This document shows, piece by piece, positions 1 through 64,000 of a stretch of DNA of 64,000 nucleotides. Each line of letters starts with the position of its first letter. Positions within the stretch are counted from its first letter, which is position 1. This DNA comes from a virus, in the IMG/VR virus record IMGVR_UViG_3300027747_002638; one strand, written 5' to 3'. Position numbers and translations under genes: made by a program. A model generated the notes under the pieces. The model worked only from the letters and a program-made list of their open reading frames with translations. It did no database searches and was not told the origin of the DNA.

Positions 1-34
1 TTAATTTTTAAATTAATTTTAATAAAGTTTAAAC

Positions 35-319
35 TTAATTAATTAAAGAATAACCTTCTTTAAATTTTAAATCTAAAGAAAATGAATTAACAGCTTGGCC
101 TTCGTCAAATCTTTTAATAAAGTTTGCTCCAATTTTCGGCATAACTGCAGTATATTCTTTATTTTTAATTTTCATGTTAACATGAGAAGGTAGTACTGAA
201 ATGCTAGTAACTTTACCTTTCATATTTTTTTTGATTGCTCTGGCGATTGCACAGTTTTGAGGATTAGATTTTTCTCCTTCAAAAATGTTTCTTTCTGTTA
301 TGTTTATTGTTTTATTCAC
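35..319 (-). CDS. hypothetical phage protein
   Basis: 94-aa ORF overlapping the 3' end of 312..956; no recognised domain. Confidence 0.6.
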   Translation of the reverse strand: MNKTINITERNIFEGEKSNPQNCAIARAIKKNMKGKVTSISVLPSHVNMKIKNKEYTAVMPKIGANFIKRFDEGQAVNSFSLDLKFKEGYSLIN

Positions 320-956
320 TTTTTATTTCCTTTATGTTGTAGTTATAATTATTACTGTCTTCAGTAATCCATTTTGGACTATTTTCAGCAGTATAAATAT
401 GACTATTTATTTTTCTTTCCAAAACCAATTCGTTTGGTTTTGTAGCGAAACTTGGATCAAAGACTTTAATTCTGTTATTTGGTTGAATAGCAAAATTACC
501 ATTATCAAGTTTAATAATATGACCAGCTTTGTGTTGATCTGGTTTTTGACTAAATCCAAAATTTAATTCGTTGTAATCGCTATGAGCCCAATCAAGAGTA
601 AATAAATAAGTTCCCATATATTCGTTGCCAGTTCTTCCTGTATATTTAAGTACTTTATTTTCTAGTAAATAAAAAGTTGTTACGGCTATATGGTAACTAA
701 AACTATCCCAAAGCTCTAACTCTGTTAATTCCATAGTTGGAGCATTTTCTTTATGACAAAATGCACTAATAGGAGCATGCCACCAAATTCCACCATCTTC
801 CATAAGAAAATTAAAAAGCGGAGCTTGGCTAGGAAGACTTGTAACACCAAAAATTAAACATTTATATTTTTTATCAAAACTATCTTCTTGATTTCTCATA
901 TAGTTTCCACGAACATAACATTCTATCGGAGGAATATTTGCGTTCAAAAAAGACAT
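312..956 (-). CDS. conserved hypothetical phage protein
   Basis: 214-aa ORF (MSFLNANIPPIECYVR...QPNNRI) resembling a family I recall from large aquatic phages; GTGTAA motif 9 nt upstream of ATG. Confidence 0.7.
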   Translation of the reverse strand: MSFLNANIPPIECYVRGNYMRNQEDSFDKKYKCLIFGVTSLPSQAPLFNFLMEDGGIWWHAPISAFCHKENAPTMELTELELWDSFSYHIAVTTFYLLENKVLKYTGRTGNEYMGTYLFTLDWAHSDYNELNFGFSQKPDQHKAGHIIKLDNGNFAIQPNNRIKVFDPSFATKPNELVLERKINSHIYTAENSPKWITEDSNNYNYNIKEIKSE

Positions 957-965
957 TTAATATTA

Positions 966-1895
966 TTACACTAATAGTCCTGTTATATTTAAAGCTATAT
1001 TTTCTGTTCTTTCTATAATAGATAAGTTATTAAGTAATATTCTTTCGCCAGTTATATATGCTCCACCTGGAATATATGTTGAACCAATATAAAATCCATC
1101 GCTTAAATTTAATCTATTCGTACCTTTACCAATAAATACTCCATATCCTTGTAAACTGATATCATTATCTGAAATTAAAGATATAGAATTTCCGTCTTTG
1201 GCTGTTTCTAATGTTATATCTTGATTTAAAATTAAAGATGCTGTACTGTATATGCCTGACTGATTGTAATTGTCACCTTGAACTCCTGCGTTTACTCCAG
1301 CCAATTTTATTCCATTTGATCCTAATGTTATATATGAGATAGAATCTGTTCTCTCTGCGCTGTAACCATCAGTTTTCAACCAATTATTAGTTTGTATCTT
1401 TATTGATGTTCCTGTATATGGATAATAATTTTTTGCGCTAGGAATATTTTCATATTGAGGACCAGCTAGATATGATCCTATAACTAAATTAGGATAAGTA
1501 TCAATTTTATTATAAACTCCATAGTATCCAGTTGGAGTTGGTGGGCTAAATTTATTTTTTAAATATATTCCGTTTGCAAAATCTATAGTTAATGCGTTAG
1601 ATTGATCCGCATAATGATTTCTATTATCTCCATCAGCGATTAATGATGCACCATTTTGATTTTTAATAACACCATTTTGTCCTGCAATTATTGTGGATGA
1701 AATACTATTTATGATTTGATTATTGTATCCTCCAACTACAGTAGAATAACTTCCAGATACTGTATTATTTTCTCCTCCACCAATTGTTTGTGCTTGTCCT
1801 GCTCTTGAAGCTGTATTTGAATTATTCTCTCGGAAACTACTTAAAGTTCCATCTGCATTATAAACTCCATATAAATTTTCGTTATTTGTTATCAT
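966..1895 (-). CDS. putative virion fibre/adhesin-like protein
   Basis: G/N/S-rich beta-repeat (IGGGENNTVSGSYSTVVGGYNN); structural-gene context. Confidence 0.55.
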   Translation of the reverse strand: MITNNENLYGVYNADGTLSSFRENNSNTASRAGQAQTIGGGENNTVSGSYSTVVGGYNNQIINSISSTIIAGQNGVIKNQNGASLIADGDNRNHYADQSNALTIDFANGIYLKNKFSPPTPTGYYGVYNKIDTYPNLVIGSYLAGPQYENIPSAKNYYPYTGTSIKIQTNNWLKTDGYSAERTDSISYITLGSNGIKLAGVNAGVQGDNYNQSGIYSTASLILNQDITLETAKDGNSISLISDNDISLQGYGVFIGKGTNRLNLSDGFYIGSTYIPGGAYITGERILLNNLSIIERTENIALNITGLLV

Positions 1896-1898
1896 ATA

Positions 1899-2933
1899 TT
1901 ATGCAAATGGATATTTTCTAAAAGTGCCTCCATTATATAGAGCGGTAATTTCTGTTTGATTTAAAACGTATTCATACCAAAATCCTAAATTTCTAACAAT
2001 TGCTTTATTATTTTCTGTTAAAGTATTAGGTTGAGCACCGTTTATATTTCCAAGAGGAGTTCCTCCAATTCCAAAACCTTGTGCTTGAGGAATTGTATTA
2101 AATGAAAATCCACCATTATATAAAGATACTGTAGTATAATGATAATTTGCACTTCCTTGTAAAACTCCATTAACGTAAAATTTAGCAAGAGAATCATTTC
2201 TTGGATCAAACGTAGCTACAACTTGATAATAGCTACTATTATTAAATTGTGAAATAGATGGAATTTTATGCCATTGTCCAGTGACTGGATTACCACCACC
2301 AGCACTCTTTGGCATATTAAAGACTAAATAATTTCCACTAAATTCGAAATGAAAATTAAGTTGACCATATTTTGAACCTAATAAAAATCCACTAGAATTA
2401 ACTCTTTTTGTTTCGAAACTTGTAGAAAATCTATTAGGATAAAGACCTTCTGGTTGTCCATAGTACATCATGGCTTTTGACCAACCAGGAACAGCTAATG
2501 TTCTATAACAAAATAATCCATTATTATTTGTTCCGCTAGTGTTTACTCCACTTGAGTTAAATGTAACATTTCCATTGCTACTAAAATAATCATTTCCAAA
2601 TACTGGATCTGAATTTAATGTAAAATACCACCAATTATTTGGATTTGTAATACCAATTGGAGATACTGTAGAATCTACTGTCCATCCAGCTAATCTTGCT
2701 CTTGACCAATTATTATCTGCGTAACAATAATAAACATAATTTTTATCAAATGTAATTGTTCCTTTTTGTCCTAATGAATCTGGTAAATTTGGAGGATTTA
2801 CTAATGAAATATTTGCATTTAAATTAGGATCTAGACTGAGTTGATAACCAGAAATAACAAATTGATTTGTATCATTATTTACATATAATTGTTTTCCAGA
2901 ATTTAGATAATATATTGTATTTAATGTTGCCAT
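1899..2933 (-). CDS. virion protein with C-terminal LamG/ConA-like lectin domain
   Basis: C-terminal YQVVATF...KFYVNGVLQGS...LNQTEITALYNGG pattern typical of LamG_3 domains. Confidence 0.7.
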   Translation of the reverse strand: MATLNTIYYLNSGKQLYVNNDTNQFVISGYQLSLDPNLNANISLVNPPNLPDSLGQKGTITFDKNYVYYCYADNNWSRARLAGWTVDSTVSPIGITNPNNWWYFTLNSDPVFGNDYFSSNGNVTFNSSGVNTSGTNNNGLFCYRTLAVPGWSKAMMYYGQPEGLYPNRFSTSFETKRVNSSGFLLGSKYGQLNFHFEFSGNYLVFNMPKSAGGGNPVTGQWHKIPSISQFNNSSYYQVVATFDPRNDSLAKFYVNGVLQGSANYHYTTVSLYNGGFSFNTIPQAQGFGIGGTPLGNINGAQPNTLTENNKAIVRNLGFWYEYVLNQTEITALYNGGTFRKYPFA

Positions 2934-2934
2934 A

Positions 2935-3372
2935 TTATGAAATTCCTGCTGTAGATTCCAAACATACCCATCCAGTATAATTATTATTAATTACACCAAC
3001 CAAAGCAATTGAAGCTGGGGCAGGAAGTGCTAGAGTAGAATCTGAATTATCAAAAATTTGATTAGTATTGTATCCAGTAATAATTAATGGATTTGTAGAT
3101 TTTAAATTTTTTATAATAATTGTTTTTTTATCAGTTATATCTGGTAAGGACGCTGTATAAGAACCATTTGTTCCAGTGCAATAAAATATATTTATATAAT
3201 TCGTTACATTAAAATTTGTGTCTGAATAGAAATTGTAATTAGATTGAATATTATCACCTAAGATTAAATTAGCGCCTTGATCATTTCCAGTTATACGAGG
3301 ATACCTTAAATCTAATTGACCAGTATTAGTCAGTTGCTGTGTAAAAATTTGTAATCCATTAAATGTACGCAT
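2935..3372 (-). CDS. putative virion protein (MRTFNGLQIF N-terminal family)
   Basis: N-terminus shared with 5456..5743; tail-fibre-like TASLP...IIIKN motif. Confidence 0.6.
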   Translation of the reverse strand: MRTFNGLQIFTQQLTNTGQLDLRYPRITGNDQGANLILGDNIQSNYNFYSDTNFNVTNYINIFYCTGTNGSYTASLPDITDKKTIIIKNLKSTNPLIITGYNTNQIFDNSDSTLALPAPASIALVGVINNNYTGWVCLESTAGIS

Positions 3373-3381
3373 ACCATATAT

Positions 3382-3552
3382 TTACACCAATACACCAGTT
3401 ATATTTAACGAAAAATTAGAATTGCTTGGGTTAATGTAAATTCCGCTTTCAAAAACGGCTATTTTTTTATTATCAAAATTTAAGTTAGATTCTTCAACTT
3501 TTATAAGTTTACCATCCAAGTTTATGTATTTTAAATCTATTTTAGTGTTCAT
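3382..3552 (-). CDS. small putative virion protein
   Basis: Start moved to MNTKIDL (3552) because the longer ORF runs into a structured GC-rich element; ends LNITGVLV like 966..1895. Confidence 0.5.
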   Translation of the reverse strand: MNTKIDLKYINLDGKLIKVEESNLNFDNKKIAVFESGIYINPSNSNFSLNITGVLV

Positions 3553-3565
3553 AATTTTATAGTCC

Positions 3566-3716
3566 CTCTGGTAACGTGACCCCCTCTTTGTGTTCGCACA
3601 CATCCAGAGTAATCACATGAAAAAAATGCGGTTTACTTTTTACGATAAACCCCAATATTCTCTTGACTTTCTTAAGGCCACCCGAGAGCGACCAACAAGT
3701 TGTCACGTTACTAGAG
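3566..3716. ncRNA. candidate structured RNA / inverted-repeat element
   Basis: 15-bp terminal inverted repeat with 1 mismatch (3566-3580 / 3702-3716) enclosing internal hairpins; GC-richer than the flanks. Confidence 0.45.
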
Positions 3717-3729
3717 CTGTATAATTGAT

Positions 3730-5454
3730 TTACCATTTTATTACACTTTGATTTGTTGGACTATTGAAATCTGGTCTAGATTTATATATGAATAATTCAT
3801 TTTGTTCAAAACTATAATCTTTTCCAGATAATACATAAAATGGATTTGAATCATATGCGCCGTTATCTCTTTCGTCATAAAATTCTATATTCTTACTATA
3901 TCCACTATAAATTTTTTCTAATACTGGATAGAAATTTCTAATTACTAATTGCTCTTGAACGGTCCTAGTATCATTTTCATAGTTAAATTTCATATTAACT
4001 TTTTTACCTTGATGAAGGTTTGGAGATAATGGTCTTTTAAAATTAACTTTTTCTTTGATTATTAATTCGTTTGGCATTGTAGTAGAGTATGTATATGGAA
4101 AAACATCTAATCCTTGATTATCAAATATAATATATGGATAGTATAATTTTATATTTGGATTAACTCCATTCGCAATTGGAGACCAATTATAACTATTTAT
4201 TGTAAATTTAGAATATTGATTAATTTTTGAAATTGGTAATGATGAAATTGAATTTTTACTAGTAATATATGCTCCAGTGGGTTTATTTGTGGTAGTATTA
4301 AAACCATTCCATGAGCTATTATTAGAATACAATAAGCCTATGGAAGAGTAATAAGGATATATAGAAGCATCTGTGCAACCTTGACTGACTCTTATAGAAG
4401 AATTGTCAGTCACTCCTGTCCAGTTAAAATAATTATATGCATAATAAGGATTTATGTCTTGACGTTTTGGATTTGCATAAATTTTATGAGTATATGCATA
4501 TGATGTTACTGATGTTGTTTTGTATATACTATTAAAATTAATTGAATCTGGAGATATTGTATAACTAACTCCTGTATTTTTTGGTTGAGCTAAAACCCAT
4601 CTATTGGTATTTCCACTATTATATATTCTATAATTATTTTCATTAATATAATTATTGCTACTTTTATATACATACATTCCATTTGCTTCTGAATAGGAAG
4701 ATCCGCTTACTATTAATACATCTCCACTAGCAATTTGTTGAAATTGTCCTGCAAAAGATAAATTTTTTGTACTATTTCCATAATTTATATTTGCTCCACT
4801 TTTTATATTAAGTTTAATAAATGTTTCTAAGTGGTGATTTTTTGGTTGTACAGTTATTGGTACACCACTCCATAAATTATATTCAGTATGGCCATTGCCA
4901 ATGACTGGATGAAATCTTACTGACTGCAATGCTAAATTTTTGTATCTACTTTGAGGATTAAATACTACAAAATTATTATTTCCAGAAACTCCAGTGAAAA
5001 GATTTGATGGCGTTTTTTCGTAACTGTTTGGTCTATTTCCATCATTTTCAATAACCATATAAGGTTTTGCTCTCAGAGATGATATGTATCTTGCATTATT
5101 TGAATCTGTATTTAATCCAGACTCCAAAAGACTACTTTTTGGTTCGATAGTGAAATAAACAAAATTTCCAGGTTCTAGCCCAGAAGGAATACCTTGTAAA
5201 CCGGTATTTTCATTTATATATCTTCTAAAAGAATTTCCTTCTAAACCAATACTTAACCATTTTTGTTTTCTATATTTATTTTTATCTGTAGAACCTGCTG
5301 GTACTGGTGGAAAAAAACCAGTATAAACATTATCAATAAAAAATTGTTGACCGCTAGATATTGTAATTCCTTGATTAGCATTAATATAACTAAAGCCTAC
5401 ATTAGGAATTGATTGGAGACTTAAAACTTGATTGTATATATTATTTGTTGGCAT
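3730..5454 (-). CDS. putative virion structural protein
   Basis: 574 aa, N/S/G/Y-rich, within the structural cluster. Confidence 0.55.
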   Translation of the reverse strand: MPTNNIYNQVLSLQSIPNVGFSYINANQGITISSGQQFFIDNVYTGFFPPVPAGSTDKNKYRKQKWLSIGLEGNSFRRYINENTGLQGIPSGLEPGNFVYFTIEPKSSLLESGLNTDSNNARYISSLRAKPYMVIENDGNRPNSYEKTPSNLFTGVSGNNNFVVFNPQSRYKNLALQSVRFHPVIGNGHTEYNLWSGVPITVQPKNHHLETFIKLNIKSGANINYGNSTKNLSFAGQFQQIASGDVLIVSGSSYSEANGMYVYKSSNNYINENNYRIYNSGNTNRWVLAQPKNTGVSYTISPDSINFNSIYKTTSVTSYAYTHKIYANPKRQDINPYYAYNYFNWTGVTDNSSIRVSQGCTDASIYPYYSSIGLLYSNNSSWNGFNTTTNKPTGAYITSKNSISSLPISKINQYSKFTINSYNWSPIANGVNPNIKLYYPYIIFDNQGLDVFPYTYSTTMPNELIIKEKVNFKRPLSPNLHQGKKVNMKFNYENDTRTVQEQLVIRNFYPVLEKIYSGYSKNIEFYDERDNGAYDSNPFYVLSGKDYSFEQNELFIYKSRPDFNSPTNQSVIKW

Positions 5455-5455
5455 A

Positions 5456-5743
5456 TTAATTTAAAACCCAATTTGTTGCAATTGAAGTTGCTCTCCAATC
5501 TCCATTCATTCCATTTCCACTAACACAAATAAAAATATAATCTCTATTAAAAGCTATTTGTCCACTATATCCTGGAGAATTAGGCGTAGAAGGTACATAA
5601 TTTGGATTAAAAATTAAATTATTTTTTAGAGTTTTTTGTCCAGTTATAGTTTGATCTGTATTTAAAGTTACATATCGAGAATCTAATTGACCAGAATTAG
5701 TCAGTTGCTGTGTAAAAATTTGTAATCCATTAAATGTACGCAT
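5456..5743 (-). CDS. small virion protein (MRTFNGLQIF family; fibre-like module)
   Basis: YVTLNTDQTITGQKT and PSTPNSPGYSGQIAF...YIFIC...W motifs found in phage fibre proteins. Confidence 0.6.
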   Translation of the reverse strand: MRTFNGLQIFTQQLTNSGQLDSRYVTLNTDQTITGQKTLKNNLIFNPNYVPSTPNSPGYSGQIAFNRDYIFICVSGNGMNGDWRATSIATNWVLN

Positions 5744-5757
5744 TTTAAATGATTACA

Positions 5758-5811
5758 CTAATGATCCTTCAACTGATCAGTAAAAATTTGAAGTCCATTG
5801 AATGTGCGCAT
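5758..5811 (-). pseudogene. truncated third copy of the MRTFNGLQIFT leader (17 aa)
   Basis: Translates MRTFNGLQIFTDQLKDH*, with its own GTGTAA motif 8 nt upstream. Confidence 0.5.
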
Positions 5812-5826
5812 ATAATTAATTACACC

Positions 5827-6810
5827 CTAGCCTCTTCTGTTGCAATAATTAAAATTCTTATAAATTTTTTCTATTATATGCTCTTTAGATTCATCCTTTT
5901 CTTCTGTTTTTATCTCTTGACCTGCAGAAGTTTGTATATCTAAATTTTCTTTTTCTTGTATTTTTGGTTTTATTTCTATATCTTCTTTTTTATTAGATGT
6001 TATGTTATAAGCTAATAAAAGTGAAACCGCTAATGGATCAAAAACACAAACAATTATAAGTATAAACCATTTAACTACTGTTTCTATTTTTACGTTAAAA
6101 GCTTCTGCTATAAATTTATAAGTTCCTATATCTGATTTTGTGATTTGTTGTTTTAAAGAAATAATAGAATTGTCAATACCATTAATTTCAGCTAATAAAG
6201 TATTATTAATATTATTAATTTTTTCTATATTAGATTCTAATGATGATATGCCAGTTTGCATACTATCTAAAGTTTTAGATTTTAATTCTACTGATTTTTT
6301 ATCTACTATTTTTTCTTGAGTATCGCTACTAAATAAACCTCCAGATTTTGTAATTGTAGTTGTGGTAGATTGATCTAGAGCTTTTGTTAAATTTGATTCT
6401 TGGTTCTTTCTTGTGTCTGTTAAAGTCTTAATTCTTTCGTTATTTGAAACTATTTGAGTATTTAATGATTGTTTTTTATTCTCTAATAAAACTACTTGGG
6501 ATTCTATACCATCTATATTGCTTTTAGTTGAGTAAAAGGCTTGACTTAAAAATCCAAATATACCTAAACTAGTAATTGCCATCAATACAATAATCGCCGC
6601 TAATAGATATGATCTAATAATATTATTAATTTTTTGCCAATAACGATATAAAAAGCTAGTTGCCATTATTTTTCCAAACTCTAAGCTGCTTGCCATAATT
6701 ATTGATGCTATAAAGCTACCAGAGAATAGTAAACCTATACCTTTCACAGAAAAGAAAGCCCCGCATCCTGCTAATAATAAAGCTGACAAGCCTAATAAGT
6801 ATTTAAACAT
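5827..6810 (-). CDS. membrane protein with long coiled coil (conserved phage family)
   Basis: Three N-terminal TM helices, a coiled coil and a C-terminal TM (IIVCVFDPLAV); likely start MFKYLL. Confidence 0.7.
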   Translation of the reverse strand: MFKYLLGLSALLLAGCGAFFSVKGIGLLFSGSFIASIIMASSLEFGKIMATSFLYRYWQKINNIIRSYLLAAIIVLMAITSLGIFGFLSQAFYSTKSNIDGIESQVVLLENKKQSLNTQIVSNNERIKTLTDTRKNQESNLTKALDQSTTTTITKSGGLFSSDTQEKIVDKKSVELKSKTLDSMQTGISSLESNIEKINNINNTLLAEINGIDNSIISLKQQITKSDIGTYKFIAEAFNVKIETVVKWFILIIVCVFDPLAVSLLLAYNITSNKKEDIEIKPKIQEKENLDIQTSAGQEIKTEEKDESKEHIIEKIYKNFNYCNRRG

Positions 6811-6814
6811 AAGT

Positions 6815-7048
6815 TCAATTTTTTGATTTATAATTGCCACCTAATCCTAAAAAATTGGGCTCGCGCACAGAATATAAAGGTTTGGCCGTGGTAATTTTTG
6901 GTAAATTATTATCAATGTATTGTATATTATTTTGGATTGGCTCATTTGGTTTGTTTTTGTTTGATTTTAAGATATTGGTCTGACTAATAAGGTAATATAA
7001 AGATCCTAATAATATTGTTAAAGCTAATAATTTGATATTGTGTTTCAT
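6815..7048 (-). CDS. small membrane-anchored hypothetical protein
   Basis: N-terminal hydrophobic helix; GTGTAA 10 nt upstream. Confidence 0.55.
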   Translation of the reverse strand: MKHNIKLLALTILLGSLYYLISQTNILKSNKNKPNEPIQNNIQYIDNNLPKITTAKPLYSVREPNFLGLGGNYKSKN

Positions 7049-7090
7049 ATAATGTAGATTACACTAGTTAATATGGTGTAATTTGCATAT

Positions 7091-7927
7091 ATGCCGTCTG
7101 GTAAAAAACATACATTTATTAACAGAACTGTGCAAGGTAGTCCTATATTTTATGAAGGATTAAAATCTATTATTTTTCAAGAAGCAAGCAATTACTCTAT
7201 AAACTATGGATATTTTGATTATGCTACTTATGGTAATGCTGTTGCGTTTGTGCAAGAACCTTCTGTGAACGTTATTATAAATTATGTTATAAACCTTGGC
7301 GCTGGGAAAAGATCATGGACATTCTCCCCAACAAATCCTGCTCTTCCAGTTTTAGAAATAATATTAGATTTTCCAGGCACGAATAATGAAAATGCTCCTC
7401 CTTATAAACCAATTTGGGGTTTAAGTTATTCATTAGGAGATTTTGGTGGAGGTCATCCACCTTTTAGTCCAAATGGAACAGAATATAATATAACTGTAAA
7501 TCCTGCTCTTACTTGCTATAACTCAGAAGCAGAAGTTCTTATGGAAGGTTGGTACGCTGGTCCTAGAATCTTAACTCGTGATAACGAAAATCTTTATACT
7601 TATTATGTGGGTGGTAATCCTGGAGATGAAACTTTAGATAGGACAAACTCTTCGAGTCTTTGGGTTTATAGAAATGTTGGAGATGCAATCGTAACATCTT
7701 TAACGGTTGCACCTTTTCCTTGGCAAGCTGAGTGGCCATCACCTTTTGTATCTACTAAACTTTTGCCATCTTGGAAGGGTGGAAATATTTATAATATTGG
7801 AGATATAGTAACTTTAGGTGGATTTAATTGGATATGTTTAGCTTATGCACCTGCAGGTTATGGACCATATGGTGGTTATTTAGATGGTACTGCAAATGGT
7901 ACAATATATTGGCAGCTTCTCCCATAG
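7091..7927 (+). CDS. virion-associated protein with C-terminal CBM5/12-like module
   Basis: C-terminal WKGGNIYNIGDIVTLGGFNWICL...W motif; GTGTAA 9 nt upstream. Confidence 0.55.
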   Translation: MPSGKKHTFINRTVQGSPIFYEGLKSIIFQEASNYSINYGYFDYATYGNAVAFVQEPSVNVIINYVINLGAGKRSWTFSPTNPALPVLEIILDFPGTNNENAPPYKPIWGLSYSLGDFGGGHPPFSPNGTEYNITVNPALTCYNSEAEVLMEGWYAGPRILTRDNENLYTYYVGGNPGDETLDRTNSSSLWVYRNVGDAIVTSLTVAPFPWQAEWPSPFVSTKLLPSWKGGNIYNIGDIVTLGGFNWICLAYAPAGYGPYGGYLDGTANGTIYWQLLP

Positions 7928-8378
7928 TTTGTTTTGGTTGTATATAAAAAACACTTTATAACAAAAATAGCCCCGCGGATTTTTTTACTTCTAAGTATAT
8001 TCATTTGTATTGATTTTTTATAGATTTAGAAAAAGGGGTAGGGGTATATATAGGAGTATAAATAAAGATAAGATAAAGTATAAGCTATTTATTGTATTTA
8101 AATTAGGTATAAATAAGTAACATATTAAAATAATGTGGAGATTGAAGATAGCCCCCTCCTCTCTCTTTTGAGTTTTAGAGCGAAGTAATTTTTTCAAAAA
8201 TGGGGTAGCCCATAGGCGAACTCAAACCTAGAAACACAGGCTAGGGATCTATATAAAAAATAAAAAACACAGAAAAAATGGGGTGGGGGTTTAGCGCTTT
8301 CTCTAAGTCGTTGACTATCAATGAAATTTAACTGAAGAAATATCTTGTGATAATCCTATTCTGTGATAGATTACCTAT

Positions 8379-8528
8379 ATGAAGAAATTAAGCAAATATG
8401 AACAACTGATCGCAAACCTCAACAAGGCTAGCCAAGACCTTAAGGATGCCTCTACCAAGGCTATCGCTACTCTTGACGCTCACGCCAACAAGGTGGAAGC
8501 TATCCATCAGGAAGCGATGACCAAATGA
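8379..8528 (+). CDS. small early protein, paralog of 9732..9920
   Basis: MKKLSKYEQLIANLNKASQDLK...; leaderless promoter TTGTGA-N16-TAGATT-N6-ATG; below the ORF-track cutoff. Confidence 0.7.
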   Translation: MKKLSKYEQLIANLNKASQDLKDASTKAIATLDAHANKVEAIHQEAMTK

Positions 8529-8608
8529 ATCAAATAGAAATCATCCTCACCCTTACCATCGTAACCATTCTTATCGGAATCTACGCTATGGTAACAGCTA
8601 AAAAATAA
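8525..8608 (+). CDS. 27-aa single-TM peptide
   Basis: MNQIEIILTLTIVTILIGIYAMVTAKK; ATGA overlap with the upstream stop. Confidence 0.5.
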   Translation: MNQIEIILTLTIVTILIGIYAMVTAKK

Positions 8609-8647
8609 CCCTTGACGAAACATAAACAGAAAGGCAATATACAACCT

Positions 8648-9067
8648 ATGAAACAAAACCTCAAAATCAGTTACCAAACCTTCGGCGAAAACAATGCTTA
8701 CCTTCTCGAAGGAAGTATCAAACAGATCAATCACTTCTTCAATTCAATATATAATTGGGAAGGAACTAACGGCAAGTTGCACGATATGGGCAACGGCAAA
8801 GCGTTTTACTTCTACGCTCATCCAGATGATGTGATGAAAGCTCTTACTAAAGTTGCGTTGCATAGCTTGGTCAATAAGATTAACGCTAAGGGACGCAAGG
8901 GTGGACTGCTTGACCTTGCCAAGGCCAAAGCACAGAGCATCGTGGATGCTATGGGTCAGACTTGTTTCCTATGGGGTGCAAGTAGCTCCGAGGGATACAG
9001 CCTTGGAACTATCAGTGCAGAGAAACCCTCTGACTACTGCGGTGCAGTCAGCAACGGAAGGGACTAA
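8648..9067 (+). CDS. hypothetical early protein, paralog of 15933..16319
   Basis: Shares YNWxGTNGxL and SLGTISAEK motifs; ATG follows a TTGACG promoter. Confidence 0.7.
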   Translation: MKQNLKISYQTFGENNAYLLEGSIKQINHFFNSIYNWEGTNGKLHDMGNGKAFYFYAHPDDVMKALTKVALHSLVNKINAKGRKGGLLDLAKAKAQSIVDAMGQTCFLWGASSSEGYSLGTISAEKPSDYCGAVSNGRD

Positions 9068-9071
9068 TCCT

Positions 9072-9449
9072 ATGACAGCAGAACTATTCATCGTAGCATT
9101 AACAATCCTTGGCGAAGCTAGGGGTGAAACCTTTGAGGGTATGGCTGGCGTTGCTAGTGTTATACAAACACGCACCATAGAGCGTAAGCAAACGCCTAGC
9201 CAAGTGTGCCTGTCACCTAAACAATTCAGCTTCTGGAATGGTGGAGTAAGTGAAGCTACCAAGAAGAAGCTACTGGCAACAGCACAAGGTAAGAACGCTC
9301 TATACCTTGCTGATCTAGTCGTCCATAAACAGATGCCAGACATCGTGAGGGGTGCAAACCATTACCACGCCATCAGCGTCGCTCCTAGATGGGCTAGAGA
9401 TGCAAGGCTAGTGGCTACAATACGCAACCACAAGTTTTATAAGTTGTAA
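9072..9449 (+). CDS. cell wall hydrolase, SleB/CwlJ (Hydrolase_2) family
   Basis: ALTILGEARGE...VASVIQTR...QFSFWN...GANHYH...PRWA...IRNHKFY signature. Confidence 0.85.
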   Translation: MTAELFIVALTILGEARGETFEGMAGVASVIQTRTIERKQTPSQVCLSPKQFSFWNGGVSEATKKKLLATAQGKNALYLADLVVHKQMPDIVRGANHYHAISVAPRWARDARLVATIRNHKFYKL

Positions 9450-9731
9450 GTAGCTGAATACCAACGACTTGCGAGCGCAGGGACGCACCTTATGTAAGTC
9501 CTTTATAATCAGATACTTGCAAAGATTCTCGATCTTCTGACAAAACCTGAATGAACGCAAAAGATCAGGCCTGATCTTGCAACAAAACCTGATGGAACGC
9601 TAAAAATCTAAACCCCTAACCATTAACGACTTACAAAAGCGACCTCCCTGCAGCTGTAACTCGTTGATGGTGAACGAGATTTAAATGAAAAAATATCTTG
9701 CAAAATTTCTAAAATGTGATAAATTAAGAGT

Positions 9732-9920
9732 ATGAAAAGAAAAACAAAATTAGAAATCCTCCTCGGAAATTTAGACAAGGCTTCGGCTGACCTCAAAAAA
9801 GCCGTTGAAGAATCCCAAAAAAGACTCGATGAAAGTTTCGCAAAATACGAACATAAAGTTGAAGTCGCTCATCATAACTCGATGATGGTCAACGAAAAAC
9901 AAATTGAAGAAATAATTTGA
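9732..9920 (+). CDS. small early protein
   Basis: Leaderless promoter TTGCAA-N16-TAAATT-N6-ATG; paralog of 8379..8528. Confidence 0.7.
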   Translation: MKRKTKLEILLGNLDKASADLKKAVEESQKRLDESFAKYEHKVEVAHHNSMMVNEKQIEEII

Positions 9921-9994
9921 CTTTTGCAGGAATTGTGGTAAACTATATACATAAGATAAAAGATAACAAATAACAAAGAAAGAAAAAAAATAAA

Positions 9995-10270
9995 ATGACT
10001 CATAGAATGATAAACTGGAATTTTCAACGAAAACAAATGCGTGAAAATATGCGAAAAAATATGAATGCTTCTGAAGAAGTAATCATAACTAACTCTAACA
10101 ATACACCAACTTACTTTGGTAAAATATACCTTTACGAAGGAACTCTAGTAAAAGTTTCTTATAAAACTTCTGCAAATACTGCGGTTGTAACCTTCCTAGA
10201 AGGTAAAGATAAAGATAAGGTTGGAACTATCAACCTTAATAACGCTAAACTAATAAAGGAAAATAAATAA
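9995..10270 (+). CDS. hypothetical protein, paralog of 10823..11041
   Basis: Shared LVKV...LEGxDKxK motif and near-identical A-rich leader. Confidence 0.65.
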   Translation: MTHRMINWNFQRKQMRENMRKNMNASEEVIITNSNNTPTYFGKIYLYEGTLVKVSYKTSANTAVVTFLEGKDKDKVGTINLNNAKLIKENK

Positions 10271-10444
10271 ATGAATAACGATAATAAAAAACAATTAACT
10301 TCCCAAGAATGGGAAATTCAACGCAAAGAAAAAAATCAAGCTCTTTGGGCTAATCGTAAAAAGCGATGGTCTGAATGGAAAAAGAATAATCCTGAAAAGG
10401 CTAAAGCTCACGCCTTACTAAAGGCAAAACTTAATGGAAAATAA
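10271..10444 (+). CDS. small basic hypothetical protein
   Basis: 57-aa ORF abutting the upstream stop (MNNDNKKQLTSQEWE...). Confidence 0.55.
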   Translation: MNNDNKKQLTSQEWEIQRKEKNQALWANRKKRWSEWKKNNPEKAKAHALLKAKLNGK

Positions 10445-10448
10445 ATAA

Positions 10449-10646
10449 ATGAACATTCAACAATTCGAAGAACTCTTAAAGAATCACGATTGGACTTACC
10501 AAATGAGTGAAGACTCATACTACTATCGTAGGGGTCAAAAACAACTTAAAGAAATTGAAGAAGCTATCGCCCAAGCTGGTGAATCAGAATGGGGCGAAGA
10601 ATATCAAAACCTATATAATCAATATCGTAACAAGTTTGGAGTTTGA
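10449..10646 (+). CDS. hypothetical phage protein
   Basis: LLKNHDWTYQMSED...YRRG motif seen in small phage proteins. Confidence 0.65.
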   Translation: MNIQQFEELLKNHDWTYQMSEDSYYYRRGQKQLKEIEEAIAQAGESEWGEEYQNLYNQYRNKFGV

Positions 10647-10822
10647 CAAAATTAGTTGATGTAAGTTGTTGGATACCAATGACTTACGACGGCAGGGACC
10701 CTTGCGTTGCAAGTCGTTAATGATCAATGAAATTTAAATGAAGATTTTTGTTGCGTTTTCTCTGAAATATGCTAAACTATACTTATAACAAGATAAGAAA
10801 TAACAAAGAAAGAAAAAATAAA

Positions 10823-11041
10823 ATGATAACAATAAATAAAGAACTAACTACAGATGAAAATACTTTTCGATATGGTCACGAAAGACTACTCGTAAAGGTT
10901 TTCCCTTCTACAATCGGTTGGAAAACTATGACTGCAACTGCTGAAATCCTCGAAGGTGAGGACAAAGGTAAATGGACAACCATTTATCTTCGTAGCGGAT
11001 TGTATAATGTCGATACAGATTCTCTTGTCTGGTATCGCTAA
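10823..11041 (+). CDS. hypothetical protein
   Basis: Start after the duplicated A-rich leader (MITINKEL). Confidence 0.6.
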   Translation: MITINKELTTDENTFRYGHERLLVKVFPSTIGWKTMTATAEILEGEDKGKWTTIYLRSGLYNVDTDSLVWYR

Positions 11042-11103
11042 ATCGTTAATAATCAAAGAGAAAAAAAGTTTGACAAAATAAGAAAGTGTGATAGATTAAA
11101 GGT

Positions 11104-11505
11104 ATGACATACGAAAAAAGAAAACAAAAAGAAATAGCAACTCAACAAGCCAACAGAGCTGAAAAAGCTAGGCTCACAGCAGAAAAGGCTGAACTTTTCA
11201 AAAGTCTCAACATCCAAATTGGTGACTTCATCGAAATAACAACCTCGAAAGGTAGTGAAGTTTTGTTCGTGGAAGATTCTGCGAATACTTACGACACTTT
11301 GCCTTTCCTCAAAAACATTCTTTTCCTCTCATTCAGAGGAATCAATGGTGCTGGCATCGTTGGGATGACTTGTCTCCTCGATGTTGTGGAAGTTAAAAAA
11401 GTAAAAGGAAGCATCGCACTTCTACAAGAAGTTGAACAAGCGATGAAAGTTTCAAACCGAATCTTTCAAAGCTATAACGAAGCTGGAAGTTATAAAGGAG
11501 ACTAA
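11104..11505 (+). CDS. hypothetical early protein
   Basis: TTGACA-N16-TAGATT-N6-ATG leaderless promoter. Confidence 0.7.
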   Translation: MTYEKRKQKEIATQQANRAEKARLTAEKAELFKSLNIQIGDFIEITTSKGSEVLFVEDSANTYDTLPFLKNILFLSFRGINGAGIVGMTCLLDVVEVKKVKGSIALLQEVEQAMKVSNRIFQSYNEAGSYKGD

Positions 11506-11851
11506 TGAAAAAAATACTTTTCAAAATAAATAAAAAAACTTTTCGTCTTGCTGTAAAAAATGGTGAGAAGAAAAACTTTTTGCGTGAAAGATTTTTTTAC
11601 TACATCTCTGCGAGTTGTTTGAATCTTAGAGACCTCTTGTAAATAACTCACTATCAACGAGTTACGAGCGCAGGGAGGCCCCGCGCGCAAACCCTTGACT
11701 ATCAACGACTTACATAAGGCTAAACAGGACACATCATTTTAATGTTATGATTTCCTATTAAAATATTTCGTATTTAGTATTAGGCATTCTTCTATTTGAT
11801 TTTTTATAAAATAAAACTTGTGCTAAAAATAATCTGTGATACATTTAATTT

Positions 11852-12016
11852 ATGACAAACGAAATCACATCCCTAGCGACGGAAACCTGCGAGGAAGCCT
11901 ATGTGGACGCTAATGCGTTCTTTGACTACATCAATTCCAATGATGTGGTTAACTCGATGCTCGATGCGTTGAGTGGGGTTTACGATTCGGTCGAAACTAT
12001 TGTGGAGGTCAAATAA
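11852..12016 (+). CDS. small acidic protein
   Basis: 54 aa, MTNEITSLATETCEEAY...; leaderless promoter TTGTGC-N16-TACATT-N6-ATG. Confidence 0.6.
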   Translation: MTNEITSLATETCEEAYVDANAFFDYINSNDVVNSMLDALSGVYDSVETIVEVK

Positions 12017-12017
12017 T

Positions 12018-12281
12018 ATGGACTACAAAGCCTCTCTCAAGGAGTGGATGAGTCAGCACATGCTGTCTCCGTTGGATGTGCGCGACATCCTTAACCAGAT
12101 GCGCGAGGATGACCGCGCTATCAAATCCGAAACATCAGACGAGCCAAACGATTCTATGGATGGCGACTTCGACTCTGCTATGGCTTCTGCTGGCCACGGC
12201 ACTGATGAGGATTACAATGGTGGATGTTACCAGATGGAAGACTTTGGTTGGGCTGGTGACGAAAACCTCTGTGGAGAATAA
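12018..12281 (+). CDS. acidic hypothetical protein
   Basis: MDYKASLKEW...SMDGDFDSAMASAGHGTDEDY; D/E-rich. Confidence 0.65.
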   Translation: MDYKASLKEWMSQHMLSPLDVRDILNQMREDDRAIKSETSDEPNDSMDGDFDSAMASAGHGTDEDYNGGCYQMEDFGWAGDENLCGE

Positions 12282-12284
12282 TAT

Positions 12285-12422
12285 ATGATTGATATATTCG
12301 ATGACGAAAAAACCCTAAAAATTTGGGCAAAAAAAATGTTAGATGATCAAGCTATGGAGCGAGCTTTAGAAACTCAAGCAGAACTTGATTCTGACCATAT
12401 GCGTGATATGGGAGAGTCTTAA
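12285..12422 (+). CDS. small acidic protein
   Basis: 45 aa, MIDIFDDEKTLKIW...; its stop abuts the module at 12422. Confidence 0.5.
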   Translation: MIDIFDDEKTLKIWAKKMLDDQAMERALETQAELDSDHMRDMGES

Positions 12423-12726
12423 TAAGTTGCTAATAGTCAACGACTTACGGCCGCAGGGACGCCGCCGATGTAAATCCTTGATAATCAAAGACTTACACCA
12501 GCAATTTTTTACATAGAGGCTCGCCAACCTTCAAAAACTTCGTCAATCTCTCTCTGCTTTTGCACAAAACTTTTGTTTGTATCGAGTGGAGGATTTTCAT
12601 TATCACCCCACGGATAAAAACTTTCTAAATTTTCGTTTAATAGTTTTTCTATATTCATTTTGACATTTTGAATGTTAGAGTTAATCCTAATATCACAAGA
12701 CATAAAAATATTTCCATTTAGACATC

Positions 12727-13362
12727 TTAATGCTTTTTATAATCTATTGCAAACTCATTCTTATCCCAACACTTGCGACAATCACCGCACTTGTTCCCTT
12801 GTTTAGAAGATGGGCAGTTAAAGTTTCCTAGCTTGCTCGCACCGCTAACGCACAAGCCAAGGCGTTGTGCAATTCCTACGGGTGCGGGGCCATCCATCAT
12901 AAGAGCAGACAAACGGATGGTAAGATTACTAGGCACTTCTCCACCTTGTTCGATATAGGTTGAGACAAAAGCATATTCACGAGTTGGAAGCCAAAAAGAA
13001 ATGTGAGGAAGATTCTTTGCAATCTTCACAATCTTTTCAATATGCCAAACACCTTGCAAGTCTCCTGAATCGTGCCACCTGAAATGTGGATTCTTAACTT
13101 TACCAATCAAATAAGTCATAGCGTCCACCCACAAATCGTTAGTAAGAGAAGCGAAACGCTTTTCCATAGCTTTCTGAACATTGGGGAAAACATAACGCCC
13201 TTTAAGAGCATAGCAAAAAGCACAAATGCTTCCTACAACATTCCGCATTTTTTGCCCGATAAGACAACGTTTTGCGGGCGTTGAGTAAGCATATCCAGGC
13301 ATCTTCGAGGGTTTTGAGAGTGTGCCAACAATCTCTTCGGCTTGTTTTTTGTTTTTGAACAT
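12727..13362 (-). CDS. GP88-like protein (phage gene product 88 family)
   Basis: SKMPG...C...ICAFCYALKG...FRWHDSGD...FWLPTRE...C-terminal CxxCxxCW. Confidence 0.8.
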   Translation of the reverse strand: MFKNKKQAEEIVGTLSKPSKMPGYAYSTPAKRCLIGQKMRNVVGSICAFCYALKGRYVFPNVQKAMEKRFASLTNDLWVDAMTYLIGKVKNPHFRWHDSGDLQGVWHIEKIVKIAKNLPHISFWLPTREYAFVSTYIEQGGEVPSNLTIRLSALMMDGPAPVGIAQRLGLCVSGASKLGNFNCPSSKQGNKCGDCRKCWDKNEFAIDYKKH

Positions 13363-13474
13363 AGAATTAGATTAACACTTTTTTTTCTTGTGACAAGTTT
13401 TTTTTACAATTAAATCTCGTTGACTATCAATGACTTACGACGGCAGGGACCCCGCTTGCGTAAGTAGTTAATAC

Positions 13475-14311
13475 TTAAGCAGTTACAGCTTCTTCTTCTT
13501 GAATTTCTTCGCTTTCTTTTCTATCAACAAAAGCGTCAAATCTTTTTTGTGCTTTGCTAGAAGCTGAGATGATAAAGTTTGTATCTTTTTTTAATACTTC
13601 TAACCAATTGGAAAGATAGCTGGCAGAATTGTTAAAACATTTTTCAGAATCAATTCCGCAGAAGTTAAGACAAAGACTAGCAAAAATCTCAGCGGTCAAT
13701 TCTTCTTTGCTATAATTCTGAGAACCAAAACCATTCTTAACATTATCGCCTGTGCTTTTATGCATAGCGTGGCCGATCTCATGAAATGCTGTGGAGTAAT
13801 ACTCCTCAACGCTGTTAAAGTTTTCTTTTGGGGGTAAATCAATCTTATGATCTTCTGGATAGTAACAGGCACGACTGCCACCATACTTAATCTGAATCAC
13901 GCACTTGTTGATTAACTTTTCTGCTTCTTCTACTGGTGAGAAATCCAACTTCTGGACTTCTGGCTGTTTCCACTTCATACCTTCAATATCACTCAAACCA
14001 AAAACCTTGTAGAATCTCATAAGAGGAAAGCCACCTGATTCATCATCTTTCTTTTTTAATAGTTTGTAATAAACTACCATGTGAGACTTAGCGCCTTTTT
14101 TGATTTTTCCACCTAGCTCTTTAATCTGATTAAATGTAAAAAAGAAATCATCAGAAGCTACCATGCGAAGTAAGAATTGATTAATGCCTCGATAACCTTT
14201 TTTGGAAACTCCGTTGCAAAGATCAAAAACTTTCCAAGGCTTCTGCCAAGGAATGACTCCTTTGTTGAGGGCTTCGATGAACTTTTCTGTGATAATTTCG
14301 TTTACTTTCAT
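13475..14311 (-). CDS. ardC: ArdC-like antirestriction protein (ssDNA-binding + zincin domain)
   Basis: GVIPWQKPW, YRGIN, TFNQI..LGGKIKKG, YYSTAFHEIGH, YSKEELTAEI. Confidence 0.88.
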   Translation of the reverse strand: MKVNEIITEKFIEALNKGVIPWQKPWKVFDLCNGVSKKGYRGINQFLLRMVASDDFFFTFNQIKELGGKIKKGAKSHMVVYYKLLKKKDDESGGFPLMRFYKVFGLSDIEGMKWKQPEVQKLDFSPVEEAEKLINKCVIQIKYGGSRACYYPEDHKIDLPPKENFNSVEEYYSTAFHEIGHAMHKSTGDNVKNGFGSQNYSKEELTAEIFASLCLNFCGIDSEKCFNNSASYLSNWLEVLKKDTNFIISASSKAQKRFDAFVDRKESEEIQEEEAVTA

Positions 14312-14463
14312 AGCTTAAATATATCAGAAATTTGTTTTTTGTCTACATTTAAATTTCATTGAGTATCAACGACTTATAGCACAAGAGCCCCTGCTTATGC
14401 AAGTGTTTGACTATCAAAGAGATAAAAATATTGATTTAAAACCAATATAGTGTAATATAAGTT

Positions 14464-14640
14464 ATGAAGGTTTCTGGTTTACTTGAATCGTCTGCTCTAT
14501 ATAAAAAGTTTGTTGAAGAGCGAAATGAAATCCTAAAGCACAAATGGCTCGAAAGCGAAAAAGCTGGCCACGATATTGGTTTTGAAAAAGCTCTGTTAGA
14601 TTGGGTTTTCAATCACAGAGAAAAATGGCGTAATAAATAA
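14464..14640 (+). CDS. DUF4032-like small protein (Verrucomicrobia-type)
   Basis: SALYKKFVEERNEILKHKWLESEKAGHDIGFEKALLDW; 58 aa, missed by the ORF track. Confidence 0.7.
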   Translation: MKVSGLLESSALYKKFVEERNEILKHKWLESEKAGHDIGFEKALLDWVFNHREKWRNK

Positions 14641-14852
14641 TTCTTCGACCCTCTACGCTCATGATTTCGTAAAGGAATATCCTGCTCCTCTACCGCCTCT
14701 GACTCTGGGCGTTGGCAGGTTCATCCTCTTATGGGAGTTAGTCAGACTCGCCAAGAGAAGTATTGGCGTTCCGTTATATATAATCAATGTTGCCATTGAA
14801 AACTTTCCAGAACTGCAACCTTTCGGTCAACCTTCTCTGATATCGAAGAACT
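14641..14852 (-). ncRNA. candidate ~210-nt structured ncRNA
   Basis: Own promoter TTGCAC-N16-TAAGAT with no ATG at +1; ends pair (UUCUUCGA/UCGAAGAA); GNRA-capped hairpins. Confidence 0.6.
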
Positions 14853-14887
14853 AAAACTATCTTAACATACTTTTGTTTATGTGCAAT

Positions 14888-14915
14888 AAAAAAGGCGAGG
14901 TTTTTACGCCTCGCC
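14888..14915 (-). terminator. intrinsic terminator
   Basis: GGCGAGG/CCTCGCC stem followed by a T-run on the minus strand, downstream of 14940..15206. Confidence 0.75.
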
Positions 14916-14939
14916 CTTTCTATAATGTCTTTCTGTAGT

Positions 14940-15206
14940 TTAAACTGGCGAAAGACCACCAGCGATTCGATCATAGCGGAATTGCTTCACGCCAGAATCC
15001 ATACGACCAGAAAAGCAGAAGCTAGTGAATAGCTTGTTCCCTGCCTTGCTGATGGTATGAGAAGAAGGCTTGCTGATGATGTAAGTATAGACATCATTCT
15101 TGCCGTAGGGTTTGTATTCGATTAAATACCTTTGCCCCAAGAGGAAAAGGACGAAGTGTTTCAGATATGAGGTTGCGTATATGATTGCGTTTTTGATTTT
15201 GTTCAT
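14940..15206 (-). CDS. hypothetical early protein
   Basis: Leaderless promoter TTGTGA-N16-TATATT-N6-ATG. Confidence 0.65.
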   Translation of the reverse strand: MNKIKNAIIYATSYLKHFVLFLLGQRYLIEYKPYGKNDVYTYIISKPSSHTISKAGNKLFTSFCFSGRMDSGVKQFRYDRIAGGLSPV

Positions 15207-15336
15207 AGATTAAATATACCATACCTTTGTTTTTTCACAAGAAAAATCTTAAATTAAATCTCGTTGATGGTCAACGACTTACGCGCGCAGGGACCCGCCT
15301 TTTGTAACTACTTAATAATCAAATACTTATAATAGT

Positions 15337-15498
15337 TTAATCTTCTTGTTCTTTCCAATTAGGATGAGCTTTAACCCATTTATGCCAAACGATTTCCAAG
15401 CCAGCAAGATGCTTTTCTATTTCAGCAATAAGCCTTGGATCTTCATCTCGAAGAACCCTCTTCTCAAGTATTTTGCTTATTCTATTTTCGTTTTTCAT
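15337..15498 (-). CDS. small hypothetical protein
   Basis: 53-aa ORF, MKNENRISKILEKR... Confidence 0.5.
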   Translation of the reverse strand: MKNENRISKILEKRVLRDEDPRLIAEIEKHLAGLEIVWHKWVKAHPNWKEQED

Positions 15499-15771
15499 AT
15501 CAGTATATATTACAATTATTTGTAAAATATTTCAACTATTTATTATATACTGTTAGATATTTAGGAAAATCTATTTTAGATGTGTAATTAGTATTTTGAT
15601 TAACTCTTGTACTCCACCCCAGCAAATCGTTAGCATTAAACATAAAATAAAAAACTCTACGCCAAATTTCTCAAAAACATTTCTCACATAAATAGAATAC
15701 ATTCTATTTTTTATTTAGAGAAAATATTTCGTAATGTCGCTCTCTTTAGTGCAAGTTTTCATAAAAATTCT

Positions 15772-15844
15772 CGCTCTCGGCAGGATTCAAACCTGCGATC
15801 TATTGATTAGAAATCAATTGCATTATTCGCTATGCTACGAGAGC
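15772..15844 (-). tRNA. tRNA-Arg(TCT)
   Basis: Cloverleaf GCTCTCG...ATTGA-TT-TCT-AA-TCAAT...GCAGG-TTTGAAT-CCTGC-CGAGAGC-G; no encoded CCA. Confidence 0.85.
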
Positions 15845-15853
15845 GATAAAGTT

Positions 15854-15926
15854 TCGCCTAGGTCAGACTCGAACTGACACTTGAACGATTTTAAGTCGTT
15901 TGCCTCTGCCATTGGGCTACTAGGCG
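15854..15926 (-). tRNA. tRNA-Leu(TAA), short variable loop
   Basis: CGCCTAG acceptor, AACGA-CT-TAA-AA-TCGTT anticodon arm, 5-nt variable loop, A73. Confidence 0.85.
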
Positions 15927-15932
15927 GATTGT

Positions 15933-16319
15933 TTAGCTGTCAGTATCTAACTTTTCAGCAGAAATAGTGCCGAGAGAATAGATGTCCTCGACTTGTGCTG
16001 TGCGAACAAAATGTTCGTTTGGAATATTATCAATAGTGTTCTTCACTCGATTCATAGCAACTGCTTTTAATCCACCTTTAGCACCACGGAACTTCTTTCC
16101 AAGTTTATCGCTCAAACTACTCATAATATACTTAAACATCACTCGCTCCAACTTTTCGAGAGTAATCCAAAAATAAGCAAAGTCATTACTCATCCATTGA
16201 AGCTCTCCGTTTGTTCCACCCCAATTATAGACTCGATTGTGGAACTGCTGAATCTCGTCCTTGTTACCTTTAATTCCAATAACCCAATGTGCTCCGAGGT
16301 TTTGTTTCATTAATTTCAT
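15933..16319 (-). CDS. hypothetical early protein, paralog of 8648..9067
   Basis: VYNWGGTNGEL...SLGTISAEK; leaderless TTGACA promoter. Confidence 0.7.
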   Translation of the reverse strand: MKLMKQNLGAHWVIGIKGNKDEIQQFHNRVYNWGGTNGELQWMSNDFAYFWITLEKLERVMFKYIMSSLSDKLGKKFRGAKGGLKAVAMNRVKNTIDNIPNEHFVRTAQVEDIYSLGTISAEKLDTDS

Positions 16320-16447
16320 AGTTTATAGTTTATCCTGTTCTTGTTTTTTGTCAATACTTTTATTGTTAAAATACCAATCTATATCTTCTTGAGTTGTTTC
16401 TGTATGCTTACTATAAGAGTTGAGCATCCAATCCGCACAAGGAGAAG

Positions 16448-16519
16448 TGGGCAAGGCTGGACTCGAACCAGCACTAGGAGAATTATGAGTTCTCTGTTTC
16501 ACCTTTAAACTACTTGCCC
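16448..16519 (-). tRNA. tRNA with CAT anticodon (Ile2 or elongator Met)
   Basis: GGGCAAG acceptor, GAGAA-CT-CAT-AA-TTCTC, GCTGG-TTCGAGT-CCAGC; no fMet features. Confidence 0.85.
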
Positions 16520-16711
16520 CACTTTAGCAGGAAAGCTCGAAGGTTTTGGCACTTGAAAGAACTCTACTGCAAAAGCCTTGGCGTAATTTTCCAAGTCTTT
16601 CAGAGAGCAAGTCTCTTTCGGTGTGCACATGCGGATTGAGGTGTTTAGGATGATGGCTCGGTCTTTACCGAACACATTCACCACATAGAATGGAATTGTT
16701 TTGTTTGTCAT
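16505..16711 (-). CDS. hypothetical protein
   Basis: Leaderless start MTNKTIPF after TTGACT-N16-TATATT; 3' end overlaps the tRNA. Confidence 0.55.
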   Translation of the reverse strand: MTNKTIPFYVVNVFGKDRAIILNTSIRMCTPKETCSLKDLENYAKAFAVEFFQVPKPSSFPAKVGQVV

Positions 16712-16778
16712 AGGTTTAATATACAACAATTAGAGAAATAGTCAATAAAAATAATTCGTTGAATGATAAGGCTTTACA

Positions 16779-16869
16779 TACTAGGGGAAGGATTCGAACC
16801 TTCATTACGCTCAAATCTAGAGCTTCACGAGTATAAGTCGTGGGTCTTAACCAGTTAGACGACCCTAGC
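16779..16869 (-). tRNA. tRNA with TAT anticodon (Ile by anticodon) and long variable arm
   Basis: GCTAGGG/CCCTAGT acceptor, CACGA-CT-TAT-AC-TCGTG, 22-nt variable region with a GCTC/GAGC stem, GAAGG-TTCGAAT-CCTTC. Confidence 0.8.
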
Positions 16870-16908
16870 AATCAACACCAAGCCGTAGCTCAATGTCAGC
16901 CTCCGAAG

Positions 16909-17067
16909 TTATCCACCGATTTTCTTGATGGTAACTTTCGTTCCATCAGGCCAAGAGCGGATGACCTTACGCCAAAACTCCGCTTCTTGCTCGGCATCTT
17001 CCATCTTCGAGTGCATATCTTCACTCACACGGACTCCATCTCGCAAAACGATATACTTAAGATTCAT
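16909..17067 (-). CDS. small hypothetical protein
   Basis: 52 aa, MNLKYIVLRDGVRVSEDMH...; overlaps the upstream ORF stop. Confidence 0.55.
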   Translation of the reverse strand: MNLKYIVLRDGVRVSEDMHSKMEDAEQEAEFWRKVIRSWPDGTKVTIKKIGG

Positions 17068-17293
17068 TTTCTACCTCCAATGCTACTGCGTTGTCAAACA
17101 TTGAGCCACCATCTACTGCATCACAAATAACGATGTCATTACTGCCATCATCACCAGCATATACAGCTCGTAGTTTTCTTGTTTGACTATGTTCTTTTTT
17201 TGTCCATTGACTCTCTGGAACGCCGAGGACTTGCAGAGCCTCAACTCTCTCTGGTGAAAGTGCTTCACCGCTTACTGCACATTTATATGTCAT
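17057..17293 (-). CDS. hypothetical protein (DksA/TraR-finger-like N-terminus)
   Basis: YKCAVSGEALSPERVEAL resembles a degenerate CxxCGxxIxxxRLEA motif. Confidence 0.45.
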   Translation of the reverse strand: MTYKCAVSGEALSPERVEALQVLGVPESQWTKKEHSQTRKLRAVYAGDDGSNDIVICDAVDGGSMFDNAVALEVENES

Positions 17294-17300
17294 AATCGGA

Positions 17301-17714
17301 TTATACCGCTAATTGTTCTGGTGTCAAGTGAATTTCTGCTGGGGGTTCTGGAAGAACATTATTCTTCCGAGGACGGCCACGGCCACGCTTCTCACCATTA
17401 GGCATAGTTGCAGTTGCAACATAAGCTGATAGTTTTTCTTTTAGTTGGATGAATCGTTTGTCTGCATCTTCACGATCAATACAAGTGAATGCCCAATCGC
17501 CCCATTGACTATCGCTAGGATACATTTCAGCAGGAGGCATCTTCACACCTGCAATTTCATATCCATTGTGACGCTTAATAGCAATCACTTCATAGTTAAA
17601 AGCTTCGCTGTCATCTTCATCGAGTTTCTTTTTATAGATAGCAACATCTCCATCACGACCAACCATCGTGAACTTAAATCCTCGACTGGTAAATGTTTCT
17701 TCAAGAGTTTTCAA
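17301..17714 (-). CDS. hypothetical protein with C-terminal AT-hook
   Basis: KRGRGRPRK motif; TTG start after an AGGAG Shine-Dalgarno. Confidence 0.65.
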   Translation of the reverse strand: MKTLEETFTSRGFKFTMVGRDGDVAIYKKKLDEDDSEAFNYEVIAIKRHNGYEIAGVKMPPAEMYPSDSQWGDWAFTCIDREDADKRFIQLKEKLSAYVATATMPNGEKRGRGRPRKNNVLPEPPAEIHLTPEQLAV

Positions 17715-17881
17715 TTTTTACTCCTTTAGGAAGCCACGCTTCCAAAGTCAGACCTTCTCCAATATATCCGACTTGAGTTTCAGTTTTAGTTTTAGGGTCA
17801 GTTGCGTATAGTGCGTAGCCACCCTCCTTTAGTTTTTTGGCTTTAGTGATTTCCATTAGATAATCTTACTATACTTTTAGA

Positions 17882-18223
17882 TTAATTCAAGACAAAAATA
17901 TCACGATTAATTACTCCAACCCATTTAGCTTTATATACAGGCTCTAGGGTATCAGAGTAAACAAAGCTATTAAACTTATAAGGATTATATGTTACTTTTC
18001 TTTCAGTTTGATCTACTGGCCATCCATCGTCTGGTGTGCCACACACAAAAGCGTGAACATTCTTTCTTTGTTCTTTTAATACTCTGTTTCTACCAGCTTG
18101 ACTCACTCTAAACTCAACATCTTTCAAAAAGAATTCTGTGCTATGCTCTAATACTTTTCCTCTAAGCATAATAGAAAGACAATGCTTATGTAAATTATAA
18201 TATACTTTATGCTTTGCTTTCAT
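17882..18223 (-). CDS. conserved hypothetical phage protein
   Basis: VYYNLHK...FRVSQAGRNRVLKEQRKNVHAFV...VTYNPY. Confidence 0.75.
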   Translation of the reverse strand: MKAKHKVYYNLHKHCLSIMLRGKVLEHSTEFFLKDVEFRVSQAGRNRVLKEQRKNVHAFVCGTPDDGWPVDQTERKVTYNPYKFNSFVYSDTLEPVYKAKWVGVINRDIFVLN

Positions 18224-18356
18224 CTCATAACTATAACATAAATAATATAAATGTCAAGCTATGTAAACCTTTGATAGATAACGAGTTACAAAAGCGGAAC
18301 CCCTGCCGTCGCAAGTGCTTGATAGTCAACGACTTATGCATGATACAATAAGTGCA

Positions 18357-18390
18357 AAAAGAAGCGGAGGGTTTTGCCCTCCGCCTCTGT
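18357..18390 (-). terminator. intrinsic terminator
   Basis: GCGGAGGG/CCCTCCGC stem plus T-run after the DUF932 gene. Confidence 0.75.
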
Positions 18391-18407
18391 TAAAGTTTCG
18401 TTTTAGT

Positions 18408-19265
18408 TTAGGCGACCAGTTTCAAGAGGTCTTCGTCACGGGTTTTGCCCGAGAAGACTTTGAGCAAGTCAGTGCTGATACGCTCACTGTACTCGTAGCG
18501 TTCATCTGCAACATTACGAGTTAGGAACTGAGTTGACGCATTGTACAAATTGTACAGGTTGCGATCAGTATCCTCCTCATAAGAAGGATTACGCCACACT
18601 GCTTCGATGCCTTCACGCACCTTGGCAGAGATGATAGCCTTCTCCTCCAACTTGGTGAGCAAGGTCAAACCCTGCTCATCAGTGATTGCCTTCTGCGCTA
18701 ACCTGTTAAAGATTGCTACAGAGGTATCAACACTGGAGACCGCATTAGCCAACGCATCACCAATAAAATCCAGATTGACAGCAAGAGTGTGCCTCTTGGT
18801 CATGCTGAACTCCTTGGTCAACGATTTCATTCCGTTAGTGCAAATCAAACGGAGGAAACCGAGGGTTAATGAGACACGACTGGAGCGGTCATAACTGTTG
18901 TTAACAGTCAATCGCAGTCCGAGAATGTCTCCCTTGGCACGCTTGCCAACTGGCTTCAATTCAGTCTTGAAGTCAGTGAAGTCATAGCTAGCGTAGAAAC
19001 GAGCACCATCACGAACCACAAACTTTTTGGAGTTGTAGTTAGCGAGCATACTGTTCTCCGATAGCGACTCTTCGACCATCGTTACGAGGTCTGCATTCTT
19101 CACCACACCATACTGCTCGGTGCAAACTCCGAGTGTCATGGGTTCGGCGGTGTCACGGCGCACCATGCCGAAGTATCCTGTCCTCTTGCCGTCTGTTGTG
19201 AGGAGTGGCTCTTGGTGTACATCGAAATCGTATACACTTTGAGCGGGTTTTGTTGTTCTAGCCAT
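18408..19265 (-). CDS. DUF932-family protein
   Basis: LGVCTEQYGVVKN...NSYDRSS...LRLICTNGM...H; NLYNLYNASTQFLT. Confidence 0.8.
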   Translation of the reverse strand: MARTTKPAQSVYDFDVHQEPLLTTDGKRTGYFGMVRRDTAEPMTLGVCTEQYGVVKNADLVTMVEESLSENSMLANYNSKKFVVRDGARFYASYDFTDFKTELKPVGKRAKGDILGLRLTVNNSYDRSSRVSLTLGFLRLICTNGMKSLTKEFSMTKRHTLAVNLDFIGDALANAVSSVDTSVAIFNRLAQKAITDEQGLTLLTKLEEKAIISAKVREGIEAVWRNPSYEEDTDRNLYNLYNASTQFLTRNVADERYEYSERISTDLLKVFSGKTRDEDLLKLVA

Positions 19266-19447
19266 ATGTTAATCATACCATACTTTTAACTTATGACAAG
19301 AACTTTTTTCGTGTCATAAGATTCTGATACTCAAGTACTTGCCAATCCTGTGAAAGTTTTTTTATATTGTTGCAAGTGCTTACCTATCAACGACTTACGC
19401 GCGCAGGGAGCCCGCTCACGTAACTATATAATAATCAACTACTTATG

Positions 19448-19900
19448 TCAAACTAAATTTAATTTATAATTACCTTTTCTATATTCTCTTACTTTCCTCT
19501 TAGCATATAAAGACGCATCTACTTCACATAATTTAGCTCTAGTACCCATATTATATTTTCTTATCTTTTTAATGCCATGATAGAACTTATTCTTTTTATA
19601 TTGATATAAGTGTCTTAATTCATGAGCAATTAATTCAATTAAACCTTCTTCCCAGCTATATGTTTCTACATTAAGATAGCCTCTTCTGCCTCCAGTATTA
19701 TAAGGTCTAAGATACTTGCCATATCTAGGCACACCAATATGTACTCTCATGCTACCCCAAGCCCTGCCATGCCAATTTAATTTAGTATTACCAAAATCTA
19801 TCTTTCTAATGTCTTTAAGAAATACGCCATCTGGCATACACCATTTAATAATTTCTTTTAACTTTTCAGAACAATAAGAGGTGCTATTAATTAACTTCAT
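19448..19900 (-). CDS. zincin-like metallopeptidase-motif protein
   Basis: LIAHELRHLYQ (HExxH) with a downstream E (CEVDA). Confidence 0.6.
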   Translation of the reverse strand: MKLINSTSYCSEKLKEIIKWCMPDGVFLKDIRKIDFGNTKLNWHGRAWGSMRVHIGVPRYGKYLRPYNTGGRRGYLNVETYSWEEGLIELIAHELRHLYQYKKNKFYHGIKKIRKYNMGTRAKLCEVDASLYAKRKVREYRKGNYKLNLV

Positions 19901-19925
19901 AAGTTAATAATATACTATATTGAAA

Positions 19926-21781
19926 TTAAGTCAAGATGATAACTTCTGCTTCTATTCTTTTTCGCTCATTCTCCAAATCTCTCAGCATCTTTACCTGCTC
20001 ATCCCAAACTCCAATCCCCTTTTCAACATCATAAATAATCTTGTACATATTATCTTTTATAGTTTTTAATTGATCTTCATATATCTTTTTCAGTTTGTTT
20101 TGTAGGTCTTGATAAGAATATGTCATATATTTATAGTATATTAAATTAATTAAATGTCAATCATCATTCATCATATCACTTAATAATATCAAAGGAAATA
20201 ACAATATAAATAAAACTATATTAACTAGACTCTTTAGTATCTTCACTATCTCTTATTACACTCCTAATAAGTAGCAATTCATCAAAGCATATTACTGGCT
20301 TTTCGTTTAGTATTTCAATGCAAAATAGGTTATTCATTGTAGCTAAAGTATATATAAATAACAAAAACAATACTTAATATAATAGCAAAAATTAAAGGTG
20401 CATTACTCATTAATCCATTCCAATAGATGTTCTAGTTCGTGAATTGCACTCTCTAATAAATTAACCGCATCTTGATTATTATCATGCTCGACTTGTAGGG
20501 TTTTATATTCTACAATCCTATCATTGATTTCTTTGACAATTTGCTCACTCGACTTCATCTTCATCTCCTTGTGTTAAAGTATAACCGCAAACTTCTAAAG
20601 CCAACTCTAGTGCTTTTTTATAGCTATTAGCTTTAATTATTTTCATGGGCTCTTGCATATCTGCACTTTGCCAAAGCTTAAACTTCATCTTCGTCCTCCT
20701 CTTCTTCCTCGACATCAATAGCTTCAAAGTTATAATCAACCTCATCCCAATCGAGCATAAAGCCATTAGCATCAGTGCAATTCTCAGCCATCTCTGTTGC
20801 CTTATCAACCGCTTCCTCATCTGATGTGGCCTCGACCTCGATGTCCACTTCTGCGATTTGGTTGCGTTGCATACGAATCGTGAATTTCTTTAGGGGTTTT
20901 TCGGTGTTGTTCATAGTTTTAATATACTCCTTTTATATTTATTGTCAAATTATATTTTTAGGAATCTCTATTTGCCACTTGCTAGTAATCCATTTAAGGA
21001 TCTGATCTGACCAGTAACCACTTACTATTTGAAACAAGTCTCTTTCGATTCTAATCCTATCAAAGCTATAATAGATATATTGATTAATTAAGTATGGTGC
21101 ATCACACGAACCTCTGGTAATATGATTAGTAGAAATAACATCTATCTTAATATTAGTTAATGTTTTAGGAATAACTACCTTGATAGTTCCGCCAAGTGCT
21201 GTCTCGCCTATTTTGAATGTTTTAGTCATAAATAGAATATAACCTAAATTATTATTTAGTCAATTAAATATTCTATATTGTTTCGCCGCTTTAATTAATT
21301 TCTTTCTTAATGATTCATTGGTAACACTATATGAGCCACCCCAATCTGATCTCTTTATTTCTCTAAAGCATAATTCATTATTACCATCAAATGATTCTAT
21401 TACTTCATAATCAGCAGGGCCAATCTTAAATTGATAATACATTTTAACACTTCTTGATGTTAAGGTAGGTTCAGAGTTTGTTTTTGTTGATGCCATATAT
21501 TTAATATAACTTAAATTATTATTTTGTCAAACCCTTTCCCACTTCGCGCCCCATCTATTTAATGCATCTTTTGCTTCTTTGAATGTTTTGAAATAAGTAT
21601 ATTGCGTTGGTTCACAATGAGGAAACACTTGTTTAGCCATCCATACTTTCTTATTTAGTAATTTTTTATTATACTCGCCACCAAACAAATAAGGATTATT
21701 GTTTACTACGCGATCTAAAATATAACAAAATATCGTGGGCTTGTTGATATAGTTTGCTATGTATTGGTATGTGCTGTTCAT
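19926..21781 (-). other. run of small monocistronic hypothetical genes (19926-20126, 20678-20914, 20945-21229, 21260-21496, 21527-21781)
   Basis: Each preceded by TTGAC(A/T)-N16-TA(T/C)(A/T)(T/A)T-N6-ATG. Confidence 0.65.
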
Positions 21782-21969
21782 ATAATAAATATAACTCAAA
21801 TTATTATTCAGTCAAGTAAATAAAATAAAGAAAAGCTATCCATCCACTCAAAGCTATAATAGTAATAGCCATAGCTTCTATAAAACATCTTGTTTTACTT
21901 TTGCTCTCTACAATAGGAATATCAGTCATCTATTTATATTAAGTTATTTATTATTTAAGTAAAGAAAAA

Positions 21970-22149
21970 TATGGTTTCTGCGACACCAAAAAACGCTCAA
22001 AGGATATATGGTCAAGGTTAATTCCGCAATCCCCTCGACAACCAATCCTTGATTTCGTGCGGAAATCAACGTAGAAGGAACGAGAGAAATATACGGCGCC
22101 TCGCTTTCTCTCTTTGCACCCTTTCGCAACCGAGAGTGTGCCTTCTACT
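21970..22149 (-). ncRNA. candidate ~180-nt structured ncRNA
   Basis: Promoter TTGACA-N17-TACTAT with no ATG at +1; GUAGAAGG/CCUUCUAC closing stem, several hairpins and a possible pseudoknot. Confidence 0.6.
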
Positions 22150-22317
22150 GTTCTTATAGTAATGTTTTTTTATTCTTTTGTCAAAACATTTTTTAATGTT
22201 TCAATTACGAATGAAAAAAGATTATTACAATCACCGAAGTCTAGGTTTTTTTCAATTTCTTTTTTGCTCATACGCTGTATTATACAGCAAATACAACAGA
22301 TTGTAGAACAAAAATTA

Positions 22318-23163
22318 TTATTTTTTTAAAGTTGCTTGTATTTCCGAGGCTTTATTTAAATATTCTGATTCTTTTTGTAAGTCGTTAGATTGTTTATAAA
22401 GTTCTGCTATTTTTCTATAAATAAAAACAATACTTTCTCTTGGTTGAGATTTTTTTGCATTTTCTTCTTTTTGTAAAAGTTGTTCTAGTGTTAGGTTGTT
22501 AGATCTCATCTACTATAATATACACATCAAAGCTCATACTTTTGTTTTATTTTTTTAATAGATTCTATCTTTGAATTTAAGACTTTTTGATAATCTACTC
22601 CTAGCTTAAAACTTGTAGATGAATTAGACATTATTGATGTGAAATATGAGTATCTGCGTTCTTCTACATTATTATAAAATTTTTCTTCAAAAAATTCCTT
22701 TATCTTGGATTCGTTCTTTTTATTTATCTCGAGTTTTTCTTCAGTATTTTCAATTAAATCAGTCAAAGTAATTGAAACTATTGAATCTGGATCTACAGCT
22801 TTGATTTCTTCTGCGAAAGAATTTATATGATCTATACTTATGATTGGTTGCATATTATATTATATCTATTCCTATTATTATTTCTAATAAAATATGGTTA
22901 TTCGGTACCACAAAACGATCCTTTTATTTACAAGAAAAGGCACTCGATGACCACTATCACCTCACCAAACTTTTATATTTTCTCTTTTTAGATTTAAATG
23001 TCTTATATCTTTTCTTTAATCTGACCTTCTTATTGAACCAAAAACGAATAGGTTCTGGATCATAAGAATACAATCTAAATGTTTTAATTACTTTATTAGT
23101 AATGAAACATAAAGCCCCAGTAACACTAACAAACAGAATAGAAGCATTGATTAGTCCTTTCAT
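22318..23163 (-). other. three small hypothetical CDS (22318-22509, 22527-22853, 22957-23163)
   Basis: ORF track; co-oriented and tightly packed. Confidence 0.5.
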
Positions 23164-23187
23164 ATTTTTATATTACTAAAGTTTAAT

Positions 23188-23535
23188 TTACTTTGCAAGC
23201 TCCACTTCGAGTTTCTTGGTCTTGCCCATCCAAGGTTCTGGCATAATATGTTTAAGCCAATCTTGCATAGATGGAATAAATCCCAAGTCCTCTGCTACAT
23301 GTTGTTCGCCAACCCAACGAGTAGGAATCTTTTTACCATTGGATAATGTGATGGTATTACCAAATATCCTCTCACACATAAAGATACCCTCTGCGTGATG
23401 TCTCAAAGCACGATGGCGAAAGTCTGCCATCATCATCTTACTCTCATCAAACCAATCGTGAATCCTCTGATAATCTTCTGGAGTTCCACCCCACTTCTTT
23501 GCTGATGATAATGAATGGTGGTATGGATTAGCCAT
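23188..23535 (-). CDS. DUF6915-like protein
   Basis: MANPYHHSLSSAKKWGG...IHDWFDESK...RHRALRHH...EQHVAEDLG. Confidence 0.75.
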   Translation of the reverse strand: MANPYHHSLSSAKKWGGTPEDYQRIHDWFDESKMMMADFRHRALRHHAEGIFMCERIFGNTITLSNGKKIPTRWVGEQHVAEDLGFIPSMQDWLKHIMPEPWMGKTKKLEVELAK

Positions 23536-24053
23536 TAGAAACTCTCCTCGCTAGTCCGAACCTCCTCTATCCTCTCATTGTATTCGAGACGCACCTTGCG
23601 AGTAGAGACATCAAAGTAGAATGTTCCATAGCTACCTTCGTTAATCTCCCAACCTCCGTGACTTGCACCTAACTTATCATAGCATATCTCTTCGATAATC
23701 TCTCTGACATTTCCTTCTCTAGCTTCTGTCAAAACCATCTCTTTTTTCTTTTCGTCCCATTGGTGATAAGATGTTTTAGCTGAACCTTTAACAATAACCT
23801 TATCAAGATATGCTTCGTCTATACCCTTGCCATTAGCGTCTGTATAATCTACTGCTTCGATTTGTCCAGAGTCTCCGCAACCTTCAAAATCTACTTCAAT
23901 AGTAGAGACTTTTGTTTGTGCTAGAGTATCGAATAATAGATTAGTATGATACTTTACTCTATCTCCTTTTTTGATTTGGTCTGCTTTAATTTGTGCCATG
24001 ATGTCATCCATCTTTGGCATCTTGATTTTTTTAGATTTAGATGTTTTGCTCAT
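23535..24053 (-). CDS. DUF6878-like protein
   Basis: EVDFEGCGDSGQIE...GGWEINEGSYGTF; usual neighbour of DUF6915. Confidence 0.7.
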   Translation of the reverse strand: MSKTSKSKKIKMPKMDDIMAQIKADQIKKGDRVKYHTNLLFDTLAQTKVSTIEVDFEGCGDSGQIEAVDYTDANGKGIDEAYLDKVIVKGSAKTSYHQWDEKKKEMVLTEAREGNVREIIEEICYDKLGASHGGWEINEGSYGTFYFDVSTRKVRLEYNERIEEVRTSEESF

Positions 24054-24162
24054 ACATCCAATATAATCTAAACTTAAACTTTGTCAATCTCTGTTTAAGA
24101 AAATATTTAAAATATATACTACTAAGATAACACCAAAAATATAATAGTAATTCATTATTTGA

Positions 24163-26374
24163 TTATCCCTTATTTGCAACTAATCTACTAATTCTAGCTT
24201 TTTCTAGCAAGGCTTCTAGACGCTCAACCTGCTCCTCGTACCCATATTGTTGCCTATGCTTAAGGTACGATATCTGATCAACAATAGCATCTTGAATTAA
24301 TTCCCAATCTTCTCTTTTAAAATTTTCATCTGTATATTGGCTCATAGATCTAATATAACCTTTATTTATTATTTGTCAATTCGATTTACTAAACATATTT
24401 AATTATTATTTGATCTTCTTTTATTCTTTCTACCCATTGAATTCCATATTCATCTTCTACAAAATACTTATTTTTGTCAAGTTGATTAATAATTTTAACT
24501 TCACAAGACAATCCATTATGGTAATATATGATAGCTTTTTTAATTTCATTCACTTGTTTGCTTCTAGTTTATGTAATATGTTCATTATTATTTCAGAATG
24601 TTCGGGTAACAAATTGCCACTATACTTATTTAGAGTTTTATGAATCACATTATTTTTAAATGTTTTTAGAATATACCAGTCAAACTCATAACCCATATTT
24701 AAACTATCCCATTCAGTTTTTAAGCAATAATAAAGATAAGATAGCTCGTTCTCATCTAATGCTGTTATTTGATTAGTATCTATCATCTTGCTGGACGAAT
24801 GTATCCACCATTCTTAAATAGATCTCTCTCTTGTGCTTTAATTAATTCTATGATAGAATTTGGATCTTCTGTTTCGCATTTGGAATAAGTTACATTATCT
24901 ATATCTGTTATACCATAGAATTTAACTTCCTCTGAATAAACATTATTTATAAATACTACAATAGTAAATAAAGTGGTTTTCAGCAGAGAAAGGAATCTGC
25001 TAGGATAACCACCAACCTTGCTTCCTTGGGTCACGGCTTCCAAAGTATTCTTATTGTAACTATTATTTAACATAATGTCAATTATAAATCTAAATTAATT
25101 CAAAATCAACCAAAATATTCTAAATCTAACCTAGCCTTCTTATTTAGTTTAAAGCCAAGTAGTTTCATTATTTCTTTATTTGATATTATCTTACTAATAT
25201 TTTCTTTATATATAGTATCTCTATCTACTGCTATTAAGTCCCAATCCTTTATTAAGTAATCATATTCAGTATCTATTACTTTAGTAGCAATAAAACTTGG
25301 GCTATATTTAATAATAATATACTTATTTTTAGTTTCTGTTGTTATTATTCTATCAATTTCTCCGTGGCTTATATTATTTATACTAATTATAGTTATCTTA
25401 TTTAAAGCATTAAAAGCATCAATATCAATAATAGCCCAATTATCTATTATTTTGCTAGGATTCTTTACTTTATCATAGTATAACTCTAATTTTTCCTCTA
25501 GTGATTTGAATTTCATTAGCTATTAGCTTATTATACATACTATATAGATAAAAAAAGATATATTTTATATTTATTTGTTATTGACTATTGGAATATTATA
25601 TGTATTATAGTCCACCAAACCTATTTCATTCTTTTATACTTATTTCTATTCTTCTCTATGTCTTTTAGTATTATCTCTAGAGTATTTCTTAAAAACAAGA
25701 TTATATATAATGTTCCTAATAAAGCTAATAACACTATAAAGTATAACATACCTAGTAACAGATAAAAAGGCTTGAATATATACCCTTTTATATCAAATTG
25801 CATACCTAAACAAGACATAATCTTACTTTTCACCCCTCTTTTTAATATACTGCCTTATAGCTTTTACTTCAAGAAGAATAAAGCAGTTCAAAACAAATAG
25901 TGTCAAAAAACTGCATAAGAATATTACAAGATCAAGGCTAATATCGAGGTTTAGTTCAGTATAGGCCATATTATCATTAACTATAAGAAACATATTATTA
26001 GGCTTTTTTAGATATTAAATAAACAAACCAGAATACCAAAGAAAAAGCTAGTAATGGAACGATTAAACTCAAGAAACTCCAATTCATTTAATTTTTGTGC
26101 TAATATCTTCTACAAAGTGAACCAATGATTCTGGCAATACATATACCACTTGTTTTTTGCGACCACCAACATCTTCCTCAACTTCTACCATATATCTATC
26201 TTGAGGCAATACTCCAACAATCTTACCATAGTATTGAACCTTTTCTGCACTTTGAAACATTACTTCTTTGAACATATTTTTAGCCATAACATCTATTTTT
26301 GCATCTTCATTTACGCTAGAATCAGCTACTTGAGGATACTTTGCATCGTAATTTAATGGGTTAGCGTTATTCAT
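24163..26374 (-). other. small hypothetical CDS cluster (24163-24345, 24550-24786, 24783-25073, 25106-25516, 25621-25833, 26084-26374)
   Basis: ORF track; no recognisable domains. Confidence 0.5.
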
Positions 26375-26706
26375 CTTTTATCTCCACTTCCTTTTATTTT
26401 ACCTCTTTTTAATCTATCTGCAAGTTTAATTATATTATTTCCTGCAATATCTTCAAGATTCATACCAAGTTCATCTGCTAAACTCGCACAATACCAAAGC
26501 ACATCACCAAGTTCATCAGCAATACTAGCTTTAGCGTCTTTTGAGAGATTTCCATTGTTATCTCTCATTACCTTCTTAACTTTATTAGCAATCTCCCCAG
26601 CTTCACCAACAAGCCCTAAAGTAGTATAGTATAACCCATCACCCGCTAAATCTCTTGGATAAAAAGCAGTTCTACTAGCATTGGTCTGAAAATTATTAAA
26701 GGTCAT
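26371..26706 (-). CDS. mazG: MazG-like nucleotide pyrophosphohydrolase
   Basis: LGLVGEAGEIANKVKK...ELGDVLWY...N..KL..R...GKIKGSGDKR. Confidence 0.88.
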   Translation of the reverse strand: MTFNNFQTNASRTAFYPRDLAGDGLYYTTLGLVGEAGEIANKVKKVMRDNNGNLSKDAKASIADELGDVLWYCASLADELGMNLEDIAGNNIIKLADRLKRGKIKGSGDKR

Positions 26707-29700
26707 TTCTTTTTACTTTTAACCTTTTTAGCCTCGCCCAAGCCTCTAATAAGTGCATAGTTAAAGCCAATATTAATAAATTGCTCATCAGTAATAACAG
26801 ATTTGCCTAGATTAAGAAAATAGTTATGAGTTATATTATCCATATCTACTTTAGATTCATAAACGCTTTTTTTTACAAATCTGCCAACTTTTAATGAAGA
26901 TTTTTTGCTCATTTACCCTTTATAAATCTATTATATAACTTTGTAAAGATATTTTTTGATTTTCTTTTTTTAGAGAAATGTTTTGATAGTTTATTTATTC
27001 TAGCTATACCAACAAAAGGTCTTTTTTTCATTTTAACAACCTTGGCATCCAACAAAATCGCAATCACACTTTCTTTCGTTTGATCTCTTAGCTTCGTTAT
27101 CGTCCCATTCCATTTCTTCTCTATATTCTTCAATTTCTTTGATAGTATCATCTGCTGGTAAATGTTCAAAAAGTAAATCAATTAAATCTGCGACTGACGC
27201 ATTATTATACAAATCATAGATATACTCTTGCTCATCCTCTGAACAAGTCTTGAGGAAGTCTTTGGTATTCTTAAACTTTTTCATCTTCATCTTCTTTTTC
27301 ATAATCTATTACTCCTATTTCATCAAATACATATCCACATCCTTTGAGGAAATCTCTTAATTTGTCACAAATTTCACCAATAGTTGTTGCATTAAAACTA
27401 ATCTTATGATTTGTTTCTCTGCCAATTTCATCAGCATATTCATATTGAAAGGTATATTTATCTTTTTTAATTTTTTTCATTTTAGGAACACTTTCTAAAG
27501 TTTCTCTTGACAACTTCCTCACCTTTCATATCGAATTGCTCTAACTCTCTTTCTTTTCTCCACTCTGCTAATTCTTCTTTTGCTCCATTAAATTCAGCCC
27601 AATCGTTTAATTCTGCATCAGTCATAAATTGTTCATCTTCTTCTCTTGTAACGCATCCGTGAGCATCGTTCTCTGCTTCATCTGCATAACTTTCAAGAAT
27701 ATGCTCGGAGCTTGAGCCGTGTTTGTTGCTAATATCATCTGTGATAGTATAGATTGTTACCTTGTGTCTCTTGCCACTTTTAAATTCTGCCAATTTCTTT
27801 TGCTGTTCTTTCTTACTTTTCTTTTCTAGTTTCTCAAGACAAACCAAATCTTTTCTATATTTATTTACAATTTGCTCAAGATCATTATAATAAGCTCTAT
27901 TCTGAAAGATAAGCTCAATCAAATCCATCTTACTCATCTCAACATAATTACGAGCAACAATTTCTTGCTCGTCTTGATTAAGACTTTTGAAAAACTTTAG
28001 TGCGTTCTTAAACTTCTTTTTGCTCATATATTCAATATACTGCAAACTTAAAAATTGTCAATATGTAGCACCAAAAATATTTACTTGAGCATTAGGATTT
28101 CTACGGCCATCTGGACTATCCATCATATTATATTTTGTAGGATAATCTTGAGCATCTTCGCTCATACCATCTGGAATAGTCTTATACGAAACATTTGCAC
28201 AACCAACAAAGAAAAATGTCATAAGAATCCAAGCTAATACAATAAGCATAAAAGCTATTACTTTAATTGGTTTAAAAGTCATTTCTTAAAGTTACGCTTT
28301 CTATAAGTAATTGAGCTTCACGATTTTGAATGACTTCTTTTACTGACAATCTTTCATTCGCCATTGGAGAATGATTAAAAATGAATGTTAAACAAAAAAT
28401 TTCTATTGGAGTCCACATAAAATTATAATAGGATAGTGGGCTTGAACCATCTATCCTACTATTAGATTACTTGGCCGATACAGAAACTACCGAACCACCA
28501 GTCTTGTTGGCAAATCGCTTACTAGCGATCTTTGCACCACGGAGAGTTGGGTAACTCTTGGGGGCAACAACAAGCTGACCAGTCGTAGCTTTGACTTGCC
28601 AAGTATATTGCGTTTGGGTTGTATTCATAATGTTAATATTAGTATATATTTGAGATAATGTCAATATATTATTTCTTATTTTTAAACTTTTCTTCTTTGG
28701 GTTGTTCAACGGCATCTTCTTTATTATAAATTGCTTTCTTGGGTCTACCCATATTTGTCATCTTCATATCTTTGCCACGCTTTAGATTACCCCAAGGATT
28801 CATACCAGAGTTCTTTAGGTTAGCTTGGAAGGCTCTGATTTCTTTTAGTTCTTGTTTTGTTAATGCCATAGTTAGTATATACTAACCGAATTTATTTTTT
28901 AGATCAAGAATTATTTTCTACAACTACAACCAGAACAACCGCAACCCAATTTTAGATTCAACAACCACTTAAACGCTTTTTTTAGCTTTTTTAACACTTT
29001 TCTTTTTAGCTTTCTTTTTCTTTGGCTTAACTTCTACTTCTTCATCTTCCCAACTAGCTGAAACTTCATTATCATTGTATTCGCCAATAAAAGGGGCATC
29101 TTCTTTTTCTAATTTCGCTAATTCTCTGGCAGTTTGCCATTCAAAAAACTTATCTTCAATTTTAAAACGAACATCCCAATAAAGATTGATTAGCCAGTTC
29201 ATAGGCGAACCCCACAAGCTCCACCTAAAATAAAACAAACTGAAAGAATTAAAATTTCCATAATATTACTCTATTTACCATTACACTTTGTTTTTAGGCT
29301 TTTCCTTAATATTTTTATTATAGGCTAAAACATCATCCAAATATTTATTTAACATATTACTGCAAGTTCTTTCTTTTTCGGGGTCTTTACTATAATAGGA
29401 TTTCTCAAGAGCAAGTAATTGATCTCGCCAATGATTTAGACTAGCTAAATGTTCTGTTAAAAATTCAATTTTAGATTTTTTGGGTGGCATTTTTTACCTC
29501 TATTTTCCATTCTTCTATAATTTTTCCAGAATCCTCATAATCATAATTAGGATTGCTTCTTAAAAGATAAAAGGTTTTATCGCTTGAGTCAATTTTATTA
29601 ATAATATTCATATAGCCTTCTTTTAATAACTTTTTATTTAAATAATAAAAACTTTTCATATATGGTTTAGACATATTATCTTTACTCATAATACTTTGAG

Positions 29701-29872
29701 TTAATAAATAGCCATTTTTTTCATCTTTTTGACAAAGTATAATACTCTTATATATATCATTACCATACATATTAGAGAATTGCTTTGGTAGACCTAAATT
29801 AATAATACAATTATGATGATAAATAGCAAAAAAACTAATACTATCATCAATAATCATTTTAATAAATTGCAA
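26703..29872 (-). other. small hypothetical CDS cluster (26703-26912, 27033-27302, 27271-27522, 27482-28027, 28058-28282 lipoprotein-like, 28467-28628, 28669-28869, 28969-29238, 29281-29490, 29471-29872)
   Basis: ORF track; several have leaderless TTGACA promoters; 28058-28282 has a lipobox-like FFVGC. Confidence 0.5.
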
Positions 29873-30326
29873 CTTTAACTACTTTAGGATTGTTATTTAC
29901 AAATCTCATAGCTTCTTTTTCAGTCATAAAGAAAATATCAACAACTGGATATTGTCCGTGACTAGCTTTCTTTTTGATAACATCTGTGCCAGTATCGTGA
30001 GCAAATCTAAATCCAAGATTAGGAATGTAAAGTTTTGAGAAGTAAGGAATAATTCTAGGGTCTACTGCAACGCTTCTATTAGGTTTAAGGGTCGCACCAG
30101 TCGAGCTTTGTCTCCTTGCACTCCAAGAATCTGTTCCAGAACCTTTTGCCCAATATGCAGTTAAGCGAACCTTGATCTCTTTCTTCGCAGTATTAGCCTT
30201 AATAAAATCATCAACCATCTTATCTTTATTAAAGATAATAGGTTTCTTTGAAGCTGATGTTATTTCGCTCTTGAATAATATACAAGAGGCTAACAACAAA
30301 ACGGATATTCTACATAGTATTTTCAT
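29859..30326 (-). CDS. 3D-domain (MltA-like lytic transglycosylase) protein with signal peptide
   Basis: RLTAY...SSTG...VAVDPRIIP...AHDTG...VVDIFF (three conserved Asp). Confidence 0.8.
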   Translation of the reverse strand: MKILCRISVLLLASCILFKSEITSASKKPIIFNKDKMVDDFIKANTAKKEIKVRLTAYWAKGSGTDSWSARRQSSTGATLKPNRSVAVDPRIIPYFSKLYIPNLGFRFAHDTGTDVIKKKASHGQYPVVDIFFMTEKEAMRFVNNNPKVVKVAIY

Positions 30327-30942
30327 AACTTGTCCTCGACTTATTTAAGATTAATTTAAATTGATTAAAATGTCAAGCTAGATTAACTTCTTCTAGCGAC
30401 TAGATAATTCCTTATGATTAATAGACTTCATAGTAATATAAGTTACACTCATAGGGTATTTTACGCCCTATGAATGTATCCTATAATAGAATTACTTTGT
30501 AAGAAGATCAGAAACTCGGAGCTTGCTGGTCAATTTACGCTTGTCAAAGGAACGCCAATGACGAGTATGCTGATTGACTTTATCAAGAACCTTTGCTTCA
30601 CTAATGGTAAATGTGCCGTTAGTGTTGTCTGTCATTTTAACAAAGTATGTTTTGGGTCTGTTTGCCATAATGATTGATATTAGTATATTTATTGAATAAT
30701 GTCAAATATTTTTTGAATCTTCTTTAACTTGAATGTATTTTTTATTAGTATTTTCACAGAATATACAAAAGTTGTCAAAATCAAAAACTAATATATAGTC
30801 ATTCATTGTTGCGTCTGGACGCACTTCTTCCCAAGTGAAATTAGTTTTAAGACCGAATGACTTTTTCATTTTACCTAATATATAGGTTACTTTATATATG
30901 GGGAGTTGTCAAACATATTTTATATTACATAAATAACTTTGT

Positions 30943-31356
30943 CTAGTTTTTATTTATATTGTATTGAATAAAATTGGCTTGACTATCTGTATGATAAACA
31001 TTTTTAAAATTTAATTGTTTAATCATATCCGAGCATCCGTGACAAGGAGCAGAATGATCTAGAGCATTATTTCTATTGATTCTAGTATTAACAAGAGTTA
31101 ATCTAGAACAATCCTCTATACCTAATTTGATAACAGCATTTAATTCGCTATGAGTTCCAACAATATCACTAATCTTTTCTTTATTTTTATTTATATAATT
31201 ATATTTTAAATTCATTGGATGGGTTTTTATGGAGTTCATTCCAATGCTAATAATACGATTGCGGTCAAGAATAAAAGAAAAATGTCTACATCTTAAATCT
31301 GCATTATGCTTATTGATTAAGGCATAAGTAACCTCAATAATCTTATTGAAGTTCAT
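30943..31356 (-). CDS. cytidine/deoxycytidylate deaminase-like protein
   Basis: HSELNAV and APCHGC zinc motifs. Confidence 0.75.
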   Translation of the reverse strand: MNFNKIIEVTYALINKHNADLRCRHFSFILDRNRIISIGMNSIKTHPMNLKYNYINKNKEKISDIVGTHSELNAVIKLGIEDCSRLTLVNTRINRNNALDHSAPCHGCSDMIKQLNFKNVYHTDSQANFIQYNINKN

Positions 31357-31357
31357 A

Positions 31358-33628
31358 CTAATCTTTTTTATCTAAATCTTCGTATTGTTTTTCAACTTCA
31401 TCTGCTTCTTTGTCTAAATCTGCTTGTATTTCTTTTAAATAACTATCAATCTTATCTAGGTCTGGAGTTTTTGGGCTATAAAAATTGCTAATATAGTTTG
31501 TATTAGTATTTCCAAAAAGAATCCTAGCTATTAAATGAATCCCAAATCCTTGAAGGATAGATAGATGAACAAAAGTAATTGGCTCAAAAAGATAATTCCA
31601 AACCAAAGTTACAATCGTGCCATAGATAAGGCCAAAGAAAATATAAGTCGTAAGAAGATCGAGTATGTCAAGTTTAGGTAATTTCATTACGATAAAGTAT
31701 TTATAAACATTGGAGTAAATTCTCCAACATAAGAACCTCTTACATTAAATTCAAAATAATCAATAGCATCGCCCATAGCATCTTCTTCATCTTTAAATTG
31801 TTCTGCAAGAATATCCAAGCATTTCTCAATAGAATAAATTGCTACTGGATTTCCCTCTGCATTATCACCAACTCCAATAAAAGCATCATCAAAACCATCT
31901 GCAAGAAGAATCTTGTCAGAGTAATCTGAATAGCCTACTTCAATAAAGTCCACGATCTTTTGATTATGTCTGCTTAATTTCATAATTGCTAATGTATATG
32001 GTGTCCTCTTAACCTTACTTATACTCACATTTTAACTTACACGCAAGTATTATTTTCAAAATTTACTTAATTTGTTTGGTAATCTCTTTTACTAGCTTAT
32101 CTGCTTGGTCTATTTCTTTCCAAGTGATGCCAGAGATATGAGTATTATTTCTATTGTGCCACTCAATCAATTCTATGATATTTTTCTTTAAGTCTTGGTT
32201 TTGCATATTATCCCAAAAAGTTTTTAAGATATTCATTTGCCTCATCTTCTTGCTTTATTAGATACTTAAATTTAATATAAAATTCATTTAGATCAAAAGC
32301 TAAACTTGCTGAAAGCGAAGTATTAGCTAATTTTGTTTCATACCAATCTACAAATTGTCTGATCGTGCGAATGGTTTTGACTTCTTCTTCCATAATCTAT
32401 ATACTAATTTAAATTTATTTTTTCTTCAACTTTAATTTTGCGTGATCTGCAAATAAATTTGGATTGTCTTTGTAAAGTATTTCTAATGATATTTTTGCAA
32501 AAGCTCTTAACTCTTTTTCGTCTTTAATAGCATCAATGATCTTTTTAGCCATTAAAGCAAAAGTCTTTTCTTCTTTTTCTAAACCTTTTTCTATTCGTGA
32601 TTTTTCTACTTTTTTCTTACCCATAATTCTAATTACACATTAGAATTTAAATTCAAACTGCTCTGCTATATATTTTGGGTTAGTTTCATACTTTTCAGAG
32701 TATAATTGACAAAGTTGGAAGTCTGTTAGATTATTTAAATAGCCAAGAATCCTATCTACAAGAGATACTGGATGTTCTTTAAGATATGCTCTCTTTAAGT
32801 CTGATAAGATTTTTGATCTTGGGTTAGTCATTTTCTTTGTCCAATAAAAACTCTGGTATCATATCCTCTGTTGCGTTTTTATCCTCGACAACATCAATCC
32901 AATCCGTAATATTACCATACTTAACACCTTGCATCAAATCTTCATAAAGAGATTCAATAGCGTGTTTAACCATATCTTCATTATCCATATCTACGATATA
33001 GTTTATATCTAAAGTAACTCGTCCTAGTTTCATTTTGCGTTTTTATACTCCATTATAAATTGACTAGCTTCTTCAAGAGCATTAACGAAGTGCATTGTTC
33101 TGCAATCTTGAGGACAATCCTCATCAGCTTGATTAACAAGCTCCTCTAGAATTTTAATTGCTTTTTCCATTTCTTGATTATGCTTCATTTTAGTTTAATG
33201 TCAATTAAAACCTAATGATGGTCTTTCTTTTTCGCTAAACAATTCTATAATACGAATATTGCTTATCAAGTGCCAATCATTATTGATCTTAATACATTTC
33301 TCTGATGGAGAAATCTCTGATACCTTTCCCTCTTGAATTGCGTATCTATTAATAGGAAAGTTAAGATAAAGAATCTTGCGATCAATTAAATCTTTTAATT
33401 TCATTCTTGTGGAGTCTCATTTCTAAAATCAAAATCATTAAAATAAACATCTATCTTGTCTACTAATTTGTAATACTTATCAGTAGCATCGTGAGATATT
33501 GAAATTTCATCTAGGAAATCTTTATTAGATAACAAATCTCCAAGTATTCCCATAGCTAACTCAATCTCTCCATCAGTAAAATAAGATGACGCTTTCATTA
33601 TTAAAATGGCTTGAGAACATATCCCCAA
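31358..33628 (-). other. small hypothetical CDS cluster (31358-31687, 31687-32028, 32208-32393, 32415-32624, 32640-32831, 32824-33033, 33201-33404, 33401-33628)
   Basis: ORF track; 31687-32028 is a common phage family (ADGFDDAFIG...YFEFNVRGSYVG). Confidence 0.55.
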
Positions 33629-34275
33629 TAATCGCTATCAGCTTGCTTTTGAATATCGTCCCACATAAGACAACGAACAATATAAGATGGCACACCTAAC
33701 TTATCGCAATTATCAATCCAATGTTTCTCCATCGCTTTATATTTCATCGCACCAACCTTTGACTTGGTATATTTTAAATTCTCCATACCATAAAAGCGAA
33801 GATGGTGAACATCACCACATACAACTTTAGTATGATTAGGATTAATCATTTCAAGAGCGAAGCTAACTTTAGCATAGCTCAATCCACGAATACGCTCAAC
33901 AAGACTATCACGAACCTTGACATAATGCTTCTTGTTATAGCAAACAAAGTCTTTGGGATTATGCCAGAAATCTTTTGCAAAGTCCCAAATATAATCTGTC
34001 CTTTCATTCTGACAACCAACGCCAGAACGAGTAAGACGCTTTAACAATTCCTTGCGATTATATCTCCAATAAATAAAGTCACGAATAGCAAGATAACCTT
34101 TGATGTTCCCTTCCCAAGTAGTATGAACCGAGCAGAAAGCGAAAAGATAACGCCTAAAAATATCTTCATTGGTCAAAGGTTTAAGGGTTTCCCAATACTG
34201 CTTGTAGGCTTCTACCTTGTGGCTATGAAGCTCATTAAAGCTGGCGAAAAACTGATCTGGTTTAGTTGTATCCAT
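33601..34275 (-). CDS. HhH-type DNA glycosylase-like protein
   Basis: LVERIRGLSYAKVSF (HhH) followed by VCGDVHHLR (catalytic Asp). Confidence 0.65.
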   Translation of the reverse strand: MDTTKPDQFFASFNELHSHKVEAYKQYWETLKPLTNEDIFRRYLFAFCSVHTTWEGNIKGYLAIRDFIYWRYNRKELLKRLTRSGVGCQNERTDYIWDFAKDFWHNPKDFVCYNKKHYVKVRDSLVERIRGLSYAKVSFALEMINPNHTKVVCGDVHHLRFYGMENLKYTKSKVGAMKYKAMEKHWIDNCDKLGVPSYIVRCLMWDDIQKQADSDYWGYVLKPF

Positions 34276-34313
34276 CACTCAAATATAATTTAAATTTAAT
34301 TTAAGTCAAAGAG

Positions 34314-37300
34314 TTAATTGTTCTTACCATCATTTTCCATCCAATTCCTTGCGTGATAAGGACTTGGAAAAGTTTTTAATAGTTTAGCGTCAATTAAATC
34401 AACACTAGGGTAATTATCTTTACGAGTTTCTTCGTAAGCTCCCCATAATTCAAGGTCATTTCCAAATTCATCTTCTAATTGTTTTATGTATCTAATTACT
34501 TTCATAATACAACAATATTAATCTTTGCGTTTAGTTTATAAACTCGATTGCCCTGCTTTTCATCGGGGTCATTAATCGTATTACGCTTTTTAGCTGAAAA
34601 GTCATAAGCCTTACCATCTCCTAAATCTAAGATATTTACGCTTGTAGTATTAGGAACTTTAATCTTCATATAAATTGAGTGATTGCCTCGCTGAACAGAT
34701 TCGGGGTCAAAGAAAGAAAAAACCTCTCCTTCTTTAATCTGGTCAAATTCAGTAAGTGCTTCTTTGTCTTGCGATGTTATATTGTATTTCATAAATTAAA
34801 ATGGTCTAAAGTTATACATCCTTTCAGCTATCTTACTTATATTTGTTTTATTTGTCAAACTGAATCCGTATTTTTTCTTAAATTTTGCAAGTTTTTTAGG
34901 ATTCATATTCTGTTTTTCAAAATCCCCAACAGAGCTTTCATCAGTCACAAGGTATTCGCCTTTTTTAAAATCAAATAAATCCATTATTTCTTGCACTTGA
35001 TCTGGATACTTGTCTACTACTGCTGAACCAGCAAACTCAATAATTTCACCATCGTATGAAATTAATTTTCCTTTAGTAAAATCGTATCTAGGTTTCATTA
35101 CCTATTCCATTGAAACTCAAAAATCCAACCTAACCAATGAAATCCACATTCAGTAAAGTATTTGCCATTCATATAAAAAAATTTAGGCAACAATTTAAAT
35201 TGAAATGAATTTAAAATATAAAGCCCCATACCTTTAAATGTGATACGATAATAAACTTTACTTACAAAGCAACCTTGAGCTTTCATAGTTTTCTCAAATT
35301 CTTCGCTTGTCATTCTTTTTTTCTTCTTTTTCATCTTCTTCGATAATTTTCCTTGTAATTTTATTAATATCAAGTGATAAATTATATAATGATTGAGATA
35401 TATCAACCAAACTTCTTTTAATGTCTAATAGTATTCTGTCGTTGTTCATAATTTAATCCCATAAGTCCTTAAAGTAAAGGCCAAGGAGCATCAATCCATT
35501 TCTTTGACGCTCATAGGCTTTATTTAATTTTGAATAATCTGGTTGAATATTTTCTTTCTTTTCAAATTCAACTAGATATGTTCCATCTTCTTGTTTCTCA
35601 AGAAACATTTGACGATCTTTAATAGGGTCAAATCCTTTTGGATAAACCTCATAAACTTCTTCTAGACTTACATTAATATCATCTTCATCAACAATAGTTT
35701 GGAGTGCAAAGATAATTTCATCTAAAACATATTCATATTCTTTTTGATCTAGGGAAATTTCCAAGCCAGTTGTTTTATCAATGTGGCATCCAAGAGTTGT
35801 ATTAAATACAAAATCATCTTCTTTACCAACATAAGGAACAATCTTATCATCAATAATTAAATGGTGACGATTAGCAAGGCTATGATAGTTTTGTCGAAGA
35901 TGCTTGATTCTTGGAAGCATAAACTTCGCAGTAGATTGAGGAAGATTCCAGCAATCGCTATCAGAAAAACCTCTAGTTAATTTCTGTGAAATATTTTTTA
36001 CTTTCCATTTTCCATTAAGAAAAGTATGATACAAATAATTACATTCAGCAAAAACCCAATTTAAAATTGGATTCTTGTGAAATCTAAAAGATCGCATCAA
36101 TTCTTCAAATGTTTGTTTTTGACTCATACTTTATTTAAGGTTTCCCTTACTGAATCTAACACTTCTTTAAGGTCTTGTAAAGAGTAAGATTTAAGTCCAC
36201 CATTAAAACTATAACCTTCATTATCTTTATCGAAAGTAACCATTAGTTTAGTTTCAGCAAAAGTATAATTCGTTCCACCCCAAGATGTTCCTTGAGCTTC
36301 TTTTCCATAAAAGTATGCGGTTGCTGTTGGGTTTTTGCTATTAAGATTATACATACGAATAGTTACTGCTTCACAAGGAAATTTATCCGTAGATGTTTTA
36401 TTAATAATTTGTTCTTTTGGAACAATACCTTTGACTCTGCTATTCTTTTCCCAAAATATTTTATGTTTCATAATCCTTGCTCCTTACAATTTTCTTCGTA
36501 ATCCTTCAAGAATTTATATTCTTCCCAACGCCCAGCGTTGGCTAGAATGTTACTTGTAAGCATTACTCGATGTTCTCCCTCATTTTTAATATCTTTTTCA
36601 TCGTAAGTCAAGGTAATAATTCCAAGACCATAATCATCATAATCTATAATCTTTAAATCAACACCTTGCTTTTCTTCATCATCCAAAACGCTTTCGATTG
36701 CTCTAGTTGTAGCTTCTGTATATCTATCATTCTTTTTAATTGAATCTTCTAGATCAACTTTAGCTAACCAATTATGTCCACTTACATAAACATTCATTCT
36801 TCATCCTCATCTTCAAAGTTATAAACCGCTTCATTTTCTTCTGGTGAACGAAACCAAAGATAAGTGTGATCGTTTTTTTGTTGAGCTTCGATAAATTCAA
36901 GATTGCAATTTTGTAATCTTTCCTTTACAATATCTATGAAATGATTACCAACTTTGATAAACAAACTCTCATCACCAGCAATCCATTCATAGGATTCGCC
37001 AAATTCCTCTGCAATCATTTTAATTTTAGGATGTAATGTCATAGTTGCTTAAGATCAATCTTTTCGACTTCTTCCTCTTGAGTTGAAACTTTACCACGAA
37101 TTTCAGCTAATAGATTTACTACTGAATCCAAATCATATTCGCTAGAATCGGTTGTATCAAAATCAATTATCTCTTGAAGATAATTAATATCCTCAATTAT
37201 CAAATCAATCTTATCAATTATTTTTTTGTTCATTTTGTGACATCTCCATTTTTAGATTATCTAACTCTTTCTCATTTAAGTCAAGAGCAGAAGGGTGAAT

Positions 37301-37414
37301 TGTTAGTGTCATATCTAGATGAGGCACAAAACAATAAAACATTTTGATTTTGCTATCATAGCTTAATACTTCCATAGAAGTTCCCTTTGTAGTTTTTACT
37401 TTGTGATTTTTCAT
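34314..37414 (-). other. small hypothetical CDS cluster (34314-34505, 34502-34792, 34796-35098, 35098-35334, 35453-36127, 36124-36471, 36468-36797, 36794-37042, 37039-37233, 37214-37414)
   Basis: ORF track; translationally coupled (ATGA overlaps). Confidence 0.6.
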
Positions 37415-38343
37415 ATAGATATATGTTCCTTGTGATAATCACTACCTTTTTGAGTTAATGCTCTACCAGTTGGACGAATTTCAATTAAACTATTACGAAC
37501 AAGATATAATTCAACATTCTTTTGCAACATATCTCTTGTAAGATTAGTTTTAGCTGAAAGGTTAGTTAGTCTAACTTCTCCGTGTTCTTTAAGAATTTTA
37601 ATTACATTAAGTTCGATTTCTGAAAGGCCAAGAGGGTAGATGGATAGTTTGCTTTTAATTTCCTTCCAACCTTCGCTAGTCAATTCATTAGATTTTTTAC
37701 CCGCTAAATAACCAGAAATTTGATTTGCCATAGATTGAGCTTGTCGAGCATTACCACGACAAACACTAGCCACTTCGTCAATAATCAAATCATTAATCTT
37801 TTGCTTTTTTGTAAGTAGATTTGCAGAAATAATCTTACCCAATTCAATATAAGAATAGTCTTGAAGATCAATTCTATATAGACGATCAAGAAGTGCGTGA
37901 AAAATCTTTTGAGCTTCTGTTGTGCAAAAGATAAAAGAGTTTTGGTTAAATCTAAAAGTATAAGTTCCATCTTCAAAAGAAAAATCATTTTGATTGGTGG
38001 AGTTAGGATTTAAAATAGTAAGAAGTGCCATAGTAACATCTCTTGGCAATTCACTAGCCTCATCAAAAATAATAGTAATATCTTTATCTGCAACAAAAGG
38101 AAGCATAATCTGATTAAAAAAACTCTTAACATTTTTGATTGTAGAACAATTAACAATTAGAGTTTTCTGTCTATTCATAAGATTAGCTGTTTTTTGAGCG
38201 ATAAGAGTTTTACCACATCCTCTTGGAGCAACAAAAAGAAGATGAGGCATAATTCTTGTTTGCTGAAATCCCTCTAGTAAGAAATTAATTTTACCCTTTG
38301 TCTTTTCTTGTCCAACGATCTCTGAAAAATTATCTTTTGTCAT
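37411..38343 (-). CDS. ruvB: RuvB-like Holliday junction branch-migration AAA+ ATPase
   Basis: FSEIVGQE, HLLFVAPRGCGKT (Walker A), IIFDEA (Walker B), RGNAR, GLSEIE, YLVRNSLIEIRPTGR. Confidence 0.82.
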   Translation of the reverse strand: MTKDNFSEIVGQEKTKGKINFLLEGFQQTRIMPHLLFVAPRGCGKTLIAQKTANLMNRQKTLIVNCSTIKNVKSFFNQIMLPFVADKDITIIFDEASELPRDVTMALLTILNPNSTNQNDFSFEDGTYTFRFNQNSFIFCTTEAQKIFHALLDRLYRIDLQDYSYIELGKIISANLLTKKQKINDLIIDEVASVCRGNARQAQSMANQISGYLAGKKSNELTSEGWKEIKSKLSIYPLGLSEIELNVIKILKEHGEVRLTNLSAKTNLTRDMLQKNVELYLVRNSLIEIRPTGRALTQKGSDYHKEHISI

Positions 38344-38388
38344 ATATGTTTTTATACAAGGGTTTTGTTTTGTAATCAAGAAGTTTAT

Positions 38389-39021
38389 TTAAACTACTTG
38401 AAAATCAATGCTTTGCTCTAAACTATTATATGTTTTAGTATTGACTTCCTTTTCAATTCCTTTTATATTTAAATTGTCGAGGAATTTCTTTGATACGATA
38501 ACTATTGCATCTTGCTTCAATACTTTATTAAGTTCACTCAATGGAATCATTGAAAAACAAAACGAACCTTTTTTACGACCACGATTAGATTTCATCTTCA
38601 TCTCCTTCTTCTGTATGTGCATTTCTCATAGCGTTTAACAAATCAAATTTCAATGATTCTAAAACGCCAATAACTTGATACGCTGTCATATCACTTTCTT
38701 GAGCATACCTTAATATATCTTTGTATAAAGTATCTCTCAACTGATTTCCAGCTTTACAATTAAAATTATCTTCTTCGTTCATAAATTAAATTTACTTACT
38801 TTAACTCCAAGTCCTAAAAAAATCAAGGTAAATATTTTTCCGTATTCGTATGATTGAAATGATATGTCTGTCCTTAAATTGAATTTAAATCCAAACCATT
38901 TATCATCATATTCTTTTTTAAAACCGAGAGAGATGGTCGGTAGGATAACTCTAATCTCAAGATTATTGTCTCTACCAAACCATCTCCCTATGCACCAATC
39001 AATGTGCAAACCTAACTTCAT
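38389..39021 (-). other. three small hypothetical CDS (38389-38622, 38585-38782, 38779-39021)
   Basis: ORF track. Confidence 0.55.
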
Positions 39022-39941
39022 TATCCCTTAATAAACCTTCCAGTATGAGGGTCACGCTTATTGTGATAATTAGCTTTAAGTGTGCCATCAGTTCCCCAAC
39101 TAGGAACATCATCTTCCTCATCTTCATCACCATAAATATCATCATCGGGGTCTACATTATACATTTCTTGCATAGCCTCGATAGCTTCTGGACGATATGG
39201 ATGAATAAAGTTTCCATAAGCAATATCATAAAGTTCTTTGTCAAGAGATTTACGATATAGTGCAACAACTTCTAATTTAGATGCACGAAGTTTCTGACAT
39301 TCGCAATCTGTTGGAACAGATACAACATCGGCGGGGTTAATCTTAACTATTACAAGATTGCCACCACCATTGAAACTCTTTGCATATTCTTCTGACCCAG
39401 CGTGATAACCAGCAGAGCAACCAACATCTGCATTATCGCAAACTTGATTCCTTGCCATCTCACGGACTTGGCCGATAGCAAAATTATGTTTGCCACTATA
39501 CCAATCAGTAAAATCTGCTCTAACACTCTTGTATGCAAGGAAATCGCCATCTGGTGTGAGAGGCATTTTCTTATGCTCCAAGAATTTGTAGAGTTCATTA
39601 ACTGCTCTACGAGAAGGATTTGCCATTAGCTTATCAAGAAACTTAACAAGAGGCTCGTAAGGCAAGCCATTCTTAATAAAGTTTAAGATTCTATCTACAA
39701 CGATATTATGAATTTCTTCGCCAGCATAAGTCACAAGACCATCACGGACTTCAATTTTGCCGTGAGAGAATCGTGCAATAGCTTTGCTCTTGTCGAGAAT
39801 ATCTGGAAGATCGCTAAACCTTCCTTGTCGAATTGCGGTGATAGCGTCATTCCAAACTGGATTTTCGCTAGTGATAGTCTTTGGCTCATCGTTAAGAACG
39901 ATGGTAAGACTACGATCTGTTAATATGTATGGTATTTTCAT
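39021..39941 (-). CDS. rIIB: rIIB-like protein
   Basis: FLDKLMANPS...LYKFL...TPDGDFLAYKSV...M.RNQV...CSAGYH...VKINPADVVSVPTD; downstream of rIIA. Confidence 0.85.
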   Translation of the reverse strand: MKIPYILTDRSLTIVLNDEPKTITSENPVWNDAITAIRQGRFSDLPDILDKSKAIARFSHGKIEVRDGLVTYAGEEIHNIVVDRILNFIKNGLPYEPLVKFLDKLMANPSRRAVNELYKFLEHKKMPLTPDGDFLAYKSVRADFTDWYSGKHNFAIGQVREMARNQVCDNADVGCSAGYHAGSEEYAKSFNGGGNLVIVKINPADVVSVPTDCECQKLRASKLEVVALYRKSLDKELYDIAYGNFIHPYRPEAIEAMQEMYNVDPDDDIYGDEDEEDDVPSWGTDGTLKANYHNKRDPHTGRFIKG

Positions 39942-39963
39942 TTTTTGTATTTTCTCTCCTTTT

Positions 39964-42162
39964 TTAGTTTTTGTCAATAAGATTTATGTAATTTACAATC
40001 TTTGTCATTTTATGCTTTTCGTTTATCTCCCACATACTGATATGAGGAATAAATGCACCGAGCATTTCATATCTGCTTTGGACATTCTTTAATAGAGCAT
40101 CCAAATCATAAGTTGGATTGACTTGATCGAATTTAATATCAATTTCAGCCAATTTTAAAAATTCAAGAGCTTCTCCAACCTTCTTAAAGTTCGATTTTGC
40201 ATAAAACATAACCGCACTCAAATATTGTGCAAACTCTGAATTTTCATTCTCAATAAGTTCGTGCAACTCTTTCTTGTGCATATTTTGAGCAATATCACTA
40301 AAGTTATCATCTTCTCTATTATGTTTATCCCAATGATTCTTGTCTGTGATTTGCTGTGATAGTTTAGAATACTCCTTGCGGATTCCATCTTCAAGATGTT
40401 TCCAGAGGCTTATAAGATTTTTATTTTTATTAATAATCTTTTTCTTGGATTCAAAAGTTTTGGATTTGATTCCATAAATCTCTGGAAGTTTCTCGTCAGT
40501 CAGTTTTTCATACTGCTCAAGAATATCTTTTAGAGTTCCATTTCTAAATTCGTGTTCTTTACCTTGAGCTTGGAAGTTGCTAATCTCCACATAGATAGCG
40601 GTATCGTTTGCTAAATCCATAGCCATAGTCTCCCAATTATTAGAATTTGTTCCCCAATTTGTAGCATCTTTACGCTTAAACTTAAAGATTTGAGAGGAAT
40701 GTTTTGGATTCTTACTGGTTACAACGCTAGTTCCAGAATTAATCTTCTGAATTGTAATCTTCTCATAATCAGAAAGATTCAAATAATTCTCATTAACAAT
40801 ACCAAGTTCCTTGTTAAAGGTATCTTTCGTTACTTGATCTACGAATGTAAATACATAAGCACCATCAATCTTGTCTCCTAATTCATTCCAAAGAGTAGCA
40901 AGACGATGAGTTACTCCCATAGCTGAACCAGTATCATTGACTAGGACTTTATGCGTCTTTTCACAAAGAATCCTTTTAGCCTCATTCTCTGAATTTAATT
41001 TTGTGCTTCTGCGAGACTTCTGATAAAACTTTGAAGTCAATTTGCCATTCTCAATCATCTTCGCAATCTTATCATTGAAATCAATATGATTATCAGTAAT
41101 AGTTTTGCTATTCCAAGTAACCTTATTACTCAAAGCATTACGAACAATATAACCCAAACTGCCATAAGTTCCAAAGACTTCATTATAAAGAGCTTTCGCA
41201 TCATAGATGTTTGTAGAGTCTTTAAATTGTTGAGAGATACACTCTGCCATCTCCTTCTTAATCTTGCGAAACTTTTCTCTGATAGCTTTTCTAGTCTTTT
41301 CGGTATATTCTAGATTCTCACGGCTTGCTGTAATATCTAGTTCACCAAGCTCAAACTCAACTTCAAATCCTTGGCTACAAATACTTTGCTCATCAGAATC
41401 TTCTTTGAATTGCACATCGCTAGTTTCGATAGGATAACCAACTCCCATAATAGCAACAGATTCTTTACCATAGCTAGAGTTATTATAATAAGCCCAACCA
41501 TTACCTTTAAATATTGGTGTGCGATCATAGATTTCTGACAAATCTTCTTTTCTTGCACCTTTGATAATTGGCTTGTTCTTAAAATACTTAAATAATTCTT
41601 GAGCAGTAGACAAGAAGGTTTCTGTATCTTCTTCTTTGATTGGAACAGAAATCAAAATGCCAGTAGGCTCGGAAGATTTTTCTTCCTTGAGCTTGACGAT
41701 CTTACCGATTTTAGTTTCATCAATAAAAGCATTATAAGTAGTTTTCTTACCATCGTGATAAGAAATTAAAACAAAGTTATCACCATAACTGAATGGTGCG
41801 AATTTGCCAATGCCATAATATCCAATAGCAGAATTACTATTGCGTTTGGTAGATTCACCATAATAGCAATAAAGATTCTTAATATCATCAGCAGAAAGAC
41901 CATTACCAAAATCTCTGATAGTTAAGGTAGGCTCTAGCTTTGTAGGAAGTTTAATCTCAATAGGACGCTTGCTCTTTGCTTCGATGTTAGCGTCTTGTGC
42001 ATTACAAGTAATCTCACGCAATACTGCGAGAGGTTTGTTGGAATACAACTGATTGCGAAGGATGTTAAAGATATAAGGAAGTCCAGATTGCTTGATTCCG
42101 AAACTTACGGATTCAAAACTATCGGACTCGACTACATTGATTGGTTTTTCGATTAATTTCAT
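39964..42162 (-). CDS. rIIA: rIIA-like protein (N-terminal GHKL ATPase)
   Basis: LYSNKPLAVLREITCNAQDA, IRDFGNGLS, YGESTK..SN..IGYYGIGK.APFSY, GELDITASRE. Confidence 0.88.
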   Translation of the reverse strand: MKLIEKPINVVESDSFESVSFGIKQSGLPYIFNILRNQLYSNKPLAVLREITCNAQDANIEAKSKRPIEIKLPTKLEPTLTIRDFGNGLSADDIKNLYCYYGESTKRNSNSAIGYYGIGKFAPFSYGDNFVLISYHDGKKTTYNAFIDETKIGKIVKLKEEKSSEPTGILISVPIKEEDTETFLSTAQELFKYFKNKPIIKGARKEDLSEIYDRTPIFKGNGWAYYNNSSYGKESVAIMGVGYPIETSDVQFKEDSDEQSICSQGFEVEFELGELDITASRENLEYTEKTRKAIREKFRKIKKEMAECISQQFKDSTNIYDAKALYNEVFGTYGSLGYIVRNALSNKVTWNSKTITDNHIDFNDKIAKMIENGKLTSKFYQKSRRSTKLNSENEAKRILCEKTHKVLVNDTGSAMGVTHRLATLWNELGDKIDGAYVFTFVDQVTKDTFNKELGIVNENYLNLSDYEKITIQKINSGTSVVTSKNPKHSSQIFKFKRKDATNWGTNSNNWETMAMDLANDTAIYVEISNFQAQGKEHEFRNGTLKDILEQYEKLTDEKLPEIYGIKSKTFESKKKIINKNKNLISLWKHLEDGIRKEYSKLSQQITDKNHWDKHNREDDNFSDIAQNMHKKELHELIENENSEFAQYLSAVMFYAKSNFKKVGEALEFLKLAEIDIKFDQVNPTYDLDALLKNVQSRYEMLGAFIPHISMWEINEKHKMTKIVNYINLIDKN

Positions 42163-42205
42163 ATATTGAATTTAAATTAAATTTAAAATGATGTCAAATA
42201 ATATT

Positions 42206-43318
42206 TTATTCGTAGCTATCTCTATCAATAGCAATCACATAGGGAAATCTTGGCACTTCATCTGGTGTGTAATTGAAGAATTTTATAGTAGCTTTCTTGC
42301 CAATGATCTTGTTTTTATCTTTGAGAAGTTTAGCTAGGTATTCAAAATCACCTTTGATATTACTTTTGAACATCCTACCATCTTTATTTTTAAAACACAT
42401 ATATCCAGCAGTTCCTTTTCTATTTCCTTCGCCTTCTGCAACATCTAAAATTTGAAATTCAGCATCCATAAATTCTTTTCTTTTAAGAAGAAACTTACTA
42501 CGCTTATTCTCATAAGGTCTATTAAGTCTAACCATCTGACCCTCATAACCATTCTCCATATACATTTCATAAGATTCAGTAAGTTCTTTTTCGTTACTTA
42601 CTTTTAGGGTAGTTACAATAACTATACTTGTATATTTCCTTTTAGTAAGAGCATTAGAAAATAATTCATATCTCTCATAGAATAAATCTTTTTCATTTAA
42701 CAAACCAATTTTAGGTGCATCATAAACCCAATACTGAATACTATCTGCACTTTCCTCTAGTTCCTCATCAGTAGGTTTAGTTCTTTTTACAAGAGAGCAA
42801 ATCTTATTAAAATCATTTGCAAACTTATCACAATATAACTCACCATCAAGAATAGCATTAGGATAATCTTTAAAGAATAAATCTAGATTCTGGCGAATGT
42901 GAGGAGCAGAAATAATCTTCTTGCCGTTTCTGCTAAACATTCCATCTTTTGTTACAATACAACGAATACCATCAAGTTTAGGTTGGCTATAAACTGGATA
43001 ATTGATTTCGTGATCTTCATATTTTTGTGCAAGCATTGGCTCAAAGTATTGAACCTTATTAATATCTTTGATAGACTCAAAGTAACCAGATTCTAATTTC
43101 TTCTTGCGTTTTGCTTCTGCTTCTTTGATTGCTTGTTCTTCTGGAGTAGTAGCATTTGCTCTGCCAGCATTTTTAATATCACAATCACTCCAATTATTAG
43201 TAATCTTTTCACCATCTGTTTGACCAGAAATAGTGCGGTATTGATTTCCTTTAACTTCAATAGTCCACTCTTGGACTTTGCCAGTTTTAGTCTTTTTATA
43301 AATTGTAGGTAACTTCAT
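42206..43318 (-). CDS. lig: ATP-dependent DNA ligase
   Basis: PMLA, QPKLDGIRC, LDGELY, GYEGQMVR, KRSKFLLKRK, PRFP. Confidence 0.92.
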   Translation of the reverse strand: MKLPTIYKKTKTGKVQEWTIEVKGNQYRTISGQTDGEKITNNWSDCDIKNAGRANATTPEEQAIKEAEAKRKKKLESGYFESIKDINKVQYFEPMLAQKYEDHEINYPVYSQPKLDGIRCIVTKDGMFSRNGKKIISAPHIRQNLDLFFKDYPNAILDGELYCDKFANDFNKICSLVKRTKPTDEELEESADSIQYWVYDAPKIGLLNEKDLFYERYELFSNALTKRKYTSIVIVTTLKVSNEKELTESYEMYMENGYEGQMVRLNRPYENKRSKFLLKRKEFMDAEFQILDVAEGEGNRKGTAGYMCFKNKDGRMFKSNIKGDFEYLAKLLKDKNKIIGKKATIKFFNYTPDEVPRFPYVIAIDRDSYE

Positions 43319-43349
43319 AGTCTCAGTTTATACTGGACTAGCCAACTTG

Positions 43350-43538
43350 TCAAATTTTGTTTTTTTTTGATTTAGAAGGACTTACGACTTTCAATAAACT
43401 CCAACTACCATCTTTGTTATCTTGCCAATCAATCGTATCACCGATTTTCCATCCCATTTTTTTCATTAAAGAATTTGGTAACTCAATGTATTGATAACCA
43501 TTTTCTTCTTTTACTTCAATTTTAATAGGGGTTTTCAT
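43350..43538 (-). CDS. AbrB/MazE/SpoVT-family DNA-binding protein
   Basis: IELPNSLMKKMGWKIGDTIDW. Confidence 0.7.
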   Translation of the reverse strand: MKTPIKIEVKEENGYQYIELPNSLMKKMGWKIGDTIDWQDNKDGSWSLLKVVSPSKSKKNKI

Positions 43539-44122
43539 TATTTTGATATTTTATTCATTACTGAAATATTTTGTAAATTTAATTCTATTATAGCATTATT
43601 TACCGCTTGTCCAGCTTCATCTTCAGTTTTAAAAAAACCTAAATGCTTTTCAATAGTTTTTTGATTTTTGTATTTCGGATAATTTTTTGGTATAGTAACT
43701 CTTGCTCTCCAAATTTTTCCAGTTTTAAGTTTTAATGCTTTCTTGTCTAAATTTACTCCGATATATTTAGAAGATGTTGCTTTTACTCTTTTCCTTCTTT
43801 TCCTTCTGTTTTCTTGCATAGTTAATGGCTTTAAATTATCTATTGTATTATTTAATGGGTTAAAATCTGTATGGTCTATTTCTTCTGGCAAATATCTATG
43901 CTTATGATAGAATAAAATATTATGCAATAATACTCTAATTATTTTTCCTTTTCTACTATAATTAATTTGAGGATATTTACATCCACCACTTACTTGAGGA
44001 ATATATGTATGATTAGTTTTTCTTTTGGTTACTGATTGTTCAGATAAATTAATAAATAATTCTTCATCCATTTTATCTGCACTAGGCCAAAGTTCAAGAA
44101 CAACTCTAAAATTTTTTCTCAT
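43538..44122 (-). CDS. HNH-AP2 homing endonuclease
   Basis: IDHTDFNPLNNTIDNL plus SSKYIGV...WRARV...HLGFFKTEDEA. Confidence 0.82.
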   Translation of the reverse strand: MRKNFRVVLELWPSADKMDEELFINLSEQSVTKRKTNHTYIPQVSGGCKYPQINYSRKGKIIRVLLHNILFYHKHRYLPEEIDHTDFNPLNNTIDNLKPLTMQENRRKRRKRVKATSSKYIGVNLDKKALKLKTGKIWRARVTIPKNYPKYKNQKTIEKHLGFFKTEDEAGQAVNNAIIELNLQNISVMNKISK

Positions 44123-44766
44123 CTTGGTGTTAAAACCTTTATGATTTTTCTAATGCCTTTCCATTGTAACCAATTCAAAAAATTAATAATCTTGACAATG
44201 CCAATAGAAAGTTTCCATTCAATAAAATTCATAGTCTTAACATAATATTTAAAGTAGAAACTATAAACTGGACATTTCATTTTTCTTTCGTGATCTTCTA
44301 TTTCTTTCATAAAAGATTCTTGTGCCTCTATTCTTTGACCAGATGAATTTTTTTCTATGGGCTTAATTAAGGATATTTCTGTTAATAAACCTTGGACTAC
44401 AACGCATTTCCAGTCTGGAAAGTAATCATAGCTTTCCTTGGTTTTGCCAGAGATGTAAGCACCAAAAGTAAATGTGCCAGTATAATCATCTCTAAAAACT
44501 TCTTCTCTACTATCTTCTACCAATTTATTCTTATTAAAAAATTCACCAAATCTACTACCATCTTTTACATAATCTGGATTATCTTCCCAATGGCTAGTTA
44601 TTTTTAATTCAAATAATCTATAATCACGAATAATATAAGTAGACATAAGACTTTCTTCTAGTTCTTTTGTTTGAAATTCTTCTTTCTTGAAATCAATATT
44701 AAGAGCTTTCAACTCATCATTAAGAGGTAAATCTTGCTCGACTTTGATATAATTAAACATACCCAT
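44119..44766 (-). CDS. hypothetical phage protein
   Basis: MGMFNYIK...FQTKEL motif common in phage proteins. Confidence 0.65.
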   Translation of the reverse strand: MGMFNYIKVEQDLPLNDELKALNIDFKKEEFQTKELEESLMSTYIIRDYRLFELKITSHWEDNPDYVKDGSRFGEFFNKNKLVEDSREEVFRDDYTGTFTFGAYISGKTKESYDYFPDWKCVVVQGLLTEISLIKPIEKNSSGQRIEAQESFMKEIEDHERKMKCPVYSFYFKYYVKTMNFIEWKLSIGIVKIINFLNWLQWKGIRKIIKVLTPR

Positions 44767-44783
44767 ATACTATATATTATCCT

Positions 44784-45446
44784 TTATTTAATTTTTGTCA
44801 ATTTTATATTGCCTTTTTTATCTATAACAACATAGCCACATTCTTTTTCACAGAAACTTCCAGTATTTACATATTTATCTGTATTTTCTGGAAGATGAGT
44901 ATGACCACAAATTATCTTATCATATCCATTCATATTAATATATTTTAAAGCGTTTTGTTTAATGTTGGAGCTTTTCTCTACAAAATCGTTTGTATGATGT
45001 TTAAATAATCTAAAGAAATCCTCTGCAAATGGAGTATAGTGTCTGATGAAGTAATATACCTTAATAATAAAATTAGTAATCCATTTGTATTTTGTAAAAT
45101 AAATATCAAATATATCTCCGTGAACCACTAATATCTTTTCATCTTTTAAATCTATGATATGTTCGTCCTTGCAATTAAAGCCAAGAAGAATACTCATAAA
45201 CTCTGCTTTAAGAAAACAATGATTGCCAATTAAATAAATTATCTTGCATTTTTTAGAAAGTTTGCGTAATTTAGATAATACCTTCCAATGGGCTTTATTT
45301 AACCTATGTAAATTGTGGTGGTCAAAAAGATCGCCAGCAATTATAATTGTTTTTGCTTTGTTTTCTTTTAATACTTTTAAAACTAAATCTGCTCTGGAAT
45401 GTTTATCTCCAAGATGAATGTCTGATAATATTAAATATTTATTCAT
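44784..45446 (-). CDS. LpxH-like metallophosphoesterase (UDP-2,3-diacylglucosamine diphosphatase family)
   Basis: SDIHLG, AGDLFD, IGNH, VHGD.FD, CGHTHLP, YVNTGS. Confidence 0.8.
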   Translation of the reverse strand: MNKYLILSDIHLGDKHSRADLVLKVLKENKAKTIIIAGDLFDHHNLHRLNKAHWKVLSKLRKLSKKCKIIYLIGNHCFLKAEFMSILLGFNCKDEHIIDLKDEKILVVHGDIFDIYFTKYKWITNFIIKVYYFIRHYTPFAEDFFRLFKHHTNDFVEKSSNIKQNALKYINMNGYDKIICGHTHLPENTDKYVNTGSFCEKECGYVVIDKKGNIKLTKIK

Positions 45447-45531
45447 TACCAATGATGTATTGCGTTAATTATAAGAACTATATTAGCAATTACACCAAGG
45501 ATAACTATAAACATTTCATATAGCTTGTGCG

Positions 45532-46431
45532 TCATAAGTTTGCAAAAGATTGTTCTTTCATCTTTAATTCAAAATCCACATCTATATTATCATAACCATA
45601 AGTATTAGGCAAGGACTTTGCGTAGTCTGCGTGTTTGCGTGGATTCTTGTGACCATCAATGCTTTCGGAGTAATGAAATAGTGGAGTATGATTGCCCCAA
45701 GTAATTCGTGCAAGATGAAACGCTTGTTCCTCTGATAGATTATCTGGATGACATTTGTGATGAAGATAATCAAAAGTAATAGGAATGTTAGAAACAGAAT
45801 GGAAATGTTTCATAAGTTTCTTAACTGACCAGCAAGTGTCTTTATCGTCATTTTCAATAACTAATCTAGACCTAACATCGTTTGATAGTTTTTCAAAGTT
45901 ACTCATAAACTTTTTAACTATATGATTTAGATTGCCCTTGGAATTATGTATGTGCATATTCATAGGTGCATCATAGTTTAGTGGACAGCCAATTTGTGTC
46001 ATAAACCAACCATAGTGATTTAATTCTTTGATTGTTTTGTCGATTGCATTTTGATTGTCACTTGCAAGAACATTAAATTCAGAGGGATGGCAAGAAACTC
46101 TTGCGTTCTTGGATTGAACTAGATTCTTGATATTATTAAACTGATTTACTATTCTCTCATAGTCTGGCAAATCTTGTAATGATACATTTGCTTTGTCATA
46201 AGTAATAAGAGGAAATAGATCAGAAGAAATTCTATAAGTATGATTATGGTCGGCACAATATTTTATGTATTGATAAGTGGTAGTCATATTGTTTAATATT
46301 CTAGAGGATAGGGTAGAAAGAGCTTCTTTCCTATCCATCGCAGAAAAACGAGCATAAGTCATAGTATTGAACTTGATAGGATTATCTTGTTCAGTTAGAC
46401 TTAATACAATACAACAAACTCCTTTTCTCAT
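45532..46431 (-). CDS. uvsE: UV damage endonuclease UvsE/UVDE
   Basis: YRISSDLFP, SCHPSEFNVLAS, RLVIENDDK, PITFDYLHH, HYSES...HADY, FELKMKE. Confidence 0.92.
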   Translation of the reverse strand: MRKGVCCIVLSLTEQDNPIKFNTMTYARFSAMDRKEALSTLSSRILNNMTTTYQYIKYCADHNHTYRISSDLFPLITYDKANVSLQDLPDYERIVNQFNNIKNLVQSKNARVSCHPSEFNVLASDNQNAIDKTIKELNHYGWFMTQIGCPLNYDAPMNMHIHNSKGNLNHIVKKFMSNFEKLSNDVRSRLVIENDDKDTCWSVKKLMKHFHSVSNIPITFDYLHHKCHPDNLSEEQAFHLARITWGNHTPLFHYSESIDGHKNPRKHADYAKSLPNTYGYDNIDVDFELKMKEQSFANL

Positions 46432-46477
46432 AGTAAAAGTATATTACTATTTGTCAAATCTGTCAATACTTTATATG

Positions 46478-46675
46478 TTATTTGTAAATGTATGTAGCTG
46501 AACCATTATGGTTTTTTAATTCTTTTTTAATCAACGACTTATCTCTTTCATCTGACCAATTTATACTATCAAAGTTTTCCTTAAACCTATTAGAGAAACA
46601 ATTTCTTGCTTTATCGCCTTTTCCAGCACCATTATTTGGCCGAGATTGATTCATATTTGGACTTTTTTCATTCAT
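46478..46675 (-). CDS. small hypothetical protein
   Basis: GAGKGDKAR...FKENFDSINW motif. Confidence 0.6.
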   Translation of the reverse strand: MNEKSPNMNQSRPNNGAGKGDKARNCFSNRFKENFDSINWSDERDKSLIKKELKNHNGSATYIYK

Positions 46676-47129
46676 ATATTTGGCTTTTTCGTGTTCACAA
46701 ATATAGATATTTGGCTAAATCCTACTCACAAATAGGAGTATATTTGCCTAAATCTCGTTAGCAAATATTACTTTTTAAAGTCACCAAGATCGCGATCAAA
46801 AGAAAACTTTCCAGGTTTTTCTACAAGACCTTGATAAGTTTCTTCTGTACATCCAGCCATTTCGGTAAATGGAGCTACTACTGCAAAAATTCCAAATGCA
46901 CCAATTGTTGCTGCGGTTGAAATTGGGCGAACAAATACTAAGTCTCCAGCAGATAGAAAGCCATCTGCAACTGGAGTGGATTCGCTTTGAGTACCAGTAT
47001 CTGACAAGCCTAAAGAGGCAGAAAATAGTGCAATTAATGCTAGTGTTTTAATTTTATTCATATTAATATATTATATATGACTATTATGGTTTTGTCAAAT
47101 ATATTTGGCATTTTCTTGTTAGCAAATAT
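46676..47129. repeat. four 29-bp palindromes ATATTTG-N15-CAAATAT
   Basis: Copies at 46676-46704, 46707-46735 (ends CAAATAG), 46740-46768 and 47101-47129. Confidence 0.75.
46768..47061 (-). CDS. exported/membrane hypothetical protein
   Basis: Signal peptide; DLVFVRP...P...F.RDLGDF motif. Confidence 0.65.
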   Translation of the reverse strand: MNKIKTLALIALFSASLGLSDTGTQSESTPVADGFLSAGDLVFVRPISTAATIGAFGIFAVVAPFTEMAGCTEETYQGLVEKPGKFSFDRDLGDFKK

Positions 47130-47136
47130 GATATTT

Positions 47137-47223
47137 TGGAACGAGTAGGATTTGAACCTACGGATGGATTTAACCATCGGAAGTTTAGTAAACTTCTGCT
47201 TTAGACCACTCAGCCATCGTTCC
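47137..47223 (-). tRNA. tRNA-Ser(ACT)
   Basis: GGAACGA acceptor, GAAGT-TT-ACT-AA-ACTTC, long variable arm, GTAGG-TTCAAAT-CCTAC. Confidence 0.82.
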
Positions 47224-47232
47224 AAAAACTTT

Positions 47233-47733
47233 TTACATTTCCCAATTTTTCCAATCTAAACCTTCGGTATAGTGAATATCATTATGACAATGAAAACACA
47301 ATAAATCACATTCGTTTGCTTCTTCTTTTATTTTATCCCAAGGTTTAGAAGCTATTGAATGACCATTGATTTCAAATGATTTTTTAATTGGATCCCTATG
47401 ATGAAAACAAAGATTGCTTATATTTTTATCGTAATTACATTTGATACATTTACCGCCATTCTCTAACACTAATTTTTTCTTTCTTAAATATCTTCTTCTT
47501 TTGGTATATAAATGACTAATTTTATTAAAAGCTTTCTTTTGTTCTTTTGTCATTTTTTGATAATTCTTTGCACTATTAGGACTTGGTTCTTTATGAATAT
47601 GTATTTGTTTGGTGTTGTGTTTTTTGAAAGGAGAACATTCAAAGCAATACTTACGTTTTTGAAGGTTATACGTTTTTCCTTCTATAATTATTCTATTAGG
47701 AACTATATTATTACAATTTGGGCAATTTCTCAT
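47233..47733 (-). CDS. HNH endonuclease
   Basis: GGKCIKCNY...LCFHHRDP..K...CDLLCFHCH. Confidence 0.8.
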   Translation of the reverse strand: MRNCPNCNNIVPNRIIIEGKTYNLQKRKYCFECSPFKKHNTKQIHIHKEPSPNSAKNYQKMTKEQKKAFNKISHLYTKRRRYLRKKKLVLENGGKCIKCNYDKNISNLCFHHRDPIKKSFEINGHSIASKPWDKIKEEANECDLLCFHCHNDIHYTEGLDWKNWEM

Positions 47734-47757
47734 ATTTCAATTTATTTAAAATAAGTT

Positions 47758-48235
47758 TTAAATATTTCCAGCGACTTCATTTACATGACCTTTTATTAGA
47801 TTATATATTCTTACTTCTTCTTTATTAGCTTTTCTTTCAACTCTGCGAAGATTATTAAATTTATACTCTTTTAACTGATGATGCTTGAAGTGGTATACTG
47901 GTTTATTTGAATAAACTTCATTAGTAAATCTAATATATCTAAAAGGTAAAACTTCACCTTTGATTTTATAAAGAGTACCTAATACTGGTTGCTCTTTTTC
48001 TTCTTCAAATACTCCATCAATAAAGTTTAGAATTTTTTTTAACATTTTTCTTTTTCCTTTTGTTTTTCGGTTTAGATTCGACATATTTCCAAATTAAACC
48101 TTTTTTATCAAGATCTACACTCCATAACATTACTTTATTATAAATTTTGAATCCATATCCATCTCCCCAAAACATAATAGTTCTGCTTAAAATATCTCCA
48201 ATCGAATAGAAAAAGTAAGACAATAAAAATCTCAT
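47758..48235 (-). other. two small hypothetical CDS (47758-48084, 48017-48235)
   Basis: ORF track. Confidence 0.5.
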
Positions 48236-48279
48236 ATTAATATATTATAGTACTTTTTTTTAAAAAAACAAGTGTAATT

Positions 48280-48681
48280 TTATATTCTCTGTTCTCTTCC
48301 TTTGCCTTTATTTAAATTTTTATAAGATTCGGTCAAAGAATGGCAATTTGGGCATAAAACTTGAAGATTATTGATATTATTATTTTTATAATTTCCATCT
48401 TTATGATGTACTTCTAAGGTGCTTTTATTGGTTATTAAATTTTTTTTATCCCACCCACAAAGTTCGCATGAACTATTTACTTTTGATATTAAATAATTTC
48501 TAATAAAAGATTTGGTTTGACCATTTGTTTTGTATCCAAGTTCATCACCATTTAACCATTTTTGTATTTTAAATTGATTTTGATATTTAGATTGACAAAT
48601 ATTATTACAATAAAATTTTTCTGGTTTGTTACACTCTTTACTGCAATTTTTGCATTTTCTTCTTGATTTTTTGATGTTCAT
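48280..48681 (-). CDS. HNH endonuclease
   Basis: CELCGW...LEVHHKDGNYKNNNINNLQVLCPNCHS. Confidence 0.88.
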   Translation of the reverse strand: MNIKKSRRKCKNCSKECNKPEKFYCNNICQSKYQNQFKIQKWLNGDELGYKTNGQTKSFIRNYLISKVNSSCELCGWDKKNLITNKSTLEVHHKDGNYKNNNINNLQVLCPNCHSLTESYKNLNKGKGREQRI

Positions 48682-48699
48682 ATTCGATGTGATTAATGC

Positions 48700-48735
48700 T
48701 CAATAGGTCATCGGTTCGAATTCGATTTCTGGCTC
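48700..48735 (+). pseudogene. tRNA 3'-half remnant
   Basis: TCAAT-AGGTC-ATCGG-TTCGAAT-TCGAT-TTCTGGCT (anticodon 3' strand, variable loop, T-arm, acceptor strand); no 5' half found. Confidence 0.4.
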
Positions 48736-49181
48736 TTTTTTACTTCATAAAAAAATAATAATTCTTCATTCTGATTAATATCTTTATGTGCTATCCAGAC
48801 TATTTTTCTTTTTTCAATTGAGTATAGATATTTTATATTAAGGTCTTTTAATTTTTCTGCACTATTGTAAACTATAGAGTGACCTAATGGCAGGCATTTA
48901 AAGTTTTCTCCTTTTTCATTTTTATAGTCGTAAAAATATTCATCAAATTTTGGATCTGGTTGATATTTGCTTGGTAAATCGAAAGGAATAATATAACAGA
49001 TTTCAATAATATCGTCTTTCTTTATATTTTTTTTAGTAAAAACTCCGTTACCTGCGTTTTCTATTTTTGATTTAGTAATATACAAATCTGAATTAGAAAA
49101 ATAATCCATATTCATTAACTCCTCTTCCGAGAACTCTGGATGATTAAAATAAAAAATTTTAAAAATTTGATTTGATTTCAT
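48708..49181 (-). CDS. SET-domain protein (putative lysine methyltransferase)
   Basis: SKIENAGNGVFTKKNIKKDDII...YNS...IAHKDINQNEELLFFY. Confidence 0.78.
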   Translation of the reverse strand: MKSNQIFKIFYFNHPEFSEEELMNMDYFSNSDLYITKSKIENAGNGVFTKKNIKKDDIIEICYIIPFDLPSKYQPDPKFDEYFYDYKNEKGENFKCLPLGHSIVYNSAEKLKDLNIKYLYSIEKRKIVWIAHKDINQNEELLFFYEVKKSQKSNSNR

Positions 49182-49872
49182 TTTCTAATAAAGATAGTAA
49201 TAAAGTTAAATGATAAACATTCCAAGATGTTCCGTCTTTTTCTGGATTTTCTTTTTTATCATCGTATAGATTTTTTTCAATAATTTGCCTTAAAAGATTT
49301 ATAGCTTCTTTTAAGTTTTTACTTTTTATATTTTTAAAAAATTCCAAAGATTCTTTTTGAGTAAAATCATTTTTTGCCATATTTGCACTATAGCATACAA
49401 ATTGTACATTCCCTATTTGGTAAGGTAAATCGGAATCAATTCTATCCAAACTAGCTTTAATTGGGCTTTTTTTAATGTCTGCGTCTTGTGTTGTTCTTGG
49501 CAGATCCATTTTAAGACCAGTAAGAGTACATTCTCCATTTTGAGATTCATAAATGTCTTTAAGATATTCGTTAGTTAAATCTGTATCAAGGCCTTTTTCT
49601 TTATTCTTGAGTTTTGCTTTGTTTTTGTAATACTTGAATGGACTATATTCATCTAATCTATTATTAGCGTATCCAGTTAAGAATGTGCCTTCTTCATCTC
49701 TATATTTTGCTAAATGCTCTGGATTTTTTTTATTAGCAAATATTCCAGAGCATATATTGTTGCAAAAAAAATCTTTTTGTCCAGCCTTTATTTTTCTATT
49801 ATAGTCAGATTTTATCTTTTCTATATCTTTTTGGCATTCTGAGCACTTTATTGTAATTGTTGATCTCGCCAT
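49159..49872 (-). CDS. HNH/EndoVII-like endonuclease
   Basis: QNGECTLTG...ASLDRIDSDLPY..GNVQFVC..ANMAKN. Confidence 0.72.
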   Translation of the reverse strand: MARSTITIKCSECQKDIEKIKSDYNRKIKAGQKDFFCNNICSGIFANKKNPEHLAKYRDEEGTFLTGYANNRLDEYSPFKYYKNKAKLKNKEKGLDTDLTNEYLKDIYESQNGECTLTGLKMDLPRTTQDADIKKSPIKASLDRIDSDLPYQIGNVQFVCYSANMAKNDFTQKESLEFFKNIKSKNLKEAINLLRQIIEKNLYDDKKENPEKDGTSWNVYHLTLLLSLLENEIKSNF

Positions 49873-49940
49873 TTTTTAATTCTAATACAAAAATATATTC
49901 TTGTCAAATAATAAATGTTCTTTGAGTGATTCGATTTACT

Positions 49941-50330
49941 TGGACCCGAAAGGAGTTGAACCTTTGTCTTTTAAAAATCTAAATTAAAATACTACAAGTT
50001 TAGTTCTTTTTATTTTTTAGCTTTGTATAGATATAAGAACAAACATACTTAGCGTATTCTATCTTGAATATTATTATTTAAAGAACAGAAAAACTATTAA
50101 ATAATAAACATCTAATTACGCAATATTCCAGTAGATGCGTCGTGGATATCACGCTGTAGAACTTAGGCTACAGAAGCGGTCATCTCAACAAGAGAAACTC
50201 TTGCAGAAATATGACCTTTATATTTTGCTGTTTTGGCAGTTAATATAAGTGAAACTTTTTAAGGAGTCCTCGATTCAACCTCCACTTGCATTTCAATTCA
50301 TTTTCTTAAAATCGAAACCAGTACGGGCCC
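49941..50330 (-). ncRNA. ssrA: tmRNA (SsrA)
   Basis: 5' GGGCCCGUACUGGUUUCGA; 3' GGUUCAACUCCUUUCGGGUCCA with G3:U70; tag ORF 50237-50163 AKTAKYKGHISARVSLVEMTASVA*. Confidence 0.92.
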
Positions 50331-50438
50331 AATGTTAAAGAACTAACTAATCTTACACATTATAATACTTTTAATAAAATAAAGCAAGTTTTTATTAAAA
50401 AATTTGACAAAAATTTAAAATTGAAATAGTATACAAGA

Positions 50439-50750
50439 TACATAGTTCCCAATTAGAGCAGTTTGTTGATGTCAAACAATCAACTATCGATCCTTGAGAT
50501 AGCAACGTCCCAAGGGCTGACGACTATTAAAACCTTCATTTGTACATGATATGGCTAAAGAAGGAAATGTAGCTATAGGCATCGCAGAATGTAGTGATCG
50601 AAGCTACCTCTGATCCGTAAGTGCGATGGCCCTTTTACTGCTGAGATCGCAGTAAAATTTGGAGTCAAAAGAAAAGTTGGATCGATAATACTCAACTTCA
50701 GATATATAGAATCTGGAGGTAAAGCCCTTTTGGATATCAAAGAAAAGTTA
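50439..50750 (+). ncRNA. candidate ~300-nt structured ncRNA, divergent from tmRNA
   Basis: Promoter TTGACA-N17-TAGTAT; GC-elevated, ORF-poor, several hairpins (e.g. TTTTACTGC/GCAGTAAAA, CATCGCA/TGCGATG). Confidence 0.55.
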
Positions 50751-50857
50751 TAATATTAGGATATCGTATTTAAATTAGATTAATAGTAATATTTATGACA
50801 GGTTTTATATAAGTAAAGAAATATTATGAATTCTTTTAGAAAACTAAATTGTAATTT

Positions 50858-51052
50858 TTATTTTTTTAAGATTTTAAAATTCTTGCCAGTTGCGTCTATT
50901 TTTTTGAGATAAGTTTTAGCTTTAGTTAAGCCTTCTTCAGATAATGGAAAAACCCCATAAAGATACTTTGTGCCTTTAGATACTATATAATAGTAAGAAT
51001 TCTTCTCTGTCTTTTTTCTTTTATTGATTTTCTTTTGGTTTTTCTGCTTCAT
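50858..51052 (-). CDS. small basic hypothetical protein
   Basis: ORF track. Confidence 0.5.
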   Translation of the reverse strand: MKQKNQKKINKRKKTEKNSYYYIVSKGTKYLYGVFPLSEEGLTKAKTYLKKIDATGKNFKILKK

Positions 51053-51272
51053 TTAAGTGTTTCGTAAGCAAATACTCTTTTAGCTTTTCTTTTGATTTTT
51101 CGCAAAAATCCTGACCAGTTTTACCACAACATTTTTTAAATTTAGTATTAGTAATGGGACATATTGAATTTTTTGGTATCTTTGGATATATTCTTACTAT
51201 AGGGCTAAATTCTGTTCCCCTAGCGTAGGGATTATTAGAAGAGGTTACAGCCTCTATTTGGTCTTTATTCAT
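51021..51272 (-). CDS. SEC-C motif protein
   Basis: PKIPKNSICPITNTKFKKCCG. Confidence 0.6.
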   Translation of the reverse strand: MNKDQIEAVTSSNNPYARGTEFSPIVRIYPKIPKNSICPITNTKFKKCCGKTGQDFCEKSKEKLKEYLLTKHLNEAEKPKENQ

Positions 51273-51303
51273 TTACTTATTATATAAATAAATATATAAT
51301 AAA

Positions 51304-52416
51304 TCAAATTTTTCCGTGAGCGAAACCTTCATACATACTATTTGGGCTATTTCTCACAGCTTGCACAGTATTATTCCATAGACCACCACGCATATCTTGT
51401 AAATTTCTGAACCCAAGATAACTCATCGCGCTTCTTAGACCATTAGTAAAATCATATACAATATCTTCAATAGATTTATTTTCAATAATTGGAATCAAAG
51501 TATTATCTCCTTCCACAAAAAGGTTCTTTTTGGTTCCATCGTATAGATCGTAATCTTCGACAACATCTTGACTAGCCATTCCTCTATACTTCGCAAATCT
51601 TTTACCATCTACTTCTATGATATTTTCATCATCAACAACATCAAATAAGCCAGCAAAAATTCTACCACAAATAACAGCATCACATCCACTAACAATAGCT
51701 TTAACTAAATCTTTTGGATATCTAATACCACCATCAGCAAGAATACTAGGTCTATGAGATGGGTTAGGTTTATCTTGTTTAAATAAATCAACTTGAGAAA
51801 GTTCCCAATTTCTTACAGCTTTCCAAGCATAATAATTTCCAGTTAAACTTGGACATCCGATTCCAGTTTTAACTTGAGTTAAACACATAGAGCCTGGGCC
51901 AATTAGATGTCTGAATCCATCTGCTTTTAAATTAGCAAGTCTATAAACGCTTTCTTTAGTTAAAGTATTGCCTACGATAACATCTTGAGAAAATCCAGAT
52001 GTCTTAAACCATCTGAGAAAATCTTCAACATTTTTAGCTAAACCATTCGCTGTATCCAAGAAATAAACATTAGTAAATGTACTAGTAGCTCTAATTCTTT
52101 CTTCTGCATCCTTTAACCCAATCGCAGTAACACAGAAATCACTAGCGTCTTTAATGAGTTTAGCTTTAGCTCTTTGATCATCAACAGACATAAATCTATG
52201 TAAAACTCCAGCTGCACCAAGCTTATTCATTTTAATACATGATTTAACGGAAGATACCGTATCCATTGGAGAAAGTATAATAGGAATCTTTATACTACAA
52301 TTTCTTGAAATTTTAGTAGTTGTATCTACTTCTTTTCTAGAAGTAATATCTGAGAAATTTGGGAGCAATGAAATATCATCGTAACTTAAAGCTTCTTTGA
52401 ATTCTTGTTTTTGCAT
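51304..52416 (-). CDS. guaB: IMPDH/GMP reductase family protein (no CBS domains)
   Basis: LSYDDISLLP, SPMDTV, GVLHRF, IGPGSMCLT (catalytic Cys), ADGGIR, YRGMAS, GLRSAMSYLG. Confidence 0.85.
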   Translation of the reverse strand: MQKQEFKEALSYDDISLLPNFSDITSRKEVDTTTKISRNCSIKIPIILSPMDTVSSVKSCIKMNKLGAAGVLHRFMSVDDQRAKAKLIKDASDFCVTAIGLKDAEERIRATSTFTNVYFLDTANGLAKNVEDFLRWFKTSGFSQDVIVGNTLTKESVYRLANLKADGFRHLIGPGSMCLTQVKTGIGCPSLTGNYYAWKAVRNWELSQVDLFKQDKPNPSHRPSILADGGIRYPKDLVKAIVSGCDAVICGRIFAGLFDVVDDENIIEVDGKRFAKYRGMASQDVVEDYDLYDGTKKNLFVEGDNTLIPIIENKSIEDIVYDFTNGLRSAMSYLGFRNLQDMRGGLWNNTVQAVRNSPNSMYEGFAHGKI

Positions 52417-52561
52417 TTAAATATAATACCATCTATTTAATTTATAATCAAGAGGTTTCTTGACTTGTATATAAAAACGTTTTATAATCTGAAAATGGAT
52501 TTATATAATTTATTTTGTGTTTCTTTTGGAATCGTATTAGCAATAATCTGGTTTTTAAAAA

Positions 52562-52984
52562 GTGAAAAAAAGACCTTCATTCGTTGATATAGCTCTTGCT
52601 ACGGCAAAAGTCTGGTCTTTGAGATCAGAAGATCCATATAGAAAAGTAGGATCATGTATTCTAAATAAAGAGGGTAGAGTATTGTCTGCTGGATATAACG
52701 GTTTGCCATCTAAAGTATCAGTTGATGATAAATTTTGGGAGAATAGAGAAGAAAGAAGAAGATACATGATTCACGCAGAGATAAATGCTTTATCTCTTAT
52801 TAAAAGATCTGATGAACCATATATATTAGCATGTACGCTTTTACCATGCTCTTCTTGTGCGACTTCAATAATATCATACGGAATAAAACATGTAGTATAT
52901 TTAGAAGATTATAATTTAGATAAAAATGCGCTTGACATTTTTAGGTTTTATGGAGTACAATTACAGAAGTATGAAAAAGATTAA
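52562..52984 (+). CDS. dCMP deaminase
   Basis: RSEDPYRKVG, GYNG, IHAEINAL, LPCSSCA. Confidence 0.9.
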   Translation: MKKRPSFVDIALATAKVWSLRSEDPYRKVGSCILNKEGRVLSAGYNGLPSKVSVDDKFWENREERRRYMIHAEINALSLIKRSDEPYILACTLLPCSSCATSIISYGIKHVVYLEDYNLDKNALDIFRFYGVQLQKYEKD

Positions 52985-53456
52985 TTTACTATATCTACTA
53001 CTAGCATCATCTTGCTTTTCCCAAGATGGAACTGTATATGAAACTTATAAATATAATAATGGAAGCACCAATTCATCTCATGGAAGTGTGTTTAATAAAC
53101 CTTTTCAAGAATACAATTATGTCAAAACCTCAAGAGGAATCGAAGTATATGAAACTTATAAGTACAAATACGCAGGTTCTACAAATGCATCTCGTAGTTC
53201 CGTAATATCAAAACCATTTCCAGAATATGTGATAGTTAATGACAAGATCTATAGAACATATAAATACGAAAACGGATCTACAAATCAATCTCATGCAAGC
53301 GTATTCAATAAACCATTTGAAGCTGATGTTATAGATCCAAATGCTAATAAAATTAAAACAGTAGTGCAAAAACAATCAAACGAATACAAATCTACTGCTA
53401 AAACATATAATGGACCAACTTATGACGGAGAAACGTATTCGTCAGGAGGAGAGTAA
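52971..53456 (+). CDS. secreted protein with three internal repeats
   Basis: Signal peptide MKKINLLYLLLASSCFS; three copies of YxTYKY..GSTN.S..SV..KPF. Confidence 0.65.
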   Translation: MKKINLLYLLLASSCFSQDGTVYETYKYNNGSTNSSHGSVFNKPFQEYNYVKTSRGIEVYETYKYKYAGSTNASRSSVISKPFPEYVIVNDKIYRTYKYENGSTNQSHASVFNKPFEADVIDPNANKIKTVVQKQSNEYKSTAKTYNGPTYDGETYSSGGE

Positions 53457-54046
53457 TGTTAATAGGTCTAACAGGAGTAGCAAGATCTGGTAAGGATACA
53501 TTTTTTTCTATACTTAAAAAATATCTAGAAGAAAAAAATATAAGTTCTTATCGATTAGCTTTTGCAGATAATCTAAAATTAGAATTAAATGATTTTACAA
53601 AAGATAAATTCAAAATAGATTTATTAAAATGTTCTCCAGAAGAGAAAGAGTTAGTAAGGCCACTTATGGTAGCATATGGTAAATGCAGAAGGAGTCAAAC
53701 AGAAGGAAAATACTGGACATCTATGTTAGACCCGAAAGTTAAAGATCTAATTACAAAAGATATAATTCCAATTGTTACAGACGTTAGATATATTGAATAT
53801 AGAGACGATGAATACTCTTGGTTAAAGTCTCATAATGGTATTTTAATACATATATCGCGAAAATTAGACGATGGAACAGTTATACCTCCAGCTAATATAG
53901 AAGAAAAAGCTAACGATAATAAATTAAAAGCTGTATCAGATATAAATATATGCTGGGAAACATGTCAAGATGTAAATTTTTTATATGAATTAATGCAAAA
54001 ACAACTTAAAAATGTTTATGAAAAATTCTTATTAAATAAAAAATAG
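53456..54046 (+). CDS. deoxynucleoside monophosphate kinase
   Basis: IGLTGVARSGKDT, FADNLK, IVTDVRY. Confidence 0.82.
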   Translation: MLIGLTGVARSGKDTFFSILKKYLEEKNISSYRLAFADNLKLELNDFTKDKFKIDLLKCSPEEKELVRPLMVAYGKCRRSQTEGKYWTSMLDPKVKDLITKDIIPIVTDVRYIEYRDDEYSWLKSHNGILIHISRKLDDGTVIPPANIEEKANDNKLKAVSDINICWETCQDVNFLYELMQKQLKNVYEKFLLNKK

Positions 54047-54055
54047 AAAGATAAT

Positions 54056-54661
54056 ATGCAAATATACCCCGAAACAGATAACGATCTTATAAAAAATATA
54101 AAAGAGAAAAATGATGAGGATTCATTAAAAGTCTTAATAGAAAGACATAGTCCATTGTGTCATTCTTTATATAAAAAATACTCTATACCATTAAATTCAT
54201 CTGGAGTTTATATGGAAGATTTGACTAGTCAGAAGGATTATATCATATATAAATCAGCATTATCATTTGATCCAGATAGAAAATCAAAATTTTCCACTTG
54301 GTTATATAATCAAGTTAGATATCAATGTTTAAATTGCATTAACGAGAATAAGCCTTATGTAAAACTAGAGGATATGACGCTTAATAAACTTATTGATGAA
54401 AATAATAATATTAACTATTATCAAGACAAACATAACGAAGATTTAAATGAATATATTTATAATATATTGAACTATATATCAGATAAAAGAGTAGTTAAAA
54501 TATTCAAATTAAGATATTCTGAAAAAAATAAAAAGATGCCTTGGAGTAAAATAGCTAAATCATTAAAAATAAGTACCCAAACTGCTATTAATTTACATAA
54601 TAAGACATTAAAAATTTTAAAATTTAAATTAAAAAGTAATAATTTATTTGACAAATTTTAA
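54056..54661 (+). CDS. phage-encoded RNA polymerase sigma factor
   Basis: Region 2 (FDPDRKSKFSTWLYNQVRY) and region 4 HTH (PWSKIAKSLKISTQTA). Confidence 0.8.
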   Translation: MQIYPETDNDLIKNIKEKNDEDSLKVLIERHSPLCHSLYKKYSIPLNSSGVYMEDLTSQKDYIIYKSALSFDPDRKSKFSTWLYNQVRYQCLNCINENKPYVKLEDMTLNKLIDENNNINYYQDKHNEDLNEYIYNILNYISDKRVVKIFKLRYSEKNKKMPWSKIAKSLKISTQTAINLHNKTLKILKFKLKSNNLFDKF

Positions 54662-54682
54662 TAAAAGATATAAAATATAAAA

Positions 54683-55000
54683 ATGAATAATACAAATCAA
54701 AATACAAACAAGAACCAAAATGAGCTAGGCGCACTTTGGAAGAAGAAGAGCAAAACAGGAATGTCGTTCCTATCTGGATATATCAATGACCATGATGGTC
54801 AAAGAATCGATGTAGTAGTTTTTGCTAACAGCAAGAAAACTAATGAGAAAGCTCCAGATTATAGACTATATGTATCGAAGCCATTAGATGGACAAAACAA
54901 ACAAACTTCTGCGGTTCCAGTAAAAACTGCACAAGTAAAAGCAGTTGCACCACAAAAAGTTAAGCAAATTCTACAAGAAGACGAAGACGATATTCTATGA
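54683..55000 (+). CDS. DUF736-like protein (possible ssDNA-binding, acidic tail)
   Basis: LGALWKK...FLSG...N..K...KAPDYRLY; EDEDDIL C-terminus. Confidence 0.6.
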   Translation: MNNTNQNTNKNQNELGALWKKKSKTGMSFLSGYINDHDGQRIDVVVFANSKKTNEKAPDYRLYVSKPLDGQNKQTSAVPVKTAQVKAVAPQKVKQILQEDEDDIL

Positions 55001-56085
55001 GTTTAGCTTTAAACTTACCAATTAATAGCGTAAGTTTTGGACAAGTTTCAACTTCTTTTCTAAGGAATCTATACGAAAGGAAGTTGGAACCGACCATTTT
55101 TCCTATAGGTCAAAATATAGACCTTTCATCGCAATCAAACGCAGATGAAAAATTTTTTCAATGGATAAATTCCACGATTGGAAAAAGTTTGAGTATACAT
55201 AATAGAAATAATAAAATCTTTAAATTATGGCATATTAATGGCAGCTTAGAAAGCCTATCGAAAGAGCAAGTATTATTTTCATTTTATGAATTAGATTCTC
55301 CAACTAAAGAAGAAGTTAATATAGTAAAAAATAATTCATTAGTTTTATTTAGCTCTACTCAAGCAGTAGATCTTTTTAAGAAAGAAGGCTGCTCAAACGT
55401 ACAATTTGTTCCATTATTTTTTGATAAATACAACTTTGAAACAAAAGATAAACAGTACTTTTCAGATACTAGAATTGTTTTTAATTTAGTAGGCAAATTA
55501 GAAAAAAGAAAACATCATGAAAAAGTTCTAAAGCTATGGGCATCAAGATTTGGCAATAATCCAAAGTATTCCCTACAATGCTCTATTTTCAATCCATTCA
55601 TGGACCAAAAAGCTCAATCTGCAATTCTAAATAATTGGCTAGAAGGAAAATCTTATTTCAATATTTCATTTTTAAATTTTATGCAAAAAAATAACGCATA
55701 CAATGACTATCTTAATAGTGCTAATATTATTATAGGAATGAGTGGTGGAGAAGGTTGGGGATTGCCAGAGTTTCATTCTGTTGCTATGGGAAAACATTCT
55801 ATTATTTTAAATGCTTCATCTTACAAAGATTGGGCAAACAAAGATAATAGCGTTTTAGTAGAACCAAATGGTAAAATAGAAAGTTACGATGGCATGTTCT
55901 TTCACAAAGGACAACCATTTAATCAAGGTAATATACATGATTTTGACCCAAAAGACTTTTTAGATGCATGTGAAAAAGCTATTGCTAGAGTTGAATCAAA
56001 TAAAGTCAATCAAGCTGGATTACAACTTCAAAAAGATTTTACAATAGATAAATTTACTGATAAAATACTTTCATTATTAAAATAA
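54997..56085 (+). CDS. GT-B glycosyltransferase (family 4-like)
   Basis: GKLEKRK...SGGEGWGLPEFHSVAMGK. Confidence 0.75.
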   Translation: MSLALNLPINSVSFGQVSTSFLRNLYERKLEPTIFPIGQNIDLSSQSNADEKFFQWINSTIGKSLSIHNRNNKIFKLWHINGSLESLSKEQVLFSFYELDSPTKEEVNIVKNNSLVLFSSTQAVDLFKKEGCSNVQFVPLFFDKYNFETKDKQYFSDTRIVFNLVGKLEKRKHHEKVLKLWASRFGNNPKYSLQCSIFNPFMDQKAQSAILNNWLEGKSYFNISFLNFMQKNNAYNDYLNSANIIIGMSGGEGWGLPEFHSVAMGKHSIILNASSYKDWANKDNSVLVEPNGKIESYDGMFFHKGQPFNQGNIHDFDPKDFLDACEKAIARVESNKVNQAGLQLQKDFTIDKFTDKILSLLK

Positions 56086-56435
56086 TGCCAATATATTTAT
56101 ATCAAAATCCAAAAACTCAAGAAATTATAGAAGTTATACAATCTGTAAATGATACTCATGAATTTATTGATAAGAATAATTTAAAATGGAATAGAGTTTT
56201 TACTGCTCCAGAATTAAATACTCAAGGATCATTAGACGTCAATTGCGATGCAAAAAAGTTCTCGGAGTTTACTGCAAATAAAAAAGGTACAGTTGGAGAC
56301 ATGTGGGACAGAAGCGCCGAGTTATCAGAAAAAAGAAAAAAAATTTACGGGGAAGACCCAGTAAAGAAAAAGTATTATTCGGATTGGTCTAAAAAAAGAA
56401 AAGGTAAAGTACACCCAAAAAGTCATTCAGACTAA
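56085..56435 (+). CDS. FmdB-like N-terminal domain protein
   Basis: MPIYLYQNPKTQEIIEVIQS...RVFTAP. Confidence 0.55.
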   Translation: MPIYLYQNPKTQEIIEVIQSVNDTHEFIDKNNLKWNRVFTAPELNTQGSLDVNCDAKKFSEFTANKKGTVGDMWDRSAELSEKRKKIYGEDPVKKKYYSDWSKKRKGKVHPKSHSD

Positions 56436-56509
56436 ATTGTTAGTAAGTTTTTAAAATTTTCTTTCTTTATATTTAAAATCAATGTAATATAGTTTTTCAA
56501 CTAGTTACT

Positions 56510-58771
56510 ATGAATAAAAATACAAATGTAAAAAAAAGAAATGGTGTTACAGAAAAGTTTAATATAGAAAAAATAAACAAAGTAATAAATTGGGCTATAG
56601 ATGGTTATAGTGGAGTTAGCTTAACAGACGTAGAGATTAATGCTAAAATTAATATTCATGATGGAATAACAACTAAAGAAATTCATAATCTTTTAATTGA
56701 AAGCGCAGCGAATTTAATTTCAATCGACAAGCCAAATTATCAATATGTCGCAGCAAGATTATTAAATTATCAGCTCAGAAAAGATGTTTGGAAAGGCAAA
56801 CATGCTCCTAGATTATCAGAATTTTTAAATCAAAATATTAAAAACAAAGTTTACGATGCAGTTATTTTGGATCACTATTCAGAAGATGAGATAAATAAAA
56901 TCGGAGAATTTATTGATCACGATAGAGATTTTATTTTCACTTATGCTGGTATTAAACAACTTTGCGATAAATACTTAATAAAGAATAGAACAACTGGAGA
57001 AATTCATGAAACTCCCCAATTTGCTTATATATTAATTGCGGCATACGCTTTCGCTAAATATCCTACAGAGACTAGACTTTCTTATATTAGAAAATTTTAT
57101 GATTCTATTAGTAAACATAAGATCAATCTTCCAACGCCAGTAATGGCAGGAGTTAGAACTAGTAGCAGAAATTATGCTAGTTGTTGTTTGATTGGGGTAG
57201 ACGATACAAGAGAAAGTATTACAGCTAGTGCAACTGCTGTTAGTATGGCTACTGCAAATAGATGCGGAATTGGTATTGATGTTTCTAAAATTAGAGCTAT
57301 TGGTTCTCCAATTAAAAATGGAGAAGTTGTTCATACTGGTTTAATTCCATTTTTAAAAATCTATGAAAGTAGCGTGAAGGCGTGGCAACAAAATGGACTA
57401 CGAGGTGGAAGTGCAACTTGTAATATTCAATGGTGGCATTACGAAATTGAAGATGTTGTTGTATTAAAAAATAACGCGGGTACAGATGACAATCGAGTTC
57501 GCAAGCTTGATTATACAGTTGGCATGAGCAAGTTGTTTTATGATAGAGTACTAAAAGATGAAGATATTACTTTATTTAATAATTCTGAAGTTCCAGAGCT
57601 TTATGAAGCATGGGGAACAAAAGACTTTGATAAAGTATACAAAGAATGTGAATCAAAGAAACTAAAACTTAAAAAGAAAATATCTGCTCGTAAATTATTT
57701 TCACTTATAGTTAAAGAAAGAGTTGAAACTGGTAGAATTTATATCTTGAACGTAGATCACGCTAACGAACATGGAGCTTGGGCTGATAAAGTAACAATGA
57801 GTAATCTTTGTACAGAAGTTATTCATCCAACAATACCATTAAATGATTATAATGATAAAAATGGTGAAATTGGAATGTGTATTCTTTCGGCAGTAAATAT
57901 GCTAGAAATAAAAAACTGGCAAGATCTTGAAAAGACTTGCGATCTTATCGTAAGATTTCTTGATGAGATCATTGAACTTCAAGATTATTTTAATATTGCT
58001 GCTGAAAATTTTGCTAAAAAACGCAGAAGTCTTGGAGTTGGAATTACCAATCTTGCAGCTTTTCTTGCTAAAAATGAATTAAAATATAGTTCAGATAAAT
58101 CTTTATCAGTTATAGACGAATGGATGGAACATTTTCAATATTATTTATTAAAAAGTAGTATTGAATTAGCTAAAGAAAAAGGTAAATGTGAAAAATTTGA
58201 TAAAACTAAATATTCTAAAGGCATATTACCTATTGATACATATAAAGATAAAGTAGATGAACTAGTTAAAAGAAAATTTTCTCTTGATTGGGAAAAATTA
58301 AGAAAAGATATTAAAGAGTTTGGATTAAGACATTCAACGCTATCTTCCTGTATGCCTTGCGAAAGTAGCTCAGTGATTCAATGCTCTACAAATGGAGTTG
58401 AACCTATTCGTAGTCTTATAACTTATAAGACTAGTAAAATGGGTAAACTTCCAGTTATGGTTCCAGGAATTGGAAAATACGAGGATAATTATGAATTAGC
58501 TTATGATCTTAAAGATAATATTGGGCTACTTAAAATTAATGCAGTAATTCAAAAATATATTGACATGGCTATATCAAGTAATGTATACTATAATTATAGT
58601 CATTATGAAAATCATATATTACCAGACGCAAAAGTTATGAAAGAATTAATATATGCATATAGCCTTGGATTAATAAGTTTGTATTATAATAATACGGACG
58701 ATGGAGATAAAGAACAATCACTTAATCAAAAAGAAGATAGAGATTGTTCCAGTGGAGCATGTAAACTATAA
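56510..58771 (+). CDS. nrdA: ribonucleoside-diphosphate reductase class Ia, alpha subunit
   Basis: ATP cone (VKKRNG), TPVMAG, ASCCL, SNLCTE, C-terminal CSSGACKL. Confidence 0.96.
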   Translation: MNKNTNVKKRNGVTEKFNIEKINKVINWAIDGYSGVSLTDVEINAKINIHDGITTKEIHNLLIESAANLISIDKPNYQYVAARLLNYQLRKDVWKGKHAPRLSEFLNQNIKNKVYDAVILDHYSEDEINKIGEFIDHDRDFIFTYAGIKQLCDKYLIKNRTTGEIHETPQFAYILIAAYAFAKYPTETRLSYIRKFYDSISKHKINLPTPVMAGVRTSSRNYASCCLIGVDDTRESITASATAVSMATANRCGIGIDVSKIRAIGSPIKNGEVVHTGLIPFLKIYESSVKAWQQNGLRGGSATCNIQWWHYEIEDVVVLKNNAGTDDNRVRKLDYTVGMSKLFYDRVLKDEDITLFNNSEVPELYEAWGTKDFDKVYKECESKKLKLKKKISARKLFSLIVKERVETGRIYILNVDHANEHGAWADKVTMSNLCTEVIHPTIPLNDYNDKNGEIGMCILSAVNMLEIKNWQDLEKTCDLIVRFLDEIIELQDYFNIAAENFAKKRRSLGVGITNLAAFLAKNELKYSSDKSLSVIDEWMEHFQYYLLKSSIELAKEKGKCEKFDKTKYSKGILPIDTYKDKVDELVKRKFSLDWEKLRKDIKEFGLRHSTLSSCMPCESSSVIQCSTNGVEPIRSLITYKTSKMGKLPVMVPGIGKYEDNYELAYDLKDNIGLLKINAVIQKYIDMAISSNVYYNYSHYENHILPDAKVMKELIYAYSLGLISLYYNNTDDGDKEQSLNQKEDRDCSSGACKL

Positions 58772-58774
58772 TCT

Positions 58775-59839
58775 ATGAAAACAGTTTTAAATTTTAAAAA
58801 TATAGATACTACTAAACAACCATTATTTCTTGGTGAAGATCTTAATCTTCAAAGATATGATCGTTTTAAATATCCTATATTTTTTGAATTATTCAAGAAA
58901 CAAAATGAAAATTTTTGGTGGCCACATGAAATCGCTTTAGGGAAAGATCGTAGTGATTACAAAAATTTAACAGATACAGAAAGATTTGTGTTTGATAGTA
59001 ATTTAAGATTTCAAACTCTTGGAGATAGCATGCTATCTCGTAGTATTCATTCTCTTAAAGATTATGTAAGTAATCCAGAGCTTGAGATTTGCATGAATAC
59101 TTGGGCACAATTTGAAGGTATTCATAGTTATTCTTATTCTTATCTATTAAATAATGTATATCCAGATCCTACTAAATTCTTTGATAGCATCATGGAAGAT
59201 AAAGAGATTACTAGTCGTGCGGAGTTAATTAGAAATAACTTTGATAAAATTCTTGGTGATGATGAAAAGAAAGATCCTAAACAAAAGATTTTTGACGCTA
59301 TTCTTTCTATCAATGTAATGGAAGGGCTTGTATTTTATGTTTCATTTGCTTGTTCTTTTTACTTTGGATACAGAGGAAAGATGGAAGGCAATTCTAAGAT
59401 TATTAAATTCATTCAACGAGATGAAGCCCTGCATTTTGCAGTTAGTCAAAATCTGCTTAAAATATTAAGAGATGAAGATAAAGAAGGCTTTACTAGTATA
59501 GTTAAGAAAAGTGAAGATAAGATTTACGCTTTCTATGAACAAGCCGCAAAAAATGAAAGCGAATGGTCTAAGTATTTATTCAGTAAAGGTAGCTTACTTG
59601 GTTTAAATGCTGATGTTTTAGATGGGTATTCTAAATGGTTGTGCGATTCAAGACTTAGAAGCCTTGGTTATAAGAAGATATTTAATCAAAAAGATAACCC
59701 TATATCTGGATGGTTAGATAGCTATTTAGATAGTAGTAAAGTCCAAGTCGCACCTCAAGAAACAGAGATTTCTAGCTATAAAGTGGGAGCAAGGAAAACG
59801 GACATCTCTGATGATGATTTTGATGATTTAAAACTGTAA
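58775..59839 (+). CDS. nrdB: ribonucleoside-diphosphate reductase class Ia, beta subunit
   Basis: FWWPHE, QTLGDS, EGIHSYSY (radical Tyr), EGLVFYVSF, RDEALH, VAPQETEISSY. Confidence 0.96.
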   Translation: MKTVLNFKNIDTTKQPLFLGEDLNLQRYDRFKYPIFFELFKKQNENFWWPHEIALGKDRSDYKNLTDTERFVFDSNLRFQTLGDSMLSRSIHSLKDYVSNPELEICMNTWAQFEGIHSYSYSYLLNNVYPDPTKFFDSIMEDKEITSRAELIRNNFDKILGDDEKKDPKQKIFDAILSINVMEGLVFYVSFACSFYFGYRGKMEGNSKIIKFIQRDEALHFAVSQNLLKILRDEDKEGFTSIVKKSEDKIYAFYEQAAKNESEWSKYLFSKGSLLGLNADVLDGYSKWLCDSRLRSLGYKKIFNQKDNPISGWLDSYLDSSKVQVAPQETEISSYKVGARKTDISDDDFDDLKL

Positions 59840-59868
59840 TAGTTATATATTAATGTGTAATTATCTAT

Positions 59869-60201
59869 GTGAATTTAGATATTACATTACTATTTAATCT
59901 TATTTTAGGAGCATTATCTTTTTTAGGTGGATGGTTATTTACTAGAGTATTCTCTCTTTTTGATAAGCAAGAAAATCTAATGAAGGAAATTAATGATAAA
60001 ACTTTTAGTGATTTTATAACTTTAAGGAAAGAAATGGAATTAGAAGGAAGAAAGCATCAACAAGAAATAGCTGATTTAGCTTTAAAAATAAGCACAACTT
60101 ATGTTACTAAAGAGTCTTTTGATGATTATTTTGACAGAATAGAACAAAAATTGGATCGTAATTTTGATGTCATTCAGCAGCATTTAATAAATAAAAAATA
60201 A
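59869..60201 (+). CDS. membrane-anchored coiled-coil protein
   Basis: N-terminal TM helix; YVTKESF...RIEQKLD motif; GTGTAA 8 nt upstream. Confidence 0.55.
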   Translation: MNLDITLLFNLILGALSFLGGWLFTRVFSLFDKQENLMKEINDKTFSDFITLRKEMELEGRKHQQEIADLALKISTTYVTKESFDDYFDRIEQKLDRNFDVIQQHLINKK

Positions 60202-60239
60202 TCTTTACATAACTATATATTAATAGTAATATATAATTG

Positions 60240-61235
60240 ATGGTAAATTATGTTGATATTATTTTTGGATTAGCTTGGGGAGACGAAGGAAAAGGCAAAA
60301 TAAGTAATGCTATTAGTAAAAACTATGATATTGTTTGCCGTTGGAATGGTGGTCCCAATGCAGGCCATACAGTTTATCTTAATAATAAAAAATATAAAAC
60401 TCATATTATCCCTTGTGGAGTTTTTCAGAATAAACTTAGCATCATTGGTCCAAATTGCGTTATCAATATTGATAAATTTTTTGACGAAATAGAATATCTT
60501 CAAAAAGAAGGATTTGATACATCCTTAATTAAAGTGAGCCCAAAAGCTCATATCATCACAGAAAGACATATTCAATATGATCTCAAGTTCTTAAAGCCCA
60601 AACTTGGCACAACTGGCCAAGGAATTGCTCCAGCTTATTCAGATAAAATGTTACGAATAGGAAAATTAGCAGGAGATTATATTGATAAAAAATATCTTTG
60701 GGACGGAGAACTTTATGGCAATATCCTATGTGAAGGAGCGCAAAGTTTTTGGTTAGATATAAATTATGGAGATTATCCATATGTCACAAGTAGCGAGACT
60801 CTTCCATATTCAGCATGTTCATTAGGATTTTCTCCTAAGAAAATTAGAGATATTATAGGTATTGCAAAAATTTACGATACAAAAAGTGGAGTAGATCCAT
60901 TATTTCCAGAATCCCTATGGGATAATCAAGATTTAGTAAAACTAATTGAACTAGGAAAAGAATTTGGCTCAACAACAGGAAGGAAAAGGTTAGCGAATTG
61001 GTTAAGATTAAATCATTTAAAGAAAGCGATTAAAACATCAGGCACAAATAAACTTATTATAAACAAATGTGATATTATTGAACAACTTAATACTTTTAAA
61101 GTTATACTAGATAATCAAAAAGACGGACCAAATTTTATAAAGTTTAATAATCTTAATGATATGAAGAATTTCATTTTTAATGAATTAAAAGAGTATTGTG
61201 AAGTTATTTTTTCTGGAGATAGAAGTTATATTTAA
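60240..61235 (+). CDS. purA: adenylosuccinate synthetase (short form)
   Basis: GLAWGDEGKGK, GGPNAGHT, LGTTGQGIAPAY, EGAQ, YPYVTSS, EFGSTTGRKR. Confidence 0.92.
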   Translation: MVNYVDIIFGLAWGDEGKGKISNAISKNYDIVCRWNGGPNAGHTVYLNNKKYKTHIIPCGVFQNKLSIIGPNCVINIDKFFDEIEYLQKEGFDTSLIKVSPKAHIITERHIQYDLKFLKPKLGTTGQGIAPAYSDKMLRIGKLAGDYIDKKYLWDGELYGNILCEGAQSFWLDINYGDYPYVTSSETLPYSACSLGFSPKKIRDIIGIAKIYDTKSGVDPLFPESLWDNQDLVKLIELGKEFGSTTGRKRLANWLRLNHLKKAIKTSGTNKLIINKCDIIEQLNTFKVILDNQKDGPNFIKFNNLNDMKNFIFNELKEYCEVIFSGDRSYI

Positions 61236-61299
61236 AACCATTCATATATTGTATAATTTATAATATATATTGTTATTTTTTGTGTAATTGATTATAATT

Positions 61300-61947
61300 A
61301 TGCCAAATATATATAATCCCAATTTTAATCAAAACGTCGTTGAGGTTTACACAGAAGAGCCAGGATTTACTGGATTTAAGGGTCTAGACTGGACAAAACT
61401 TGACAGTATAGAAGATATATTAACTGGAGTTGGCGGAACAGGCCCAAATACTTATTTAAGTGGTATCCTAGAAGACACAAATATTATCATAAACAATACT
61501 AGTGGTATTCTAAGCGAGTCAAACTCAATTGATAATAAATTATTTATAACTGGCGATCCATATCCAGCAGGGGTCCAAGGAACAATCGTATTTCAAGCTG
61601 ATTTAAGTCAGCAATTTGACGCAGTTACAACTTTTCCAGAGCAAAGCACTGGCATCAGTAATTTTACAGTTAGTGGAAGCAATGGTTTAGTATTACCAGC
61701 CAATTCATATCGTAGAGAATTTTTTGTACAAAACTTAGCTACAGGCGTACTTTATGTTAAATATGGTTTAAATGCAAATGCAAGTAGCTTTAATTTTGTT
61801 CTTGCTGGAAATACTTCAACAAACGCTGGAGATGGTGGAAGCTTAAATGATGAAGGTTATGTTGGAAACGTTAGCGTTAGTGGACTAGCTAACGTAAGAT
61901 ATATTAGTTGGGAAAGAACAAATATAAATAAAACTCCATTAGTTTAA
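61300..61947 (+). CDS. putative virion protein
   Basis: LPANSYRREFFVQNL...LYVKYG motif; GTGTAA 12 nt upstream of MPNIY. Confidence 0.55.
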   Translation: MPNIYNPNFNQNVVEVYTEEPGFTGFKGLDWTKLDSIEDILTGVGGTGPNTYLSGILEDTNIIINNTSGILSESNSIDNKLFITGDPYPAGVQGTIVFQADLSQQFDAVTTFPEQSTGISNFTVSGSNGLVLPANSYRREFFVQNLATGVLYVKYGLNANASSFNFVLAGNTSTNAGDGGSLNDEGYVGNVSVSGLANVRYISWERTNINKTPLV

Positions 61948-61962
61948 GATGGGTTTGACTAT

Positions 61963-62391
61963 ATGATAGTCAAAAAAACAAAACAATTGGGAAACTTTAA
62001 AAAGGGAATAAATTTATATGTTCCTAGAAGAAGAATATCAGCTGCGCCAACAACAATTGCTCTTGGCACACCTCTCCTATATTTAAGCGGTCTCACATTT
62101 CCATCAGTAGATGGACAATGGTCTTATCCTTCAATTCAAAATCCATATTATTGGGAAGTAGCTGTAAATGGTTGGCTTAGCCAATATGGTAATGGATCAA
62201 TTTTATGGGATTCCTATGCCACGTGGTTCATTGAAGTTCAAGGTTTTTATGAAACTGGAGACGAAAATGGTGGTTATACTAGTAGAACAGCGGCCAGAAT
62301 AACAGCGCCATCTTCTGCTCTTCCATTATATGGATGGACAAACGAATCTTGGGTTACTGGTGGAACAATTGTCATCAGTACAACTCCGTAA
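61963..62391 (+). CDS. putative virion accessory protein
   Basis: N-terminal leader shared with 62419..63189. Confidence 0.55.
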   Translation: MIVKKTKQLGNFKKGINLYVPRRRISAAPTTIALGTPLLYLSGLTFPSVDGQWSYPSIQNPYYWEVAVNGWLSQYGNGSILWDSYATWFIEVQGFYETGDENGGYTSRTAARITAPSSALPLYGWTNESWVTGGTIVISTTP

Positions 62392-62418
62392 TGAACACCA
62401 TCACCGCCGTTTAATTAT

Positions 62419-63189
62419 ATGATAGTCAATAAAACAAACAGATTGGGAAATTTTAGAAGAGGAATAAATTTATATGTTCCTAGAAAATTAAATAATACTT
62501 TAGGCGGCAATGGCTTAAGCCCACAAACTGCTGGAAGTAGCGCCTATCAAATTAAAAGAGATTTTGCAAATAGTACAGATGGTATTTATTGGATTAAAAA
62601 TAATAATATTAATAGTGGAACTCCATTCCAAATTTATGCAGATATGACAACTGATGGTGGTGGTTGGACATTAATAATGTTAAATAATTATTGCTCTGGA
62701 TGGACTTATGAAAATGCAATTTTAAGAAATCAATCTAATCCGCCAGCATCTCCAGATAATAGACCACGACAAGGTGAAGGAGCAGATGGTTCTGATACCT
62801 ACAGTATAATAGCTTATGCAGATTATATTAAAAAATCTTCTAGTGGATTTCAATATATGATAGATGCATATTCTAGAAGATCTTATGGAGCAATTTGGAC
62901 AGCAAATGGAAATTATAGTTTTATAAATACAAATAATAGTCAAACAAATATTACTATAAATACAAAATTTGGAACATGGACCTATTATACCAACGGTGGA
63001 ATTTCAGAAAGAATGCCGTGGTACAGTAATAATTCAGGATTTATAACAACTAGCGATACTGGTGGTAATTATTGGTGGGGAACATTAATAACTGCAATAG
63101 GTTGGTTTCCAACTCCATGGATGTCAGAAGGGTGTGGTGAAGAAGGATGCATGGAACAACCTGGAATTATTTGGTATTGGGTTAGATAA
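62419..63189 (+). CDS. fibrinogen-like domain virion protein
   Basis: DGIYWIK...QIYADMTTDGGGWTLI. Confidence 0.7.
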   Translation: MIVNKTNRLGNFRRGINLYVPRKLNNTLGGNGLSPQTAGSSAYQIKRDFANSTDGIYWIKNNNINSGTPFQIYADMTTDGGGWTLIMLNNYCSGWTYENAILRNQSNPPASPDNRPRQGEGADGSDTYSIIAYADYIKKSSSGFQYMIDAYSRRSYGAIWTANGNYSFINTNNSQTNITINTKFGTWTYYTNGGISERMPWYSNNSGFITTSDTGGNYWWGTLITAIGWFPTPWMSEGCGEEGCMEQPGIIWYWVR

Positions 63190-63221
63190 TTAAAGTTAAA
63201 ATAGTGTAATGTATTAATAAT

Positions 63222-64000
63222 ATGGAAATTGACTTATCAAATAATATTACTGCAGCTAAAAAAGGCAAAGCACCTTTAAATAAACCATTCAGACTTCCTT
63301 CTGGTAGTAAAAAGAAATTTGGAGTTTACGTTAAGAATGATAAAGGTAATATTGTAAAAGTTACTTTTGGTGATCCAAATATGTCTATTAAAAGAGATAA
63401 TCCAGAAAGACGCAAAGCATATAGAGCAAGACATGGTTGCAGCAATCCAGGACCAAAATGGAAAGCAAATTACTGGAGTTGTAAAATGTGGAGCGCAAAA
63501 CCAGTAAGTAAAATTACCGCAAGTGAAGAAGAGATTACTTTAGAGGCAGAAGTTCAAGGAAAAAATAAAGGACTTTGGTACAACATTCAACAAAAGAAAA
63601 AAAGAATGGGTAAAAATTATCGCCCAGCAAAACCAGGATCTCCAAATCGTCCAACAGAAGAAGCACTTAAAAAAGCTCAAGCAGATGATTATACTAATCA
63701 AGATTACAACTGGGATGGAGAAACAGAATTTGATCAAAATCAATTTACTAAAGAAGATCCAACTTTAAATGAAGTAGAAACAATGGACGACCATGATATG
63801 GAAGCTCTTGAAATGAGTGAAAGTCAATTGTCAGCAATCGCAGATAAATCAGAACAACTTCTTGAAGCAATGGCTGATCCAGAAGTTGCAGACGATATAT
63901 TAGAACCTTGGATTCAAAATAAATTAGCAATTCTTGATGATTATATGGCTACAATTTATGATTATATTATGTATCCATCAAAAGAAGAAGAAATGCAAGA
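63222..64000 (+). CDS. conserved phage protein, truncated by the window end
   Basis: KKFGVYVKN...VTFGDPNMSIKRDNPERRKAYRARHGC...ANYWSCKMW; open to the window end; GTGTAA upstream. Confidence 0.7.
   Translation, partial: MEIDLSNNITAAKKGKAPLNKPFRLPSGSKKKFGVYVKNDKGNIVKVTFGDPNMSIKRDNPERRKAYRARHGCSNPGPKWKANYWSCKMWSAKPVSKITASEEEITLEAEVQGKNKGLWYNIQQKKKRMGKNYRPAKPGSPNRPTEEALKKAQADDYTNQDYNWDGETEFDQNQFTKEDPTLNEVETMDDHDMEALEMSESQLSAIADKSEQLLEAMADPEVADDILEPWIQNKLAILDDYMATIYDYIMYPSKEEEMQ

Follow-up and report, generated by a model that had tools for sequence, protein, structure and literature searches.

The closest likeness to the repeats described here is offered by the PeSL (promoter-early stem-loop) cassettes of T4-type phages, whose core is a stem-loop with demonstrated transcription termination (Arbiol et al. 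2010, PMC2839356; Comeau et al. 2014, PMC4122927). Like our modules, they are repeated intergenic units in hyperplastic regions rich in small accessory genes and combine an AT-rich stretch, a G-run/C-run element and a strong sigma70-type early promoter. In both systems the cassettes are transcriptionally self-contained, and indels, replacements and displacements between close relatives stop at the units. Unlike PeSL, the modules have no supported fold and a polarity independent of transcription, and their AT-rich flanks consist of a pair of precise 27-bp IHF-consensus sites, each mirror-symmetric, set at a constant 48 bp from one another; the transcripts are leaderless instead of Shine-Dalgarno-led. 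By analogy, the modules are best read as a putative new anatomical variant of PeSL cassettes.

Other systems share single aspects of this design. At lambda pL, Mu Pe and the ilvPG UAS, a consensus IHF site lies upstream of the -35 element on one helical face, and bending stimulates or modulates a strong promoter of a phage or operon; each of these promoters has a single asymmetric site, whereas the present phage has symmetrised sites, two dozen of them and most rigidly paired, that recur as a module. Many copies of one protein site also occur at the early promoters of SPO1, where they bind TF1, a phage-encoded DNABII protein, and between mycobacteriophage genes as stoperators, which are repressor-bound in L5. 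The likeness is that of a repeated site controlling a block of genes. Unlike SPO1, the present phage has no DNABII gene, and whereas stoperators are short, asymmetric, aligned with transcription and genome-wide, the boxes are symmetric and confined to one island. Finally, BIME-1 and RIP (RIB) elements of E. coli consist of two inverted REPs around an IHF site (PMC3333891, PMC2817692). They too are composite intergenic repeats that follow genes and join an IHF site to GC-rich palindromic DNA, but the order is reversed, the modules having the bending sites outside and the GC core inside. REPs, moreover, fold, occur genome-wide in hundreds of copies and are RAYT-linked; the modules show no fold, are limited to the island, and no RAYT transposase was found with them.

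The window, i.e., the whole 64-kb stretch analyzed, derives from an uncultured freshwater phage of 170 kb. The phage carries rIIA, ligase and NrdAB genes; a search for a Gp23-family capsid gave no match, the controls of that search being likewise silent, and unlike the phages that carry PeSL it is no demonstrated T4-type. The modules lie between small genes of an island with a GC content of 36–40%, versus 26–31% in the backbone, that encodes ArdC, DUF932, a SleB-type hydrolase, an AT-hook protein, four tRNAs and many small ORFs. Judging from the promoter type, this island would be early.

Each module comprises a 27-bp box, a 21-bp GC-rich spacer with GCAGGG and a second 27-bp box, 75 bp in total and ungapped. 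A profile built from the ten copies reported in the first-pass annotation was searched against the window and returned exactly these ten as full-length matches (E 1e-14 to 1e-20). It also recovered all four lone boxes reported there and added a fifth, at 9872; the rest of the window gave no further match at E<0.9. The ten-copy alignment has 75 columns, no gaps and a mean column identity of 76%. As described earlier, GCAGGG is present in every spacer, on the plus strand in seven copies and on the minus strand in three (9608, 14351, 18263), and it is invariant at columns 32–37. The boxes themselves are degenerate, an idealised 27-mer with up to three mismatches finding only one site (and none in shuffles); the two boxes of a module lie exactly 48 bp apart. 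The features are as follows:

8303–19446, unstranded: accessory/anti-defence island enclosing every module and box
8303–8329, unstranded: lone box at the left island edge; centre 8316, 29 bp to TTGTGA (8345) of leaderless gene 8379–8528
9446–9520, plus: module 1; hydrolase stop codon inside the first box; left half of an inward-facing module pair
9531–9608, plus: two direct 36–42-bp repeats, GATC-bounded, between modules 1 and 2
9608–9682, minus: module 2; right-hand box centre 9669, 29 bp to -35 TTGCAA (9698) of leaderless gene 9732–9920
9872–9898, unstranded: lone box within the 3' end of gene 9732–9920; TTGACT (9917) 32 bp on
10661–10735, plus: module 3, after gene 10449–10646; box centre 10722, TTGCGT (10751) 29 bp on
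11038–11064, unstranded: lone box; 19 bp to TTGACA (11070) of leaderless gene 11104–11505
11639–11713, plus: module 4; first box holds the stop codon of gene 11505–11642; no directly adjacent promoter
12422–12496, plus: module 5, flanked by convergent gene ends 12422 (plus) and 12509 (minus); no adjacent promoter
13412–13486, plus: module 6; right box holds the ArdC stop codon; left box, centre 13425, 29 bp to the -35 of leftward leaderless gene 12727–13362
14351–14425, minus: module 7, between divergent promoters; box centre 14364, 19 bp to the -35 of the ArdC gene (ATG 14311); box centre 14412, 19 bp to the -35 of gene 14464–14640
15256–15330, plus: module 8; box centre 15269, 29 bp to the -35 of leftward gene 14940–15206
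16751–16777, unstranded: lone box adjoining tRNA-Ile; 19 bp to TTGACT of a leftward gene starting at 16711
18263–18337, minus: module 9; box centre 18276, 19 bp to TTGACA of leftward gene 17882–18223
19316–19342, unstranded: weak lone box; 30 bp to TTGTCA of the leftward DUF932 gene (ATG 19265)
19372–19446, plus: module 10 at the right island edge, adjoining the stop codon of gene 19448–19900

About 50 contigs in IMG/VR carry modules. In a relative of 171,916 bp (100% complete by CheckV), all 10–11 modules lie at 124.7–136.4 kb, a single 12-kb island making up about 7% of the genome; the confinement to some 11 kb noted earlier holds both in the window and genome-wide in this relative. Among bacterial genomes of 185,579 species, no true modules were found except in one 1-kb contig of a MAG. 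Relatives keep the spacer length (of 244 module instances, 209 measure exactly 75 bp and the others 74–78 bp), while in them GCAGGG loosens to a GGG core (93–95%) inside a G/C-rich stretch. At orthologous sites the core is the most variable part (72% identity versus 88% for the boxes), and the 3-bp centre of each box also varies among copies. The GGG core, its polarity and the exact 21-bp spacing have no account in the explanation favored below.

Conservation within the boxes follows IHF closely. The invariant or near-invariant module positions are A3, T10, A18, A19, T24, T25, A51, A52, T58, A66 and T73, as well as C17, A22, A26 and C27; together they spell the IHF consensus WATCAANNNNTTR, which may not be that of the host, and its mirror image around TTGA-N3-TCAA. 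In every half-box the high-information positions coincide exactly with those of the IHF consensus, and the island is about 3-fold enriched in exact 13-mer matches to it. IHF introduces two DNA kink steps about 9 bp apart, with the TTR thymine T44 6 bp from the nearer kink (PMC5829579), a geometry that puts the box's kinks at T9|T10 and A18|A19. The mirrored half-boxes thus hold two kink steps 9 bp apart, matching the IHF–DNA crystal structure, so the likeness is stronger than the first-pass annotation had claimed. Across 154 distinct 75-bp copies, no compensatory changes were detected with each box folded on itself or box 1 set against box 2, and Watson–Crick pairing equals the independent-column prediction at every symmetric pair; among the ten copies of the window, pairing amounts to 72% of cells, versus 71% in shuffles. 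This argues that the palindromes are protein sites and not RNA stems. The boxes are predicted to be two-fold-symmetric sites bound by a DNA-bending dimer of the DNABII (IHF/HU) type, which we infer to be most likely the host's because the phage encodes none; a non-DNABII dimer touching three successive grooves could leave the same conservation pattern.

The boxes are also phased to promoters. Measured from the box centre, the TTG of the -35 element is 19–20 bp away in 62 distinct contexts and 29–30 bp away in 98, contexts that share descent and are not independent events; nearly all other matches are +48 images arising from the distal box. The phased promoters are sigma70-type and leaderless, and the two distances are one helical turn apart, which fits the earlier proposal of a promoter upstream element. 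In the window, 12 promoters lie at 19, 29–30 or 32 bp from a box. Outside the island, at least 25 promoters share this leaderless sigma70 design and have no box, so the boxes are not generally needed for transcription. Likewise, a promoter at a phased distance is missing from 4 of the 10 modules in the window and, over all distinct module contexts, from 99 of 259, indicating that promoter support is not their sole role.

With moderate confidence, we favor the reading that these are promoter and boundary modules bound by a host DNABII protein, doubling as recombination linkers. The box would serve as an architectural upstream element, placed on one helix face with its centre about 53 or 63 bp ahead of the start of a promoter of the host sigma70 type, from which transcription would begin at the ATG. 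It may bend the upstream DNA back onto the polymerase or insulate the promoter from its neighbor, the regulatory effect being presumably activation or insulation. Paired boxes with their stiff GC-rich 21-bp core would form a boundary between cassettes that are expressed independently. Cassettes that are otherwise unrelated have no sequence but the modules in common, and these are adjoined by stop codons and promoters; homologous recombination between modules could thereby delete, move or replace whole cassettes with the neighbors left intact. Exchange would be general and homologous, not site-specific, a logic matching the "mobile regulatory cassettes" of PeSL.

By analogy with the stoperators of L5 and the TF1 sites of SPO1, the boxes might instead be operators for a phage-encoded dimeric regulator unrelated to HU/IHF that switches the island as a block, the pairs allowing cooperative binding. 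Boxes in a single island, with identical promoters elsewhere lacking them, would suit a dedicated regulon, as would the phasing to the -35 and the protein readout suggested by absent covariation. Factor dependence would also fit the scarcity of the consensus -35 TTGACA in box-adjacent promoters (2 of 12, versus about 15 of 26 outside the island), and an AT-hook protein is encoded there. Yet the 20 island proteins examined showed no recognisable specific DNA-binding domain, and the base-for-base match to the IHF consensus with 9-bp kink spacing would become mere coincidence. We consider such a regulator unlikely.

Still less probable is that the modules are selfish, non-autonomous MITE- or BIME-like repeats that spread in the island and are functionless for the phage. 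The copy number, the terminal inverted symmetry, the BIME-like inverted layout and the orientation flips recall such elements, but the fixed register to the -35, the strict length and invariant positions over about 50 contigs, the restriction to 7% of the genome and the lack of copies in bacterial genomes (that one MAG contig excepted) do not, nor was a transposase found.

Comparison of relatives revealed cassettes swapped, moved or lost with their ends in modules. Of 362 homology end-points, 35% map to modules or boxes or lie no more than 10 bp from them, these elements spanning 10% of the island; further breakpoints fall at plain gene junctions. Intergenic DNA is where homology breaks anyway, which weakens the breakpoint argument. 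In relative L012 the block 16758–18222 is relocated, its three breakpoints being box 16751, module 9 and module 8, and in six relatives gene 12277–12495 with its module adjoins the ArdC promoter. A contig from a DNA run joins 13452 to 14407, i.e., the inside of module 6 to the inside of module 7, and lacks ArdC; other population joints run from box to box or promoter to promoter. These events fit the cassette shuffling put forward in the first-pass annotation, whose interpretation stands for this role, the promoter role and the IHF likeness. A decoy sink for IHF/HU found no support, and searches of the complete 172-kb genome for a tyrosine or serine recombinase, a Y1 transposase or a DNABII (HU/IHF) gene were negative. 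That result counts against dedicated exchange or inversion sites comparable to integron attC or resolvase/invertase sites, in which the bending sites would be accessory arms and the polar GC core the crossover region. Inverted arms around an asymmetric core do recall recombinase core sites, the modules bound cassettes, and spacer orientation is flipped in 8% of pairs with both flanks conserved. The population joints, however, are scattered over spacer, box and promoter, and the core, which would have to match between partners, is the most variable part, with the 3-bp box centre variable too; we regard this explanation as quite improbable.

It appears equally doubtful that the modules work at the RNA level, whether by terminating transcription in both directions, by being processed by RNase III or by stabilising 3' ends between early genes, in the manner of REP elements, the PeSL stem-loop or the RNase III sites of T7. 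The modules lie directly 3' of stop codons, their palindromes are able to fold, some spacers form a short GC hairpin followed by TTTT, and several metatranscriptome contigs end at or in modules (e.g., 10655, 11642, 13455), a weak hint. Against this, compensatory changes are absent in every register and the spacer alone folds like shuffles (-5.9 versus -5.5 kcal/mol). Relative to transcription, GCAGGG stands on the antisense strand in 79% of cases in one gene block and on the sense strand in 61% in the other, and no transcript need cross module 7, between its divergent promoters. The phage moreover has ordinary hairpin-plus-U terminators, one of which, that of the DUF932 gene (about 18362–18392), adjoins module 9.

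Least probable is that the polar core serves a DNA translocase or nuclease as a KOPS-, Chi- or packaging-like signal, the bends only presenting it: the KOPS likeness suggested earlier fails, as the cores do not match the 8-mer GGGNAGGG, good conservation is limited to GGG, near-identical phages show flipped polarity at orthologous sites and the signals would occupy just 12 kb of 172 kb, the point in its favor being a modest polarity bias on the genome axis, about 70% one way in both gene blocks.

The 64-kb window was searched with a profile built from the ten copies of the 75-bp module, each consisting of two 27-bp boxes around a 21-bp GC-rich spacer. The search recovered just those ten full-length modules and nothing comparable elsewhere, in agreement with the first-pass annotation, which had restricted them to the early-island stretch. 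The copies align without gaps over 75 columns, with a mean identity of 76%, and the spacer motif GCAGGG is invariant as described, on the + strand in seven modules and on the - strand in three. The boxes themselves are degenerate, and the ideal 27-mer occurs within three mismatches at one window site only. The lone boxes previously listed at 8303, 11038, 16751 and 19316 were recovered as single-box matches; the list was incomplete, a further box at 9872 having been overlooked.

Features of the island
8303-19446: accessory and anti-defence island
9446, 9608, 10661, 11639, 12422, 13412, 14351, 15256, 18263 and 19372: starts of modules 1 to 10
15771-16870: tRNA genes Arg-TCT, Leu-TAA, Met-CAT and Ile-TAT, inside the island

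To extend the analysis to relatives, the ArdC protein was used as a query, which yielded 27 IMG/VR loci at 85-99% identity, every one with 3-13 modules. About 50 contigs with true modules were recognized by the pattern of invariant positions, and 186 distinct modules were gathered across loci, 154 of them exactly 75 bp long. The confinement also holds on the genome scale: in a relative (G001) whose 171,916-bp contig is rated 100% complete, all 10-11 modules lie inside 124.7-136.4 kb, a single ~12-kb stretch of 172 kb and again a patch of higher GC. Public runs containing the window's stretch are freshwater metagenomes, and no near-identical match to the island turned up among 50,697 GenBank phage records. 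When the invariant-position pattern was run over 185,579 prokaryote species, with one genome each, it produced 12 matches, with true modules on one 1-kb MAG contig only. The other 11 represent one conserved Bacteroidota coding sequence, a chance fit to the degenerate pattern that obtains no score with the module profile. Likewise, the five matches of a first exact-pattern scan of viral contigs were dismissed as chance, being located on GC-rich contigs without a second box. The MAG genome (1.4 Mb) holding the module contig has no taxonomy and no match to the IHF/HU family DNABII, and is therefore uninformative on the phage host; the phage GMP-reductase-like gene falls into viral clusters only in the protein atlas and hence gives no lead to the host. 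Full-text literature searches found no description of such modules, and we rate the element as real, conserved and undescribed.

The window derives from a large tailed phage that encodes rIIA, DNA ligase and NrdAB; a Gp23-family search gave no match, but the controls of that search were equally silent. The island has a G+C content of 36-40% vs 26-31% in the genome, and it stands 7-10 points above the backbone both in the window (8000-20000 vs the rest) and in G001 (124-136 kb). This gap suggests that the island genes circulate in a gene pool other than that of the backbone. Its genes run rightward from 8379 to 12422 and leftward from 19900 to 12509, encoding ArdC-type anti-restriction, DUF932, GP88-like, L5-gp82-like, SleB-type hydrolase, AT-hook and zincin-like proteins as well as many small ORFs. 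The AT-hook motif is C-terminal in a 137-aa protein (17301-17714, - strand; Pfam E 0.0014, just above the cut-off), which could bind minor grooves in AT-rich DNA.

Conservation within the boxes is concentrated on the positions of the IHF consensus WATCAANNNNTTR. Information peaks at A3, T10, (A15, T16, C17) A18, A19, A22, T24, T25, A26 and C27 and, in box 2, at the mirrored columns. The IHF consensus is spelled out by columns 14-26 (W-A-T-C-A-A-N4-T-T-R), and the left half mirrors it, giving the core TTGA-N3-TCAA. Eleven exact matches to the 13-mer consensus fall in the island, which accounts for 38% of all such matches in the window and for 17% of the window's length. In sequence, a box is thus a two-fold-symmetrised form of the IHF site, and it would fit a homodimeric DNABII protein or a heterodimer bound in either orientation. 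In the numbering of the H' site, the kink presumably lies at the A|A step of TCAA. IHF on this site has two kink steps ~9 bp apart, the nearer of which is 6 bp away from T44 in the TTR element (PMC5829579). In TTGA-N3-TCAA, the steps T9|T10 and A18|A19 are 9 bp apart and T25 is 6 bp from A19, a correspondence of geometry only, from which we infer that a box may be kinked at T9|T10 and A18|A19. No PF00216 (DNABII) gene was found in the phage, so the binding protein would be the host's.

The symmetry of the boxes could also reflect a folded RNA. Across the 154 distinct 75-bp modules, however, the observed Watson-Crick fraction at each symmetric column pair equals the product of the column frequencies, and compensatory variation is absent in three registers (within each box, between boxes 1 and 2, and within the spacer around its centre). 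In the window's ten copies 72% of cells are paired vs 71% in shuffles, and the folding energy of the spacer by itself is near that of shuffles and no better. Since pairing follows the independent-column expectation, the symmetry is present in the consensus only, as for a dimeric protein reading half-sites independently, and hairpin models for these three registers are left unsupported by the covariation and folding tests. Module 7 sits between divergent promoters. A role as intrinsic terminator also appears unlikely: a GC hairpin with a U-run is suggested by some spacers only, and GCAGGG is antisense in 79% of one gene block. In the other block the sense orientation accounts for 61%, and about 70% of cores point one way along the genome, so the polarity of the core is not aligned with transcription. 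True intrinsic terminators occur apart from the modules. One of them, a GC hairpin with a T-run (18362-18392, - strand), closes the DUF932 gene, which has high cover, immediately next to module 9, with an RNA contig end at 18387; termination there does not rely on the module.

Nearly all transcription units open with TTGnnn-N16-18-(TGn)TAnnnT, and the ATG comes 5-8 nt after this element, which makes the transcripts leaderless. The boxes are phased to these promoters. When measured over all loci, box centres lie 19-20 bp from the T of the -35 TTG in 62 distinct contexts and 29-30 bp from it in 98 (160 together), and the +48 images of both distance classes stem from the distal box. Twelve window promoters lie 19 bp (5), 29-30 bp (6) or 32 bp (1) from the box centre; with +1 at the ATG, this places box centres near -53 and -63, positions that differ by one helical turn. 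The outer TAA of boxes provides stop codons for upstream genes. Outside the island, at least 25 promoters of identical design have no box, a consensus -35 is found in 2/12 box-adjacent promoters vs about 15/26 outside the island, and a phased promoter is missing at four window modules and in 99/259 distinct contexts. Taken together, these observations argue that promoter support is not the sole role of the module. In the window, 41 ORFs of at least 40 aa start 5-8 nt past a TTGnnn-N16-18-TAnnnT match (8379-54683, both strands), including rIIA (ATG at 42162) and the ligase gene (43318), and leaderless sigma70-type units seem to be the rule for the non-late genes of this phage.

To analyze the mosaicism of the island, the window was compared with 20 non-redundant relatives. 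Modules and boxes make up 10% of the island, and 35% of 362 homology end-points lie inside them or no more than 10 bp away; these end-points are not independent, and homology also breaks at plain gene junctions. The block 16758-18222 is located elsewhere in the relative L012, with breakpoints at box 16751, module 9 and module 8, and in six relatives the gene 12277-12495, together with its module, is found next to the ArdC promoter. All relatives keep the promoter side upstream of ArdC, and the far side differs past the module. An independent DNA-run contig joins 13452 to 14407 (module 6 to module 7) with loss of ArdC; further contig joints run from box to box (19323 to 19425) and from promoter to promoter (9913 to 10762). 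One DNA-run contig fuses tRNA-Arg to tRNA-Ile (15828 to 16789), a 960-bp deletion.

The first-pass annotation had considered recombination sites that shuffle the cassettes and proposed looking for a recombinase. In the complete genome no tyrosine (PF00589) or serine (PF00239) recombinase and no Y1 transposase was found, and we therefore favour general homologous recombination over the common 75 bp and promoter. Homologous exchange at linkers has been proposed for PeSLs, the promoter-early stem-loop cassettes of T4-type phages (PMC2839356, PMC4122927). A site-specific recombination site of the attC, res/hix or dif-like type is unlikely, as no cognate recombinase was found, the core is the most variable part and the joints fall at varied positions.

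At sites with both flanks conserved, the spacer is the least conserved part of the module (72% identity vs 88% for the boxes), and its orientation differs in 8% of such pairs. Across relatives only GGG (93-95%) and a general G/C richness are kept, with about 40% of spacers carrying GGGACC and about 50% GGGAGG. Readings of the spacer as a MotA box/middle promoter or as KOPS were dropped by eye for misfit in spacing and sequence. If each bound protein covered ~35 bp, roughly columns 32-44 would be exposed between the footprints. Modules 156-165 bp (or 199 bp) apart form pairs that face inward ('+-') in all 50 instances in relatives. Enclosed by each pair are two direct repeats of 36-42 bp with GATC at their borders and a conserved CAAAACCTGAnnGAA core; in the window, the pair occupies 9446-9682 and the repeats 9531-9608. 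This composite is absent from G001, which makes it an optional cassette and the GATC repeats not core to the system.

A more elaborate reading, to which we give little credence, treats the module as an assembly site of a higher-order nucleoprotein, an insulator and cassette-exchange device that would be integron-like without a known recombinase and specific to phage anti-defence islands. Two DNABII U-turns 48 bp apart, about 4.6 helical turns, would then produce a zig-zag fold that might expose the 13-bp GGG-centred core to a putative second factor.

The closest described system is the PeSL cassette. Like PeSLs, the modules are repeated intergenic units with a sigma70-type early promoter, seen in the window and relatives; they cluster in a hyperplastic region full of small accessory genes, here an 11-12-kb island in the window and G001; and close relatives differ by indels and replacements whose ends lie at the units. 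PeSLs have a terminator stem-loop just upstream of the promoter, whereas no stem-loop is supported for the modules, and recombination between PeSL units frees mini-circles. Their carriers are T4-type myoviruses; the present phage has the rIIA, DNA ligase and NrdAB genes and gave no Gp23-family match, in a search with silent controls. Unlike PeSLs, the modules have leaderless starts and a pair of symmetric IHF-type sites with a constant spacing of 48 bp. REP/BIME elements are folding GC-rich palindromes of high copy number genome-wide with a RAYT transposase, whereas the modules show no supported fold, have copies in the island only and lack a Y1 transposase.

Anti-defence genes of phages are replaced at a very high rate, and it is poorly understood how their exchange leaves correct expression intact. 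In a whole clade of abundant freshwater phages, each island cassette is tagged with one precise, readily recognised DNA unit, which is usable as a sequence tag for accessory and anti-defence cassettes in metagenomes and offers a natural system for testing symmetric IHF-type sites as elements of promoter architecture. As a second instance of the PeSL principle, anatomically distinct and apparently beyond the classical T4 group, the modules suggest that modular evolution in phages proceeds by 'regulatory linkers' as a general route.

Rfam families in the island comprise the four tRNAs and nothing more; outside it, ARAGORN called a candidate tmRNA with an unusual tag peptide at 49941-50330. Assembled RNA contigs from three studies cover the island, which indicates its presence in RNA libraries but does not prove transcription. 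A structured non-coding RNA gene is predicted inside the island at 14641-14886 (- strand), with a folding energy of -88.5 kcal/mol vs -66.9 in shuffles (z -4.7). Before it stands the upstream gene's strong hairpin-plus-U terminator, and the bin with this putative ncRNA has by far the top depth in one metatranscriptome (2126).

Follow-up and report, generated by a model that had tools for sequence, protein, structure and literature searches.

The window, a 64,000-nucleotide stretch of DNA from a large uncultured phage, carries an 11-kb island in which a 27-bp palindrome, GTAAGTCGTTGA-N3-TCAACGACTTAC, is repeated about 25 times. This palindrome, hereafter called the box, reads as the IHF core WATCARNNNNTTR on both strands around one dyad, and two boxes enclosing a GC-rich spacer make up a symmetric 75-bp module, or cassette. 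Boxes scoring at least 11.6, the position-weight matrix cut-off used for the window, are confined to positions 8303-19446, save for a lone box outside the island that the complete relative G001 also has (Table 1). In three complete genomes, too, the boxes keep to one island, about 9-12 kb long. The DNA between genes is made up of module and promoter and nothing else, and modules adjoin stop codons. The module at 12422-12496 is the copy nearest to the consensus, and its box at 12470-12496 has a perfect core in both arms.

Table 1. Boxes, modules and associated promoters of the window. T is the first T of the promoter-proximal TCAA; d is defined in the text.
Feature	Span	Strand	Box or module	T	-35	d (bp)	Remarks
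Gene 8379	8303-8381	+	single box 8303-8329	8318	TTGTGA 8345-8350	27	UP-like tract; TGn -10 at 8367-8372; leaderless ATG at 8379
Full module	9446-9520	+	9446-9520				no adjoining promoter; first arm holds stop codon of hydrolase gene 9073-9449; faces module 9607-9681 over a gap bearing repeats
Gene 9732	9656-9734	+	proximal box 9656-9682 (module 9607-9681)	9671	TTGCAA 9698-9703	27	half-site reads TGAA instead of TCAA
Gene 9995	9874-9997	+	box 9874-9900		TTGACT 9917-9922	28	ATG 9995; box inside 3' end of gene 9732-9920; A-rich leader, ~45 nt
Gene 10823	10661-10825	+	module 10661-10735, proximal box 10709-10735	10724	TTGCGT 10751-10756	27	A-rich leader before ATG
Gene 11104	11038-11106	+	single weak box 11038-11064	11053	TTGACA 11070-11075	17	
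Full module	11639-11713	+	11639-11713				overlaps stop codon of gene 11505-11642; 116 bp to the following promoter (-35 at 11818)
Full module	12422-12496	.	12422-12496				between convergent genes 12285-12422(+) and 12509-12703(-)
Gene 13362 (GP88-like)	13360-13486	-	module 13412-13486, proximal box 13412-13438	13423	TTGTCA 13396-13391	27	distal box overlaps 3' end of ArdC-like gene
Divergent pair	14309-14466	.	one module, boxes 14351-14377 and 14399-14425			17 (each)	
Gene 14311 (ArdC-like)		-		14362	14345-14340	17	
Gene 14464		+		14414	14431-14436	17	
Gene 15206	15204-15330	-	module 15256-15330, proximal box 15256-15282	15267	TTGTGA 15240-15235	27	
Gene 16711	16709-16777	-	single weak box 16751-16777	16762	TTGACT 16745-16740	17	box adjoins tRNA-Ile 16778-16870
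Gene 18223 (L5 gp82-like)	18221-18337	-	module 18263-18337, proximal box 18263-18289	18274	TTGACA 18257-18252	17	
Gene 19265 (DUF932)	19263-19446	-	single box 19316-19342	19327	TTGTCA 19299-19294	28	full module 19372-19446 just upstream of box
Lone box outside island	46516-46542	.	46516-46542				61 bp upstream of -35 of promoter for ATG 46431(-)

Boxes are present in about 100 viral contigs with GC contents from 0.30 to 0.57, including one genome with a Gp23 capsid gene (G004) and three complete genomes (G001, G005 and G006) that have no Pfam match to Gp23. The distance between the boxes of one module differs among lineages (42, 48, 50, 52 or 58 bp), indicating that the pair has no fixed helical geometry. 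Homology breakpoints between relatives fall at modules in 14 of 37 cases, as opposed to 11.9% expected (p = 4.6e-5). This enrichment and the abutment of modules on stop codons agree with the suggestion of an earlier note on this DNA that modules distant from promoters have a further role.

The central claim of that note concerned the distance d that separates the first T of the promoter-proximal TCAA from the initial base of the -35 hexamer. All 11 distances that it listed proved exact when recomputed (five at 27, five at 17 and one at 28), and a twelfth pair, the one belonging to gene 9995, can now be added. The start of the -35 lies 34 nt from the ATG in nine of the 12 promoters and 33 nt from it in one more; in these ten, the 5-6 nt between the -10 and the ATG offer no room for a Shine-Dalgarno sequence. 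The 12 distances give a Rayleigh R of 0.98 at a 10.5-bp period. However, the five d = 27 promoters have roughly 70-80% of their intervening sequence in common (estimated by eye) and are probably duplicated cassettes, and thus this window-only statistic overstates their independence. Independent support for the phasing comes from comparative data across relatives.

As a check, the earlier note had asked whether the 17/27 spacing is conserved in related genomes. It is kept, and where it shifts it does so by whole helical turns. Orthologs of the gene 8379 promoter in three relatives (L004, L011 and L002) retain the box and the gene start and carry an 11-bp GC-rich insertion that takes d from 27 to 38; the ortholog in L009 differs by +1 bp. 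Because the insertion turns 27 into 38 at an orthologous promoter, the spacing is not merely inherited. In a family-wide set of 120 sequences, 1033 boxes and 576 leaderless-type promoters, a box lies no more than 63 bp away in 76 promoter groups. Distances cluster at 17-18, 27-29, 37-41, 48-49 and 58-59 bp, and none of the 76 groups has a distance of 19-24, 33-36, 46 or 55-56 bp. The best period for these groups is 10.8 bp (R = 0.54), a value of R that none of 2000 scan-corrected nulls reaches. When the window's own lineage is left out, R is 0.45 at 10.7 bp (0 of 2000 nulls), and an over-strict clustering into 40 groups still yields R = 0.44 (16 of 2000 nulls). In the Gp23-bearing genome, one box is off phase, at 20 bp from a -35-like hexamer. 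Across the family, allowed box positions differ by whole helical turns, a sequence pattern that resembles the logic of class I activators.

The DNA between box and -35 consists of phased A/T tracts resembling UP elements, as had been claimed. AAA/TTT tracts of boxed promoters peak at about -7, -17, -27 and -37 relative to the -35, and those of 387 unboxed promoters at about -8 and -18. Boxed promoters also have TGn more often (47% versus 23% of unboxed promoters, p = 4.5e-7), and a 16-bp spacer is commoner among them. The majority of the phage's early promoters lack a box, and thus boxes are specific to the island and are not a general driver of early transcription. The proposal that a phased site drives the first-expressed genes stands only in part: the consensus match, the spacing and the UP-like tracts are borne out, and the site is a putative driver of genes that may be expressed first.

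Statistics on 1472 arms from 736 non-redundant boxes reveal a position-by-position match to the IHF core consensus, including its degenerate W and R, and thus favor the earlier reading of the boxes as putative IHF-like sites. Frequencies along the arm are W 82%, A 54%, T 83%, C 85%, A 100% and R 100% (A 84%, G 16%), followed after NNNN by T 96%, T 100% and R 96%. Of the 736 boxes, 356 have a perfect WATCAANNNNTTR arm, which background 13-mers match at a rate of 1.6e-4, and the arms contain the 13-bp core that characterizes an IHF (DNABII) site. DNABII proteins kink DNA at two points separated by about 9 bp, and 6 bp separate T44 of the TTR from its nearest kink in the IHF-H' complex; the core consensus is taken from the same source (PMC5829579). 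As sequence geometry, the box consensus reproduces this arrangement, with A|A steps at 9|10 and 18|19 (9 bp apart), T25 positioned 6 bp from step 18|19, and the shared W on the dyad (position 14). Two points speak against IHF: conservation extends into the 'NNNN' of its consensus (A22 87%, G21 67%, C23 67%) and to C27 (70%), bases for which E. coli IHF has no known requirement, and natural IHF sites are asymmetric. An IHF site also has an A/T-rich flank opposite its consensus; promoter-facing arms here become A/T-rich (TCAAYGARATTTAA), and other boxes have a second consensus instead. The altered promoter-facing arm that the earlier note described occurs at six promoters (8318, 9671, 10724, 13423-, 14362- and 15267-). 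In the 17-bp class, promoter-facing arms have 2.1 mismatches and distal arms 1.1. Finally, among 389 modules, arm-to-arm complementarity within a box or module is no higher at any of the 12 positions than between unrelated modules, and this lack of covariation points to a site for a protein and not to a hairpin.

Four complete box-bearing phage genomes contain no gene for an HU/IHF-family (DNABII) protein and no tyrosine or serine recombinase (PF00589, PF00239). These absences make a host factor the likeliest binder, and the spread of the box over about 100 contigs of varied type and GC content would fit a widely conserved host factor. The missing cognate recombinases also rule against an att- or attC-like recombination site.

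Our favored interpretation, in which we place about half of our confidence, is that the box is a dyad-symmetric site for a bending protein of the IHF/HU (DNABII) type, most likely host-supplied, that is phased to the promoter. The geometry, the consensus match, the lack of base-pair covariation, and the conserved and periodic spacing are observed in the sequences; which protein binds, where transcription starts, and in what direction and how strongly it is affected are inferred. A host DNABII-type protein would bind the 27-bp box, which borders a strong UP/-35/TGn/-10 early promoter on its upstream side, and bend the DNA there; one or two one-turn A/T-tract units separate box and -35. Taking the A of the leaderless ATG as the start site would place the dyad near -53 for d = 17 and near -63 for d = 27/28, and near -74, -84 or -94 in relatives. 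The bend would thereby always lie on the same side of the helix as seen from RNA polymerase, such that the upstream DNA always folds the same way. This folding might allow the polymerase alpha subunit to touch upstream DNA or, alternatively, might isolate the promoter from the neighboring transcription unit. A DNABII footprint at d = 17 would overlap the proximal UP subsite, and so the protein could repress rather than activate. The symmetric 75-bp cassette could work in either orientation and serve both sides, as at 14351-14425, and it may mark the joints where island gene cassettes are swapped between relatives. The identification with IHF would fail if the host has no IHF.

A tentative alternative, which we consider possible but doubtful, is that the phasing is a by-product. 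A portable intergenic cassette of the PeSL kind, used for termination, insulation or recombination, would merely abut the promoter, and whole A/T-tract (UP subsite) units of 10-11 bp would quantize the distance without any coupling of box to polymerase. Such an origin would be in keeping with the similarly phased tracts of unboxed promoters, the crowding of modules against stop codons in intergenic DNA that otherwise holds only a promoter, the breakpoints at modules, the single island, and the duplicated look of the d = 27 promoters. Moreover, in some lineages the spacer forms a genuine GC hairpin: its loops are UUCG- or GNRA-like, and a T-run comes after it. However, the insertion that preserves phase is GC-rich rather than an A-tract unit, and several unrelated sequences separate box and -35 in the 17-bp class. 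In the window's lineage the module is no convincing terminator, given that folds vary by copy (z from -3.9 to +1.5), that spacer z averages -0.45, spacer hairpins reaching significance in other lineages alone, and that a terminator scan called no module-wide terminator, the sole hit inside a module being a weak 7-bp box stem (15277-15261). The by-product explanation also leaves the match of the arms to the IHF consensus unaccounted for.

It is unlikely that the boxes are instead operators of a dimeric regulator other than IHF, from phage or host, that switches the island genes off, or on, as a block, with two boxes per module permitting cooperative binding or looping. Conserved palindromic arms without covariation, conserved positions outside the IHF core, the distinct subclass formed by boxed promoters, and the restriction of boxes to one island would all suit an operator. 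No candidate protein is apparent, however: ten small island ORFs match no PHROG family, and Pfam finds no DNA-binding domain in ten larger ones save an AT-hook in 17301-17714. A lineage-specific phage regulator would need very wide conservation to account for a motif that spans phages of differing type and GC content, and chance would have to explain the position-by-position core match together with its dyad and 9-bp kink spacing. Very improbable is a third explanation, that the modules are RNA or single-strand structures (bidirectional terminators, mRNA 3' stabilizers or cruciforms) with an incidental relation to the -35: every arm is able to pair with each arm complementary to it, the copy at 9445-9523 folds with z = -3.9, and spacer hairpins of the 58-bp class are significant (z = -2.7), but partner arms are no more complementary than unrelated arms at any of the 12 positions, folds differ among copies (four of 12 have z above -1.1), the GCAGGGA spacer is oriented without relation to the direction of transcription, and the window's copies lack a T-run after the structure.

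The favored reading of the box as a phased site for a bending protein can be set beside several known systems. The promoter-early stem-loop (PeSL) cassettes belong to T4-type phages (PMC2839356, PMC4122927). Like PeSL, the elements described here are composite and intergenic, are followed at once by an AT-rich region and a sigma70-like early promoter, cluster where small variable genes make up a hyperplastic region, and occupy the joints of insertions, deletions and replacements that distinguish close relatives; synteny breaks here fall at modules. Unlike PeSL, which has a G(n)-loop-C(n) stem-loop and a Shine-Dalgarno sequence at its 3' end, they have two conserved 27-bp palindromes without covariation and, because the genes are leaderless, no Shine-Dalgarno sequence. 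An rIIA homolog is present, but the complete relative G001 lacks a Gp23-type capsid gene, and so the phage is not demonstrably T4-type.

T4 early promoters are themselves UP/-35/TGn/-10 promoters, and the UP elements or phased A-tracts of T4 early promoters and rrnB P1 resemble the present ones in having A/T tracts near -41 and -51 from the start, one turn apart (PMC2988021). In contrast, boxed promoters have a longer array, of three to five tracts, with a conserved palindrome at its end. The REP/BIME 'RIP' elements of enterobacteria, in which an IHF site lies between two REP palindromes at transcription-unit ends, similarly join an IHF-type site with GC-rich palindromic DNA in an intergenic repeat at such ends. 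Their layout is reversed here, where two IHF-like boxes flank one GC-rich spacer in a phage element coupled to promoters, and this inversion argues against identity with RIP. Phage SPO1 encodes TF1, an HU/IHF-family protein that binds sharply bent sites at early promoters, and by analogy the DNABII dimer proposed here would also act at phage early promoters via bent sites. TF1 is phage-encoded, whereas the four complete box-bearing genomes carry no DNABII gene, which does not support a TF1-like binder of phage origin.

IHF reportedly stimulates lambda pL and Mu Pe. These IHF-assisted phage promoters share with the boxes the same core consensus, degenerate positions included, a site placed ahead of a strong phage promoter that is of the sigma70 type and has UP-like DNA, and a position fixed on one helical face. 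Unlike those sites, the boxes are perfect dyads with the consensus on both strands sharing a central W, they are usually paired around a GC-rich spacer and number about 25 in an 11-kb island, and they are putative sites, recognized by their sequence, that are kept across about 100 uncultured phage contigs. The phased boxes of these related metagenomic contigs point to an undescribed and widespread module of promoter architecture.

Ten full modules in the window align with one another without gaps, each consisting of two 27-bp palindromic boxes around a 21-bp GC-rich spacer with the motif GCAGGGA; five single boxes occur in addition. A position-weight scan restricts the boxes to 8303-19446, plus a lone box at 46516. 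This island (8.3-19.4 kb) is of higher GC content (~0.39) within a large, AT-rich phage (GC ~0.30), and its small genes, which have individual promoters, include a cell-wall hydrolase gene, many ORFans and those tabulated below; no PHROG family was found for ten small island ORFs. Elsewhere the window encodes a rIIA homolog, ribonucleotide reductase, an ATP-dependent ligase, GMP reductase and adenylosuccinate synthetase.

Features of the island and of the rest of the window (positions in the window)
Feature	Position	Strand	Remark
GP88-like gene	12727-13362	-	
ArdC-like gene	13475-14311	-	
L5 gp82-like gene	17882-18223	-	
DUF932 gene	18408-19265	-	
AT-hook protein	17301-17714	-	137 aa, GRGRPRK motif; in island
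Canonical terminator	14894-14915		GC hairpin + T-run; in island, apart from modules
Canonical terminator	18350-18390		GC hairpin + T-run; in island, apart from modules
Ile-TAT tRNA	16778-16870	-	ARAGORN call only; unusually long, 93 nt
Ser-ACT tRNA	47136-47224	-	ARAGORN call only; unusually long, 89 nt
tmRNA-like gene	49941-50330	-	ARAGORN call only

Among 50,697 cultured phage records, none matches the region or a module at the nucleotide level, and the rIIA protein shares only ~32% identity with its counterpart in enterobacterial T4-like phages. As a complete-genome stand-in we used G001, a metagenomic relative of 171,916 bp with 87-95% identity across most of the island. Because G001 has no Pfam match to the Gp23 capsid protein, we do not label the window phage T4-type, its rIIA homolog notwithstanding. 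Such a match is likewise absent from the complete box-bearing genomes G005 and G006 (the three genomes, of 170-195 kb, were reached via relative loci L001, L025 and L092), and the Gp23 gene is present in the fourth, G004. Phages with boxes thus fall into more than one family. In G001, G005 and G006 the boxes are also restricted to one island, of ~9-12 kb.

An earlier note, made from the sequence alone, proposed that the boxes are helically phased to the -35 elements of sigma70 promoters. Its eleven distances, counted from the first T of the promoter-proximal TCAA half-site to the first base of the -35 hexamer, all proved exact on recomputation (five of 27 bp, five of 17 bp and one of 28 bp), and a twelfth pair, box 9874-9900 with the -35 at 9917, adds another 28 bp. 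The altered promoter-facing arm that it described, TCAAYGARATTTAA, is present at six promoters; the half-site at 9671 reads TGAA rather than TCAA. The five 27-bp promoters have most of their intervening sequence in common and are probably duplicated cassettes, and thus the window alone overstates the independence of these distances.

Comparison with relatives bore out the 17/27-bp spacing in three ways. First, at the ortholog of the promoter of gene 8379 (same box, same gene start), an 11-bp GC-rich insertion directly upstream of the -35 in L004, L011 and L002 takes the distance from 27 to 38 bp; in L009 it is 28 bp (alignment A1). Second, distances are periodic across the family. A box-pattern search of viral contigs yielded 107 further stretches, and these, the window and 13 close loci make up a comparative set of 120 sequences (1.13 Mb, 1033 boxes), in which 576 leaderless-type promoters were called independently and the nearest upstream box was taken for each. 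Distances for the 76 promoter groups with a box at most 63 bp away bunch at 17-18, 27-29, 37-41, 48-49 and 58-59 bp, and not one falls at 19-24, 33-36, 46 or 55-56 bp. Third, the periodicity withstands stricter tests. By the Rayleigh statistic the strongest period is 10.8 bp (R=0.54), and of 2000 uniform nulls scanned across an identical range of periods none attains this value. If the window's own lineage is dropped, R is 0.45 with a 10.7-bp period (0 of 2000 nulls), and when clustering is made over-strict on purpose (40 groups) R is 0.44, which 16 of 2000 nulls reach. Together, the one-turn shift at the ortholog, the family-wide periodicity and the stricter tests settle the doubt that chance or shared descent produced the pattern: the rule is a genuine, conserved one, and its distances follow the helical period.

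The promoters concerned follow the format TTGACA-like hexamer, 16-bp spacer, TGn-TAnAnT, 5-6 nt and ATG. From the start of the -35 to the ATG there are 34 nt in 9 of 12 boxed promoters and 33 nt in one, a distance that would make the mRNAs leaderless or close to it. The promoter-plus-ATG architecture (TTGACA-N16/17-TAnAnT-N6-ATG) recurs ~40 times between 8345 and 60240, mostly without boxes, as at 20126(-), 24053(-), 42162(-), 43318(-) and 54683(+), and rIIA, the ligase gene and other early and middle genes thus appear leaderless. Exceptions are genes 9995 and 10823, with paralogous A-rich leaders of ~45 nt (9945-9994 and 10779-10822). Extended -10 elements occur in 47% of boxed versus 23% of unboxed promoters (p=4.5e-7), and -35 hexamers are slightly weaker in the boxed set.

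The main rival explanation is that the quantised distance arises solely from A-tract units. The DNA between box and -35 is 73-78% A+T, with AAA/TTT tracts whose peaks, relative to the -35, lie near -7, -17, -27 and -37 in boxed promoters and near -8 and -18 in 387 unboxed ones. Since the tracts are one helical turn apart, a 17-bp distance amounts to one helical-turn unit and a 27-bp distance to two. As a separate matter, the AT-hook protein is a possible minor-groove binder of A/T tracts. Our best reading is that the box is a predicted IHF-type architectural site, held on one helix face upstream of UP/-35/TGn/-10 promoters and forming part of a symmetric cassette that would also mark cassette joints.

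The arms of the box suggest what might be recognized. Read outward from the dyad, the 1472 arms give W, A, T, C, A, R, then four positions under looser constraint, then T, T, R, with 96-100% conservation at the A, second T and purine-only positions. Each strand of the box thus reads as the IHF core WATCARNNNNTTR, the two copies having the W at the dyad in common; conservation goes further than the E. coli consensus within the 'NNNN' stretch (A22, 87%). In the IHF-H' complex, 6 bp separate T44 of the TTR element from the nearest kink, and DNABII proteins prefer distortions ~9 bp apart (PMC5829579). This kink geometry, mapped on the box, falls at two A-A steps (A|A) 9 bp apart and symmetric about the dyad. 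Our literature search found the box sequence in no paper, and no paper tying IHF to such phage repeats.

Could the palindromes instead act as RNA hairpins or terminators? We rejected this reading, given that module folds are inconsistent from copy to copy and partner arms pair no better than unrelated ones: among 389 non-redundant modules their complementarity does not exceed that between arms of unrelated modules, with no excess within the box or between inner or outer arms at any of the 12 positions. A terminator scan found no module-wide terminator, its sole in-module match being a weak 7-bp stem (15277-15261, in box 15256-15282). These results argue that the symmetry reflects arm recognition, not base pairing. 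Covariation by column within spacers was uninformative. Box-to-box distance is 42, 48, 50, 52 or 58 bp by lineage, and spacers are GC-rich throughout. Folding energy is clearly beyond shuffles only in the 58-bp class, whose spacers form clear hairpins with stable loops, some followed by T-runs (z=-2.7); the spacers of the window's 48-bp class have no significant structure. In another lineage, six loci of the 58-bp class (L026, L036, L069, L021, L080, L111) carry a perfect GACCCC-loop-GGGGTC hairpin with differing loops (GTAG, TTCG, GAAG) and often TTTT next to it on one side, which looks like a real intrinsic terminator between the boxes.

A phage-encoded, TF1-like binder finds no support, as no HU/IHF-family protein is encoded in the four complete box-bearing genomes. 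With this absence, contigs bearing the motif spanning GC 0.30-0.57, and Gp23 in one genome of four, a conserved host factor would be the simplest binder. WhiB, sought as a host clue, is absent. A scan of genome contigs for boxes returned 36 stretches; the multi-box ones come from short contigs in metagenome bins whose assigned phyla are unrelated, and probably represent phage DNA placed in the wrong bin.

For modules away from promoters the earlier note envisaged a further role, and here too the data agree: homology endpoints with relatives fall at modules in 14 of 37 cases, three times the 11.9% expected (p=4.6e-5), and modules adjoin or overlap stop codons. Spacer orientation is independent of transcription direction. 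Integron- or att-like recombination was rejected, the four complete box-bearing genomes encoding no tyrosine or serine recombinase. Between two facing modules, 9521-9607 holds two direct repeats of ~36 bp (GATCTT..ACAAAACCTGA..AACGC..AAAAGATC) and no ORF; a similar block lies elsewhere in relatives such as L006, L008, L010 and L012, where it follows the 11640-type module.

More tentatively, we speculate that unrelated large phages have in common a portable, orientation-free nucleoprotein cassette, in which a GC clamp is flanked by two symmetric DNABII (IHF-type) U-turn sites; it would recruit a host bender to fix promoter geometry in register with the helix, insulate dense leaderless units and offer a homology joint for swapping anti-defence and other accessory cassettes. 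A host DNA bender built into island promoters would explain how many tiny leaderless genes fire from back-to-back promoters, would offer testable face-of-helix control kept by evolution in ~100 phage contigs, exact one-turn shifts included, and would link the way promoters are built to the reshuffling of cassettes such as the ArdC-like, DUF932 and GP88-like genes. The 27-bp signature is also a simple search handle for such islands in metagenomic phage contigs.

If this is true, the cassette would be to phages what IHF-bearing repeat elements are to bacteria, and would in addition act directly at promoters. UP-like phased tracts have been described for T4 early promoters (PMC2988021), and the A/T tracts between box and -35 in the boxed promoters are likewise UP-like and phased. 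The modules, with their excess of homology endpoints, resemble the PeSL cassettes of T4-type phages (PMC4122927).

Follow-up and report, generated by a model that had tools for sequence, protein, structure and literature searches.

Positions 14,638–14,853 on the minus strand of the window (the whole stretch of DNA analysed, 64,000 nucleotides of IMG/VR virus record IMGVR_UViG_3300027747_002638) are a stand-alone gene for a non-coding structured RNA, which is probably transcribed separately and belongs to an uncatalogued family found only in phages among the genomes and contigs searched. The fold, which covariation bears out, has P1 as its closing helix and P2–P3, P4–P5 and P6 as its arms, and the switching of palindromes in the loop of P6 points to a homodimer formed by a kissing-loop contact. 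We consider it likely that the gene encodes a trans-acting structured phage RNA that dimerises via the P6 loop and may have a structural or sequestering role linked to the tRNA island. The original prediction had placed a stand-alone structured RNA of no known family at this site, and the sharp conserved boundaries, the covarying helices and the lack of an Rfam match described below bear this out. The RNA gene itself was thus found, while the palindromic loop and the status of the window RNA as a long form of its family had both been missed.

The window has a G+C content of about 30% and encodes T4-type proteins, including rIIA and NrdA, and is on account of this protein content assigned to an uncultured T4-like phage; the source of the RNA gene is a freshwater (lake) phage of this type. 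Five tRNAs and one tmRNA were identified in the window by Rfam models and ARAGORN. The RNA gene lies inside an island of approximately 40% G+C, at 8–20 kb of the window, which is packed with 75-bp repeat modules and small genes (Table 1), and four tRNA genes are located 0.9–2 kb upstream of it on the same strand. The repeats form an intergenic family in which two palindromic boxes surround a GC-rich core with GCAGGG, and they bracket the small gene modules of the island, including the module that contains the RNA gene; presumably they are akin to the promoter/stem-loop cassettes (PeSL) of T4-type phages. The complementarity between a CCUGC of the RNA and the repeat-module core GCAGG, already regarded as weak when it was first pointed out, spans 5 nt and is within chance. 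The tRNA-like gene called tRNA-Ile(UAU), with its long extra arm, has 93-nt counterparts in two other contigs (L001, 8240–8332, and L007, 4371–4463), and a segment of about 49 nt, which begins at the D-arm and reaches as far as the start of the extra arm, is the same in phages that otherwise diverge.

Table 1. Coordinates of the RNA gene, its structural elements and its surroundings in the window
Feature	Position	Strand	Details
RNA gene	14638-14853	-	216 nt, first to last base of closing helix P1; conserved boundaries, covariation
RNA-gene promoter	-35 TTGCAC 14881-14886; TGn 14865-14867; -10 TAAGAT 14859-14864	-	16-nt spacer; from sequence
Intrinsic terminator of the upstream 88-codon ORF	14888-14915	-	GC stem followed by U-run; -21.3 kcal/mol
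P1, 5' strand	14843-14853	-	RNA nt 1-11; pairs with 14638-14648 (nt 206-216)
Accessory domain	14754-14838	-	RNA nt 16-100, 85 nt; inserted between P2 5' strand and P3
P3 hairpin	14735-14749	-	RNA nt 105-119; loop L3 14739-14745 with invariant GACU
P4, 5' strand	14715-14719	-	pairs with 14681-14685
P5 hairpin	14694-14711	-	enclosed by P4; 10-nt loop L5 holds AGUC
P6 hairpin	14650-14675	-	RNA nt 179-204; 10-nt loop 14658-14667; palindrome UCAUGA 14659-14664
DUF4032-like gene	14464-14640	+	58 codons, convergent; Pfam PF13224, E = 1.1e-5
ArdC-like anti-restriction metallopeptidase gene	13475-14311	-	island gene
GP88-like gene	12727-13362	-	island gene
DUF932 gene	18408-19265	-	island gene
75-bp repeat copies	9447-9521, 10662-10736, 11640-11714, 12423-12497, 13413-13487, 15257-15331, 19373-19447
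tRNA-Ile(UAU), tRNA-like	16778-16870	-	93 nt, long extra arm
tRNA-Ser	47136-47224	-	unusual anticodon ACU
tmRNA gene	49940-50330	-	full-length; Rfam 109 bits; ARAGORN: 24-residue tag peptide

The limits of the gene are defined both by its own signals and by comparison with other phages (RNA position p corresponds to window coordinate 14,854 − p). A 20-mer from the RNA retrieved seven viral contigs, and alignment and blastn showed that the identity to these, approximately 95%, is confined to 14,635–14,853, the flanks being unrelated. In the seven contigs the element is preceded by a tRNA gene and a TTGACA promoter, and some of the few differences compensate each other in one hairpin, the loop of which remains GNRA. 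The minimum free energy of the stretch lies below that of shuffled sequences (z = −3.1). On the upstream side, a terminator precedes a TTGCAC-N16-TAAGAT promoter, as had been described, and separates the 88-codon ORF (14,940–15,206) from the RNA gene; the same hairpin was also listed on the plus strand by the promoter/terminator scan. The promoter is of the sigma-70-like, extended −10 type, and its end is separated by 5 nt from the first paired base, with an expected transcription start at 14,852. That the RNA has a promoter of its own, as the original prediction held, is reinforced by the family as a whole: 54 of 75 distinct upstream flanks carry one at a fixed distance, counted as a match of at least 8 of 12 positions in which the spacer is 16 nt and exactly 5 nt separate the −10 box from RNA nt 1. 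By our reading of the sequences, most of the remaining flanks, the window included, have TTGCAC-16-TAAGAT at the same place. Downstream of the RNA, no classical terminator was found.

Short exact words from the window RNA were of limited use for the collection of relatives. Scans of viral contigs with two 14-mers returned almost exclusively chance matches (two true relatives in approximately 230 loci), and scans with a 17-mer and an 18-mer reached the close long-form clade only, their further matches in L239, L240, L243, L244 and L245 being due to chance. Consequently, tRNA islands were fetched instead, via the D-arm of the 93-nt tRNA-Ile(UAU) that accompanies the RNA, a 17-mer of which is present in 56 viral contigs. 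Searching these 56 islands with nhmmer revealed relatives whose similarity to the window RNA is restricted to its 3' half. These represent a short form of approximately 130 nt that has a promoter and a closing helix of its own. A nearly invariant block of 21 nt (14,695–14,715 in the window), which covers the end of the 5' strand of P4 together with the 5' strand of P5 and loop L5, is common to both forms, and when used as a search pattern it retrieved 38 contigs from viruses and at least 118 from metagenomes. The same pattern gave no match in 185,579 prokaryote genomes, one per species. After removal of duplicates, 93 distinct sequences remained among the matches listed, 75 of them short and 18 long. 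Most relatives are thus short, and the window RNA is a long form in which the 85-nt domain is added to the short-form core; a covariance model built from short forms only (R1) recognised it at 14,638–14,762 with 57.5 bits (E = 2.5e-12). Applied to the other tRNA islands, the covariance model yielded no further divergent members, the best extra matches having E = 0.39. One copy of the RNA was present in each of three phage records searched whole (100%, 86% and 64% complete).

The collection of homologs and the covariation analysis that had been proposed as a check gave a clear outcome, in that the helices covary across these 93 relatives. The short forms were aligned with MAFFT without any use of structure, and the proposed fold was compared with controls in which the pairing partners were slid by 1–3 columns. 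In the short forms 91.7% of the cells were paired, vs 41–54% in the slid controls, and compensatory changes were observed in 19 of 41 pairs, amounting to 224 compensatory cells vs 17–57 in the controls. Likewise, 95% of the cells were paired in the long forms, vs 35–47% when slid. G-U pairs outnumbered A-C pairs by 227 to 86 and by 83 to 25, and this excess of about 3 to 1 fits an RNA on the minus strand.

Every helix of the family fold is paired in the window sequence. P1, the 5'/3' closing helix of the original prediction, covaries across the family; it is 100% paired in the 18 long forms, and its short-form equivalent has five pairs with compensatory changes. P2 appears, by our reading, to be maintained in the long form by compensatory changes, with UAUC/GAUG instead of CAAG/CUUG. 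All five pairs of P3 show compensatory changes in the short forms, and a P3 pair of the long forms occurs as U-A, C-G or U-G. The closing pair of P5 covaries between U-A (45 sequences) and C-G (21). The pairings CCUGC/GCAGG and CGCC/GGCG, once proposed as potential pseudoknots, proved real as pairings, although they form nested helices, P4 around P5. Loops L3 and L5 contain GACU and AGUC, respectively, which are unvarying in all 93 sequences, making a loop–loop contact through four invariant bases plausible. As both sides are invariant no covariation is possible, and the contact is therefore treated here as putative. The predicted UCUGACU/AGUCAGA helix would survive in the form of this loop–loop contact, with its conserved part shortened to the 4 bp of GACU/AGUC.

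The accessory domain of the long form is built of one stem, one three-way junction and a pair of hairpins capped by GNRA loops (14,821–14,824 and 14,790–14,793). It is absent from the 75 short forms, and in the 18 long forms its helices are 100% paired. One of the loops is GAAA, GCAA or GUAA and the other GAAA, GCAA or GAGA. The distal hairpin has three covarying pairs, and this number and an invariably GNRA-type loop were found for the predicted UCAAUG-GCAA-CAUUGA hairpin. The UGACC-GAAA-GGUUG hairpin was correct with respect to its loop, which is always GNRA (GAAA, GCAA or GUAA), although its stem comprises 3 bp only. Conversely, the CGCCAA/UUGGCG hairpin was rejected: its pairing is disrupted in 11 of the 18 long forms, and the competing helix between nt 16–26 and nt 89–100 is 100% paired. 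The 3' strand of the accessory basal stem, nt 93–100 (14,754–14,761), resembles the P1 5' strand, nt 1–11, and could pair with the P1 3' strand to give an alternative fold like that of the short form; the covariance model aligned the window in this manner. The alternative pairing may be a trace of the origin of the long form, or a conformational switch.

The evidence for dimerisation comes from P6, the stem of which covaries. In the 9–10-nt loops of P6 the palindrome is flanked by purines (AAA-UCAUGA-G in the window, AA-UCAUGA-G in relatives). A perfect palindrome of at least 6 nt is present in 92 of 93 sequences, the last one having CUAG with a flanking G-U. Five palindromes were observed, UCUAGA in 71 sequences, UCAUGA in 11, GUCGAC in seven, GUGCAC in two and UCCGGA in one, although the sequences are related and the independent switches few, about three or four. 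Two 216-nt RNAs with the same bases at all of the other 210 positions carry UCUAGA and UCAUGA (L341, L321), and two with one other difference carry GUCGAC and GUGCAC (L301, L367). Since a contiguous palindrome cannot pair within its own loop, the constraint points to pairing between two copies of the RNA. The same palindrome-switching argument for symmetric kissing loops has been made for OLE and GOLLD, where it was confirmed by cryo-EM (PMC12286853).

A structured RNA that remains a monomer could also carry such palindromes if they served as the binding site of a dimeric protein, or as an operator or restriction-type site at the DNA level. All five palindromes are indeed classical 6-bp DNA sites as well, and the convergent DUF4032-like gene is a frequent neighbour: of the 142 instances with enough flank, 70, or about half, have a convergent copy whose end directly follows the RNA, and among loci that are related to one another and in some cases cut at an end, both were present in 50, only the RNA in 14, only the protein in two and neither in 32. 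The RNA is accordingly also found without the protein. Moreover, five unrelated palindromes would not be expected of a protein site while the protein stays 64–98% identical (27 invariant residues in 32 sequences), and the palindrome always resides in the loop that caps a covarying RNA hairpin, with a geometry like that of the dimerisation initiation site (DIS) of HIV-1 RNA. The AlphaFold model of the protein is a plain helical hairpin (pLDDT 80), for which Foldseek found nothing below E = 3 in the PDB, and an Atlas search with the protein returned its own kind only and no functional lead. The DUF4032-like protein is a possible, though unsupported, partner of the RNA. Taken together, an explanation of the palindromes through protein or DNA is unlikely.

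The position of the gene next to tRNAs raises the question of a cis-acting element, either a module for processing or termination within the tRNA operon or, for the convergent DUF4032-like mRNA, a regulator in antisense through which the 3' end of that mRNA would run. A tRNA was found within 3 kb of the RNA in 92 of 138 distinct contexts, a proportion inflated by loci that were fetched via a tRNA word, and it was on the same strand as the RNA in 92 out of 92. The distance was at most 300 nt in 32 contexts, and in some loci a tRNA begins 8–10 nt after the RNA. On the other side, the original prediction had the 3' end of the RNA abutting the stop codon of the DUF4032-like gene, and the stop codon (14,638–14,640) does overlap the last 3 nt of the RNA; the next terminator-like hairpin on the plus strand lies beyond the RNA. 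However, a dedicated promoter lies at a fixed distance from the RNA, and in the window the nearest tRNA (Arg) is located 1056 nt upstream on the same strand, with no same-strand gene after the RNA before another promoter is reached. The convergent gene is missing in half of the loci, and a 130–216-nt fold with invariant loops far exceeds the needs of a processing signal or an antisense target. A cis-acting role is therefore improbable.

Transcripts from this region appear to be present in lakes. Sixteen freshwater RNA runs contain part of the stretch, and assembled contigs cover the RNA in four of these runs, from four lake studies, the runs having been chosen for containing the stretch. In three of the four runs nothing but the RNA was covered within the 1.8 kb examined. 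Such metatranscriptome contigs attest to presence in RNA libraries rather than to ends, strand or level, with DNA carry-over possible, and the gaps in cover that runs X2, X3 and X6 show over the 1.8 kb are not to be taken as evidence of silence.

The Rfam comparison that had been proposed as a further check agrees with the view that the RNA is of no known family. The window RNA had no match at gathering score in Rfam 15, and at E values up to 10 only chance-level matches were obtained (at most 23 bits vs thresholds of 40–90, E = 0.5–10). Likewise, the short-form relatives had no Rfam match, and the Rfam 15 covariance models of GOLLD, ROOL, OLE, raiA, manA and pRNA did not match the window RNA. 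A blastn search of the region (11-nt words) against 50,697 phage records, T4 included, was also without match. No description of the family was found in the literature by core sequence and topic, and it may be among the unnamed candidates of a survey of IMG/VR with 10,000 candidates (PMC10690425).

An RNA with approximately 21 invariant nucleotides, unpaired stretches among them, may alternatively be suspected of catalysis, as a new self-cleaving or self-ligating ribozyme, or of mimicry, as a decoy for a host nuclease that targets tRNAs; either activity would be compatible with dimerisation. Phage tRNA islands counter host anticodon nucleases, and the confinement of the RNA to phages and its place in a tRNA island are in line with a decoy. 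Set against this, no known ribozyme class in Rfam matches, signs of cleavage sites are lacking, and an anticodon arm resembling that of a tRNA is not discernible, ARAGORN reporting neither a tRNA nor a tmRNA at the RNA gene. We regard a catalytic or mimicking RNA as very improbable. Finally, the probability is negligible that the locus holds no RNA gene but a short protein-coding gene (an ATG-started ORF of 45 codons is present at 14,659–14,796 of the window, and many short forms lack stop codons on their antisense strand) or a fold that arose by chance among the many repeats of the island, as the ORF is not conserved, with 14–17 codons in 12 of 18 long forms, no ATG in one, 1–2-nt indels inside it and no counterpart in the short forms, and as the compensatory changes and the G-U excess fit an RNA on the minus strand.

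A trans-acting, dimerising RNA hence remains the preferred reading, and its steps can be outlined as follows. Transcription would probably start from the sigma-70-type, extended −10 promoter of the gene itself, and the 3' end of the RNA probably lies at the U-rich tract that follows the closing helix, either directly or after trimming. P1 closes a junction of three arms, with the 85-nt domain and its two GNRA loops inserted in the first arm, and pairing between L3 and L5 may lock the first two arms together. The P6 loop is predicted, from sequence comparison, to pair with that of a second copy, giving a symmetric kissing-loop homodimer, which could in turn be the unit of a larger RNA-only assembly. 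By analogy, the most likely role would be that of a structural or sequestering RNA tied to the phage tRNA island, as suspected for GOLLD and ROOL. A bolder version, which is possible but doubtful, holds that the RNA is a subunit of an RNA-only assembly in which the loop acts as a fast-evolving code for self-recognition, and that the assembly shelters or binds a component of translation, e.g. the phage tRNAs, or traps a host attacker. If true, the palindrome code would keep the RNAs of different co-infecting phage lineages from mixing, and the RNA would be a compact functional relative of the GOLLD and ROOL cages.

Structured RNAs continue to turn up in phage tRNA islands, and GOLLD and ROOL were only recently shown to form RNA-only cages. 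At 130–216 nt, the present family is suited to routine in vitro work and comes in two natural forms, with and without the accessory domain. The candidate dimerisation signal differs between otherwise identical RNAs, which provides a simple and testable model. The family could thus serve as a model for the role of phage RNAs, for the evolution of RNA quaternary structure and for diversifying selection on kissing-loop specificity. For genome annotation it adds an uncatalogued family, with well over a hundred lake-phage contigs.

Several known RNAs share individual properties with the window RNA. Phage T4 encodes two small stable RNAs, species 1 and 2 (rnaC and rnaD), in its tRNA cluster; these are processed from the tRNA transcript, whereas the window RNA has its own promoter and no blastn similarity to them. 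The pRNA of phi29 is a phage RNA of 120–170 nt that has its own promoter and oligomerises via loop–loop pairing. However, it employs two different complementary loops to form a ring on the prohead of a podovirus, in contrast to the single self-complementary loop found here in a T4-like myovirus. The HIV-1 DIS is a hairpin with a 9–10-nt loop that contains a 6-nt palindrome and purine flanks, and its variants switch the central bases while staying palindromic. The P6 loop has the same loop geometry and purine flanks, and GUGCAC occurs in both. This likeness concerns the mechanism only, as the DIS links retroviral genomes for packaging and the window RNA is a small non-coding RNA of a DNA phage.

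Among phage-borne RNAs, the manA motif of cyanophages and other short RNAs of less than 200 nt form RNA-only oligomers (preprint 10.64898/2026.07.01.735769), although manA differs in its fold, precedes genes, presumably acting in cis, and assembles into a 60-mer cage, and the window RNA gave no Rfam match to it. GOLLD and ROOL are, like the window RNA, phage-encoded and often located in or beside tRNA islands. They form RNA-only homo-oligomers via symmetric kissing loops, with palindrome switching as the evolutionary signature, and GOLLD combines a conserved 3' part with a variable 5' part (PMC12286853), as does the family described here. Conversely, they are 3 to 6 times larger (approximately 580 to more than 800 nt), assemble into 8- to 14-mer cages and show no similarity to the window RNA in sequence or at the level of covariance models, and the one evident intermolecular contact of the latter, predicted from its loop, would by itself give a dimer. 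The window RNA is a member of none of these groups; the closest to it by mechanism and setting are GOLLD, ROOL and manA, and the closest with respect to the loop is the HIV-1 DIS.
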